Shown: positions 1-64,000 of the stretch, one piece after another
How positions within the stretch are numbered: position 1 is the first letter of the stretch
Layout: each line of letters starts with the position of its first letter
Assembly: GCF_006345805.1 (NCBI RefSeq)
Contig: NW_021833077.1
Location: 20,737-84,736, forward strand
Direction: 5' to 3'
From: Octopus sinensis
Lineage: Eukaryota
Length of the DNA: 64,000 nt
Made by a program: the position numbers and the translations under genes
The notes under the pieces: model-generated
What the model saw: the letters and a program-made list of their open reading frames with translations, nothing else
Databases searched by the model: none
What the model was told of the DNA's origin: nothing

Positions 1-98
1 ATCTCTGTGTTCTCCCCTTTCCCACCAGCGTGGTTAAAATCATCAAACACTATGCTTATTTCGGTAAAATCCGAAGCATTAATCAGAGGAGATTTAAT

Positions 99-410
99 TA
101 TAATTTAACAATGAGGCAAAATTAATTAATTATTAATCAATTTCACCAAGTGTTCAGTATGCAAAGGGACCATTCAAGGCGAATTCAATTATTACATTAT
201 ATAAAAGGGCTTAGTAAAATAAATTACTTTGCCGCATACTGAACTCATTAGAAATAGCAGCTAAAAAACTTTTTAAAGCTATTTCTAATACTTAAAGAAA
301 ATCTCTCTCATATAGTGTTTGCTTAATTCAACTCACAAAAAGTTGCATACTGAACACTTGTGAATTGATTAATAATTAATTAATTTTGCCCTCAATTGTT
401 TGAAATTATA
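99..410. mobile_element. MITE with ~66-bp terminal inverted repeats
   Basis: 99-164 (TATAATTTAACAATGAGGCAAAATTAATTAATTATTAATCAATTTCACCAAGTGTTCAGTATGCAA) is the near reverse complement of 343-410. The ends are TA-rich and there is no ORF. Confidence 0.8.
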
Positions 411-454
411 TATATATTATAATTATATATTATATTATATAATAAACATCACGC

Positions 455-600
455 TTACCTTGTTCTTTCTGGTGTCGTTTCTGTGGAAGAGCGTAGGCTC
501 GAAACATTCAAGACCTTTTCACTTCCCGGGCGTTATATTAATACATCTGTTTGTTGTCTACACCACCTGTATTCGTCTTTTGTTTTGTGAATTCTCTCTA
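455..600 (+). mobile_element. Penelope-like terminal repeat fragment with degenerate hammerhead motif (A6U family)
   Basis: CTGTGGA-A-GAGC-GTAG-GCTC-GAAACATT at 481-508. Same family as 49860-50060 and 43100-43260. Confidence 0.55.
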
Positions 601-2469
601 TGTGGTGTGTGTGGTGTGTGTGTGTCTAGAATCACGCCGAACACGGAGGAGGAGAGAAAATAGTAATTCAATGAAGGAAAAGTAGTGAGAGTAATAGCCC
701 TGACTGAGAGGGAGTGAGAGAAAGTAATAGCAATGTGAAAAAGAAGAGGTGATAGGTGAATAAGGAAGGAAGGGGTGAAAAATCAGTGTTTCAACTCTTT
801 ATGAGTATATGTGTGTATGTGTGTGCGTATACAAGGGAAGTATGTGAATGTTTGTATATATGATTATTATATACCTTATTTTGTACCTTATTTATATATA
901 AAATACCACAATTATCCGTCAGTATTGACGGCTCGTGGTCAGCTAGTAAGAAATAAAATATATTAGAAGTAAAGTAACTGTTGTGTCACATGCGTTATGG
1001 CGATTTTGGTGACAAATTTTTACAAATGTAAAATCTTAAATATTTATCTTGCTATTCATACAGCACTACTACATCGTGAGTATGGTTGATGAGGATACAT
1101 ACCTAAACATAACTCGAATTATCTCCCTTGTCAGAAAAAAGAATTATACTAATCATTCACTTAACCTGTGTTGTTTTCCTTTTCTCACTTTATACACGTC
1201 TTGTTAGCTTTTTAATGCTCTGTAAATTAATACAGAACAAATTAACAGTCTGTAGCTTATGCACTAGATAACCTATATGTCAGTTTATATAAGAGGGAAG
1301 CGTGATAAAAGCGCCAGACTGGAAACTCTATGGTATTCTAGTCTTCCAGTACACTGACTATGTTGGTGATTTCAACAACTGTCGACACATGCTTTTCTGT
1401 CTCCGGGCTAGGTTGAACAGTAAGCGTTAGGTAGCTTTGGAAATATATCGACTGTTTTGCACTTTTCGCACGTAGCAAAAAGCAGACATACAGGAATTTA
1501 TTGTGCTGAGACACTTGGCATTATATATTTATATGTCGATAACATAGACGTCCGCCATTATAAATGTTTGTGTGTGTGTGTGTGTGAAAGAGTGAGTGTT
1601 TCAATGTATATTCACATATACATATATGTATTCATTATTGCTGCGTCTGTGAATGTGTGTGTGTCCGCGTGCATATGTATGAGTGTGTGTGTTAATGCTT
1701 GTGGGTATATTCACGCATACATATATGTAGGTATGTATTATGCCTGCGCCTGTGTGTATGTGTGTGTTTTTGAGTGTCTGTATGTGTCTGTGTCTGTCTG
1801 TGTCTGCCTGTGTGTGCCAGTAAAATTAATCTAGAATAAATGAAAAGAGTCTATAGGCTTACTTGAATTAATGAATAGAATACTTTATCGAGTTAGTGTT
1901 AAAACAGAAATATCCTGGGACGGGATATTCGTATACCCGTCTGACAAATATGTGTTTATTTAGTTAAAGCAGTTTAAGATCTGAGTTCAAATGTAACCTT
2001 GATTTTCTTTCATCATTCTGAGGTAGATAAAATTATATACCAGGCAAATATTTGAAAATATACTCTTTCAAGTCGTTTTATTTTTGATTTAGTAGACGAA
2101 TTGTCCTTTGTCCATTTTTAGCCTTCAAAATTGGTAGGGAGAATGCAGTAAAAAAAACAGAGTTGCCGGGATGCTTCAGTCAGAAGCAGCATACCAAGAT
2201 ATTGAGCCATCCTCAGCGACGCAACAGTCCACATGCTTGCAAAAAAGTAGGCCCTCTAAACTTACTCAATTCCCAATTTTTCTATCAACTCTGGCAGTTA
2301 AAATCTACGATCGATCCAAAGATGTGCATTCTGTCCTAATGATTTCAGCATTTGTTTCAGTCTTCAAGATTTTGCTCTCAAGACTCAGACCGACGCAATA
2401 TGTAGGTAACATGCTTCAAAGTCCGCGCGATGTAATCGAAGCCACCACTTTCATGAATTATATATATAT

Positions 2470-2513
<44 letters not shown>

Positions 2514-4176
2514 GAAATGAGGTACTCACAGTTTTCAAGCAATTGGAATGAGGGCGCAAACGCAAAGAAATACACACATACATACATTCATACATATATA
2601 TAATTTAAAATAGCAAGGGTGAAAAATGGAATATTAATTTGATTAATATCAATTTAAAACCAGTGGTCTAGCATTTAGAAAAATCTGAAGATTAAAAAAA
2701 AAAATTATTTTTACATACATATAAGGGAGATGACGACTAAATGGACATCCATTATGCTAGAAGTCGACCCCCTATAGTCTTACCACTAAGAAAGAAATGT
2801 TCTCAAGAAAATTTAGCAAACGCCATATATATATATATGAATATATGTTTATATGTCCTTATTTCTTTGTGTTTGTACCCTCAATCCAACTGCTTGACAG
2901 CTGTGAAGCAGCGGTTCAGCAAACGGGTCTAATAGAATAGACAGCAGACTTAAAAATGAAGTACTGTGGGCCGATTTGTGTGACAAAACCCTTATATGCA
3001 ATGCCCCAACATAGCAGCCGTCCAATGACTAAACAAGTAAACGATAAAAAAAATTATCGACAAAAGTTGTATATCATTTTATCCTTTTAATCCGAACCGT
3101 ATTAGGATCTTCGAGGAATCGCCTCGTTAGTTTTCTTTTCATTTTCTGTATCATCCATTCTCTATTTCATTCCTATATTCCGTTATTAACTTTCGTATTC
3201 TTATTCTACTGATTATAAAAAAAATATATTTTTTTCATTTCATCGTCTTTCTGAAACCCATTTTAATTTTCATATCGCATCTCGCGTACGAACATTTTCT
3301 TATATTCCTTCATAAATTTGAAATATTTTGAGGCTTTCGGTCTGCAGTCATGTGGTAGGATAACTTCAAGTGATTTAGTCGCCTATATTGTATTACGAGC
3401 AAAGCGCCCATCGTCCAATGGACGGTGCTGAGTTGTCAAACATTTAAATCAAATTTTCTCAAGACAACTTATCCGACCGTCCCATAGGCCTCCCCTTTGA
3501 GAAACACTGATTTAACCTGAATTTGAGACACCAGCAAAAGAAGAAATAAAGATACATTTTTTTCTATTCCAAAGGAAAACGATTTTATTCACACAAATAT
3601 GCAACCGAAGAGTTTAAAGTACCAGTAATGATAAGGCTGTTGACTGGGAGAACACAAATATGGTTTAAACAGTAAGCTTGGCAGGAGAGAAACGTGCCTT
3701 TAAGCAGTGTAAAAACAGCAAAAAATGGAAAGTGCGGTTATGTACAGGTCGACGGAAGAAAAGCAGGACAAAAACGGCTTTATCGATCGCATTCTCATCT
3801 AGAATCGATTTTCGTAATTTTTTCAAGAGTTATACACGCCCTGATACCGTCGGTATCTACATATCAAATTTGAGTGCAATTGGATGGTGGATACCCGAGA
3901 TCCTAGAAAGCACACACAGACAGACAGAACGGATTTTATATAATAGATTTGCGTAACGTTTCTATTCTTGATCATCTAACATTTTGTTCGCCGTCGGTTT
4001 GCATTTGTTGTGTTTTTCTACACGTACTTTCTTCAGTAAGAATCTGTTGCTTATTCTTGGTCTCTATTAGTGGAAACCATGCTTGAAAGATTACGCATTA
4101 ATATAACTGAATAATGTTTTTTAAAACGATCACTACCGTCGGACGAACGGGAAAGCGAAACTCTGTATAATAGTTT

Positions 4177-4476
4177 GTGGAGGCACATGGCCTAGTGGTT
4201 ATAGCAGTGGACTCGCGGTCGAGGCATCGCGGGTTCGAATCTAAGACCGGGCGATGTGTGTGTGTGTTTATGAGCGGAACACCTAGGCTCCACGCGGCTC
4301 CGGCAGAAGATGATGGCGAACTTCTGCTGACTCTTTTGCCACAACTTTCTCTCACTCTTTCTTCCTGCATCTTGCAGCTCACCTGCGACGGACCGGCGTC
4401 CCGACCAGGTGGGGAACCTATACGCCAAGGAAACCGGGAAACCGGCCCTTATTAGCCAGGAATGGCTCGAGAAGGA
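4177..4476 (+). mobile_element. tRNA-derived SINE, family D
   Basis: A box TGGCCTAGTGG and B box GGTTCGAATC. The 3' part (GCGACGGACCGGCGTCCC...GAAACCGGGAAACCGG) is shared with family C. Other copies at 38812, 41148 and 57694. Confidence 0.85.
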
Positions 4477-5160
4477 TTGTGAAGATTATGCGCATATACA
4501 CATAAGCGGATATGCACACACACATATATGAGTGTGTTGGGCTGTACCTTCCCCTGTAATTAGTTTGCTATTTACCATTACGTTAATTATCTAATCATTC
4601 TCCTCCTCCCTTTCTCTCTCTACGCTATTCTGGCTCTCTCTCTCTCCTCACTAACGAAATATTTCTTTTTTTACTCTTCACCTTCCTCTCATTATTTGCT
4701 TAATCACATACACACTCTCTATCTCTTTTATTTTCTCTTTCTCTTCCTCTCCTTCTCTCACTATCTCTCTTTCTCTTTTTTCTCTTTCCCCCTCTCCACT
4801 GCCTGCTTCTTTTTCACTTTCTTTCGCTCGTTCTCTTTTCCCGTTTCTCCCGTATTATAATTCCCCCCCCTTACTCTCTCTTCCAATATAGTCGTTTCTC
4901 TCTCTCTCCTTTTCTATCCCACTTTCTCTCTCTTTCTCTATTTTTCTCTCTTTATTTATTCCTCTCTTTATTTATTCCTCTCAATGTCTTCATTTCTCTC
5001 TCTCCCATATCGTGACAGTTTCTGTTTTACTCTCTCCATCTCTCTCTCTCTCTCTCTTCCTCTTTTTATGTATTTCTTTCCCACATCTGTTATTTCTCGC
5101 CTTCCTTTTCTGGCTATTTGCCTCTCAACGTCAAACTCACCTCTTTCTTTCTGACTCCCA

Positions 5161-5246
<86 letters not shown>

Positions 5247-5264
5247 TTATCTATCTATCTATCT

Positions 5265-5298
<34 letters not shown>
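5161..5298. repeat. (TCTA)n microsatellite
   Basis: Direct reading. Confidence 0.95.
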
Positions 5299-5299
<1 letters not shown>

Positions 5300-5866
5300 C
5301 TATTTCACTGTTTTACCCTCATTTAATACATTTTTGCTGTATGTTCTTCAAATTGGTGTCAGAGTATAATACTGCACTTTTAAACGAGATCTGTCGTGTT
5401 TAACACCCATTAATGTTGACATCACACACACACACACTCACACACATATGTACATACACACATACATACATAATACATACATACACACACACATACATAC
5501 ATACATACATATTGTCTTTCAGATGTACAAATCTGCAGAAAGTGTTAAATGCGCGAACCAACCATGTGTAGGCGGCGAGTGATTGCGTGTTTAAATACAT
5601 ACAAAATTCCACAATGTCTTCATACTAGCAGAACTGTATATCTGTTTATGTGTGTTTGTATAAACTTCGTGTCTACACATTCATGAAATTATATACATGT
5701 GCGCTTGCATTTTTATGTGGAGCGTATGTATATATGTATGCATGTATGTATGTATGTATGTATGTATGTATGTATGTATGTATGTATGTATGCCTATGCG
5801 GGGTGTTCATAAATTATCTTTACAACTTACATAATTTATTGCATCTACTAAAGTAGAGATCCATCT

Positions 5867-6651
5867 TATTTTTACTACCCACAAGGGGCTACACACAGAG
5901 GGAACAAACCAGGACAAACAAATGGATTAAGTCGATTATATCGATCCAGTGCATAACTGGTACATATTTAATTGACCCCAAAAGGATGAAAGGCAAAGTC
6001 GACCTCGGTGGAATTCGAACTCAGAACGTAGCGGCAGACGAAATACCTATTCCTTTACTACCTACAAGAGGCTAAACATAGAGGGGACAAACCAGGACAA
6101 ACAAATGGATTAAGTCGATTATATCGACCCAGTGCATAACTGGTACATATTTAATTGACCCCAAAAGGATGAAAGGCAAAGTCGACCTCGGTGTAATTTG
6201 AACTCAGAACGTAGCGGCAGACGAAATACCTATTCCTTTACTACCTACAAGAGGCTAAACATAGAGTGGACAAACAAGGACAGACAAGGGGATTAAGTCG
6301 ATTACATCGACACCAGTACGTAACTGGTACTTATTTAATCGACCTCGAAAAGATGAAAGGCAAAGTCGACCTCGGCGGAATTTGAACTCAGAACGTAACG
6401 ACAGACGAAATACCTATTTCTATTTCTTTATTACCCACAAGGGGCTAAACATAGAGGGGACAAACATGGACAGACATAGGTATTAAGTCGATTATATCGA
6501 CCCCAGTGCTTAACTGGTACTTAATTTATCGACCCCGAAAGGATGAAAGGTAGAGTCGGCCTCGGCGGAATTTGAGCTCACAACGTAACGGCAGACGAAA
6601 TACTGCTAAGCATTTCGTCCGGCGTGCTAACGTTTCTGCCAGCTCGCCGCC
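5867..6651 (-). mobile_element. SINE family B, head plus 4 tandem ~184-bp units
   Basis: Head GGCGGCGAGCTGGCAGAAACGTTAGCACG is read on the minus strand from 6651. Four repeats of the GAGTTCAAATTCC...GACTTTGCCTTTCATCCTTTCGGGGTCGAT body follow. No clear TSD. Confidence 0.9.
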
Positions 6652-7049
6652 TTCATATACATATTTGTTTATGTTTCTCTCTTTCTGTGAGTGTGTGTTC
6701 TTGTGCATGTCCATGTATATATATATCAAAGAGAAGCTGAAAGAAATAAAGATGAAGAAAACGAAAAAAGAATGAAAAGATGACAAAAGAAAGAAGTAAA
6801 AATAAAAGAGGAAAGAAAAACGAAGAAAGGCAGAGGGGAATAGAGCGATGTACGTAGTAATTCTTGCTTATAATTGGTTATGCAATTAAGAAGCATATGT
6901 TTCCTGGTTTAGTCCCATGCCGTGACATTTTGGCCAAGTATTTACTACGTTAGGCTCGGTTTTATCAATATCTTCAGAGTGAAATTTGATATCGCAAGAC
7001 GTTGCACGAACATCTCGCATATCGTCTGTATTTCATGCATGCGCCCTCC

Positions 7050-7460
7050 CGTGTGTATATCTTCTATCTTTTACTTGTTGCAATGACTGCACTGCAGCTA
7101 TACTTGGGAACCGACTTCATGGGTTTAGTCAAGCAAATCCACCCCAGTAGTAATTTTTAAATCTGACACCTATTCTTTTGGTCACTTAGAGGCAAAACCT
7201 CTAAGATACAGGCGCGTAAAGAAACAACACTGGTAGACAGGCGGTAGGGAAACAAAGAGAAGCATAGAAATACATACTAACACAAATGCACACACACGCA
7301 CGCTAACACTCACACGCACACACACCTATGCACACGCAGATGTTTGTGTGTTTGTAGGATTGGTTGTGTGGTAAGAGGCTTGCTTCTCTACCACATGGTT
7401 CCGTGTTCAGTGTCACTGCGTGGCACCTTGCGTGTCTTCTACTATAGCCTCGGGCCGACC
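7050..7460. mobile_element. Two diverged SINE family A-like fragments in opposite orientations
   Basis: A 3' half on minus (~7050-7260), a CA-rich spacer, then a 5' head on plus (~7350-7460: GTGTGGTAAG...GTGGCACCTTG...GCCTCGGGCCGACC). Confidence 0.65.
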
Positions 7461-7583
7461 TTATATATATATATCTATATATTTATATCTGTAAATATAA
7501 ATATAAATATAAATAAATATCTGTAAATATAAACCATCTAATTTTCTGTGTACCTCATTTCTTCTAATATATATATATATTAT

Positions 7584-7629
<46 letters not shown>

Positions 7630-7631
7630 GG

Positions 7632-7711
<80 letters not shown>

Positions 7712-7746
7712 CAATATATATATATATATATAATATATATACATAT

Positions 7747-7792
<46 letters not shown>

Positions 7793-7806
7793 TATATAGT
7801 TAATCC

Positions 7807-8211
7807 TAAAGACATCCTGTACAGTGAACTCACCACGGGATCCCGACCCAAGGGACGTCCACAGCTACGATACAGGGATGTGTGCAAGCGCGACCTGAGG
7901 ACTGCCAACATCTGTGTGGACACGTGGGAGGAAACAGCTGCTGACCGCTCTGCCTGGCGTCGGACGGTGAGGAAGGGCGTTTCCATGGCTGAGGAAAGGA
8001 GAGCACAATTGTGGTTGGACAGGCGGGACAGGAAGAGGACAACTGCAGCAACACCCCAGACGTACCCATCGATGTTCGTGTGCAGCAACTGTACCAAGGA
8101 CTGCCACTCCAGAATTGGACTGTTCAGTCACAGCAGACGCTGCTCGTCATCAAAGTAGGCCCCACCCTTGGCGCAACCCATTGTCTATCAAGACAGACGG
8201 GGAAAACAACA
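7807..8211 (+). mobile_element. 5'-truncated RTE-clade LINE (C-terminal end of ORF plus 3' UTR), young insertion
   Basis: Reads [31 protein letters not shown]...W...AADRSAWR...[18 protein letters not shown], typical of RTE ORF ends. Short CAA tail. TSD ATAGTTAATCC at 7796-7806 and 8212-8222. Confidence 0.9.
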
Positions 8212-8415
8212 ATAGTTAATCCAAACAAGAAAGCACAAGAAACACAACAATGCGAGGACGTGGAACAAATATAGTATTATTGGACGCTCAGGAAAGAAGG
8301 AAATAAGGAGGGTTTAACGTTTCGAGCGGAGCTCTTCGTCGGAAACATAGGAGAAGGAAAGATCCAGAGAAGGGAAGACAGAGGAAAAAAAATTGCCAAC
8401 GGTAACACACGAGGT

Positions 8416-8425
<10 letters not shown>
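8212..8425 (-). mobile_element. Penelope-like terminal repeat carrying minimal hammerhead (U4C family)
   Basis: Near-identical to 13560-13765 in reverse orientation. Confidence 0.7.
8312..8346 (-). ncRNA. Minimal type-I hammerhead ribozyme motif (U4C core variant)
   Basis: Minus strand reads GTTT-CCGACGA-A-GAGC-TCC-GCTC-GAAA-CGT-T-AAAC: 4-bp stem I, 4-bp stem II, palindromic ACGT stem III, GUU triplet. Activity not demonstrated. Confidence 0.6.
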
Positions 8426-8479
<54 letters not shown>

Positions 8480-8515
8480 ACCTCGTGTGTACCGTTGGCA
8501 ATTTTTTTTCCTCTG

Positions 8516-8529
<14 letters not shown>

Positions 8530-8557
<28 letters not shown>

Positions 8558-8830
8558 ACAAAGTGGGACAAGAACACAAAACATCCGGACAACTGGGTGA
8601 TACAAAAAGGACGGGTCTTTCGAAGTTTTCTATCTTCAGTCGAGAACCAGATTATCCTCACAATTTCGGCTGGTTATTCTTGAGATTGCTCCAATCTGGC
8701 CAGCCCCAAGGAAAAACTAAGTTAAGAGCATTAGATTCCTCGGAAGAAAGCATCGAATGTATACAAAAACAAGGACGGAAAAAACGGATAATGTTACACA
8801 AATATAAATACAATAAAAATTAAAATAATA
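8530..8830 (-). repeat. Dispersed repeat family (possible Penelope-like terminus), copy 1
   Basis: Homologous to 12120-12315 and 63335-63560. Contains CTGAAGA..AG-AAAA-CTT-CGAAAGACCCGTC, only hammerhead-like. Confidence 0.6.
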
Positions 8831-8980
8831 CGACAAAAATAACAACAGGACATTGCAACGGATGTCTTTCGACTAAGGACGAATAGAATTCAGCTGGCAC
8901 GTGTGGAAATGAAGCCTTATCTCTGCCGTAAAGGTTAGGGTTATGTTATATATATGTGTGTATACACACACCACACACAC

Positions 8981-9065
<85 letters not shown>

Positions 9066-9072
9066 ATATATA

Positions 9073-9618
9073 CAGGGTTATTCAAAGATAATGAACCGAT
9101 TTCATTACGCAATATTTTAATAAAGAAAAGCAATAAAAAACTCCACCTAGGTCACAAGTATTCACTCACAATTAACTTTTATTTCTTGCCTTACAAGTGT
9201 TCGATGACCACCACCTCCAAATCGGGCAACATCATTGCGATAAGCGAATGCCTCCCAGACGCATATCAGCATATCGCGATCCACGGACCACTTCTTAGGC
9301 TGTCTGTTTAAATGCTTTATCGGAGTTTTTCCATTTCCCTTACATGTCAATATCTTTTGGAATCGCTTCAAACAAAGTAAATTTATTCTTTAGTTCCATA
9401 ATAAATTTGCTTTTGATATGCTGGTACCGTTTGGGAGGAATTCTCTTATCACATTGATGTTGCCCCTGCTGCAGGTGGTGGCCACATTGAACACTTGTAA
9501 GACAGGAAATAAAAGTTGATTGTAAGTAACTACTTGTGACTTAGCTGGAGTTTTCTATTGCTTTCCCTTATTAAAATATTGCGTAAGGAAATCGGTTCAT
9601 CAGTTTTGAATAACCCTG
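9073..9618. mobile_element. Tc1/mariner-type MITE
   Basis: TIR CAGGGTTATTCAAAGATAATGAACCGATTTCATTACGCAATATTTTA pairs with TAAAATATTGCGTAAGGAAATCGGTTCATCAGTTTTGAATAACCCTG. Flanked by TA (left) and CA (right) inside a TA-rich tract. Confidence 0.85.
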
Positions 9619-9868
9619 CATATATATATATATATACATAAACATAATATTATATATAATTACATATATACTTATATTTACATATGTATTACTTATATTT
9701 AGATGTATATACATACATATGTGTGTGTATAAATATATGTATATATATATATATATGATATAAATACTCACATATATATGTATATATATACATAAGTACA
9801 TATATATGTGGTGGGGTGTATATATACTTATATATATATGCATATATATATCATATATATATATATAT

Positions 9869-9935
<67 letters not shown>

Positions 9936-10504
9936 ATATATGCACATACACACATACATACATATGTGTGAGGAGAAGAGTGTACGTGTGTGTGTCTGTG
10001 TGTATGTCATTATGTATGCATCTGTATACACGAGTTCGAGCGTGTTTGTATGTGGTGGTATATATTGGACTTAAAATCATGGTAAACCTTACAAAAAGCA
10101 AGTCCAGGTGAGAGAAAAGAAACGCACACACACACACGTAAGTAACTTATCAGTCGTGCTAGATATGGCTTACTCCTCCGAATGCCTATCCAGTGCTGAC
10201 AGCTAATTAACTTTACGCACACGTTCTTTTATGTGTTTGCAATGCTTTATACACACACACACATACATACATACATACATACATACATACTCATACATAC
10301 ATACATACTTACATACATACATATATACATACTTACATACATACTTACATAATACATACATACATACATACATACTACATACATACATACATACATACAT
10401 ACATACATACACGCACGCATACAAGGCAGCAAACCCTGTCTGGTAAATTCGTTCGGGAATCGCTGATATAAATAGGGCTAATCCGTTCCAATGTAACGTC
10501 CCGA

Positions 10505-10729
10505 GTCATGTAGATTCATAGAGCCTTTTCCTGGTTTCCGTGGCGCATATAGTTCCCTCTTGACAGGACGCCGGTCCGTCGCAGGAATGGTCACTTTTGC
10601 CAGCTGAGTGGACTGGAGCAACGTGAAATGAAGTGCTTTGCTCGAGAACACATCGCGTCGCCCGTTCCAGGAATCGAAACCACAATCTTACGATCATGGT
10701 GCTGACACCGTAACGACTAAGCCGCACGC

Positions 10730-10731
<2 letters not shown>
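10505..10731 (-). mobile_element. tRNA-derived SINE, family C
   Basis: Reverse complement matches the 34158 copy, including the core TTCATTTCACGTTGCTCCAGTCCACTCAGCTGGCAAAA. Confidence 0.85.
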
Positions 10732-10789
<58 letters not shown>

Positions 10790-11123
10790 ACACACACACA
10801 CAAACAAACACACACTCACACTCGCACACACATATATGTATGTATGTATATAGATACGGACACAATGAGTTAGTGATTACGGGTGCTTATGCTGTGTGTT
10901 GTAAGACGACTGGGAGTGACGCACATTTTAACAATTGTTAAAGCATGTTTTGGAGTCTCTTGTGTCTGTTAATGAGGGTCTTTGCGATCATGGGCAGCTG
11001 TTTACCTCAGACTTTGTTTGAAACATGCACTATTGACTACAATATTCTAATCGTCATATTCGCTTAGTCAATCAACGAACTGAAACTCATGAGTTCACGC
11101 ATGTTTGCATATATATACATACA

Positions 11124-11186
<63 letters not shown>

Positions 11187-11201
11187 TGGATATATATATA
11201 C

Positions 11202-11248
<47 letters not shown>

Positions 11249-11304
11249 AATATACATACATATACATATATATATATATATACACAATATACATATACAT
11301 ATAC

Positions 11305-11349
<45 letters not shown>

Positions 11350-11557
11350 GATATATATAATTATATATATTATATATATATATATAACAAATATACATAT
11401 ATTTAGATTTATATATATTTTTTTCTAGTTGCAGCTCAGAGCTGCGGCCATGCTGATGCACTGCCGTTTTGTGCTACACTGTTATTACGACGATCCTCGT
11501 CTAATATGTGGCACTTAGTGAAGAATGGAGTTTGATATAGCTGCTCTCATAAAAAAA

Positions 11558-11740
11558 GTTAGCACGCCGGGCGGAATGCTTAGTATTTCGTTTGTTTTTA
11601 AGTTCTGGGTTAAAATTCCGCCGAGGTCGACTTTTCCTTTCATCCTTTCGAGGTCGATAAATTAAGTACCAGTTGCGTACAGGGGTCTATCTAATCCACT
11701 GGCTCCCTCCCACAAAATTGTGCCTAGAGTAGAAAAAATT
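11558..11740 (+). mobile_element. SINE family B variant with alternative tail (...GTGCCTAGAGTAGAAAA)
   Basis: B head and core followed by the same tail type as the last unit at 48474-48643. Confidence 0.75.
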
Positions 11741-12119
11741 TTAACAACTTTTCGAGCCGGATAAGACATATGGTGTAATGATATGAGGACGACATCACAT
11801 TCCTGCTTTCCTACGTTTATTTCGGTTACGTACGTATAGAAAGAGAACTTCAGTTCGATTTGCAATCTTCGTTATGCGAATGCTACTCGTGAAATATATT
11901 AAAAGTAAACCAGGGCAATAAAGTGTTTTAAAAAATGGAACACGTCTTTTTTTTATCAAGAAAAAAAAATGTTCGTACAGTTCAAAATATATGCGAGCGT
12001 CATTGCGAAGAGGTTTAAGTGAATAATGAGGTTAACGTAAAGAAGAGTAATATATATATTTATATGTGTGTGTGTGTGTGTGTGTGTGTTGTGTGTGTGT
12101 GTGTTGTGTGTAACATTGT

Positions 12120-12313
12120 CCGTTTTTTTCTCTCCTTGTTTTTGTATTCATTCGCTGCTTTCTTCCAAGGAATCTAATGCTCTTAGCTTAGTTTTTCCTT
12201 GGGGCTGGCCAGACTGGAGCAATCTGGAGCAAATGAGGAAAGAAAACTCCGAATGACCTATCCTTGTTTTCTTTGTATCGTCTATCTGGATGTTTTGTGT
12301 TCTTGTCCCATTT

Positions 12314-12315
<2 letters not shown>
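12120..12315 (+). repeat. Dispersed repeat family (same as 8530-8830), copy 2
   Basis: Shared TTCGCTGCTTTCTTCCAAGGAATCTAATGCTCTTAGC...GGGGCTGGCCAGA. Confidence 0.7.
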
Positions 12316-12350
<35 letters not shown>

Positions 12351-12406
12351 CGGCGTACGTACAGTTTGTTCGCTTAAATATATATATATATATATATATA
12401 CATTCA

Positions 12407-12461
<55 letters not shown>

Positions 12462-12944
12462 ACACATACATATACATAGCTACTGTTCAGCGCCAAGATT
12501 GGTTGGAAACTAAAACATTTATCAACAAAAGAAAATTAAAAGCTTTCTGAGATATACTATTTAGTAATGTAGCATGCTAAACTATTAAAATCCGTAAGGT
12601 GTTTACGTTTTCACGCAGAGAATTACTGCTAGCACATTTCAGATAGTAAGTTTGTGAGTGCTGACACAACTAGCAGGATACATATGTGTTGGAAAAGTAT
12701 CTGTTTGGTGTAAATAAATTTTCACTAATGTTTCTAATTCACTTTCTTCCCATGAACACTTTAAATGGTCTAATGAATTCAGCGAAATCGTAGTTACACA
12801 GGAATTAATTTTACAAATAAAGCAATTACATGTGTTAAAATTAGAAAATGTTTGTATAACATAGGTTATTCTTAATCGTTCCCATCAGACAGACACATAC
12901 ACACACACAGACACATTATATAGCACTCTGTAAAAATCACTATG

Positions 12945-12995
<51 letters not shown>

Positions 12996-13008
12996 TCTCA
13001 TTTACACA

Positions 13009-13397
13009 TTTACTTGTGTCAGTGATTTGACTGTGGCCATGCTGGAGCACTGCATTTAGTCGAGCAAATCGACCCCAGGACTTATTCTTTGTAAGCCTTG
13101 TACTTATTCTATCGGTCTCTTTTGCCGAACCGCTAAGTTACAGGGATGTAAACACACCAGCATCGGTTGTCAAGTGATGTTAGGAGAGGGGGCAAACACA
13201 GGCAAACAAACATATCCACACACATACATATATACAAAGGGCTTCTTTCAGTTTCCGTCTACCAAATCCACTCACAAGGCTTTGGTCGGCGCGAGGCTAT
13301 AGTAGAAGACACTTGCCCAAGGTGCTACGCAGTAGGACTGAACCCGGAACTATGTGGTTGGTAACCAAGCTACTTACCACACAGTCACTCCTACGCC
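13009..13397 (-). mobile_element. tRNA-derived SINE, family A (full length)
   Basis: Head GGCGYAGGAGTGGCTGTGTGGTAAG, B box GGTTCAGTCC, CORE-like GGCACCTTGGGCAAGTGTCTT, internal TA/TG tract, tail AAACAAGTAAAAGAG. Confidence 0.9.
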
Positions 13398-13443
13398 TAG
13401 TGTTTATAGAATAAGTGTATGTACGTATATATATCTATATATG

Positions 13444-13527
<84 letters not shown>

Positions 13528-13559
13528 GTGTGTGTGTGTGTGTGTGACTACGGTATGTG

Positions 13560-13765
13560 ACCTCGTCTGTACCACTGGCGATTTTTTTTCCTCTGTCCCT
13601 TCTCTGGATCTTTCCTTCTCCTATGTTTCCGACGAAGAGCTCCGCTCGAAACGTTAAACCCTCCTTCTCCCTTCTTTCCTGAGCGTCCAATAATACTTTA
13701 TTTGTTCCACGTCCTCGCGTTGTTGTGTTTTTTGTTTTTGTTTTTGTTTTTGTTTGGATTAACTT
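13560..13765 (+). mobile_element. Penelope-like terminal repeat carrying minimal hammerhead (U4C family)
   Basis: Second copy of 8212-8425, embedded in TG/TA microsatellites. Confidence 0.7.
13625..13659 (+). ncRNA. Minimal type-I hammerhead ribozyme motif (U4C core variant)
   Basis: GTTT-CCGACGA-A-GAGC-TCC-GCTC-GAAA-CGT-T-AAAC, identical to the motif at 8312-8346. Predicted cut after 13655. Confidence 0.6.
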
Positions 13766-13817
13766 TATATATATATATAACGCACCCACACACACATTAT
13801 ATATATATATACGCATG

Positions 13818-13920
<103 letters not shown>

Positions 13921-14285
13921 AATATACATAAATATATATGCGTGTGTGTGTGTGTGTTTGTTTTTGTGTGTCTGTATACATCCGTTATATACTTGTATAG
14001 TCGGATAACTGTGTAATGCGATTGGTTGTTTGTTGCGTCTATGGCGCGGTATTTATACTCCATACTGTTGTAGGTGCGGAATACTATTAATTTGTTTATG
14101 CTAAGTTGGTAAGTTAAAAGCAGTGGTATTCAGGCTGATCTTGATTGGTGGGGTTCCTTGATTATCCCTAGAAATCCCTTTGTATCAGGAAAACCCAATC
14201 ACTATCATTTTCCTTTTCCTTCTACTTCTGGGGTTGTATACAATGTATGCTTCCCTTCTTGTTATGTATACCGTTTATACCGGTT

Positions 14286-14347
14286 TATTATTATTATTAT
14301 CATCATTATTATTATCATCAACATCATCATCATCATCGTCATCATCA

Positions 14348-14414
<67 letters not shown>

Positions 14415-14478
14415 CATTATTATCATTATTATTATTATTATAATTATTATTATTATTATTATTATTATTATCATTATT

Positions 14479-14509
<31 letters not shown>

Positions 14510-14517
14510 TATTATTA

Positions 14518-14548
<31 letters not shown>

Positions 14549-14922
14549 ATTCCATCATATGTAAATCCCCACACTTTATTCCTGTTTTTGTATTGTCCCC
14601 CTCATCCTTCGCCCTTGTGGCACATAAAAGAGATCGTTATTATATCGTCAGCCATTAAGGAACATGCTCGACTGGTTATGGTCAAACATCTAACTCACAA
14701 GTCTGTGATACTGAGCAGAATATTTGCTATGATTATTATGATTATTATTATTATTATTATTTATTATTATTATTATTTATTATTATTTATTATTATTTAT
14801 TATTATTTATTATTTATTATTTATTATTATTATTATATTATTATTATTATTTATTATTTATTATTATTATTAATTATTATTAATTATTATTAATTATTAT
14901 TATTATTATTATTATTATTATT
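14286..14922. repeat. (ATT)n/(CAT)n microsatellites enclosing a diverged ~100-bp fragment (14630-14730) of the TAA-embedded element
   Basis: Direct reading. The fragment matches ATATCGTCAGCCAYTAAGG.ACATGCTC.ACTGGTTA at ~15285-15370. Confidence 0.85.
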
Positions 14923-15470
14923 GAGTGAGAGAGCAGTTCATGCCATCAAAGTGACACTGGGGTAAAAATACGAAGCCCAATATACCCATCATGACTACCC
15001 GTCTGATAAGGTACACCAGGCACATGCATCACAACCATATGTGCGCGACATGGTGATCTCATATCAGAGAAACAGCACATGACCTTGCAGGTGGGGCCCA
15101 GTTAGAATTTTCTTCAGGTTGAGTAGCCCATCCCGCTCAAACGGTCCTGAATAAGGTTGTTTAAGGATGTTGAAAGAACCACCCATGTTTCCAGAGGTGA
15201 ACTATTCAAACCCCAAAGAATCCCTCTCAACACATGGCTATGATGCTCCCCCACTACTTCTGCTCGTGATCAGAGATGCACATATCGTCAGCCACTAAGG
15301 GACATGCTCAACTGGTTAAGGTCAAACAACTGACAAGCAAATCTGTGGTATTGAGCAGAATATTTGCTGTAGCCCATCTTTTATACCAAGACAAAACAAT
15401 GTACATGTTAACACCTCCAATCAGTTAAGATCAGAAGCCATGAGAGCCACTGCCTGGTACTGCATCAGGG

Positions 15471-15472
<2 letters not shown>
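14923..15472 (-). mobile_element. 550-bp non-coding element embedded in (TAA)n
   Basis: Reverse complement of 60826-61374 and 61408-61955. Both ends abut TAA repeats. Confidence 0.85.
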
Positions 15473-15507
<35 letters not shown>

Positions 15508-15598
15508 TATTATTATTATTATTATTAATTATTATTAATTATTATTATTATTATTATTTATTATTATTGATTATTATTATTATTATTATTATTATTAT

Positions 15599-15631
<33 letters not shown>

Positions 15632-15639
15632 TATTATTA

Positions 15640-17128
15640 TTCCTTTATAACACAGTGTAGATAAAAATGTACCGGAGTCTTTAGTTATCTGTCAAGTCAC
15701 AACAAGGACCTCAGATAGATAATACTTTCCTAAGATGTGCGCTGTGCCCAATAAGGCTGGTTTTTGCAAGACTTCAATCTTGCATGGGATTTCCAGTTGC
15801 CTTAAGAAGTCTTGAAGGTTCAATATGATTGAACCCAACGCTCCGATCACCACTGGTATCACTTTTACATTACCCTTTCGCATTCCATATAGTCTTGCCA
15901 TTTCAATTTTCAATTCGAAACACTTGGTGATATTTTTCAACCATTTGGTATGGCTACAGCAATGATCTGACAGTATTTGTCTCTCTTATTCAAGATGACA
16001 ATATCCAGCCGACGGTGTTCCATCCTTCTGAAAATCATTGTCCCAGAGTATAGTTACTTTTCTATCCACCTGCATGACTTTACTTAGTACATGCTCATAC
16101 CAGTTCTCTGTTATTTCATACTGGTATTTACGACATAAGGGCCAATGAAGATACACACGCATTTTATCGTGGCGGCGCTTGTATTCTTTCTGTGCAAGGT
16201 TCTCACATCCACTTACCAAGTGGGTCACATTTTCCACACTCTTTCCACAGAGTTTGTATTTCTGGGTGTCAGAAGTTTTATAGATATTATACTTCACTGA
16301 ATTGGTAGCGAGAGCCTTATTTTGTGCAGCAATGATCTGGCTTTCGGTGGTACACCTGAAATCACCTTGCTCAAGCTATGCCCACGATGCTGTATTATCC
16401 TTAACGTCTTGTGTATTCCTTTCAAACTGTCCATGCATTCTAATTTCAAGGTCTTTTCTCTTCTCCTCAACTCTTTGGTTAAACTCTTCCTTGCCTACCT
16501 TTTCATCTGCATTTACACCCATATATTTCGTGGCATATTGCAGCAGGTCTTCATCACTATTTATCAAATACTCGGCAAGCGTTCTCCTTTCACTCCTTAT
16601 ACAATGGTCCATACTAATTAGTCCTCTGCTACCATTCTTTCTTTTCATATACAGTCTGTTTACGTTTGCTTTAGGGTGTAGTGCCCCATGCAGTGTCATC
16701 AACTTTCTCATCCTTTTACTCAGTGTTGATATTTCCTCCTCAGGCCATTTAAGGATGGACGCACTATATCTGACCACCGCAACCGCCCAGATATTCATTA
16801 CGGTAATCAAATTTTTGGCATCCAGGTTGAATTTCAACACCATCTTCATCCTTTTTTGATACCACTCGCTGACCTTGATTTTCATTTCTCTGTGTAGAAT
16901 GTCATCCAGCTCCAAAATCCTTAAATATCTATACCCACTACCGTCGGGTTCACCCATGGTCTCTCCTGATGGTAACCGAAATCCTCTGCAAGCTGCTTTC
17001 TTCCCTCTTTTTATATTAAGTACTAAGCATTTGGTAATCCCGAATTCCATACCGACGTCCCTACCACACTTCCAGACTGTTTTGGTTAAGGAATGTATCT
17101 TTCTATCTCTTTGTGTACATAGGAACAT
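15640..17128 (-). mobile_element. R4/Dong-clade non-LTR retrotransposon, 3' part (RT end, CCHC finger, restriction-like endonuclease), frameshifted
   Basis: Motifs DVGMEFGITKC, YRYL.ILE, N.WAVAVVRYSA, HGALHPKANVNRLYMKRKNGSRGL, MHGQF, TESQIIAAQ, C..ENVTHLVSGC..LAQKEYKRRHD, LWD, VIPVVIGALG, LQK.ALLGTAHIL. A short 3' UTR ends in (AAT)n at 15473-15640. Confidence 0.9.
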
Positions 17129-17199
17129 ATCTCTTTCTCTCTCCCCCGGTTGTCCCCCTCCTACAGCTGTCTGCCACTTTATTTTCTACCACACACACA

Positions 17200-17230
<31 letters not shown>

Positions 17231-17388
17231 GCACGCACGTGTTCTATCAGAACGGTTTTCGAAATGATTCGCATGACAAAATGCTAGCTAAATCGAAAAC
17301 CAAATTTAAAAAATAGAATAATTGTGAAATATGCCACAGAACCACTGCTGGAAGCCAATGCTTTATCGTCATATAGCCTGGGAGTATT

Positions 17389-17982
17389 GGCTTCAAATTT
17401 TGGCGCAAAGCAAGTAATCATGAGGGGTGGAGTTGAGTCAATTATATCGCCCCAGTACTTGACTAGTACTTTATTGTATTGACCACGAAGGGATGAAATG
17501 CAAAGTCGGCCTCGGTGTAATTTGAACTCAGAACGTAAAGAGATATACCGGTAAGCATTTCGTCCTACCTACTAACGATTCTTATTTCTTTATTGCACAC
17601 AAGGGGCTAAACATAGAGGGGACAAACAAGGACAGTCAAAGGGATTAAATCAATTACATCGACCCCAGTGCGTAACTGGTACTTTATTTATCGACCCCGA
17701 AAGGATGAAAGGCAAAGTTGACCTCGGCGGAATTTGAACTCAGAACGTAACGGTAAGACGAAATACTTCTTTCTTTACTGCCCACAAGGGGCTAAACACA
17801 GAGAGGACAAACAAGGACAGACAAACGGATTAAGTCGATTATATCGACCCCAGTGCGTAACTGGTACTTATTTAATCGACTACGAAAGGATGAAAGGCAA
17901 AGTCGACCTCGGCGGAATTTGAACTCAGAACGTAACGGCAGACGAAATACCGCTAAGCATCTAACGTTTCTGCCAACTCGCC
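17389..17982 (-). mobile_element. SINE family B, head plus 3 units (last unit with a different, diverged tail)
   Basis: Repeated ATCGACCCCGAAAGGATGAAAGGCAAAGT at ~17480, 17690 and 17875. Confidence 0.85.
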
Positions 17983-18920
17983 TACCTACTAACTATTCTG
18001 CCCGCTCAACACCTTTTAATCCGAGAGTATTATAGATTAAAATACCCTAGGCATGGGTACAACAACACATAAATGAATGCATTAGCTAAGAACGAACCCT
18101 CGGCGTCACTGATTGAATGTATAATGAAACTCGGTCAACTATCGATCTGACAGCTACAAAAATATTTTTTTCCCACCTAACTCAACAAGGACCAAATACT
18201 ATTTCAAATTATACAAAAGATTAAAGCGGAGAAGGTAAAATTTCAACAAGCGCACACAATAGCATTTAGCAAGCAACAATTAAGGACCCAATGCAACGTG
18301 ACTGATTCTATCAAGCAGAAGCAGGTTTTTAAAAATAGATCCACTGAACAAAATGAAATTTTACTAGAAAAACAAGTACCGACAGTAAACAGGAGTGCAG
18401 CAATAAATATTGCGATAAAAGAGAACAGTATATTATTTCGTGTGTATGTGTAAGTTTTTTGTGTATGGGTTGAATAGTGCTCGATTTGGAAGAAACAAGA
18501 GGAAAAGCTGAGAGCATATTTTTAAGTAGATGTGTCATTGGGGGTGAGAAAGTAAAATATCAGTTCAAAAAGATCATTCTGTGTTAAACAAAACAACTAT
18601 TTCCAGATGGCATTTATATAGCGATACCATACCTGATAAGGCGGGTAAACAAGTATGTATTTAGATATGCATATATGTATGTTAGTATGTGCGTGTGAGT
18701 GTGTGCTCATACACACAAACATATATATATATATATATATACACACACGCGCGCGCGCGCACACACATATATATATATATATACACACACATACATACAC
18801 ACACGCACACATATATGTACCCACACACATAGACACGTGTATGTATGTATCTATGGGTGTATATATATATATATTATATATATATATATATACACATATA
18901 TATGTGTGTGTGTGTGTGTA

Positions 18921-19264
18921 TCTCTTTTATTCTTTTATTTGTTGCAGTCATTTGACTGTGGCCATGTTGGAGCACCGCCTTTAGTCGAGCAAATCGACCA
19001 CAGAATTTATTCTTTGGAAGCCTAGTATTTATTCTATCGGTCTCTTTTTGCCGAACCGCTATGTTACGGGGATATATATATATACATACATATATATATA
19101 TATACATATATACGACGGGCTTCTTTCAGTTTCCGTCTACCAAATCCACTTACAAAGCTTTGGTCGATCCGAGGCTATAGTAGAGGACACTTGCCCAAGG
19201 TGCCACGCAGTGGGACTGAACTCGGAACCATGTGGTTCGTAAGCAAGCTTCTTACCACACAGCC
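18921..19264 (-). mobile_element. SINE family A
   Basis: Matches the 13009 copy. Confidence 0.85.
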
Positions 19265-19670
19265 AAATCCATATACAGTGTATAAGGATGAAAATGATAA
19301 CGACCCTTCTTGTGTCATATAGACTCATAGGGCTGGTTTCCCTTTTTGTGGGGTAACGTGAAATGAAGTGTTTTCCTCAAGGGTACAAAGCGTCAATAGG
19401 TCCGGGAATACGAAACAAGAATCTTCCAGGTTCGATGATTTTGCGAATCTTACATTATGTACAAACTCTATACTTGGAATGACCAATTGTAAATACTGTT
19501 GGATTTTACTCATAAGGTATTGGAATATTATATGTATACCATTCTGCCTTAAAAAATGGTTCTACAAATTCAATATCCCTACATATCTCACATCTATTTT
19601 CTTTCCTCCGCCTCACTCTCTATTTTGTATCCCATCTAAATTAACTATTTCTTAACCATTCTCTCACACC

Positions 19671-19722
19671 GTCTCTGATGAAGGGATATAATTAATAAAT
19701 ATCCTGGAAACAGCTGTAAGAC
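19671..19722 (+). ncRNA. Minimal type-I hammerhead ribozyme motif with canonical CUGAUGA core
   Basis: GTCT-CTGATGA-A-GGGATAT-(AATTAATAA)-ATATCCT-G-GAAA-CAGCTG-TA-AGAC. Stem I GTCT/AGAC, palindromic stem III ACAGCTGT, GUA triplet, predicted cut after 19718. Confidence 0.7.
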
Positions 19723-19810
19723 TTTCTATCTATAAATGTTCGAATATCTACACAACCTTGGGGTTTTTTATCTTATTACTCAAAAAATTCTTATATATAA
19801 TGATCCCCGA

Positions 19811-20410
19811 GGCGGCGAACTGGCAGAAGCGTTAGCGCGCTGGGCGAAATGCTTAGCGGTATTTCGTCTGTCGTTACGTTCTGAGTTCAAATTCCTCCGA
19901 GGTCGACTTTGCCTTTCATCCTTTCGGGGTCGATAAATTAAGTACCAGTTACGCACTGGGGTTGTTGTAATCAACTTAATCCCTTTGTCTGTCCTTGTTT
20001 GTCCCCTCTGTGTTTAGCCCCTTGTGGGTAATAAAGAAATAGGTATTTCGTCTGTCGTTACGTTCTGAGTTCAAATTCCGCCGAAGTCGACTTTGCCTTT
20101 CATCCTTTCGGGGTCGATAAATTAAGTACCAGTTACGCACTGGGGTCGATGTAATCGACTTAATACCCATGTCTGCCCTTGTTTGTCCCCTCTGTGTTTA
20201 GACCATTGTGGGTAATAAAGAAATAGGTATTTCGTCTGTCGTTACGTTCTGAGTTCAAATTCCGCCGAGGTCGACTTTGCCTTTCATCCTTTCGGGGTCG
20301 ATAAATTAAGTACCAGTTACGCACTGGGGTTGATGTAATCAACTTAATCCCTTTGTCTGTCTTTGTTTGTCCCCCTCTGTGTTTAGCCCCTTGTGGGCAG
20401 TAAAGAAATA
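19811..20410 (+). mobile_element. SINE family B trimer with ~20-bp TSD
   Basis: Units start at 19858, 20042 and 20226 (184 bp). ATATATAATGATCCCCGAGG at 19793-19812 and 20408-20427. Confidence 0.92.
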
Positions 20411-20756
20411 TATAATGATCCCCGAGGGAAATATATCAGATATTCTACAATGACCATGTTTCCTGTGGTACATTGATACATTGTACCAAATAGCTGGCGA
20501 AAAGCAAATGAGCACAATGATTAAAAAAAAAAAAATGCCGACTGATATGGATTGGTCACCAGCTGCAACAACAACTCAATGAATGCTATTGACACTGTCT
20601 GCCGCTTAAGATGCTACAAAGTGGAAAGCGCGAGAGGAAATGACCAAGAACGACTTACCACCGCATGATTCGTGCAGTCTGCAGGGTTTCGCTCAATGAA
20701 ACACTTCAAACGGCTGAAGCTGGTAATAAGCGGAAAGTCTTAATAAATTATGTCTG

Positions 20757-20980
20757 AGCTGGCAGAAACGTTAGTGCGCCGGGCGAAATGCGTAGCCGTA
20801 TTTCGTCTGTCGTTACGTTCTGAGTTCAAATTCCGCCGAGGTCGACTTTGCCTTTCATCCTTTCGGGGTCGATAAATGAAGTACCAGTTACGCAATGGGG
20901 TCGATGTAATCGACTCAATCCCTTTGTCTGTCCTTGTTTGTCCCCTCTATGTTTAGCCCCTTGTGGGTAGTAAAGAAATA
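20757..20980 (+). mobile_element. SINE family B monomer
   Basis: Head plus one unit. TATGTCTG at 20749-20756 and 20981-20988. Confidence 0.9.
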
Positions 20981-21310
20981 TATGTCTGCCAATGACTGAC
21001 TATACCCATTTTTCTAACCTCCCACCATTATTCATATTTCTCTGTTGAATTTTAATAATGGATATTGATTGATCGATATATATATCAATACACATACCTA
21101 CACACATACATACAATATTGCATTCTACTTGACACTGACTTCGCTTATAAATGTCGCCAATAGTGTTATTTTTCACGTTTTCAATTTCAGTATGTTGCCA
21201 ATTTTACCATAACCATAATAGATATTAGTTAATTTGCACATGCATTGAGTCCTTCATTCAGTCAATGTTCGTTCCTCCTATAGTGAAAACTACTTATTTT
21301 TAAAGTCATA

Positions 21311-21693
21311 AGAAGGGATATTAAAAAGTTCCCGGGCCAGTTTTGTTGCGCGCCAACAGATGGCAACACACGGTTGCGTGCACAGTGAGAGCTAGCAGTG
21401 ACCTTCATGAGGCAGTGTGCTGAGTGATATTGCTGTTTTTTTATTTGCAAGTTGTTGAATTTATGCTTTTGAGATCACGCGTATGTTGTGATTTTTGTCA
21501 TGGATAAGAAACTGGAACAAAGAGCCACGGAAAACCACCACAAGGCTCGATACAAAAGCGGCAGGAACGCTGGGATCGGTGCATTGCTGCGCAAGGTGAC
21601 TATTTCGAAGGAGATGATGTTGAAGTTTAGGTAAATTAGTTGTTTTTTTTTTATTAAACATAACATGTCCAGGAGCTTTTTGATACCACCTCG
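21311..21693. mobile_element. Tc1/mariner-type MITE (diverged TIRs)
   Basis: TA|AGAAGGGATATTAAAAAGTTCCCGG ... CCAGGAGCTTTTTGATACCACCTCG|TA. Confidence 0.65.
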
Positions 21694-21695
21694 TA

Positions 21696-22058
21696 TATAT
21701 ATTTCGATATGGTCATTTATTTCTTGCCAAATACACACACGCGCTGTATATTCGCCCTTCACTCGTTCGTTATTGCTCTTATTTTATATTATGTCCATTT
21801 CTGGAAATATTTCGTCACACATTTGTGACATATTCAGTGATCCTTTTTGTCCATGTGTATCCCCCATTCTTTGAACTACATGGACCAATAGGTTACACGT
21901 GGATGGAAAGGATCGCTCAAGAGGTCACAGATGTGCGACGAAATATTTCCAGTCAATGGACATAAGACGAAATAAGAACATTAATAAATGAATGAAGAAC
22001 GAATATATAGTGCGTGTGTTTATTTGGGAAGAAAAAAATTGACCATCCCGAAAAATAT
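21696..22058. mobile_element. Foldback element with ~135-bp imperfect inverted arms
   Basis: 21696-21829 is the imperfect reverse complement of 21924-22058, with a ~95-bp spacer. Confidence 0.75.
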
Positions 22059-22192
22059 CAATATTTGTTTCAAAACACGATTTCACATCAGGAATCTTGC
22101 AAACCAATTTCATATCTATGTATATATATATATATGTATGTGTGTGTGTATGTATGTATGTATGTATGTATGTGTATGTATGTATGTATATA

Positions 22193-22404
22193 CAGGGTCG
22201 CCCAAAAGTAGGTTTACAGTTATTCGACTATCTCTTTCGCATTCATAGATTAACAATTTAGATCTTAATTATAAAAAAATATGAAACCATCATTCTATGC
22301 TAATTTAGTTAATTGTAAGATAGAAATTTAGATGTAATAATATGTTTTAAAAGAAATTTATCGTGCCTACGTGATATCTGTAAACCTAATTTTGGGCCAC
22401 CCTG
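22193..22404. mobile_element. Tc1/mariner-type MITE, 212 bp
   Basis: TA|CAGGGTCGCCCAAAAGTAGGTTTACAG ... CTGTAAACCTAATTTTGGGCCACCCTG|TA. Confidence 0.85.
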
Positions 22405-22413
22405 TATACATAA

Positions 22414-22491
<78 letters not shown>

Positions 22492-22548
22492 TAAAACAAG
22501 AAAAGAGTAAAATATATATATATATAATATATATATAATATATATATC

Positions 22549-22767
22549 TTTTACTCTTTTACTTGTTTTAGTCATTTGACTGCGGCCATGCTGGAGCACC
22601 GCCTTTAGTCGAGCAACTCGACCCCGGGACTTATTCTTTTTGTAAGCCCAGTACTTATTCTATCGGTCTCTTTTTGCCGAACCGCTAAGTGACGGGACTT
22701 AAACCACCAGCATCGGTTGTCAAGCAATGCTAGGGGAACAAACACAGACACACAAACCACACACATA

Positions 22768-22804
<37 letters not shown>

Positions 22805-22998
22805 ATATAATATATATATATATATATACTATATACGACAGTTTTCTTTCAGTTTCCGTCTACCAAATCCACTCACAAGGCATTGGTCGGCCCGGGGCTA
22901 TAGCAGAAGACACTTGCCCAAGATGCCACGCAGTGGGACTGAACGCGGAACCATGTGGTTGGTTAGCAAGCTACTTACCACACAGCCACTCCTGCGCC
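22549..22998 (-). mobile_element. SINE family A with expanded internal (TA)n
   Basis: Full head and tail, with a ~90-bp TA tract at the internal site. Confidence 0.9.
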
Positions 22999-23042
<44 letters not shown>

Positions 23043-23582
23043 GAGAGAGAGAGAGAGAGAAAGGTACTTAATTACAAGCGGGAAGGTGGTGTCTGCTCTA
23101 ACGTAGAACCCCCTACTCTTTCTGTTAGTTATCTCTCTCGTTTAGATATCAATAACAATGATTTTCAGGTACTCTAGAACAAAGACTCCCTTCCTCCCTT
23201 TCTCACTACCCAAAATACATCTGCGCCCACTATCGCTCTCATAACTCGTCGAACCAGTAGCACTTCTTCAACTATATCTCCTTCGTTGACTACATATATC
23301 TCGTTTCACCCTTCTTCGAATTCATTGTTCTCGGCAACTACAGAAATCGTATCTTGTCGATCTATCTTTCATCTAACACCAGTGCAGTAGGCCCATAACC
23401 CGTAGCATTTACAGAACTCACCCCTCTTTATCAATTCCTCACTACGCCTAAACCCGTCTCAGATGGATATTCAGAAAGCCGAAATACTATCCTTCTCTCA
23501 CCTCAAAAATGACGTAATGTATCTTAAATCACACGCGCGCGCTCGCTCACACAGACACACACACACACACACACACACACAT

Positions 23583-23830
23583 GAAGGCGCGTGGCCTAGT
23601 GGTTAGGCTGTTGCCTCACGGTGCGTTCGATTCCCAGAGCGGGCGGCGAATTATTTTCTGGAGCAAAATACTTCATTTCAAGTTGCTCAAGTCTCCTTTT
23701 CATAGGCGGAGTGGGGAGCGTTGGCCTGGTCACTTGACTCGTTGGGTGGCGTTATGTGAAGGCTAAAATGATGCAAGACACATTGTGACCCGCGATGTAT
23801 AACAACATCTGACAGTCTTGTCGGTTAGGT
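23583..23830 (+). mobile_element. Diverged family C-like SINE
   Basis: GGCGCGTGGCCTAGTGGTTAGG...GTTCGATTCC...GAGCAAAATACTTCATTTCA. Confidence 0.65.
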
Positions 23831-23928
23831 GATCATGTATATATATATATATATATATATCTATATATATATATATTATATATATATATTATATATATAT
23901 ATACATACATAGATAGATAGATAGATAG

Positions 23929-23992
<64 letters not shown>

Positions 23993-24052
23993 ATAGCAAG
24001 ACAACAAAAGAATGAAAGAGACCTCGGTATTATGTAAATAGAGGAGCTTATC

Positions 24053-24267
24053 TGTAAGTATGATAAGTGACAATTATTCGGTAGCCATGATAAAACTCCG
24101 AGTTTCGGATGTCGGGGCGGAAACCCATGTCAGCATCTCTTCAGTTATCGGGCCATTCATAGCATTTTCCTATAACTGAAGAGATGCCGGCGTGGATTTC
24201 CGCCCCGACATCCGAAACTCGGAGTTTTATCATGCCTACCGAATAATTGTCACATATCATATTTACA
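24053..24267. repeat. 215-bp palindrome (96-bp arms, 23-nt loop), head-to-head Penelope-like termini
   Basis: 24053-24148 is the reverse complement of 24172-24267 with a handful of mismatches. Confidence 0.9.
24172..24230 (+). ncRNA. Type-I hammerhead ribozyme motif (mirror copy on minus strand at 24090-24148)
   Basis: ATAA-CTGAAGA-GATG...CATC-C-GAAA-CTC-G-GAG-T-T-TTAT. Stem I ATAA/TTAT, extended stem II, near-palindromic stem III, GUU triplet. There is one extra C before GAAA. Confidence 0.6.
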
Positions 24268-24842
24268 ACACACACCATATATATATATATATATACACAC
24301 ACATAAGGTTTGGGGTTCAGTCTCATTACTCTGAATTCTTTGCTCAATCTTCTTCATTCAAATATCTTCTGTTGTGGAGGTGTGATCATGTTTAATCTTG
24401 TGACTTGGCAAATGGAGATGACAGAACAATTACCAGCAGTACAAATATCTACTAAAGTCGATTTAACCGGCTAAAATCCTGATGTTCCCACTCCGGAATT
24501 GCCACTGTCCAGTATATGAAAAAAAAAAACACGTAAAGGAACTGAAAAAGAATAAACGTATAAAAATCACAGCAACCACTTGAATACATATTTCCTGCCG
24601 ACATTTTGAACGTTTCTGATAATAAAAGCTGCAAGTTGCTAAAATTAGTTTGTATTTATCTATCTTATTTGGGAGAGGCTTATATAGTGGTAAATGTTAA
24701 AATAGAGTAAATACAATGTATTTTATCTGGTGTTGTCAGCGATTCTAAACCTGGAGTCTAAACCAGAAGTGTCACATTTTGGTCGCGGTTCATTGACTAA
24801 TGCCAATTAAAGAATGACATATGTATTGTGCATGTGTGTGTG

Positions 24843-24880
<38 letters not shown>

Positions 24881-25329
24881 TATATATATTCATTTATGTA
24901 TGTGTATATTCGTATGTATGCATGTAAGCTTGAGTGTAAGTACGTGTGTGTGTATACATATATAATATATGCGTTTGTACATACATACATATATATATAT
25001 ATACATGTATATACATATAAACATATACATGTGTTAGTTTCCTAGATGTTTTTGTTGTGTGTTTGTTTATGTATGTGTGTATGCGTGTGCCGCGTGGGTA
25101 TATATATGCGTGTATGTATGTGTATGCGTATGTCTGTCTGTGTGTGTATGTGAAACAGCAGGTATGCAAGACACTAGCATATGTAAATATCTCTGAGCAC
25201 AAAAATGCAGAGCCACATCGAATAACTGAGATAACCTCACAGTACAGAAGGTAAGTGTTTTCAACATGCCGAACGACAAAATAATCTAGCAGCGCTGTTT
25301 CATCTGTTGTTCTTGTTGTTCTTTGATTA

Positions 25330-26110
25330 GTTGTTGGTAGTAGCGGCGGCGGCGGCGGCTGTGGTGGTGGTGGTGGTGGTGGTGGTGGTGGTGGTGCTGA
25401 TGGTGATGGTGAGGTGGCCGCTGCTGTTGCGGGTCATAGTGATTGGTGAAAATTAATGTGACGACGATTATTATGATTGTGATGATCGTGGATGTGATAA
25501 TGATGAGTCGTCATTAAATGAAAAAGGAACAAAACAAGAAGTTGATGGATGATGGTGAAGAGGAGAGGGAGGAGGAGGAAGGGAGGATGAGAAGAATGAG
25601 AAGAAGAATGAAGAGGAGGGGAAGGAGAAAGAGAAATGGAGAGGAGGAGAAAAAGAAGAAGAAGAAGAATTAGAAGGAGCAGGAGCATGAGGAGGTAGAG
25701 GAGAAGAATGAGAGGGGGAGCAGAAGAAGGGGAGGAGGAGCAGGAGGAGCAGGAGCAGAAGTGTGAGCGGTAGGAGGTAAAGGAGAAGGAGAAGGTGAAG
25801 GAAGAGAGGTAGAAGAAGAAGAAGAAGAAGAAGAAGAAGAAGAAGAAGAAGACACGACGACAAGACAGGTAAAATAAGGTGGAATGGAATGGTGAAGTTG
25901 ATGATGATGGTAACGATGAGGATGTCGACGAAGACGACGATGATGACGGTGATGAGAATGATGATGGAGGTGATGACGATAATGATGACAGTGGTGGTAG
26001 TGGTGGTAGTGGTGGTAGTAGTTGTGGTGGGGAGTGTGGTGGGGAGTGTGGTGGGGAGTGTGGTGGGGGTGGTGGTAGTGGTGTTAGCGTATGTGTTGAT
26101 GATAATCATG
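25330..26110. repeat. Compound purine-rich triplet low-complexity region (GGT, GAT, GAG, GAA)
   Basis: Direct reading. Confidence 0.9.
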
Positions 26111-26216
26111 ATAATGACTCCGATACTTGAATTCTATCTTATCTGAAGTGGATGCTGTCTCTATATTTTCTGCGCAGAGAAAAGCAACGCTTGATGAATG
26201 ATGGATACTTCACAGC

Positions 26217-26248
<32 letters not shown>

Positions 26249-26266
26249 TGTATGTATGTATGTATG

Positions 26267-26297
<31 letters not shown>

Positions 26298-26398
26298 GTA
26301 TGTATGTATGTATGTATTTATGTATTCATGTATGTATATATGTATATATACATATCTATATTCTATATCTATATCTGTATCATATATATATATATGTG

Positions 26399-26459
<61 letters not shown>

Positions 26460-26504
26460 CATACATATGTATACGTATATATATCTAATTATATATATAT
26501 ATAT

Positions 26505-27147
26505 GTAATAATGAAGGGTGAAATTAATTAATTTGGAATAATTATCAATTACACCAAGTAGTCTTCGGCATGTAGATGACCACAGCATTTTGTTTTGGCT
26601 ACACGCGGGTGGGAAGGGGCTGGTGACACAATCTTTTCATTCAAACACTGAATTTGGTGATACTAGTTGCGGATTCTAGCTCGCTCTGATACTGAGTTGA
26701 GTTGGTGCCTTCTAGTATCTCAAAATTCAATATATAATCATTTATGATTATAGTATTCTACGCTGAAAAGAAAAGAAGTTTTGGTGAGATAGAATTATTT
26801 AATATTTAATATTAAATTCTTATGCTTTCCTAAAAACTTGATTTCGAAACGTACGTCCGTAGATAACTTAAAATTGTATGATAGATTGCCGTCAATTCAT
26901 TCTCTCTTACCTGTTTGTGTCTACCTTCCAATTGCTGTTTTTACTGAGATCTCCCTTTTTAGTAGAAGAAATAGCTATAACTCTTTGACTGCTATTTCTA
27001 AATTCGGTATGTGGTAAGGCATTCGTTGCTAAACCCTTTATTGCTTAGTATTACTTAAATTTTCCTCGAATGAGGCTTTTACATGCCGAAGACTACTTGG
27101 TGTAATTGATAATTATTCCAATTATTAATTTCACCCTTCATTATTAC
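26505..27147. mobile_element. TIR element with ~68-bp inverted repeats related to those at 99-410
   Basis: 26505-26574 is the reverse complement of 27080-27147. Confidence 0.8.
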
Positions 27148-27168
27148 GGATAACCATATTTTATCTCA

Positions 27169-27637
27169 GTAGATGACCACAGCATCTTGTTTTGGCTACA
27201 CGCGGGTGGGAAGGGGCTGGTGACACAATCTTTTCATTCACACATTGAATTTGGTGATACTAGTTGCGGATTCTAGCTCGCTCTGATACTGAGTTGAGTT
27301 GGTGCCTTCTAGTATCTCAAAATTCAATATATAATCATTTATGATTATAGTATTCTACGCTAAGAGAAAAGAAGTTTTGGTGAGATAGAATTATTTAATA
27401 TTTAATTCTTATGCTTTCCTAAAAACTTGATTTCGAAACGTACGTCCGTAGATAACTTAAAATTGTATGATAGATTGCCGTCAATTCATTCTCTCTTACC
27501 TGTTTGTGTCTGCCTTCCAATTGCTGTTTTTACTGAGATCTCCCTTTTTAGTAGAAGAAATAGCTATAACTCTTTGACTGCTATTTCTAAATTCGGTATG
27601 TGGTAAGGCAATTCGTTGCTAAACCCTTTATTGCTTA
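27169..27637 (+). repeat. Direct duplicate of the interior of the 26505-27147 element
   Basis: Near-identical to 26572-27047. Confidence 0.9.
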
Positions 27638-27719
27638 TATATATATATGTATATATATATATATACATATGTATACGTATATATATATATATATATATAG
27701 TATATATATATATTAATAT

Positions 27720-27750
<31 letters not shown>

Positions 27751-27844
27751 ATATAAGATGTGTTGTATGTATATATATATATAATATATATATACATACA
27801 TACACATGCTTATGTGTATATATATATACATATATATTATGTGT

Positions 27845-27893
<49 letters not shown>

Positions 27894-28247
27894 ATAATTA
27901 TGAGAAATATCTCAAAAGGATATCCTTTAATATAGCGCAACACATTAGCGCTCTGAAGGAGCAATAAGTAGCAGTGAGAATATGTCCTCACTAAAGATTC
28001 ATCCTAATTTATTGTTACACTACCGCTCCTTGGATTTTTACCTTCCAGCCTTGTCATCGATTCTTAAAATTTGACTGCCTAACACCGAACGTTTTAATGC
28101 CGATACATTCATGTATTATACACTTTCATGTTTTATGTATTTGTACTTGAATTGGTACTGTATATGAATATGTCTATGATCCAGAATGATTTATTTTGAT
28201 AAAGAGAGTTGACCTTTGAAATGTGTTTTCTGTTCTTTTGTGTGTAC

Positions 28248-28303
<56 letters not shown>

Positions 28304-29394
28304 ATGCATGTTTTTAATATTACTACTCAATACACTCGCACGGATATATAAATGTGTGATTGAAATGTAGAATAAGAGAGAAAGAGGAGAGAGAGAGAGA
28401 GAGAGATAAATGCCTATAGACTAGTCATGCGCTGGTAATAACTGAGTTTCATGACTAAATCCGTCCATTCGACGGTAATGACATATTTTATTCAACCAGA
28501 ACGCGGCTGTTGGTTAATATCACTGAACGATATAAAGGGTATAATTATCAGTTTTGCGGGTTTAGTTCTCTCTCATTTCTTACCTAAACTTTCATAAATT
28601 CAATTCCCACGTTTAAATATAAACAAATATATATGCCACTTATGTAAATACAACTGAATCTGCGTATGGATTTGTAAGCATTTAATACATTTCACATTTC
28701 TCTATGTGTGTCCTGTGTATGTGAAATTTATGATTCATTAATGGCAGACAACTAAATACTAAAGACATTATTATAATCGCTCATGTTCTGCCCACAAATA
28801 TTACATTACTTTTGGTAGTTATGTATAACAGTAGAACTTTATACGTTAAGTTAAAACTATTTCATGTAAATTTGTTCTCCCCACATAATAGTTGAAGAAT
28901 ATGATGAGGTTCTGACTGTCAAATAAATTCTCTCCTTAAAACGTTCAACCGCATTCCCCATAGAATTTTTTTCGCAAGAGTCACAATACCTCATTAAAGT
29001 AAACCTGTCTTTTGATCCTCAAACCGGATCCGTCTCGTAATATAACTTATTTAATATAAACCGACAAATCAACAGTACAAGGACACTGGACCACTTCCTA
29101 TCAGACGGTTTCGTTACTTTATGCACATATTCGAAAAATGTGGTTGTTGGTTAGTTTAACAGAGGCTCTTGGGTCGATGAAAGCACGACCAGAGGATCAA
29201 ACTCAACGATGAAATAAGGGGAATACAAACTCAAACTTAATCAAATACGAAAATTAATATAACGACCTTAACTGAAATAAAAACAATTTGAGTACAACGA
29301 ATATATCTTACATATATCATACAATAATGTATTAAACTAATAAAGAAAAGACCAAAAGGAAGAGCAGAATACAGAGAAAGAGAGAGAGATTGGG

Positions 29395-29436
<42 letters not shown>

Positions 29437-29465
29437 GATAGATAATAGAGATAGATAGATAATAG

Positions 29466-29505
<40 letters not shown>

Positions 29506-29564
29506 TATATATATATAATATATATATATATAGATTAGATAGATAGATAGATAGATAGATATAG

Positions 29565-29603
<39 letters not shown>

Positions 29604-29631
29604 TAATATATATAATATATATATATATAAT

Positions 29632-29705
<74 letters not shown>
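29395..29705. repeat. (GATA)n/(TA)n compound microsatellite
   Basis: Direct reading. Confidence 0.95.
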
Positions 29706-29706
<1 letters not shown>

Positions 29707-29759
29707 GGGAGACAGAGAGAACGACAGACAAGTATTAATTAGAAACTTAAGAACAAAAC

Positions 29760-31600
29760 AAAGCGCCTGAAGCCAGAGATCATCGTGATAAATTGAGAAT
29801 AATTGTTTGGTGTGACAAGCAACAAGAATTTCTTGAACAAAGCAGTCTGACCACAACCTCAAACGACTTTGTTATAACCTAGGAAAAAATAAAACAGAAA
29901 TTAATGTAAATTCAACTGCAAAAGAACTAAAACAATTTTGGAGAGGAGTGTGAACAGCAAAGGTATAAAATATAGCAAGATTGTTCTCAACAACGATCAC
30001 TGTCTGGAATGATTGTGGAATATCATTAAAAAAAACTGGAAGGCAGCAGGAAATGAGAAATTCCTAACCTGATTAATCACAGGAATACATAGGGATCTAT
30101 GTTATTTAGTAAGACAGAAATTTAATAAAGCACTGAAGAAGCTAGGGACAATCCTTGAAGAGGAAAACATTTTAATTTTACCCAATTAATAATCACCCGT
30201 AAAACTACAGACCCAACACTTTGCAATGTCGTTGATTTTAATAATATTGCAAAGGTTAAACGTACATATATTTTCAAGAGAGAAAAAAAGATACTGCAAA
30301 TGTTCATTTGGTTATAGAGTACATTTACTGATTGGTAGAGAATATATAGGTTTCGTAAATGGCATAGATTGGCTGCTAGAATATTTCCCTCTGTGTCCAC
30401 ATGTAGATCATAGCAAGGGTTCTCTTCAGAAATGCATATAATGAGATATATGAAGCAAGTTATGAGTAATTGGCAAACGTTCTTTAGATACAGTTAAATG
30501 TGGAAATTATGAAACTAACCTCAATTTTTATCATAAGAAAATTATCGCAAACAGGTTCCCCATGCCTTTTCTATCCACTCATTTTCTGTCTGCCGTTAAC
30601 ACCTTTGATCGATATGTTTAATCAAACTGCATCCAGATAGAAATGCAATGAGGGAACAATAAAATATGTTTTTAAAAAACAAAACGACCTGAAATTCAAA
30701 TCTGCATATGATAAATATCTAGAGACACTGCTACTGACAATGCACGGATTTAGCAGAAGAATTGGTTTAATATTCGCCCAAGTCAGTCAACCTTGAAACG
30801 AAAAAAAGATTAATTTAAAATTGATCAAGTGCAGGAAACAAATACCTAGGAAGTACTAAGCCACAGTACAACACAGTAAATAAATAATTAAAGCAGAGTT
30901 AAATGACAAAAACAGGCAACATCCATAAATGCTCTATGCGTTCCAGCAACACATTTTTAGCTATATTTTCTCAATTTTTCGCTCCATGAATTAACAAAAC
31001 AAACGAAAAATAATGATTACAGTTAGAATACATTACAAAACATCTAGTACAGGCATGTTATATTTAGTGCAAATATAGAAAGGAAGTAGACTAATGCAAG
31101 TAGGAAGCTATAATAAATTATCACTAGATGACTAAAATAATCTTTTAAAGAACAATGGGAAAATATGTACAATTGTCTTAATGAAAACAAAATAGATTGT
31201 TTTCTAACGTTAAGGAAGTCGGCAAATTCTAAACAGCGGCTGAAATGACAGACAGCTGTAGGGAGAAAGGAGAAACAGCACAATGAGATAAGTTAATAAT
31301 GTGGACTGCAAAACCTATTGCTACCCTGCAGTAAAAAAAAAAGCCTCTATACGGCAAATACCTGAATAAACTAAATATGGTGCGAATAAACAAAGGCAAA
31401 CTTAGCGATAAGGTTCAATGCTGACGTTGAATGACCTTTAATTACTGTACAGAATTTATGCCTTCCCACAAGAGACTTCAAATACAATAGATATGAATAA
31501 ATTACACAACGACAGTGTATGTAGGTGGAAGCTGAAAAGACATATAAAACTTGTCATCCTTGTCTGTCTAGTCTTAGCCAAGAGAGAATTCATTCAGTAG
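29760..31600 (+). mobile_element. Highly decayed R4/Dong-like LINE including RT core
   Basis: ~30570-30780 translates as PLIFCLPLTPLIDMFNQT...NDLKF...LETLLLTMHGFSRRIGLIFAQ (cf. SPLLFCLALNPL...MDDLKL...FS.DIGM.FG). Also LKQFWRGV at ~29930 and YLG at ~30843. Boundaries approximate. Confidence 0.6.
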
Positions 31601-31708
31601 TGTGATGGAGTTGGGACACTTAAACACAGGAGTATGTGTCGGCATTATGAAATGTCAACAGAAAAGACATGGTGTAAATACACAGAAAAGAAAAAGATCT
31701 GAAAGAAT

Positions 31709-31869
31709 GGCGCAGGAGTGGCTGTGTGGTAAGTAGCTTGCTTACCAACCACATGGTTCCGGGCTCAGTCACACTGCGTGGTACCTTCAGCAAATGTCTT
31801 CTACTATAGCCTCGGGCCGACCAAAGCCTTGTGTGTTGATTTGGTAGAAGGAAACTGAAAGAAGCCCGT

Positions 31870-31930
<61 letters not shown>

Positions 31931-32135
31931 GTGTATGTGTGTGTATATGTTTGTGTGTCTGTGTTTGTCCCCTAACATCGCTTGACAACCGATGCTGGTG
32001 TGTTTACGTCCCCGACACCTACTGGTTCGGCAAAAGAGACCGATAGAACAAGTACTAGGCTTGGGGTCGATTTGCTCGACTAAAAGGCGGTGCGCCAACA
32101 TGACCGCAGTCAAATGACTGAAACAAGTAAAAGAG
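31709..32135 (+). mobile_element. SINE family A inserted in a duplicated ~270-bp segment
   Basis: Full A structure. The flanks match the uninterrupted copy at 33527-33795. Confidence 0.9.
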
Positions 32136-32595
32136 GAAAAGTGTAAGTAACCATATTCGTGTGTATTCTTGTTCTCTTAAATAGATTGAAGAAATTAATT
32201 TTTTCTTATATTATTTTGAAAGACTTCTGGAAAAGAAGTGTCTTCTAATCAAAGTATCAGTTCTAACGGGGAATAGTTTATCAATAAATGAAACAGTTTT
32301 ATATATGATAAAGAAATACAGAAATTTCCCAAATTTAAGGTCCTGGATATAAAAATAAGTTGAATGTGTGGGATAATGAAAACAAAAAGAACTCTCGCAT
32401 TATCTGCCGGTAAAACTACTGAAAACAATAGGCAGAGAAATACATAAAAGAAACTTAAGATTTACTAATGTGCATAGCATGCAGAAAAAATATCAATTCT
32501 TTCATGCAAATTATATTGGGAAACTGTTCTCAATACATCTGAAAATACAAACGTAAAAGAAATTTGTAAAAAAAAGAAAAACGCTAGAAACAAAC

Positions 32596-32998
32596 GCGCA
32601 GGAGTGGCTGTGTGGTGAGTAGTTTGCTTACCAACCACATGATTCCGGGTTCATTCCCACTGCGTGGCACCATGGACAAGTGTCTTCTACTATAGCCTCA
32701 GGCCGACCAAAGCCTTATGAGTGGATTTGGTAGACGGAAACTGGAAGAAGCCCGTCGTATATATGTATATATGAGTGTGTATATGTTTGTGTGTCTGTGA
32801 TTGTCCCGCAACCATTGCTTGACAACCGATGCTGGTGTGTTTACCTGCCCGTAACTTAGCGGTTCAGCAAAATAGACCGATGGAATAAGTACTAGGCTTA
32901 CAAAGAATAAGTCCTGGGGGCGATTTACTCGACTAAAGGCGGTGCTCCAGCATGGCCGCAGTCAAATAGCTGAAAGAAGTAAAAGAGTAAAGAGAGTA
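32596..32998 (+). mobile_element. SINE family A
   Basis: Full head-to-tail match. Confidence 0.9.
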
Positions 32999-33526
32999 AA
33001 CCCGGCTAAAGAGAGGAGAGATGAGGACACGTTCGTAGCATTATGACAGTCCACAACACAGCGGCCCTACTCACCCTTAGATTATTCGGATCTGCCTTTG
33101 AGCATTTTCAGTTTCAACTGAACCTTATTGATTTCGAAATATTTAACATTTAAGGGCCACCTAGCATTCTACACCAACTCCCCTTCAGTCAATACAGTAT
33201 TTGTTTTATCTTCTTTTAGATTCATAAAATTAAGTAGGCTATGGTGAAGCTATAGATACAGTGTAACTTTTGGGTCCTCCAGAAGTAATAGTGCTTCCGG
33301 TCTCTAACTTGCTTTTAATGTTGACTCATACTTCATTCATCTCTTCTGAGGTCCCCCAGGTGTCTTTGTATTTTATTCCATCGGCTCCCTTATAAGATAA
33401 GGATGATATGATTCTGTCTCTTTTTCCACTCCAGCTGTTCTCTGTTCTGCGGTTTGTATTTTTATGGAAGTATTGAAATTCGTTGCAGCAGCAGTAGTTA
33501 CAACAACCTCGGTTTCCCCTTTTCGT

Positions 33527-33795
33527 CAACAGAAAAGACATGATGTAAACACACAGAAAAAAAAAAAGATCTAAAAGCATGACGAAGTAACCATATTCGT
33601 GTGTATTCTTGTCCTCTTAAATAGAGTGAAGAAATTAACTTTTTCTCATTGTTTTGAAAGACCTTTGGAAAAGAAGTGTCTTCTAGTCAAAGTATCAGTT
33701 CTAAAGGGGAATAGTTTATCAATAAATGAAACAGTTTTATATGTGATAAATAAATACAGAAATTTCCCAAATTTAAGGACCTAGATATAGAAAAT
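33527..33795 (+). repeat. Uninterrupted paralogue of 31656-31708 + 32145-32355
   Basis: CAACAGAAAAGACATG...AAGTAACCATATTCGTGTGTATTCTTG...CCCAAATTTAAGG is shared. Confidence 0.9.
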
Positions 33796-34157
33796 GATAC
33801 TGGCAACAGCTACCTCATTTTCACACATTTAATTGGACTTAACCACTCTACGAATTGTAAGTGCGACCACCATTCTGATTGATCTCGTCTCTGCTTCTAC
33901 AATACTGTACCACTCCAGGATATGTTTGTGGCCTTTGTGAGATATCAAACCTGGATGTCACTGCAAACCCTACCCATTCACATTGTTGCTTGCTACATCA
34001 TCATCATGTACGGAGATGCAGATGTGACAATGTATAAAGGGAACTACATCAGCATAAATACCTCTGACATTTGTTTTATTCTCATGAGGCACCACCCTGC
34101 CGGAAAATATGCAATAGGAGTAATACCTCTCTTTTTACCTCATCCTTAGTTTTGAGT

Positions 34158-34415
34158 GTGGAGGCGCGTGGCTTAGTGGTTAGGGTGTCGGCACCATGAT
34201 CGTAAGATTATGGCTTCGATTCCTGGACCGGGTGATGCGTTGTGTTCTTGAGCAAAATACTTCATTTCACGTTGCTCCAGTCCACTCAGCTGGCAAAAAT
34301 GAGTAACGCTGCGATGGACTGGTGTCTCGTCCAGCTGGGTAACACATACGCCATAGATACCAGGAAACCGGGCCCATGAGCCTGGCTAGGCTTTAAAAGG
34401 GCGCATTTATTTATT
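34158..34415 (+). mobile_element. SINE family C monomer with 11-bp TSD
   Basis: A box TGGCTTAGTGG, B box-like TTCGATTCC, (TTTA) tail. TTAGTTTTGAG at 34146-34156 and 34416-34426. Confidence 0.92.
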
Positions 34416-34579
34416 TTAGTTTTGAGGAAGTGATTTATGATTCCATGCACTCCGCTCCCATCCAAGGATCACACATCGGTCACTGCTTCCTCCAACTTTA
34501 CTTTTAAGGATATACGGAAATGCCATTCAGGTTCTTTTCCGAAAACCAGAGATGTGCTTTGTTTTAAACTTAGGAGGGC

Positions 34580-34960
34580 GTTATAGACCCCGAAAAGATG
34601 AAAGACAAGGTCAACCTAAGCGGATTTTGAACTCAGAGCACTTCCAGTCAGAATACATACACGAAGCATCCTGTCGGACACTACCTATTTCTTTACTACC
34701 CACAAGGGGCTAAACACAGAGGGGACAAACAAGGACAGACAAAGGGATTAAGTCGATTGCATCGACCCCAGTGCGTAACTGGCACTTAATGTATCGACCC
34801 CGAAAGGATGAAAGGCAAAGTCGACCTCGGCGGAATTTGAACTCAGAATGTAACGGCAGACGAAATGCGGCTACGTATTTCGCCCGGCGTGCTAACGTTT
34901 CTGCCAGCTCGCCGCCTTCCTGTCGGATACTACCTGACAACTCTGCCAATTCGCCACCTG
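34580..34960 (-). mobile_element. Young family B monomer (34687-34917) nested in an older B-like copy
   Basis: TSD TCCTGTCGGA(C/T)ACTACCT at 34669-34686 and 34918-34935. Old-copy core lies to the left and old-copy head (CTGCCAATTCGCCACC) to the right. Confidence 0.85.
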
Positions 34961-35639
34961 CTATTTTCCGTGGCATTTTTTCGGTGAAATTTCTCGGGCA
35001 TCAGGTGCTCTGTTTGTAACACACAAACAAATGTTCGTTTACTCAGAGTTGACTCATGCCTAGCACCTCTTTTGGCACGTAATAATCCATCAAAAGATGA
35101 CTTAGTGTTGTTATTTTTGCTACTTTCGTTATTGTCCTTTCAGCTGACACCTTCCTCTCTTTTGCATTTTCATATTTTTGACAATGTTATTTTAAATATC
35201 AGAGCTTGAAACAGTTTCTGTTACTTTAATTGTCATGTTTTCTGGGTTTCCTTTTGAAATTCTCCCTTAATGTTTGCAAACATCTTACGAAATACTGACT
35301 GCTACCATTATTGTGGTTAAACCTTTTCCTCGCTGTCAGAGAGACAGTAATTTGAAGAGAGATATAAAAAGTAAATAAGGATGTTTGCAGAAATAAGTGT
35401 ACAAAATTTAAATGTCAAAGGAAATATAAGGAAAATTACTCCAAACACGCATCCACACTCATACATCAGAAAAACGGATCGAAATTCAAATATCCTTAAA
35501 AGCATTTTTGTCATATGAAAGTTGAAACAGGGCAAAAGTCTTATTTCTATTATTAGCACCTGTTTTAAAAATTACTCTATCATATGAGCTCTGAGGTTGA
35601 TGCCCATTTACATTAACAACAACAACAACAAAAGCAACA

Positions 35640-35813
35640 GCAACAACATTGAGTACGATTTCAAATTTTGGCACGGGAAGACCAACTTCCAGGAAAAGGG
35701 AATCAATATCATCGACCCCAGAGCTCAACTGATACATGTTTTTTTTATCGAAAGGTAGTCGAAATTTTAACTCAGAAAGTAAAGACGGAGGAAATGCCAC
35801 AAAGCATATTGCC

Positions 35814-35864
<51 letters not shown>

Positions 35865-36400
35865 TAATAATAATAATAATAATAATAATAGAGTGCCCTG
35901 TAGAGCTGTTACAAAAATGGTTTGCCTCCGTGGCACAGCCACAATCAAGAAAGTACTAGTTGAAAAGAACAGAGCATGGAACCAAATGCTGTTGATAGCA
36001 AGTTCGCTAGGCAAACAAAACTCCAGGAGTTCCAACAAAATCTCATTAAAAGAAAAATCTTAATAATAATTTTTTCCCATTCTAGGCACAAGACCTGAAA
36101 TTTGGGGTCAGGAGACTAGTCGATTACATCGACCTCGTTTCTCGACTTGTACCTCTTTTATCGAACCCCAAACGATAAAAGACAAAATCTACTCCGACTG
36201 CATTTGAACTCAGAATCTAAAGGTTGACGAAAAGACGTTATGCATTTTGCCAGGCGTGCTAACGATTCTGCCGGCTCGCTGCTTTTATTTTATCAACCCC
36301 TCAAGGAAGAAAGGCAAAATTGGCCTCGACAGCGTTTGAACTCAGAACGTAAAGACCTGGAAGGATACTGCTACGAAATTTGTCCAGCATGCTGACGCCT
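35640..36400 (-). mobile_element. Cluster of old, diverged family B-like SINE fragments around a (TAA)n tract (35815-35890)
   Basis: Degenerate ATCGACCCC / TTTGAACTCAGAA motifs at ~35710-35780, 36120-36280 and 36290-36400. Confidence 0.65.
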
Positions 36401-36414
36401 TTATACACAAACTA

Positions 36415-36681
36415 GCTTGACAACCGATGCTGGTGTGTTTACGTTCCCGTAACTTAGCGGTTCGGCAAAACAAACCGATAGAATAAGTACTAAGCTTACA
36501 AAGAATAAGTCCTGGGGTCGATTTGCTCGACTAAAAGGCCGTGCTCCAGCATAGCCACAATCAAATGACTGAAACAAGTACAAGAGTACAAGAGGAGTGG
36601 CTGTGTGGTAAATAGCTTGTTTACCAACCACATGGTTGTGGGTTCAGTCCCACTGCGTGGCACCTTGGGCAAGTGTCTTCT
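36415..36681 (+). mobile_element. SINE family A in permuted order (3' half, then 5' head)
   Basis: GCTTGACAACCGATG...AAACAAGTACAAGAGTACAAG is directly followed by AGGAGTGGCTGTGTGGTAA...GGCAAGTGTCTTC. Confidence 0.85.
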
Positions 36682-36729
36682 TTTGAATGATTATTACAAG
36701 GCTCTATGGCTTTTCTTCATTGAGACTCA

Positions 36730-37027
36730 TCATGCTATCGAATCAATAAGAACAAATACGCTTGCAAAAAGATAAAAAGAAAGAAAAACTCTAAGATCAC
36801 TTACTTTGGCGTGGAAGGCAAAATTGAGAAATGTCAAGACGGAGCCAGAGAAATTACGAGATTGTGGAAGCACAGGGTGAAAATTGTTCCTGTCGCAATT
36901 GATGCACACAAAACGACACTCGAATAGCTACCCGAAGGCTACTAGAATTGCAATTCCTATTGTTTAGCTGGAGAAAAAGCGCCAGCTCGTGTTTTACTAG
37001 AATCGTAAGAAAGATATTTGAGATATG
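36730..37027 (+). mobile_element. Decayed R4/Dong endonuclease-end fragment
   Basis: EITRLWKHRVKIVPVAIDA from 36850. A long (TAA)n follows ~100 bp downstream. Confidence 0.65.
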
Positions 37028-37129
37028 AGTCGGCGAGACATGCTGTCACCAAACTTCAGGTTAATTATCTCTGCTAACTAAATTACCGTGTAATGGCAAC
37101 TGTGCAATAATAATAATAACACTAGCAGA

Positions 37130-37570
<441 letters not shown>

Positions 37571-38261
37571 ATCTTGGCACAAGTCTGGCAATAACAACAA
37601 CAATGATAACCACGACGACAACAACAACAACAACAGCGACTACAACAGCAATAGTCATAGTAATTACGATCTACACTTACGTAGACGGAAAATAACCCGA
37701 GAGTTTATTTACGAAATAAACAAAACGAGACTTTATTTTGAAATAAACGATCCGATCTAAGTACAAATGACATGTGATTATCACAAAAGCGTATTGTTAA
37801 ATAAAACAAAAATACGGAACGAAATGATCCTATTAATTACTACAGATACATATTTTTATGTCATGCACGTAATTAATACGCGTAAAATATATTGTTTAAA
37901 TAATGATCCACACGTGCGTAAACGAGAAACCTTGAGCAATTTGGAACTAGCAAAACAAAACGAAACGTACGAAAATAAACAAAACATGGAGAAAATGTCC
38001 TGGGTATGTACTGCTGATACTTAGCTTATGACTTACGAGTGATTATTGTATATAAAGTATATTGTTAAATGATTATCAACATATGCTTAGATAAGGAAAA
38101 ACCCAGCATGGGACAAGCAAAACAAAACTCAACAGACTTTTGAATACTAAGAGTAAATGACGGAAGAATTCTGGTAAATGCTGGTGATACCTATTTTATT
38201 TATATCTTACAAGTATTCTTAAATAGAAATATTACATTTCTAAATATCTCAGAGAGATATA

Positions 38262-38570
38262 GGCGCAGGAGTGGCTGTGTGGTAAGTAGCTTGCTAACCA
38301 GCCACATGGTTCCGGGTTCAGTCCCACTGCGTGGAACCTTGGGCAAGTACAAACTGAAAGAAGCCCGTCGTATATATGTATATATATATATATGTGTGTG
38401 CGTGTATGTTTGTCTTTGTTCCCCTAGCATTGCTTGACAACCGATGCTGGTGTGTTACTTAGCGGTTCGGCAAAAGAGACCGATAGAATAAGTACTGGGG
38501 TCGAGTTGCTCGATTAAAGGCGGTGCTCCAGCATGGCCGCAGTCAAATGACTGAAACAAGTAAAAGAGTA
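38262..38570 (+). mobile_element. SINE family A with internal deletions
   Basis: Head and tail present. Segments after GGCAAGT and within the 3' half are missing. Confidence 0.85.
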
Positions 38571-38609
38571 TAGCAGTAGTGGTACGATAGAGTAGTTGTA
38601 TACTGTCAG

Positions 38610-38811
38610 CTTAATGTGACAGTCCCATGAAGGGAATCACACCACTGCTATTTAGCCCTAGGAAGCATCAACGCTTCCTGTCGGCCTTGACACATTTCCT
38701 GTGTCCTTATGTTTACAAGGAGGAGACAAGCACCTCCACCCAGCTAAGCCTGCAGCCAGAGACTGCTAAATGGCAGTGGTGTGATTCCCTTCATGAGGCT
38801 GTCACATTAAG
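38610..38811. mobile_element. 202-bp MITE with 47-bp TIRs ending in CTTAA/TTAAG
   Basis: 38610-38656 pairs with 38765-38811 (3 differences). Confidence 0.85.
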
Positions 38812-39086
38812 TGGCCTAGTGGTTAGAGCAGCGGACTCGCGGTCGAGGGATCACGGGTTTAAATCTCAGACCGGACAATGTATGTGTTCTTGAGCAAAAC
38901 ACATAAGCTCCACGCGGCTCCAGCAGAATGTAATGGCGAACTTCTGCTGACTCTTTCGCCACAACTTTCTCTCACTCTTTCCTCCTGCATCTAGCAGCTC
39001 ACCTGCGATGGACCGGCATCCCATCCGGGTGGGGAACCTATACGCCAACGAAACCTATACGCCGAGCATGGCTTGAGAAGGAACAA
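38812..39086 (+). mobile_element. SINE family D lacking its first ~12 nt
   Basis: Begins TGGCCTAGTGG immediately after the MITE. Confidence 0.85.
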
Positions 39087-39352
39087 ACAAAAACAACAAA
39101 CACATTAATTTGAGAGTATAGAACTACTCTATGTTACTTAAGTAATTTATGAAAGGAGAGATAAGAAACAAGTGCACTGTTTGGACCCAGAAAAAAAAAG
39201 GTTAAGCAACACCAACTTTTGAATAAGTACAATGAAACGAACAGAAAATAGACCGAGACTAATTAAAGCAGACCAAGTATGTCCACGGAAGAATGAATCT
39301 ACAACAAAAGCGTTACTGCCCATATAAGGACATGTAAAGAATAGTCTACCTA

Positions 39353-39555
39353 GGCGTAGGAGTGGCTGTGGTAAGTAGCTTGCTTACCAACCACTTTGTT
39401 CCGGGTTCAGTCCCATTGCGTGGCACCTTGGGCAAGTGTCTTCTACTGTAGCCTCGGGCCGACCAAAGCCTTGTGAGCGGATTTGGTAGACGGAAACTGA
39501 AAGAAGCCCGTCGTATATATATATATATATATATATGTGAGTGTGTGTGTGTGCG

Positions 39556-39593
<38 letters not shown>

Positions 39594-39819
39594 TGTGTGT
39601 GTATATATATATATGTGTGTGCGTGTATACGTTTGTGTGTCTGTTTGTCCCCCCAACATCGCTTGACAACCGATGCTGGTGTGTGTATATGTCCCTGTAA
39701 CTTAGCTGTTCGGCAAAAGTGACCGGTAGAATAAGTACTAGGCTTACAAAGAATAAGTCCTGATGTCGATTTTCTCGACTAAAAGGCGATGCTCCAGCAA
39801 GTAAAACAGTAAACGAGTA
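39353..39819 (+). mobile_element. SINE family A with long internal TA/TG tract
   Basis: Full structure. Confidence 0.9.
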
Positions 39820-40199
39820 TAAATTTAATGTGATCGCGATATGAAAATACTGTGATAGTAGGTTCAGGTGCGGTGCCTAAGGCCACACAAGTTTTTCACT
39901 AAAAATAAAAATAAAAATAAAAATAAAAGCAAACAGTCAACCAATGGACATTATATCGTAGTGTCATACTTGTATTGAATACCATCACAATATTCATAAA
40001 AATGGGTAACAAAAAAAGGCGTATAATTAATCTGTGAAGAATAAAAAAACGAAGTGTGGAAAATTTAGAAATGCGAACATGTCAACGAATTTACAGAGGT
40101 TTATTGTGAAGAAAACTCGATTAGACGAAGAAAGACTTTCAAAAGTAAGGAAACAATGAAACAAACTTGAAGCTAAGTATACATATAAGGGCAAAACAC

Positions 40200-40950
40200 A
40201 GCCGAACAAACTAATAACAAAGCGAGGTCAAAACAGAATTGAAAAACGTACTAAAAAAAGAATTAGGAAAAAACACTCAATGCCGAATATTCAGTTTGAC
40301 TCAACACGCCATACAGGAAGTATACGAATGTATAAACCAGCAATGGCTCAGTAGTTTGAACTAAAGACAGAAATAGGTCTGGGTTTGTCTGCCATTGCTT
40401 TAGCAAAAAGTAATTGTAAGCATGAAATAATGAAACTTAGCTACATGAAATATCGATTTTGATTTCAATACAATGAGACTATTGATCATATTTCCAGATT
40501 TTCAATAATTGTTAGACTCGATCGAATCTATTGCTATGTCAACAGGGTAGTATACCGGCGGCACATGTACGTAACAACGGGTAAAATATGGGTAAAATAC
40601 GTGTACTAATCATGGTACATGAGAAAGACAAGAACTTATTCATATGTCGTATTCCTGACAAAGTAATCGATAAAGCTAAACTGTCCACAAGACATTCTTA
40701 ATGACTGGAATGAAAGTATGTTCCCTGATAGACATCTTGCCCCCAACTGACCTAAGCATTAGACAGGAGATTGAAAAGATGTCAGAATACAAAGATTTGA
40801 ATGGAAATATGCTTTCCGTATGGCAAAAAAATGCAAAGTTGACCATTAGTGGATTGCTAGGTAATGGGAAAATATGCAGAAAAACATAGAAATCACACCA
40901 AAGATCACGACTTTGCTATTTGTTCATAACCTAGCTATGAGCAACCCACA
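40200..40950 (+). mobile_element. Decayed R4/Dong 3' fragment
   Basis: QWLSS and LKTE (~40340-40375), NETIDHI (~40470), CSLIDILPPTD...EKMSEYKDL (40719-40800). Confidence 0.6.
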
Positions 40951-41015
40951 TCCTACATAAGGCATTCAACTACCTCGAACCAAGTGAGCAACTAGTTCTT
41001 ATTCTATCGACCCCG

Positions 41016-41075
41016 GTCTACTGAGATCAATTTAACCTTTCACCTTTATGAAAGGTTAAATTGATCTCAGTAGAC
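41016..41075. repeat. Perfect 27-bp inverted repeat with 6-nt loop inside an old B-like SINE
   Basis: GTCTACTGAGATCAATTTAACCTTTCA-CCTTTA-TGAAAGGTTAAATTGATCTCAGTAGAC. Confidence 0.95.
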
Positions 41076-41147
41076 TTTGAACTCAGAACTTATAGACTGA
41101 CGAGATACCGCTAAGCTTGCCGCCTTAATAACAACAGCACCAACAAT

Positions 41148-41320
41148 GGGGGCGCAATGGCCCAGTGGTTAGGGCAGCGGACTCGCGGTTGTAAGAACGC
41201 GGTTTCGATTCCCTGACCGGGCATTGTGAGTATTTATTGAGCAAAACGCCTAAGCTCCACGAGGCACCGGCGGGGGGTAGTGGTGAACCCCGCTGTAGTC
41301 TTTAACCACAACTTTCTCTC
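41148..41320 (+). mobile_element. SINE family D, 5' part
   Basis: GGCGCAATGGCCCAGTGGTTAGGGCAGCGGACTCGCGGT. Confidence 0.8.
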
Positions 41321-41704
41321 TCTTTCTTCATACTTCTGCCACAAAGCAGAGGAACACGGTGTAACCCACTATGGTATGGTAAACTTTCAGACCCTAGTCT
41401 AGATTGCGAATCCTCTGTATCCCAGGATGGTTCAGCTCGCTACCCGTTAAAAGCCACCGTTTACGGAATGAGGATAACAACGTAGCTTTCGCGCCCGGGC
41501 AACCGCTAGTCTATTGGGTGTGGTGGGTGGATCTTCAAGTTGCCACACACATTCTTTGTAGCTTAGAGTAGGCTCGAATTAGAGATTATTCTTTGTGGCT
41601 AATGGCGTGAGTCCTGATTGAAAGAAGAAGAAGAAGAAGAAGAAGAAGAAGAAAAAGAAGAAGAAGACAGCAGCAGCATCAACAACATTAATAATAATCC
41701 TTTC

Positions 41705-41900
41705 TATTATAGGCATAAGGCCCGAAATTTGGGTGGAGGGCTTAAGTCAATTACATCGACCCAGTATTGAATTGGTACTTAATTTTTCGATCCCGAAAGG
41801 ATGAAACGCAAAGTCGAGTTTGGTGGAATTTGAACTCAGAACGTAGCGACTGGCGAAATAGCGCTAAATATATCGTTCAGGTTTTGCCAGCTCGCTGCCT
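41705..41900 (-). mobile_element. Diverged family B-like SINE
   Basis: GATCCCGAAAGGATGAAACGCAAAGTCGAG...TTTGAACTCAGAACG...CTGCC head. Confidence 0.75.
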
Positions 41901-42810
41901 CAATAACAACAGCAGCAACAACAACAACAACAGCAAGTTGATGATTAAAAAGAAGGAGGACGAGGGGAAGATGAAGAAGATGATGAAGATGAAGGAGGAG
42001 GAAGAAGAGAAGAAGGCGAAGTATTAATATTAGTAGTAGTAGGAAGAGGTAGGAAAATAAGGCAAACGAAAATATAGTGTGTCAAAAAAAATAGTGTTTT
42101 GTCTCTCTTCTACTGAGCAAGTTTATCTGATCCAAAGGATTCTGTACGATACTGCGTTACCGACAACCACATATCGCAGCTGTTGTTGTTCGTGTTAAAA
42201 CTAACACTTTGATGTTGTTGTTATCAATGATGATGATAATGATGATGATGATGAAGATGATTGTCGTTGATAGATGTTGTAGTGGTGAGGATAAAAGTTC
42301 ATATTAGTGATGCTGATAATGATGATGGGGATGGTGACGATGATGATCAGGGTGACGGTGGTGGTCTTGGTTGTGATGGCGTTGAAGACGAGGGCTGTAA
42401 CGATAATTATATAGGACGATGATTATTACGTTGATGATATTAATAACGATGATGATGAGGAGGAGGACGAGGAGGAGGAAGTGGAGTCGAAGGGGATGAT
42501 AATGATGGTAATGATGATAACGACATTAATAATATTTTTGATCTAGATGGTGTTGGCATTTTCGAATGCGGAGGGGTGCGATGGCGGCGTTGAACGTTTT
42601 GGTAGAGCGGGTTTGGTGGTGGTAACAGTGGTGGTGGAGGTGATGGTGACGGTGGTAACATTTCTATGTTTTCAAGTGTAATAAGAGAAGAAAGGATTAC
42701 AACTTATGACGTTTTTGTTTTATTATTTTTGGTTACTACAAGACTGGTACCTGAAGGTTGTAGTTTTTCCCAGAATGCTGAATATACAACAATTCATGAA
42801 TGACTCGTTA

Positions 42811-43000
42811 TTCTTTTACTCTTTTGTTTCAGTCGTTTGACTGTGGCCATACTGGAGCACCGCCTTTAGTCGAACAAATCGACCCCAGGACTTATTCTTC
42901 GTAAGCCTAGTACTTATTCTATCGGTCTCTTTTGCCGAGCCGATAAGTCACGGAGGCGGTTGTCAAGCGATGGTGGGGGGGAGAAACACTGACCCACAAA

Positions 43001-43053
<53 letters not shown>

Positions 43054-43469
43054 TATTTATTTATTTATTATTTATACACACTCACACATATATAATTGGA
43101 ATTTGGAAGAAAAAAACAAAAGACGGAGACACGTGTGTAAACAACAAACAGGTGTAATAGTTTAACGCTCGGGAAGGTGAGAAAGTATTTTACGTTTCGA
43201 GCCTACGCTCTTTAACAGAAAGGAACACGAGAAAATAAACAGAGAGAGAATAAGAAAAAGAAAGCTTTAGTAGCTAGTAGTCAACCGTGGCGATATACAC
43301 GACGGGTTTATTTCAGTTTCCGTCTACCAAATCCACTCACAAGGCTTTGGTCGGCTTGAGACAATAGTAGAAGACACTTGCCCAAAGTGCCACGCAGTGT
43401 GACTGAACCTGGCTCCATGTGGCTGGTAAGCCACATGGAGCCGGGTTCTTACCACACAGCCACTCCTGC
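42811..43469 (-). mobile_element. SINE family A interrupted at its internal microsatellite by a Penelope-like repeat (~43100-43260)
   Basis: A 3' half at 42811-43005, TA tract, foreign insert, then A 5' half at 43298-43469. Confidence 0.85.
43188..43221 (-). ncRNA. Degenerate hammerhead motif (A6U family, additional G8A)
   Basis: Minus strand reads TTT-CTGTTAA-A-GAGC-GTAG-GCTC-GAAA-CGT-A-AAA. Probably inactive. Confidence 0.4.
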
Positions 43470-43703
43470 CACAGTTTATCAAAATATCGAATTATCTTCA
43501 GCCCAAAGTGGCTAGGTTTCACAATGTATTTCTCGTGTTTCTTGTTTGTTTATTTATTGTTTTTGATGTTGCTGCTGACGCTTAGTGGAACTTCCTCTCG
43601 GATTGGATAAACTTATGATCAAAGGTGCTCCACTTTGAGCAGGCCATTTTCTTATTCAGAAGTAGTGCATCGCAAAGCTATATCATCATAAAACTATCTT
43701 CTT

Positions 43704-44023
43704 TTAAAGCCTAGTACTTATTCTATCGATCTCTTTCGTCAAACCGCTAAATTGCGGTGATGTAAACATGCAAACACCGTTTGTGAAATAATGGTGTGAC
43801 ACACACACACACACACGCACACACACGCACACACACACACACACCACACACACACACACACACACATGTTTGTACGATGGGCTTCTTTCAGTTTCCGTCT
43901 GCCAAATCCACTCACAAGGTTTTGGTCAGTCCGAGGCTATGGCAGAATACACTTGTCCAAGTTACGTCGTGGGACAGAACCCGGTACCATTTGGTTGGGA
44001 AGCAAGCTTCGTACCACACAGCC
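43704..44023 (-). mobile_element. SINE family A (tail-truncated) with internal (CA)n
   Basis: Matches the A consensus from CCTAGTACTTATTCTATCG to ACCACACAGCC. Confidence 0.8.
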
Positions 44024-44639
44024 ACGTGTTATGTTCTTTTCTCATTCATTTTTGTTGCCAACTAAATTTTAAGATGTAGCATATTTTATATGGCCCCAGA
44101 TATTTCGATCACTTGTATGGTATGAATTATATAACTGCGTTCATTCATTAAGAAGCCAAATGAAACCATTCGGTGATCCAGTGGTGTTTGTTCGTTAATC
44201 AATCACCCTAGTAACGATGTCTTTAAAACTGAAAGTATATCTTAGGAATTGGTTTCACAGGCTCAGGCCTTGTCATTGGCAATCCCTCAGGTAGAGCACG
44301 GTTTTCTGTTGGATTTGATATTTATCACCCCCGTTTTTGATTTTGCAGACCAAAGTGGGGACCACAAAACCGATTTGGAACCTGGCTTCTGTTTCTCGCG
44401 TATAATCGATCATATAAACGCCAGTATAAAACTAAGCGATTTAAACTCAGAACTACGAAATGACACCAAATGACAACATGCTTTACTGATTCTATGACCC
44501 ACAGGTGACTATTTTAGGGAAGGTGCAGTTGATGATAACGAAAGTGGTAGTGCTACAGGTACAGTTGTCTGTGGTGGTTTTTGTAGTCCTGGGAATACCT
44601 GAATGAGATGAAATGTTCTTTGAGGGCAGTACGGTAATT

Positions 44640-45580
44640 ATGATGTTGATGTCGACGATGATGATGACGGCCGTGATGTTTTGTGGTGGTGGTGGTCGTC
44701 GTCGTCGTCGTCGTGGCGGTGATGTTCTGCTACTGCTGATGATTGTTGTTGTTGTTGTGAAGCAACAAGACGGATAAGGGTGATTAGGTGATGGTCTAGG
44801 GCTTAGGGGCGGGAGACCCCAGACCTTGGAAAAAAAAACTTTGGTCGTCTTGTTGTAGTCGAGGGTTCTTCGTTGGCACCCGACACCACTGGGAGGTGGA
44901 TGCTGCTGCTGATGATGATGACGATGATGATCGTCTTAAAGACAATGTCCCTAGGTAGTAGTGGTGGGGATGAAGTTCATGGTGACGATTATGATTGTGA
45001 TGGCATTGAGAATAATGAAGATGATGATGATGGATGACGACAATGAAGACCACAAGGATGAAGAGGAGGTAGAAGGTGATGAAGCATGCTCCTGATGCAA
45101 TGAAGATACCAATCATACATTTTAATGAAGCGTGAAGCGGTAAAGCAATATTGATGTTTCTTCTTCTCCTCTTCCTACTCTGACTTCTTTATTTCTTCCT
45201 CACCCTGCATCTCCTCCTGTTTCTTCTCCTCCTACTACATCTTCTTTTGCCCATTCTCCTCCTCCTTTTCCTTCTTCTCTGCTTCCTTCTTCCTCTTCCT
45301 CCTCGTCTTCTTCTTCTCCTTCTTCTCCTTCACCTTCTCCTCCTCCTCTACCTCCTCTACCTTTTCCTCCTCCTGCTCACGTTTCTGCTCCTCCTTCTCC
45401 GCCTCCTTCATTTTCTTCTCCTTCCCCTTCTTCCCCATCTTCTTCTTCTTCTTCTTCTTCTTCTTCTTCTTCTTCTTCTTCTTCTTCTTCTTCTTCTTCT
45501 TCTTCTGCTTCTTCTTCTTCTTCTTCTTCTTCTTCTTTCTTCTTCTTCTTCTTCTTCTTCTTTCTTCTTCTTCTTCCTTC
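44640..45580. repeat. Triplet low-complexity region (GAT/GGT, then CTC/CTT including long (CTT)n)
   Basis: Direct reading. Confidence 0.85.
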
Positions 45581-46227
45581 TACATCATCCCCTATCTCTT
45601 ACTCTACATTATCGTCTTCTCTACAATATTACATATTTTCTAGGTTGATTGCCACCAAATGTTCTACGGCAGACATCTTGAATTGTTTTGCCTGGGGGCC
45701 ATCTATCTAAAGATGGGAACATCTGAACATCATAAACCTCGAGATATTCCTCTAACATACATTGACCTGTGGCTGTAATGAATATCTTGGCTAAATTACG
45801 TATGCATACATGTATGTATGTATGTATGTATGTATGTATGTATGTATGTATGTATGTATGTATGTACGTACGTACGTACGTACGTACGTATGTATGTATG
45901 TATGTATGTATGCATGCACGAATGTATGTATGTTTGTACGTATATATGTATGTTTGTTTGTGTGTTTGTATGTATATTAGAGTGGCCCCCACTTTTCAAC
46001 TTTCTAAAAGTTTAGCTCCCACCCCTAATCTTGTCCCAATTAACAAAAAGACAATGTATGCAAAATTTTAACTCAGTCGAACAACTGCAAGGCGACCCTC
46101 ATCGACCATGAAATTTTGAAGTTTTCACCTAGAAAATCATTTTTGCAGATAAAGGGTTATCTCTTATTCCGTTTTCTCTTAAATTAAAAACTTGTTCAGT
46201 ATTATTCATGGTAATAGAAGGATAAAA

Positions 46228-46642
46228 GGCGGCGAGCTGGCAGAAACGTTAGCACGCCGGGCGAAATGCTTAGCGGTATTTCGTCTGCCGTTACGATGTG
46301 AGTTCAAATTCCGCCGAGGTCGACTTTGCCTTTCATCCTTTCGGGGTCGATAAATTAAGTACCAGTTACGCACTGGGGTCGATGTAATCGACTTAATACC
46401 TATGTCTGTCCTTGTTTGTCCCCTCTGTGTTTAGCCCCTTGTGGGTAATAAAGAAATAGGTATTTCGCCTGTCTTTACGTTCTGAGATCAAATTCTGCCG
46501 AGGTTGACTTTACCTTTCATCCTATCAGGGTCGATTATATAAGTACCAGTTACGCACTGGGGTCGATATAATCGACTTAATCCGTTTGTCTGTCCTTGTT
46601 TATCCTCTCTGTGTTTAACCCCTTGTGGGTAATAAAGAATTA
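46228..46642 (+). mobile_element. SINE family B dimer with ~12-bp TSD
   Basis: Head plus 2 units. GGTAATAGAAGG at 46210-46221 and 46643-46654. Confidence 0.9.
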
Positions 46643-47137
46643 GGTAATAGAAGGGTAAGTGACAATAAATATAACGGAGAAGGCAACTTGCAAAGCTAGG
46701 GACAGAGCGTAGGTATAGGGCAAACACTTATTTTCCGCAGTCATCCAGTCGGCGGCCACCCGTAAGCGAGTGAGGTTGTGAATTGCTTTTGTCCATTGAA
46801 AGAATTGTACTGCACCTAATATTAGTGTTGAGAAATAGAATATTAAGAAATATACGTTAGTGATAAACAGTGTACTAATATGACTTGTCCGCGTTTGTAA
46901 ATTTAATTTTATTTATTTATAATAACTTGTAAGCACTCATTCACTTTGTTGTGACGCATTATGATATAGATCTTTCTCTGTTGTGGTGGAAGTCCTGACA
47001 AAATTTATAACCTCTCCATTTTTATAATGTTATGTGCTTTGTATACTTATTATCAATGCCTTTGAACAAAATTTAGAGAGGCGTGGCACACACAAATACT
47101 GCACAAATGACTGGTATGTAAATCACTGGTATGTAAA

Positions 47138-47367
47138 GGCGGCGAGCTGGCAGAAACGTTAGCACGCCGGGCGAAATGCATAGCTGTATTTCGTCAGCTG
47201 TTACGTTCTGAGTTCAAATTCCGCCGGGGTCGACTTTGCCTTTCATCCTTTCGGGGTCGATAACTTAAGTACCAGTTGCGCAATGGGGTCGATGTAATCG
47301 ACGTAATCCGTTGTCTGTCCTTGTTTGTCCCTTCTGTGTTTAGCCCCTTGTGGGTAGTAAAGAAATA
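47138..47367 (+). mobile_element. SINE family B monomer
   Basis: Head plus one unit, ending AAAGAAATAGGTAT. Confidence 0.9.
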
Positions 47368-47654
47368 GGTATGAAACGCTGATCGCAGCACTCACAGGCT
47401 TTGAAAAGGTTGATAGATTTGCAGTAATATAACTTTTCAAGGCAATAAGTCCCTGAAACTCCAATATCTTCAGGAGAACAGCAAGTCATGGTTGTTTACA
47501 GCAAGCAGTAGAGAAGTGGGGTATAATCGATAAAATTCAGGCACTTTGCTGTGATACCACAGCAAGCAACACAAGTCGAGTGAATGGTGCCAGAACAAAT
47601 CTAGAAAAGTTGTTCAATCGCGACCTGTTGTACTTCCCTTGCCATCATCACATT

Positions 47655-48000
47655 TTTCGAGGTCGATAAATTAAGTAGCAGATACGCACTGGGGTCGATG
47701 TAATCGACTTAGTCCCTTTGTCTGTGCTTGTTTTCCCCCTCCATGTTTGGCCCCCTGTGGGCAATAAAGAAATAAGAATAGTTCTCATGCCGAGTGAAAT
47801 GGGTAGCGACATTTCATCCGTCTTCACGTTCTGGGTTCAAATTCCACTGAGGTTGACTTTACCTGTCAATAAAGCAAATACCTGTTGAGCACTGGATCGA
47901 TGAAATAAGAACCAGCTGAGCACTACGAGGTGGGATTCGATGTAATCGACTGACCCCCATCCCCTAAACTTGCTGGCCTTGTGCCAAAATTTGAAACCAA
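47655..48000 (+). mobile_element. Truncated/diverged family B-like fragments
   Basis: GGTCGATAAATTAAGTAG at 47660 and a second degenerate copy at ~47790-48000. Confidence 0.7.
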
Positions 48001-48072
48001 TATTGATGTATCATCTAAATAAAAACGTTGCGTTGAAGCTGTTTTCTTAGATATTCTTATTACTCTAAATCT

Positions 48073-48643
48073 GGCAGAACTTTTAGCACGCCTGGCGAAA
48101 TCAGCGGTATTTCGTCTGCCGCTACGTTCTGAGTTCAAATTCTGCCGAGGTCGACTTTGCATTTCATCCTTTTGGGGTCGATTAAATACGTACCAGTTAC
48201 GCACTGGGTCGATATAATCGACTGAATCCGTTCGTCTGTCCTTGTTTGTCCTCTCTGTGTTTAGCCCCTTGTGGGTAGTAAAGAAATAGGTATTTCGTCT
48301 GCCGCTACGTTATGAGTTCAAATACTGCCGAAGTCGACTTTGCCTTTCATCCTTTTGGGGGTCGATTAAATACGTACCAGTTGCGCACTGGGGTCGATAT
48401 AATCGACTGAATCCGTTCGTCTGTCCTTGTTTGTCCTCTCTGTGTTTAGCCCCTTGTGGGTAGTAAAGAAACAGGTATTTCGTCCGTCTTTACGTTCTGA
48501 GTTCAAATTCCGCTGAAGTCGACTTTGCTGTTCATCCATTCGGGGTCGATAAATTAAGTACCAGTTGCATACTGGGATCAATCTAATCGACTGGTCCCCT
48601 CCCCTCAAAATTTCGGACATCGTGCCTAGAGTAGAAAAGATTA
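48073..48643 (+). mobile_element. Chimeric SINE family B trimer with 16-bp TSD
   Basis: Units at 48106, 48289 and 48474, the last with a different tail. TTATTACTCTAAATCT at 48057-48072 and 48644-48659. Confidence 0.9.
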
Positions 48644-49282
48644 TTATTACTCTAAATCTTAAAGGAAATGCTCTCATTCCTGCAGCAATACTTTTTATTC
48701 TGTTCCAAATAAGCATACTATGTTTGCTGTGTTGGCATTTTGCGGAAGTTGAATTGAAATGTATCGCCAATATTCTTTGTGTTGCAGAGTACGGATATTC
48801 TTAACTTCAGAAATAGTTTCCATATTTGTCTCCAAGCAGTCGGTCAACGGATACCACCGTATATTATTTTAACAGAAAACCTAGGGCGCATATGGTTGTA
48901 ATATTTTGATGACATTGTATGTATATATGATGTATGTATGTATGTATGTATGTATGTATGTATGTATGTATGTATGTATGTATGTATGTATGTATGTATG
49001 TATGTATGCAGGAATAACTGTATCTCTCTTTCACTTTTTCTCTTTGTATATATATATGTATGTGGGAGATGTACATGGGTGTATATAAATACATGTGTGT
49101 GTATATATATACATACATACATGTATGCACACATACATACATATATACATACATACATTCATACATACATATATATGCATATGCGTGTGTGTGTATATAC
49201 ATATATGTATATATATTCTTTTCTTCCTTCATTCTTTTACTCGAGCACTGCCTTTCAGTGCTTTTGGATCTGCCTTCTGAAC

Positions 49283-49378
<96 letters not shown>

Positions 49379-49419
49379 GACTTCACACATCACATCATAT
49401 ATGATGTGCCATACTAATA

Positions 49420-49752
49420 CATACACCAACTAATACATACTAATACGTACTAATACATACTAATACATACTAATACATACACCAACCCTATACATACACA
49501 CGTCCAGACCCCTCATACGCACTTATACTCTCTCATACACACACACACACTTATACATACTAATACGTACTAATACATACTAATACATACTAATACATAC
49601 ACCAACCCCATACATACGCACGTCCACACCAATCCTACGCACTAATACTCTCTCATACACACACACACACACACACACGCACACCCTTATACATACTAAT
49701 ACATACACCAACCCTATACATACACACGTCCAGACCCCTCCTACGCACTATT
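49420..49752. repeat. Hierarchical minisatellite (10-bp TAATACATAC subunits within a ~100-130-bp unit)
   Basis: ACACCAACCCTATACATACACACGTCCAGACCCC recurs three times. Confidence 0.85.
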
Positions 49753-49859
49753 AACTGGTCCTTCAACCATATTATCAACCCTATTATCTCCCCTTATTTC
49801 GCTCTCGCGTCTCATGTTTGATCTTTGACCTCTGGCCGAAATCAGGTCGCCATGTTGAT

Positions 49860-50060
49860 TCGTTAGTTACTGCACGCATTTTTTTTCTCTCCTTGTTTCT
49901 GTGTTTTTTTTCTCTCTGTGTATCTTTCTGTTGAAGAGTGTAGGCTCGAAACGTTAAAGACTTGTTTTATTTATATTTCCTGAGCGCCATACTAATACAA
50001 TTGTTCGTTTGTTTTCCACCTGCCTTCGTCTTTTGTCTATTTTCATAAAGCTTCCCGTTA
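49860..50060 (+). mobile_element. Penelope-like terminal repeat (A6U hammerhead family)
   Basis: Homologous to 455-600 and 43100-43260. Confidence 0.6.
49923..49960 (+). ncRNA. Minimal type-I hammerhead motif with A6U core variant
   Basis: TCTTT-CTGTTGA-A-GAGT-GTAG-GCTC-GAAA-CGT-T-AAAGA: 5-bp stem I, palindromic ACGT stem III. Confidence 0.5.
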
Positions 50061-50071
50061 TATATATATGC

Positions 50072-50128
<57 letters not shown>

Positions 50129-50169
50129 GAGAGAGAGAGAGAGAGATTGAGAGAGATGATAGATTGATT

Positions 50170-50251
<82 letters not shown>

Positions 50252-50796
50252 GATATCTCTTCTTATCTATGTATCTGTGTTTATATTGAAGAATTCATAT
50301 GCATGATTTGTTTGTAGGTATACATTTACATTCGTATGTATATACTATGTATATTATTTTCTTAAGACTCCATGAGTTCTTCATAAAATTGAAGTAAAGT
50401 GGCACAACTTTATTTGTTTGGAGTCGGAATGATTCCAGTGGTTTATGAGCATGTCAGTGTATACATGTTTGGTTGTGTCTATGTTGATGTGAATCTGTTT
50501 TTATAGTGACGCACATCAAATTGTGGTGCTGAGTATAAAACTTATCTACAAATATAATTGTACATATATGTTTATTCCTGGGTATTCAAGTGGGGTATCT
50601 CTCAGAAATGCTTTAAAAATGTTCCCTGTAAGCAAACAAATAGATTTAAAATATGTGAGCCAGTTTGAGTCTTTTTTACATTCTTCGAAAATTCCAGCTT
50701 TTCCAGTCGTTTATACAAATCTCTGGTTACACAGAGAAGTACATCTATGAAATTAAGTACAAATGAAAATTTATAATCTTAATACAAAACTAAGTT

Positions 50797-51201
50797 GTAG
50801 GAGTGGCTGTGTGGCATGTAGCTTGCTTACCAACCACATGGTTCCGGGTTCAGTCCCACTGCGTGGCACCTCGGGCAAGTGTCTTCTAGTATAGCATCGG
50901 GCCGACCAAAGCCTTGTGAGTGGATTTGGTAGACGGAAACTGAAAGAAGCCCGTCGTATATATGTATATACATATGTATATGTATGTATATGTTTGTGTG
51001 TCTATGTTTGCCCCCCCTCCCCAACATCGCTTGACAACCGATGGTGGTGTGTTTACGTCCCCGTAACTTAGCGGTTCGGCAAAAGAGACCGATAGAATAA
51101 GTACTAGGCTTACAAAGAATAAGTCCTGGGGTCGATTTTCTCGACTAAAGGCAGTGCTCCAGCATGGCCGCAGTCACATGATTGAAACAAGTAAAAGAGT
51201 A
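50797..51201 (+). mobile_element. SINE family A
   Basis: Full structure. Confidence 0.9.
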
Positions 51202-51480
51202 TTCGTTTATTGAAGATTTGTTCCAAAATTTTAATAAAATCCACAACCTCTGCTTAGAGCGTTTGGTCATGTTTGCTCGATCTTCCCAACTATATCTTGC
51301 TTACTGTGTTCTCTCCCCTGAGGATCCGGCTGAGACGACGGCTTGTGTTAGTTGGCTAAATGCCTCATGGTGACGGCTGATGAGGAAGTGACTTGCGATG
51401 ATGAGATCGGACTGGAACACTGCTCGGTGGGTTTCAAGATTACACGTACTGATTCCGAAATTTGGTGGATGAAACGACGG

Positions 51481-51968
51481 CTCATGTTCGTAAGATTGTG
51501 GTTTCGATTCCTGGACCGGGCGACGCGTTGTGTTCTTGAGCAAAACACTTCATTTCACGTTGCTCCAGTCCACTCAGCTGGCAAAAATGAGTAACACTGC
51601 GATGGACTGGCGTCCCGTCCACCTGGGGAACCATACGCCATTGAAACCGGGAAACCGGGCCCATGAGCCTGGCTAGGCTTTAAAAGGGCGCAATGTGGAT
51701 GCGCGTGGCTTAGTAGTTAGGGTGTCAGCCTCATGATCGTAAGATTGTGGTTTCGATTCCTGGACCGGGCGACGCGTTGTGTTCTTGAGTAAAACACATC
51801 ATTTCACGTTGCTCCAGTCCACTCGGCTGGCAAAAATGAGTAACGCTGCGATGGACTGGCGTCCCGTCTAGCTTGGGGACACATGCGCCATTGAAACCGG
51901 GAAACCGGACCCATGATCCTGGCTAGGCTTTAAAAGGGCGCAATGTGGAGGCGCGTTTATTTATTTTT
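51481..51968 (+). mobile_element. Tandem SINE family C (truncated unit, full 250-bp unit, head stub, TTTA tail)
   Basis: Junction AAAAGGGCGCA|ATGTGGA(T/G)GCGCG at ~51692 and ~51942. Confidence 0.88.
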
Positions 51969-52573
51969 ATATGAGATATATCTATCGCATATCCACGATA
52001 GGGCGCTCTTCTTGTCATTGGTGGTTTTATGCTATAAATTTCCGTTGATATGATGTTTCGACTTCAAGTTTCTGTGAATCGTTTGTCATGGTTACAGACG
52101 ATGTGGGTTCGTGAGCCACGGACAGCCTTCGATTTTTTACTATCCAATGTTTACAATATTTACGCGCTGTTATACATAGCTTTATCTATTTCCAATTTCA
52201 CCGTTTTCCAAAAGTATCATAGGTGTATCTGTGTGTGTGCGTGCTTGTGTGTGTGAGTGTAGGAGAGGGAGAAAGAGAGAGGGAGAATGTGTGTGAGCGT
52301 GTGGGACAGAGAGAGAAAGAGAATGTGTATGAGTGTGTGGGAGAGAGTGAGAAAGTGTGTGTGTGTGTGTGCGTGTGTGTATGTGTCTATACATGTGAGA
52401 ACGCAAATGTACAACAAGCTGGAGAAAACAATAAGTGCATTCCAAAGATATACATACATACATATGCGTGTGCGCGTGGGTATGTATGTGTTTGTGTGTG
52501 TGTGTGTGTGTGTGCGTGTGTGTGTGCGTGTGTGTGTGCGTGTGTGTGTGCGTGTGTGTATGTGTGTGTGTGT

Positions 52574-52631
52574 GAAGGCGCATGGTTCCAGGTTCAGTCC
52601 CACTGCGTGGCACCTTGGGCAAGTGTCTTCT
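52574..52631 (+). mobile_element. SINE family A head fragment
   Basis: CATGGTTCCAGGTTCAGTCCCACTGCGTGGCACCTTGGGCAAGTGTCTTC. Confidence 0.8.
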
Positions 52632-53324
52632 CCCATCCGGTTGTACCCTTAATATACGTATACGTTTTTATCTGTCGTTTATTTGAAATGCATTTTTTCA
52701 TTTTTATATATATACACATACATACATATATATATATGTACATAAATGCTCATATATATATATATATACATACATATATGAACGTACACACACACATTCA
52801 TATACGTATATAGAGAGAGAGAGACAGAGAGTCAGAGAGAGAGAGATGAGATGGAAAGAAAAAGAGAGAAAAAGAGAGAGGAGGACAGATAGTTAAATGG
52901 ATCAATTCATAGATGTATGGACGGGTTGAAAGACTTGGAAAGCATATACACCATATATGTTTTTAAACACCAGTCTATTGATTTGAACAGTTGTGACTCT
53001 ATACAAGAAAAGAACAAACTTGTTTTTGTGTGAGATCCTCAACTAGAAGATATATCCTATCTGATACACACAATTAATAAGCAGTCGCCAATGTTTCTTG
53101 CCTTCAGCAATAGGACAACTACGAATGCTTTCAATATGCTATTGCCGTAAGCAGTCTTCATTAAACTGATATTTATATTTCAACATCTGTCTCACCACAA
53201 ACTGTTTAACATGTGCAATCTATATGTAGCCACATATCTCCACATAAGAAAATACTTAACACAATTTCTTTTCTTTATACTTATCTGAAACACAGATATC
53301 CCTTTTCTACTACTCCTTTTATTA

Positions 53325-53389
<65 letters not shown>

Positions 53390-53684
53390 GCCGTTGTTGT
53401 CGTTGTTGTTTTACCTTTAAGGAATATACACTGGTGTATGTGCAATTACGTTTTCTTCCTTTTTTTTTTCGCAAAAGTACTTCCCATAAGTATTTTAAAC
53501 ATTAAATATCAGAAGAGGAAGAAAGACAAAAAAAAGATAAGAAGGATCCAAATTTTAAAATTTTCTACAAGATATCATCTGTCTGTCTCTATGTCTGTTT
53601 AATTATCTGTCTATTTAGACGTCTTTCCAGTCGGTGGCTTTTATTCTTTTGTGCAAATAGACACATCTGTGTCTCAATGTTGCG

Positions 53685-53720
53685 TATATATATATATATA
53701 TATATATATAGATATATATA

Positions 53721-53799
<79 letters not shown>

Positions 53800-53825
53800 G
53801 TGTTGTGTGTGTGTATATATATATG

Positions 53826-53894
<69 letters not shown>

Positions 53895-53915
53895 ATGTGT
53901 GTGTGTGTGTATATG

Positions 53916-53969
<54 letters not shown>

Positions 53970-54118
53970 TATATATATACAATATATATATATATATATA
54001 CATATATATAATATAATATATATATATATATATACATATATATATACATATATATATATATATACATATATATATGTGTGTGTGTGTGTATATATATATG
54101 TATATATATATATATATA

Positions 54119-54166
<48 letters not shown>

Positions 54167-54340
54167 ATGTGTGTGTGTGTGTATATGTATATATATATAT
54201 ATATGTGTATAATATATTATAATATATATACACATACAAGTATAAACATACATCAACACATACGTGCTTACGTACACACACATTATATATATAACACATA
54301 TATATATAATATATATATATATATACATACATACATGTAT
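53685..54340. repeat. Long compound (TA)n/(TG)n microsatellite with higher-order duplication
   Basis: Direct reading. Confidence 0.9.
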
Positions 54341-54433
54341 ATATGTATAAGATGTATGTCTACGTAAGTGCGTGTTTTTTTTATATCAAACGATCTATAT
54401 TTTAATCTTAAAATCGTATGTGAGTGTGCGTGT

Positions 54434-54466
<33 letters not shown>

Positions 54467-54939
54467 GGGGGGTGAGCATGTTATTGAAAGAGGAACTGGG
54501 AAATAGTAACGCGAAAGAAAAATTTAAAAGGAAAAAAAAATGTCAGACAATACTTCAAAGACTTTGTAAACAAATGACACTATTATAATGGTCTTTGTTC
54601 TTTTGAAAGAAATCATGGGAACTCGGGGGAAGGGAGAGAATATCTGATGAAATCAAAACATATAATGTAAAGAATTAAAGACAGAATAAATTGTATATTC
54701 CTCATTCTGTTACTTTCAAATGGTAATGATTATTTTTTTCTTCAAACGCAAGACCACATATCTAAGCTGGATTCATTGACCACTTTATTTTAAAGGTGTG
54801 ACCTTGACTTGGCGGATTCATTATCGTGTCAGGTTAAATAGCTTTTGTAGTATTCATTCCGGCTTTCTGAACACCGAACTCCAATCTCGCCGAGGTCAAC
54901 TTTGCCTTTCATCGCCGCCTTTAACTGCCTATACTGGTT

Positions 54940-55505
54940 TCAAATTTTAGCACAAGACCAGCAATTTTGGTGTTGGAGGTCAATCGATTAAATCGACTCG
55001 TACTTATTTTATCTTTTCCAAAAGGGATGAAAGGCAAAATCGACCTCGGCGGAATTTGAACTCAGAACGTAAAGGCGGACTCAATTGTCTATGTATATTG
55101 CCATATTGTATATATTTCTTTATTTCCCACAAGGGCCTAAACATAGAGGGGACAAACAAGGACAGACAAAGAGATAACATCGGCCCCAGTGCGAAACTAG
55201 TACCTTATTTATCGACCCCGAAGGATGAACGGCAAAGTCGACCTCGGCGAAATTTGAACTCAGAACGTAACGACAGACGAAATACCTATTTCTTTACTGC
55301 CCACAGAAGCTACACACAGAGGGGACAAATAAAGACAGACAAACGGATTAAGTCGATTACACCAACCCCAGTACGTAACTGGTACTTATTTAATGGATGA
55401 AAGGCAAAGTCGACATCGGCGGAATTTGAACTCAGAACGTAACGGCAGACGAAATAGGGCTACGCATTTCGCCCGGCGTGCTAACGTTTCTGCCAGCACG
55501 CCGCT
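54940..55505 (-). mobile_element. SINE family B, head plus 2 units and an adjoining diverged unit
   Basis: Head ends CTGCCAGCACGCCGC at ~55504. Junction GACGAAATACCTATTTCTTTAC at ~55280. Confidence 0.85.
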
Positions 55506-56501
55506 TTATATTGTCATATTGTATATTAATCTATTGGAGAACAATGGTTTCAAACTTTGAAACAACTAAAACATAGATTTCCGAGCAAGGTTATAATTTG
55601 TAAAATCGAAGGGCATGATTTGGAGAGTATGTATTTTGCTGACATCATTGGGATTTGATTCAAAACTTGAAAGAAAAAGAAAATATTACGTAACTTAGTG
55701 CAACGAACCAGTAATTAGTCTGTTGAAAGCCTTTCGCGTTAATAAACCCAAATTGCAAGCAATGAAAAAGCAAAGAAAAAGGAAGCATTTTAGGCTGAAC
55801 TTAACTTTTTGAATAATAATGAAAGAAAAGTCTTCGTAAAAAAAAAAGCTTTTCACGCACATGGTCTTCGTCTAAACAAGAAAACCCCAAAACGTTGTTA
55901 ATTTGAAATTGGACAGTTTCTGCTCTTTATTTTTTTTTATTTTCTCGGTAGGGTTTGAAAGAACGGGAAGATTTAACAATGTTTTACTAAGATCAAACTA
56001 CGGCAGCAGAACAAACTTCACCCGTAACACTAACAACCCCCCCCCAAATAATCGGCACGCATGCCTTTACCACCTCCACCTCCACCCCCACCAACCATCG
56101 CCCCCGATATCATTGCCAAGTCTATCTTCGTCGTAACGAACTCGCATCTGCTTTAAGCAAGTTGGCTTGCTGTGTAGCTTCGCTCTTTGAATAAATACTG
56201 ACATACGTAGACAGACACTCAAGCAAGCGTGTGCATGCGTGTGTATATACGTATCCATATGTGTGTGTGTGTCTGTATGTATTATATATATATATATATA
56301 TATACATATATATATTATACACTATATATATACATATATATATACATATATATACATATATATATACATATATATACATATATATATATATGTATATATA
56401 TATATATGTATGTGTATATATATGTATATATATGTATAATATTATATATTATATATATATATATATATTATATATATATATATATAGTATATGTATTAAT
56501 G

Positions 56502-56533
<32 letters not shown>

Positions 56534-56612
56534 TATATACACATACGCAAATGTGTAAATACTTATACTCATAAGTACATACGTACATATGTTTGTGTGT
56601 GTGTTTGTGTAT

Positions 56613-56657
<45 letters not shown>

Positions 56658-56862
56658 TACATACGTACACACACACAAGCGCGAGAATCTTACGGTTTGC
56701 ACTTTTAGCTGGGTAGCAATAAGTGCAGCGACTGAATTTGGTTAATTGGTAGAAGAAAACATAAAATGGCAAAAATAAAAACAAGATAACTTTTATATTT
56801 ACAAGAACTTCCAGATAAAGAACTGGCAAGTATCGATACCATATTTGTTTACTGGTAAATAC

Positions 56863-57467
56863 GGCGGCGAGCTTGGCAGAATCGTTAGCACACCGGGCAA
56901 AATGCGTAACCGTATTTCGTCTGCCGTTACGTCCTGAGTTCAAATTCCGCCGAGGTCGACTTTGCCTTTCATCCTTTCGGGGTCGATAAATTAAGTACCA
57001 GTTACGCACTGGGGTCGATATAATCGACTTGCTCCGTTTGTCTGTCCTTGTTTGTCCTCTCTGTGTCCAGCCCCTTGTGGGTAGTGTAGTAAAGAAATAG
57101 TTATTTTGTCTGTCGTTACGTTCTGTGTTCAAATTCCGCCGAGGTCGACTTTGCCTTTCATCCTTTCGGGGTCGATAAATTAAGTACCAGTTTCGCACTG
57201 GGGTCGACGTCATCGACTTAATCCCTTTGTCTGTCCTTGTTTGTTCCCCCTGTGTTTAGCCCCTTGTAGGTAGTAAAGAAATAGGTATTTCGTCTGTCGT
57301 TACGTTCTGAGTTCAAATTCCGCCGAGATCGACTTTGCCTTTCAACCTTTCCGGGTCGATAAATAAAGTACCAGTTTCGCACTGAGGTCGATGTAATCGA
57401 CTTAATCCCTTTGTCTGTCCTTGTTTGTCCCCTTTATGTTTAGCCCCTTGTGGGTAATAAAGAAATA
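56863..57467 (+). mobile_element. SINE family B trimer with 21-bp TSD
   Basis: Units at ~56911, 57100 and 57284. CATATTTGTTTACTGGTAAAT at 56840-56860 and 57468-57488. Confidence 0.92.
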
Positions 57468-57693
57468 CATATTTGTTTACTGGTAAATTATTTATTTGGC
57501 TTTCCTTCCAACTTTTAACATTCTGGGTGGAAATTCTGCAGTGATCATCTTGGTTTTTCATCCTTAAGGAGTCGATAAAACCTAAAGTACCGGGGTCAAT
57601 GAAATCAATTTATCCCCTTATCTTAAAGTTGCTGGCTTCTAGCCAAAATTAGAGAAAATTATTAAACAGTTAATATTGAAATATTAACATTTT

Positions 57694-58090
57694 GTGAAGG
57701 CGCAATGGCCCAGTGGTTAGGGCAGCGGACTCGCGGTCGGAGAATCGCGGTTTCGATTCCCAGACCGGGTGTTGTGTATGTTTACGGAGCGAAAAAAAAC
57801 ACCTAAAAGGTCCACGAGGTTCCGGCAGGTGTGGTTGCGACCCCTGTTGTACTCTTTCGCCACAACTGTCTCTCACCGTTTCTTTCTGTTTCGTGAGTTC
57901 GAAAGCGGGCAGTGCTTTGTGTCCTTCAGCAAGACACTTTATTTCACGTTGCTCCAGTCCACTCAGCTGGCAAAAATGAGTTGTACATGTATTTGAAAGG
58001 GCCAGCCTTGTCATATTCTAATGTCACGCTGAATCTCCCTGGGAATTAGCCTGTCTATGGAGTGCTCATTCACTTACATGTTAATTTCTC
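57694..58090 (+). mobile_element. SINE family D 5' part fused to a C-like core with a different tail
   Basis: D head at 57694-57890, then GTGTCCTTCAGCAAGACACTTTATTTCACGTTGCTCCAGTCCACTCAGCTGG, continuing into GGGCCAGCCTTGTCA...GCTGAATCTCCCTG. Confidence 0.7.
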
Positions 58091-58198
58091 AGTTATGTAT
58101 GAATGTATGTATGTATGTATGTATGTATATATATATATACAGATAGATAGATAGATAGATATACATGCATACACACACACATATACACACACACACAT

Positions 58199-58238
<40 letters not shown>

Positions 58239-58245
58239 CACAATC

Positions 58246-58306
<61 letters not shown>

Positions 58307-59242
58307 GCATATACACATATATGTGTGTGTATGCATGTATGTATATATTTGCACACTCCTCTGGAGAAAGTGATAGACAGTCGGTCTTCTCCTCAGCCCC
58401 TCGTCAACTTGTTCTTCCGCATATAATACCACTTTGCCTTACTTTTTCAAGATGCCTTGTCGTGATTCGAGACATTGTAGCTTGTATTTCCATCCGTCGA
58501 AAGACGACGACGACGACGGCATAGGCGCTCCCTGTTTGGTTCGAAAGAAAAGTAGGTAAATTAATTCGGTGGTTACATAAAGAGCTAAATACCATCGCAT
58601 CATACGCAGTCGTAGTTACATACGTATATACATAGGAATGTAGGTGATTGGGAGATATATCTAATACAAATTACATGAATATAAGTAAATACATTTCTGT
58701 TGATCTTGTTCTTTTATTTGAGAAACTTTGATTCTGGAATTTCATGAAAAAATATTAACTGCAAAAAAATATCCACAAAAACAGAAACATAAGACGGGAT
58801 GAAAAACAGAAAGCATCAAAGAGATGGCATTAATAGCCTGCTAACATATTGTAGCTATAAAACAGAGATTCTATAAAGGTTTGTAAAATACTATACTGTT
58901 GTAGTGGAATCACCGTTCTTGCTTTCGTTATTGCTGTAGTTGTTGTTGATTGTTTATATAGCAAAGTTTTAGCGGTGTGGTTCATATTGTCGTTGTTGTT
59001 TTTGTCATTTATAATTGTTATAATGAGCACATTGCTGTCGTTGTTGTTGTTGTTGTTGTTGCTGTGAAATTGATCTTTTTTTAAAAGATTTTCTGATGAC
59101 TTTGTTTGTCTTTGTTATTGTTGTTGTTCTTCTTCTTCCTGATGATGAGGATGAGGAGGAGGATGATATGGCGGTGGTGATGGATGGTGGAGGTGATTGT
59201 GGTGGTTATGACGACGATGAAAGTAATAACGGTGAAAATAAA

Positions 59243-59640
59243 ACTCTTTTACTCTTTTACATGCTTCAGTCAGTTTGACTGCGGCCATGCTGGAGCACCG
59301 GCTTTAGTCGAGCAAATCCACCCCAGGAGTTATTCTTTGTAAGCCTAGTACTTATTTTATCGGTCTCTTTTGCCGAACCGCTAAGTTACGGGGAGGTAAC
59401 ACACCAGCATCGGTTGTTAAGCGATGTTGGGGGGACAAACACAGACACACACACACACACACACATATATATACATATATACGACGAACTTTTTTCAATT
59501 TCCGTCTACCAAATCCACTCACAAGGCTTTGGTCGGCCTGAGGCTACAGCAGAAGACACTTGCCTAAGGTGCCACGCAGTGGGACTGAACTCGGAACCAT
59601 ATGGCTGGTAAGCAAGCTACTTACCACACAGCCACTCCTA
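59243..59640 (-). mobile_element. SINE family A
   Basis: Full structure. Confidence 0.9.
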
Positions 59641-59986
59641 CTCAATGATAATAATATTAATGAGTTGAATTTTTCACACAAGGGCAGTAATGTTGAGGGC
59701 GTGAGGTAAGTCGATTACATGGAACCCATTAGTTTATAAGTACTTTATTTTAAGGACTCCAATGTGATGAACAGCATATTCGACCTTGGCGGACTTGAAC
59801 AGGTCATCACTTCAAATGATTTCATATTTTTCATAAAACTAGCAATTGTGAAAAAAGGATGGGCAGCAAAGTTGACCATGGCGGAATTTGATCTCTAAGA
59901 AAGTAAAGTGAAATGTTAAACATTTATTCGATCGACTCGTTAAGATTCGACTGGATACTTTATAATAAAAGAATAATAAATAATAA

Positions 59987-60029
<43 letters not shown>

Positions 60030-60036
60030 AATATAA

Positions 60037-60752
60037 GTCTTCTAGCGCCTACAGAGTATCTCAACAGGCACGATAGAGCTGCACAATATATTCACTGGGT
60101 AATCTGTAAAAACCTGGATTTGCCCCATGAAAAAACTGGTGGAACACAAACCACCCAGTGCTGAAAGACAATCTCACTCCTCTGGACTTCACCATTCAAA
60201 TGACAGGAAGTAGATGCAAATAGGCCAACATCATATTGAAAGACTTCAAACAAAGAAACATGCCTCCTCATTGATATGACTGTCCCAATCGATATAAAAG
60301 TATCTGTCAGGACCTACAAAAACTGAGCAAATATAAGATCTTGAAATAGAAATCAGCAAAATGTGGAAGCTGAAGACTAAAACAATACCTGTTGTCATAG
60401 GCCCTGGGAATGATAGCAAAGGGGCTGATTTAGCTACCTAACTCAGATACCAGGAAACCCAAAAATGGCAGAAGTTCAAAAGATAGTGCTCATGGGAACT
60501 GCTCATATCCTACGCAAAATACTCTCTATGTAACCCAAGGTTTAAAAAACAACCATAATTTTCGGTTTAAAAAAAAAAAAAAAAAAAAAAAAACTTTTTT
60601 TTTTTAGACATCCTTATACAACATCCCCACCCCCCAAATATATGGCCACTAGGCATAACAACAACATGAACTTCCAACCCTGTTGTCTCTTGAGGTCTCT
60701 GGTGAGAATTGGAGCCAAATTGTACAAATATAAAGCAAAAGTCAGCCAGGAA
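60037..60752 (+). mobile_element. 5'-truncated R4/Dong LINE (endonuclease region plus 3' UTR) inside (TAA)n
   Basis: LAPTEYLNRHDRAAQYIHWVICK, CLLIDMTVPID, KYKDLEIEISKMWKLKTKTIPVVIG, EVQKIVLMGTAHILRKILSM* (stop 60531-60533). TAA repeats on both sides. Confidence 0.9.
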
Positions 60753-60769
60753 TAATAATAATAATCTAG

Positions 60770-60800
<31 letters not shown>

Positions 60801-60825
60801 TAATAATAATAATAACAATAATAAA

Positions 60826-61374
60826 TGCCCTGATGCAGTACCAGGCAGTGGCTCTCATGGCTTCTGATCTTAACTGATTGGAAGTGTTATCATGTACATT
60901 GTTTTGTCTTGGTATAAAGATGGGCTACAGCAAATATTCTGCTCAATACCACAGATTTGTTGTCAGTGTTTGACCTTAACCAGTTGAGCATGTGCTTAGT
61001 GGTGACGATATGTGCATCTTGATCACGAGCAGAAGTAGTGGGGGAGCATCATAGCCATGTGTTGAGAGGGATTCTTTGGGGTTTGAATAGTTCACCTCTG
61101 GAAACATGGGTGGTTCTTTCAACATCCTTAAACAACCCTTATTCAGGGACCGTTTGAGCGGGATGGGCTACTCAACCTGAAGAAAATTCTAACTGGGCCC
61201 CACCTGCAAGGTCATGTGCTGTTTATCTTGATATGAGATCACCATGTCGCGCACATATGGTGTGATGCATGTGCCTGGTGGTACCTTTATCAGACGGGTA
61301 GTCATGATGGGTATATTGGGCTTCGTATATTTTACCCCAGTGTCACTTTGATGGCATGAACTGCTCTCTCACTC
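60826..61374 (+). mobile_element. TAA-embedded ~550-bp element, copy 2
   Basis: TGCCCTGATGCAGTACCAGG...GAACTGCTCTCTCACTC|AAT. Confidence 0.85.
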
Positions 61375-61407
61375 AATGATAATAATAATAATAATAATAA
61401 TAATAAT

Positions 61408-61955
61408 TGCCCTGATGTAGTACCAGGCAGTGGCTCTCATGGCTTCTGATCTTAACTGATTGGAAGTGTCATCATGTACATTGTTTTGTCTTCGTATAAA
61501 AGATGGGCTACAGCAAATATTCTGCTCAATACCACAGATTACTGTCAGTTGTTTGACCGTAACCAGTTGAGCATGTCCCTTAGTGGTTGACGATATGTGC
61601 ATCTCTGATCACGAGCATAGTAGTGGGGGGGCATCACGCCATGTGTTGAGAGGGATTCTTTGGGGTTTGAATAATTCACCTCTGGAAACATGGGTGGTTC
61701 TTTCAACATCCTTAAACAACCCTTATTCAGGGACCTTTTGAGCGGGATGGGCTACTCAACCTGAAGAAAATTCTAACTGGGCACCACCTGCAAGGTCATG
61801 TGCTGTTTATCTTGATATGAGATCACCATGTCGCGCACATATGTTGTGATGCATGGCCTGGTGTACCCTTATCAGACGGGTAGTCATGATGGGATATTGG
61901 GCTTCGTATATTTTACCCCAGTGTCACTTTGATGGCATGAACTGCTCTCTCACTC
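61408..61955 (+). mobile_element. TAA-embedded ~550-bp element, copy 3 (tandem)
   Basis: Separated from copy 2 only by ~33 bp of (AAT)n. Confidence 0.85.
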
Positions 61956-62250
<295 letters not shown>

Positions 62251-63334
62251 CGTACTGGGGGAAAAAAGAAACTGTTCGTGTCTTTTGCTGCCTCCCGTTT
62301 TACCAGAACGTTTTTGATGTTAATAATTTTGAGGTTTAGTTATATAATTCACTTGTCATTCCACTCATATTCGTGTTCTTATATTCTGCTGTAGATGGAA
62401 TGAGTTCTTACTCTAATCAGCGTATCTCTCTGTTCGTGACAAGTTAATTTCTTGTGTCATTTCTTTAACTGCCCTCTTCGTATAGTCATTTAATTAATAT
62501 CTATTCTCGCCTATAATATTAAAATTTCCAATTATAAATGTGTTCTGCAGTATCTGTTTATTGTTCCTTAATCACCATTTAATTCTTCGTTGATTGTTTT
62601 TTCTTTAATTCTTCCACTTGAATAACTGCGATGACAAGTGACACGTTATTAAGTTATTTCCGTTGTTTACAAAATTATATCTTATGCAAGACCTTTCCCA
62701 CCTATGAACCGCTTCAAAACTTCACAACCGCAAAATTAGCATCATATTTTCACAATTAACACGAAAGGGCCTCTCAATTAACATTATTATATTCACGGTT
62801 TCATCCCGTTTATGTTAATAATTAAAAATTCATAATTTATTTTTCTGTTCATAATTGCAAAGGCTCCTTCCTACTTAATATCATCAACATCTTATTTGCA
62901 GATAGTCTGTCAGCATCAACGCTGATTACATTCACAAGAAATTTTCTGCTTCAAATAGCACGAACTGCTCTGACTTTTACAGAATGTATTCACTAGCTTT
63001 GAGCAATAACAGTCGCCATTACTAATTTACATTCATTTCGATATTAAACAAACGCCTCAACTACGGGAGATATGTCTGGTGTTGGAAAGGCTATTAAAGA
63101 TGCAATATGTGAAGTAAATGGGTCTCGACAGTAAGCTATATACATACACCCATGCATGTGTACATGCACGGACATATATGCATAAACACATACATACATA
63201 AATACTACATATAATACTTATATATATGTACATATATGCTATATTATATATATATATATAATATATATTATATGTATATATATATGTATATATATATATA
63301 TTATGTATTATGTGTGCATTGTGTGTATTATGTA

Positions 63335-63560
63335 TATTCGCTGCTTTCTTCCAAGGAATCTAATACTCTTAGCTGGCCAGATTGGAGCAATCTCAAGAAT
63401 AATCGCGAAATTGCGAGGATAATCTGGTGCTTGACTGAAGAAAGAAAACTTCGAATGACCCGTCCTTGTTTTCTTTGTATCGCGTATCTGGATATTTTCT
63501 TGTCCCTTTTTGTATCACCTAGTTGTCCGGATGTTTTGCGTTCTTGTTCCATTGTGTAGT
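63335..63560 (+). repeat. Dispersed repeat family (same as 8530-8830), copy 3
   Basis: TTCGCTGCTTTCTTCCAAGGAATCTAAT...CTGAAGAAAGAAAACTTCGAATGACCCGTCC. Confidence 0.7.
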
Positions 63561-63573
63561 CTATATATATGTA

Positions 63574-63627
<54 letters not shown>

Positions 63628-63634
63628 ATATGTA

Positions 63635-64000
63635 GGCGCAGGAGTATCTGTGTATTAAGAAGCTTGCTTAGCAACCACCTGGTTCCGGGTTCAGTCCCAC
63701 TGCGTGACAACTTGGGCTAGTGTTTTTATTATAACCTCAGGCCGACCAAAGCCTAGTGAGTGGATTTGGTAAATGGAAAACTGGAAGATGCCCGTCGTAT
63801 ATATGTGTGTATATGTATGTATGTATTCCCCTCCCACCATTGCTCGACTACCGATGCTGGTTTGTTTACGTCCTTGTAACTTAGCGGTTCGGCAAAAAAC
63901 TGATAGTATAAGTACTAGGCTTACAAAGAGTAAGTCCTGGGGTCGATTTGTTCAACTAAAGGCGGTGCTCAAGCATGGCCGTAGTCAAATGACTGAAACA
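63635..64000 (+). mobile_element. SINE family A (runs to window end)
   Basis: GGCGCAGGAG head through AAATGACTGAAACA. Confidence 0.85.

What the first reader, a model, noticed from the sequence alone, without database searches (positions are those of the whole stretch)
19793..20427. SINE that appears to insert as a multimer: one head, three 184-bp bodies, one 20-bp TSD
Seen: one tRNA-like head is followed by three bodies starting at 19858, 20042 and 20226. The whole trimer is bracketed by ATATATAATGATCCCCGAGG on both sides, with no target sequence between units. Monomers, dimers, trimers and a tetramer of the same family occur across this window. Established: long TSDs are the signature of LINE-mediated target-primed reverse transcription. 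Inference: the multimer was copied in one event, from a concatemeric or circular RNA or by repeated template jumps. This would be a SINE that seeds satellite-like arrays.
Basis: partly seen in the sequence, partly recalled or inferred. Interest (0 to 1): 0.8.

Follow-up and report, generated by a model that had tools for sequence, protein, structure and literature searches.

The report
SINE family with tandem body units
A short retrotransposon (SINE) in this window usually carries two to four tandem 184-bp bodies behind one promoter head, and whole arrays seem to have been pasted in at once; similar arrays are already described in clams, so this is a good example of a known kind, not a new one.

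Summary
Window 19810-20410 holds one 47-nt head and three 184-bp units. An exact 20-bp direct repeat brackets it (19793-19812 and 20408-20427), and no target sequence lies between the units.

Ten complete family members sit in the window: 3 monomers, 3 dimers, 3 trimers and 1 tetramer. Six of the seven arrays have a single pair of 16-21 bp TSDs.

Units within an array are no more alike than units from different arrays (10.5% vs 10.9% divergence). Arrays are never monophyletic. The middle unit of this trimer shares two transversions only with units at two other loci. TSDs are far better preserved than the units' mutual divergence predicts (3 mismatches seen, about 11 expected; P about 0.004).

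This argues against growth in place from one inserted unit, and equally against rolling-circle or same-template copying. Arrays were heterogeneous when they formed.

All 17 internal junctions are identical: full tail AAAGAAATA joined to GGTATTTCG, the first base of the 3' arm of a covarying 13-bp hairpin. This fits a junction inherited from multi-unit source copies read through by RNA polymerase III. Three near-twin unit pairs show that local duplication also happens.

No array here exceeds four units, so satellite seeding is not shown. Clam SINE arrays published in 2024 have nearly the same anatomy.

The parts
19793..19812 (+). Upstream copy of the target-site duplication ATATATAATGATCCCCGAGG. 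Its last 3 nt (AGG) overlap the consensus head start.
   Evidence: Exact 20/20 match to 20408-20427, and the only two occurrences in the window.
19810..19857 (+). Single head of 47-48 nt, with an A-box-like TGGCAGAAGCG at 19821-19831. Positions 19841-19853 form the 5' arm of a 13-bp hairpin, and 19854-19857 (TAGC) form its loop.
   Evidence: 92% identical to the family head consensus. Hairpin from the fold. The closing pair covaries across 10 elements (GC:4, UG:3, AU:1, UA:1, none unpaired). No tRNA call from ARAGORN or Rfam.
19858..20041 (+). Unit 1 (184 bp). It has the 3' arm of the hairpin at 19858-19870 (GGTATTTCGTCTG, which contains TATTT), a B-box-like GAGTTCAAATTCC at 19883-19895, and a tail hairpin GCCC-CTTGT-GGGT at 20017-20029. 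It ends in AAAGAAATA.
   Evidence: Its nearest relative is unit 3 (2.7%).
20042..20225 (+). Unit 2 (184 bp), from a different unit lineage. It shares C132A and T136A only with E1u1 and E9u1.
   Evidence: Its nearest relative is E9u1 (4.3%), against 6.0-6.5% to units 1 and 3. Shared variants.
20226..20410 (+). Unit 3 (185 bp), a near-twin of unit 1. Both carry the compensatory C-G to U-A change in the GTCGAT-GTA-ATCGAC hairpin. Its last 3 nt overlap the TSD.
20408..20427 (+). Downstream copy of the target-site duplication.
56862..57467 (+). E14: head plus 3 units, a second trimer. Perfect 21-bp TSD CATATTTGTTTACTGGTAAAT at 56840-56860 and 57468-57488.
   Evidence: Its units differ from each other by 9-13%.
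48071..48649 (+). E12: 5'-truncated head, two near-twin B-type units, then a core of the related A1 subfamily with its own tail ending in ATT repeats. One TSD, TTATTACTCTAAATCT, at 48057-48072 and 48644-48659.
46227..46642 (+). E9: head plus 2 units. TSD GGTAATAGAAGGRTAA (15/16) at 46210-46225 and 46643-46658.
   Evidence: The units are 12% apart.
55113..55506 (-). E13: head plus 2 units. TSD ATATACAATATGRCAATATA (19/20) at 55507-55526 and 55094-55113.
   Evidence: The units are 17% apart.
17583..17985 (-). E3: head plus 2 units, inserted into the head of an older related SINE. TSD 18/19, at 17981-17999 and 17564-17582.
5871..6652 (-). E1: head plus 4 units (tetramer). No recognisable TSD. Units 3 and 4 are near-twins.
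20756..20980 (+). E5: monomer with a 5'-truncated head and a TSD of about 8-12 bp.
34686..34917 (-). E6: monomer inserted into the head of an older related SINE in the same orientation. TSD 17/18, starting with GGTA.
47137..47367 (+). E10: monomer. TSD of about 9 bp, starting with GGTATG.

Best explanation
This is a LINE-dependent, probably RNA polymerase III-transcribed SINE family. Its members have one 47-nt head (A-box-like) followed by a variable number (1-4 here) of a 184-bp module. Each module contains the B-box-like motif, the body and the complete 3' tail.

The head-less junction (tail AAAGAAATA joined to GGTATTTCG) most likely arose once or a few times. It was then inherited by multi-unit source copies whose units diverged and were reshuffled by unequal exchange.

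The units contain no run of four or more T, so transcripts started at the head can read through several units. The whole multi-unit RNA is then copied by a partner LINE through target-primed reverse transcription, which gives a single TSD pair around the array.

TATTT at the start of every unit is a leaky pol III terminator in mammalian systems. It may set where transcripts end, and so how many units a daughter copy gets.

Shown: the anatomy, the TSDs, the heterogeneity of units and the identical junctions. Inferred: pol III transcription, read-through, multi-unit source loci and the role of the terminator.
For: 1. Single TSD pairs flank 6 of 7 arrays: 20/20, 21/21, 16/16, 15/16, 19/20 and 18/19. 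Each TSD sequence is found only at its two sites.
2. All 17 internal junctions join the full tail end to the same base, and every array has exactly one head.
3. Mean within-array distance is 10.5% and mean between-array distance is 10.9% (permutation p=0.26). Arrays are monophyletic in 0-6% of bootstraps.
4. If the units of an array had been identical at or after insertion, 11.2-11.6 TSD mismatches would be expected in 106 bp. Three are seen (Poisson P=0.003-0.004).
5. E4 unit 2 shares two non-CpG transversions only with E1u1 and E9u1.
6. E3, E13 and E14 share the same order of unit types: alpha-like first, beta-like last. Parallel distances (17-22) are smaller than crossed distances (23-30).
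7. Nested insertions that can be recognised as new events (E3, E6) carry their own head and their own TSD and hit other head positions. De novo self-insertion therefore does not reproduce the canonical junction.
8. The consensus unit and E4 have no T4 run. TATTT terminated 42-50% of pol III transcripts in published assays (PMC8466645). Three of 9 TSDs start with GGTA, the first bases after each tail inside an array (P=1.6e-6).
Against: There are only 21 units from one 64-kb window, and no second genome or orthologous locus.

For E4 alone the TSD test is not significant (P=0.26).

There is no global first-versus-last positional signal (rank 66 of 128), so conserved unit order holds only for a subset of arrays.

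The hybrid E12 (two B-type units in front of an A1-type core and tail) and the mismatch between head type II and alpha-type first units in E13 and E14 need an extra recombination step in a source copy. They are explained more directly by stepwise addition or by template switching.

Singleton counts are uneven in E9 (1 vs 10) and E3 (3 vs 7).

No source locus, no transcript and no partner LINE was identified. The tRNA origin is not confirmed. E1 has no TSD.
Confidence: 0.5

Rival explanations
1. Stepwise self-insertion. New SINE copies insert at the GGTA site at the start of a resident unit. The 7-21 nt TSD is then identical to the incoming cDNA, so the top strand primes second-strand synthesis in register. 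One head-less unit is added per event, and the original outer TSD is kept.
For: Three of 9 TSDs start with GGTA, the same four bases that follow every internal junction (P=1.6e-6). New copies clearly favour resident related SINEs in the same orientation: E3 and E6 lie inside older heads, and E11, E13 and E14 lie within about 10-50 bp of older copies. This model explains mosaic arrays and the hybrid E12 directly. In E13 and E14 the type II head matches the last unit, which resembles the type II monomers, rather than the first unit. E9 and E3 have more singletons in the last unit.
Against: Only about 19 of 346 GGTA sites in the window are unit starts, yet 17 of 27 units would have to be secondary additions. 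Recognisable nested insertions hit other head positions and keep their own heads, but no array has an internal partial head. In the type II arrays the resident unit should be preceded by C, but the internal junction has G. In E4 the outer units are near-twins and the last unit has the fewest private changes. A GGTAGT site in the tail is never used.
Confidence: 0.17
2. One insertion event with template jumps between different SINE RNAs. The LINE reverse transcriptase copies one RNA up to the hairpin loop at position 47/48, or to the 5' end of an RNA cut in that loop. It then jumps to the 3' end of another SINE RNA and continues, which chains units from different source genes.
For: Each junction joins a complete 3' end to the first base of the 3' arm of a conserved, covarying 13-bp hairpin. 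The units of one array belong to different lineages. The hybrid E12 has an A1-type tail and core at the 3' side, where reverse transcription would start. The metagenome scaffold L004 shows another B/A1 hybrid, joined at a different A/T-rich point.
Against: All 10 elements end with a head, and none is head-less at position 48, although 17 jumps from that position would be needed. In E13 and E14 the head type does not match the first unit as this model predicts. There is no microhomology between the cDNA end and the acceptor tail. The conserved alpha-to-beta order in E3, E13 and E14 is unexpected for random draws.
Confidence: 0.13
3. Ordinary post-insertion unequal crossover or replication slippage. 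Monomers, or at most dimers, were inserted, and arrays then grew in place.
For: There are three near-twin pairs within arrays: E12u1/u2 at 3.3% (bootstrap 99), E1u3/u4 at 7.1% (bootstrap 96) and E4u1/u3 at 2.7% (bootstrap 67). Their divergence is similar to that of the TSDs. This is the explanation favoured for SINE arrays in clams and squamates (PMC11481361, PMC10702118).
Against: As the sole cause it fails. The pooled TSD test gives P about 0.004. Arrays are not monophyletic. Independent first duplications would not give the same junction at seven loci. The a-c-a pattern in E4, with near-twins that are not adjacent, cannot come from a single unequal exchange. It probably does contribute to changes in unit number.
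Confidence: 0.1
4. Rolling-circle or circular-RNA template, or repeated re-copying of one RNA, produces concatemers in a single event.
For: One TSD pair per array, and no target sequence between units.
Against: It predicts units identical at insertion, but they differ by 6-17% and belong to lineages shared with other loci. The repeat unit omits the first 47 nt, so it is not a circle of the full transcript.
Confidence: 0.03

Closest known systems
TSD1-(SINE)n-TSD1 multimers of tRNA-derived SINEs in the blood clam Scapharca broughtonii (Mob DNA 2024, PMC11481361)
   Same: One TSD pair surrounds the whole array. The first unit has the complete head, and the following units are truncated in the head at one fixed position. 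The arrays are dispersed and short.
   Different: In the clam, internal units also lack part of the 3' tail and only the last unit is complete. Here every unit keeps the full tail end, except in the hybrid E12. The clam authors invoke unequal recombination. Here units are as diverged within arrays as between them, and 7 of 10 elements are multimers.
SINE-derived satellites (sSat) of squamate reptiles (Vassetzky et al. 2023, PMC10702118)
   Same: The tandem unit is a part of a SINE, with a longer terminal unit that reaches the SINE terminus. The unit length is near nucleosome size.
   Different: sSats reach up to about 1000 units, become homogenised and favour subtelomeres. Here there are at most 4 units, no homogenisation, and dispersed loci each with its own TSD.
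SINEs that amplify as dimers (Alu) and tandem multimers of whole SINEs (Dip, B2) (PMC10702118, PMC8466645)
   Same: A multi-monomer structure can be transcribed and retrotransposed as one element with one TSD pair.
   Different: Alu has a fixed dimer. Dip and B2 multimers consist of full-length units, each with its own head and tail. Here the unit number varies and only the first unit has a head.
SVA/LAVA-type composite retrotransposons with an internal VNTR, and Bov-A2 multimers of ruminants (from my own knowledge; not checked with the tools)
   Same: A non-autonomous, LINE-mobilised element that carries an internal tandem-repeat block whose copy number differs between copies.
   Different: SVA is a pol II-transcribed, polyadenylated composite with 35-50 bp VNTR units mobilised by L1. 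Here the repeat is the SINE's own body plus tail, and transcription is presumably by pol III.

Membership tests
tRNA-derived SINE (pol III-transcribed, LINE-dependent retroposon) | Head related to a tRNA, with internal A and B boxes | tested here: inconclusive
   The A-box-like TGGCAGAAACG matches 6 of 9 specified positions of TRGCNNAGTGG. The B-box-like AGTTCAAATTCC matches 7 of 9 with one extra base. The spacing is about 55 nt, and 5 of 7 acceptor pairs form (my reading). ARAGORN finds no tRNA, and Rfam gives no tRNA hit at E<=10.
tRNA-derived SINE (pol III-transcribed, LINE-dependent retroposon) | Direct target-site duplications of variable length, no terminal inverted repeats, and 5'-truncated copies | tested here: met
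   TSDs of 8-21 bp flank 9 of 10 elements. There is microhomology at the junctions. E5, E11 and E12 are 5'-truncated.
tRNA-derived SINE (pol III-transcribed, LINE-dependent retroposon) | 3' region shared with a partner LINE and/or a simple-repeat tail | tested here: inconclusive
   A conserved tail hairpin GCCC-CTTGT-GGGT is followed by AAAGAAATA, and the related A1 subfamily ends in ATT repeats. The tail module is found only next to SINE cores. The one LINE 3' end in the window shows no significant similarity.
tRNA-derived SINE (pol III-transcribed, LINE-dependent retroposon) | Transcription by RNA polymerase III | not testable with these tools
   Only indirect evidence: the box-like motifs and the absence of T4 runs in the units.
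TSD1-(SINE)n-TSD1 multimers (PMC11481361) | One TSD pair around the whole array and none between units | tested here: met
   True for E4, E14, E12, E9, E13 and E3. E1 has no recognisable TSD.
TSD1-(SINE)n-TSD1 multimers (PMC11481361) | Complete head only on the first unit, with later units truncated at one fixed head position | tested here: met
   All 17 internal junctions are at the same base, and each array has one head.
TSD1-(SINE)n-TSD1 multimers (PMC11481361) | Internal units also truncated in the 3' tail, with only the last unit complete | tested here: not met
   Internal units end in the same AAAGAAATA as terminal units. Only the hybrid E12 resembles this feature.
SINE-derived satellite (PMC10702118) | Long, homogenised arrays (tens to about 1000 units) | tested here: not met
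   The largest array has 4 units. Within-array divergence (10.5%) is about equal to between-array divergence (10.9%).
Fixed dimeric SINE (Alu type) | The same number of monomers in all copies | tested here: not met
   The window holds 3 monomers, 3 dimers, 3 trimers and 1 tetramer.
Rolling-circle or circular-RNA concatemer | Units of one array identical at insertion, and a junction that joins the 3' end to the 5' end of the whole RNA | tested here: not met
   Pooled TSD test P about 0.004. Variants are shared with other loci. The junction skips the first 47 nt.

The most novel reading that the evidence does not exclude
The retrotransposition machinery itself sets the unit number; genomic recombination does not. 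Each unit starts with GGTATTT, which is both a leaky pol III terminator (TATTT) and the 3' arm of a conserved hairpin. A multi-unit copy therefore carries its own terminator directly after every complete tail. It would release RNAs with 1, 2, 3 or more units that end in ...AAAUAGGUAUUU and prime on GGTA-containing targets. This would make multi-unit copies self-sufficient source genes wherever they land. It would also explain why multimers outnumber monomers and why new copies land next to resident ones.
Probability: 0.2. Interest if true: 0.7.

Novelty: new member of a known kind. Interest (0 to 1): 0.45.

Why it matters
Practical value: repeat annotation that counts each 184-bp unit as a separate insertion would inflate copy numbers here by nearly threefold (27 units in 10 elements). 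It would also distort age estimates, because most divergence between the units of an array predates the insertion.

Conceptual value: the window offers a clean small case in which TSD preservation and unit genealogy together separate 'array inserted as an array' from 'array grown in place'. That question was left open for clam and squamate SINE arrays.

If multi-unit copies really are the preferred source genes, the family would link SINE amplification to the birth of nucleosome-sized tandem repeats. A genome-wide census could test this directly.

Tried and rejected
1. Search for more copies outside the window. An exact 22-mer scan of metagenome contigs gave one chance hit (L001) and one 51-nt fragment at a contig end (L002). 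Scans of genome contigs and viral contigs gave nothing.
2. A protein route to the same genome. The LINE ORF at 16376-17128(-) has at best 50% identity to database proteins, and the contig of the best hit (L003) has no copy of the SINE. An antisense SINE-derived peptide found a single 543-bp metagenome scaffold (L004), which holds one hybrid copy.
3. tRNA recognition by ARAGORN and Rfam was negative. Pfam on three ORFs gave no hits.
4. A global test for first-unit versus last-unit clades showed no signal.
5. Partner LINE. The tail modules hit only SINE copies. The 3' end of the only LINE fragment shows no significant similarity (426 and 297 of 2000 shuffles score as well).
6. Naming the organism from the literature (octopus, penaeid shrimp, crab) gave nothing usable. 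One apparent 'SINE-rich' crab paper matched only because of the word 'sinensis'. The organism remains unknown.
7. A TSD for the tetramer E1 was not found.
8. Origin of the junction by GAAAT microhomology between head and tail was considered and rejected. The expected product would retain GCTTAGC, which the junction lacks.

Full report
OBSERVATION

Reading 19600-20650 and running TRF confirm a 184-bp period with 3.0 copies and 93% matches at 19858-20410. A roughly 47-nt segment that is not repeated precedes it.

The 20-mer ATATATAATGATCCCCGAGG lies at 19793-19812 and 20408-20427. These are its only two occurrences in the window, and identity stops at both of its ends. Both internal junctions read ...GGGTAATAAAGAAATA|GGTATTTCGTCTG..., with no target sequence between units.

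Comparison with other copies shows that the family head starts AGGCGGCG and the family tail ends AAAGAAATA. Three nucleotides at each end of the 20-mer therefore coincide with the ends of the element. The target contained the full 20-mer, and both junctions show 3-nt microhomology.

THE FAMILY IN THE WINDOW

BLAST with head, core and tail modules finds ten complete members:
- Monomers: E5 (20756-20980), E6 (34686-34917, minus strand), E10 (47137-47367).
- Dimers: E3 (17583-17985, minus), E9 (46227-46642), E13 (55113-55506, minus).
- Trimers: E4 (the finding), E14 (56862-57467), E12 (48071-48649).
- Tetramer: E1 (5871-6652, minus).

There are also a 5'-truncated copy (E11) and about a dozen older, related copies. 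Together the ten elements cover 7% of the window.

Every array has exactly one head. All 17 internal junctions join the complete tail end to the same base.

TSDs are as follows:
- E4: 20/20
- E14: 21/21
- E12: 16/16
- E9: 15/16
- E13: 19/20
- E3: 18/19
- E6: 17/18
- E5 and E10: about 8-12 bp
- E1: none recognisable

Variable TSD length, junction microhomology, 5' truncation and the absence of inverted ends are the marks of LINE-mediated target-primed reverse transcription (established knowledge).

ANATOMY

The head carries an A-box-like motif. The B-box-like motif GAGTTCAAATTCC lies inside every unit. ARAGORN and Rfam do not call a tRNA, so the tRNA origin is plausible but unconfirmed.

The first 97 nt fold with a 13-bp hairpin. 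Its 5' arm is the end of the head, its loop is TAGC, and its 3' arm begins exactly at the first base of the repeated unit. Across ten elements 93.7% of cells pair. The closing pair occurs as G-C (4), U-G (3), A-U (1) and U-A (1), and is never unpaired. Only 4 of 500 shuffles reach the observed number of double changes.

Two more hairpins show compensatory changes in near-twin units: GTCGAT-GTA-ATCGAC, and the tail hairpin GCCC-CTTGT-GGGT.

A related subfamily (A1) has a homologous tail that ends in ATT repeats.

The consensus unit has no run of four T, and E4 has none at all. Each unit does start with GGTATTT. In published mammalian assays TATTT terminated 42-50% of pol III transcripts (PMC8466645).

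GREW IN PLACE OR INSERTED AS AN ARRAY?

I aligned 21 full units and compared distances.
- Mean within-array distance is 10.5% and mean between-array distance is 10.9% (label permutation p=0.26).
- Only three pairs are each other's nearest relatives: E4u1/u3 (2.7%), E12u1/u2 (3.3%) and E1u3/u4 (7.1%).
- In 500 bootstraps the arrays E3, E9, E13 and E14 are never monophyletic, and E4 is monophyletic in 6%.
- E4 unit 2 groups with E1u1 and E9u1 (61%). It shares C132A and T136A with those two units and with no others.

If all units of an array descended from one unit after insertion, or were identical at insertion, the two TSD copies should have diverged at least as much as the units. That predicts 11.2-11.6 mismatches in 106 TSD positions. 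Three are seen (Poisson P=0.003-0.004, with or without CpG sites). For E4 alone the test has no power (P=0.26).

This result argues against pure in-place duplication. It argues equally against rolling-circle copying or re-copying of one template.

WHICH SOURCE?

Three models remain.

(a) Multi-unit source copies, read through and retrotransposed whole. In favour:
- The identical junction at seven loci.
- The absence of head-less arrays.
- The shared alpha-first, beta-last order in E3, E13 and E14.
- Recognisable nested insertions (E3, E6) carry their own head and TSD and use other head positions.
- In arrays with type II heads the first unit starts with C, as the hairpin requires, while internal units start with G.

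(b) Stepwise self-insertion at the GGTA site, with TSD-primed second-strand synthesis. In favour:
- Three of 9 TSDs start with GGTA (P=1.6e-6).
- New copies tend to sit in or just upstream of older related SINEs in the same orientation.
- The hybrid E12.

Against: the numbers are wrong. About 19 of 346 GGTA sites are unit starts, yet 17 of 27 units would have to be secondary additions.

(c) Jumps between different SINE RNAs at the hairpin. This fits the position of the junction and the hybrids E12 and L004. It does not explain why every array ends in a head.

I rank (a) first at about 0.5, with local duplication as an added process (the three near-twin pairs).

The GGTA-starting TSDs are also expected under (a) if transcripts end at the TATTT of the next unit and the GGUA extension anneals to the target. 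That step is inference.

COMPARISON WITH WHAT IS KNOWN

Arrays of the form TSD1-(SINE)n-TSD1 were described in the blood clam in 2024 (PMC11481361). There a full head is present only on the first unit, and the later units are head-truncated. The difference is that the clam's internal units also lack part of the tail.

Squamate SINE-derived satellites share the partial-SINE unit, but they are long and homogenised (PMC10702118). Dimeric SINEs such as Alu, and Dip and B2 multimers, show that multi-monomer SINEs can be mobilised or can accumulate.

I therefore class this as a new member of a known kind. The added points are the heterogeneity test and the hairpin/terminator position of the junction. 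No array exceeds four units, so satellite seeding is not demonstrated.

LIMITS

- All evidence comes from one 64-kb window of an unidentified organism (36.8% G+C, very rich in microsatellites).
- Attempts to obtain further copies failed, apart from two fragments.
- No transcript, source locus or partner LINE is known.
- No step had to be referred.

Noticed in passing
window 17564-17999, 34669-34935, 47655-47906, 54996-55113, 57468-57664: New copies of this SINE sit inside or within about 10-50 bp upstream of older related SINE copies, always in the same orientation. E3 and E6 lie in older heads. E11, E13 and E14 lie next to older cores. Both E3 and E11 abut the same older-head motif AGAATMGTT. 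Older copies cover only about 3-4% of the window, so this looks like targeting of resident SINEs.
   Followed up: partly
window 46210, 34935 (minus strand), 47127; compare the unit starts at 19858, 20042 and 20226: Three of nine TSDs begin with GGTA (GGTAAT, GGTAGT, GGTATG), the same bases that follow each tail inside arrays. The chance probability is 1.6e-6, given 346 GGTA sites in 128 kb of both strands. This is either a nick or priming preference, or annealing to an RNA that extends into the next unit.
   Followed up: partly
window 19841-19870, and the same region of the nine other elements: A 13-bp hairpin spans the head/unit boundary. Its closing pair shows four different standard pairs across ten copies. 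The two linked changes that define head type II (T>G and G>C) turn a U-G pair into a G-C pair.
   Followed up: yes
window 7361-7430, 13300-13383, 19178-19265, 22901-22989, 31718-31806, 32604-32692, 36597-36675, 38271-38341, 39367-39447, 50803-50869, 59566-59635 and others: A second, unrelated tRNA-like SINE family (core ...GGTTCCAGGTTCAGTCCCATCGCGTGGCAC...) has at least 15 copies in the window. It is also present on the 543-bp metagenome scaffold L004 next to a copy of the first family, so that scaffold is host DNA from the same or a closely related organism.
   Followed up: partly
window 11554-11745, 41689-41905, 48474-48649, 57518-57664; L004 374-467 (reverse strand): An older subfamily (A1) of the same SINE has a homologous but shorter tail that ends in ATT repeats. 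A further variant (A2) lies at 17436-17582 and 54996-55089. E12 and L004 are B/A1 hybrids joined at different points.
   Followed up: partly
window 15611-17128 (minus strand): A LINE fragment: a 250-aa ORF (16376-17128) with at best 50% identity to reverse-transcriptase-containing proteins from ENA assemblies and a coral, and no Pfam hit of its own. Its 3' end runs into a long AAT repeat (15472-15641). Its tail is not significantly similar to the SINE tails.
   Followed up: partly
window 6113-6230, 5930-6047, 48106-48408: Units E1u3, E1u4, E12u1 and E12u2 carry CCTTTTGGGG in place of CCTTTCGGGG. This creates a TTTT run, a pol III terminator, inside the unit. Such copies could not be read through.
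   Followed up: no
window 6415-6420 and 57085-57100: Two internal junctions carry an extra copy of the tail end (GAAATAGAAATAG in E1, AGTAAAGAAATAG in E14). This suggests that the terminal motif behaves as a short tail repeat.
   Followed up: no
whole window; for example 7567-7798, 9620-9941, 11109-11418, 37106-37569, 53685-54349: Microsatellite density is extreme: more than 150 TRF rows in 64 kb, mostly TA, AAT/ATT, ACAT and ATCT repeats of up to about 660 bp. There is also a 120-bp tandem repeat at 49417-49750.
   Followed up: no
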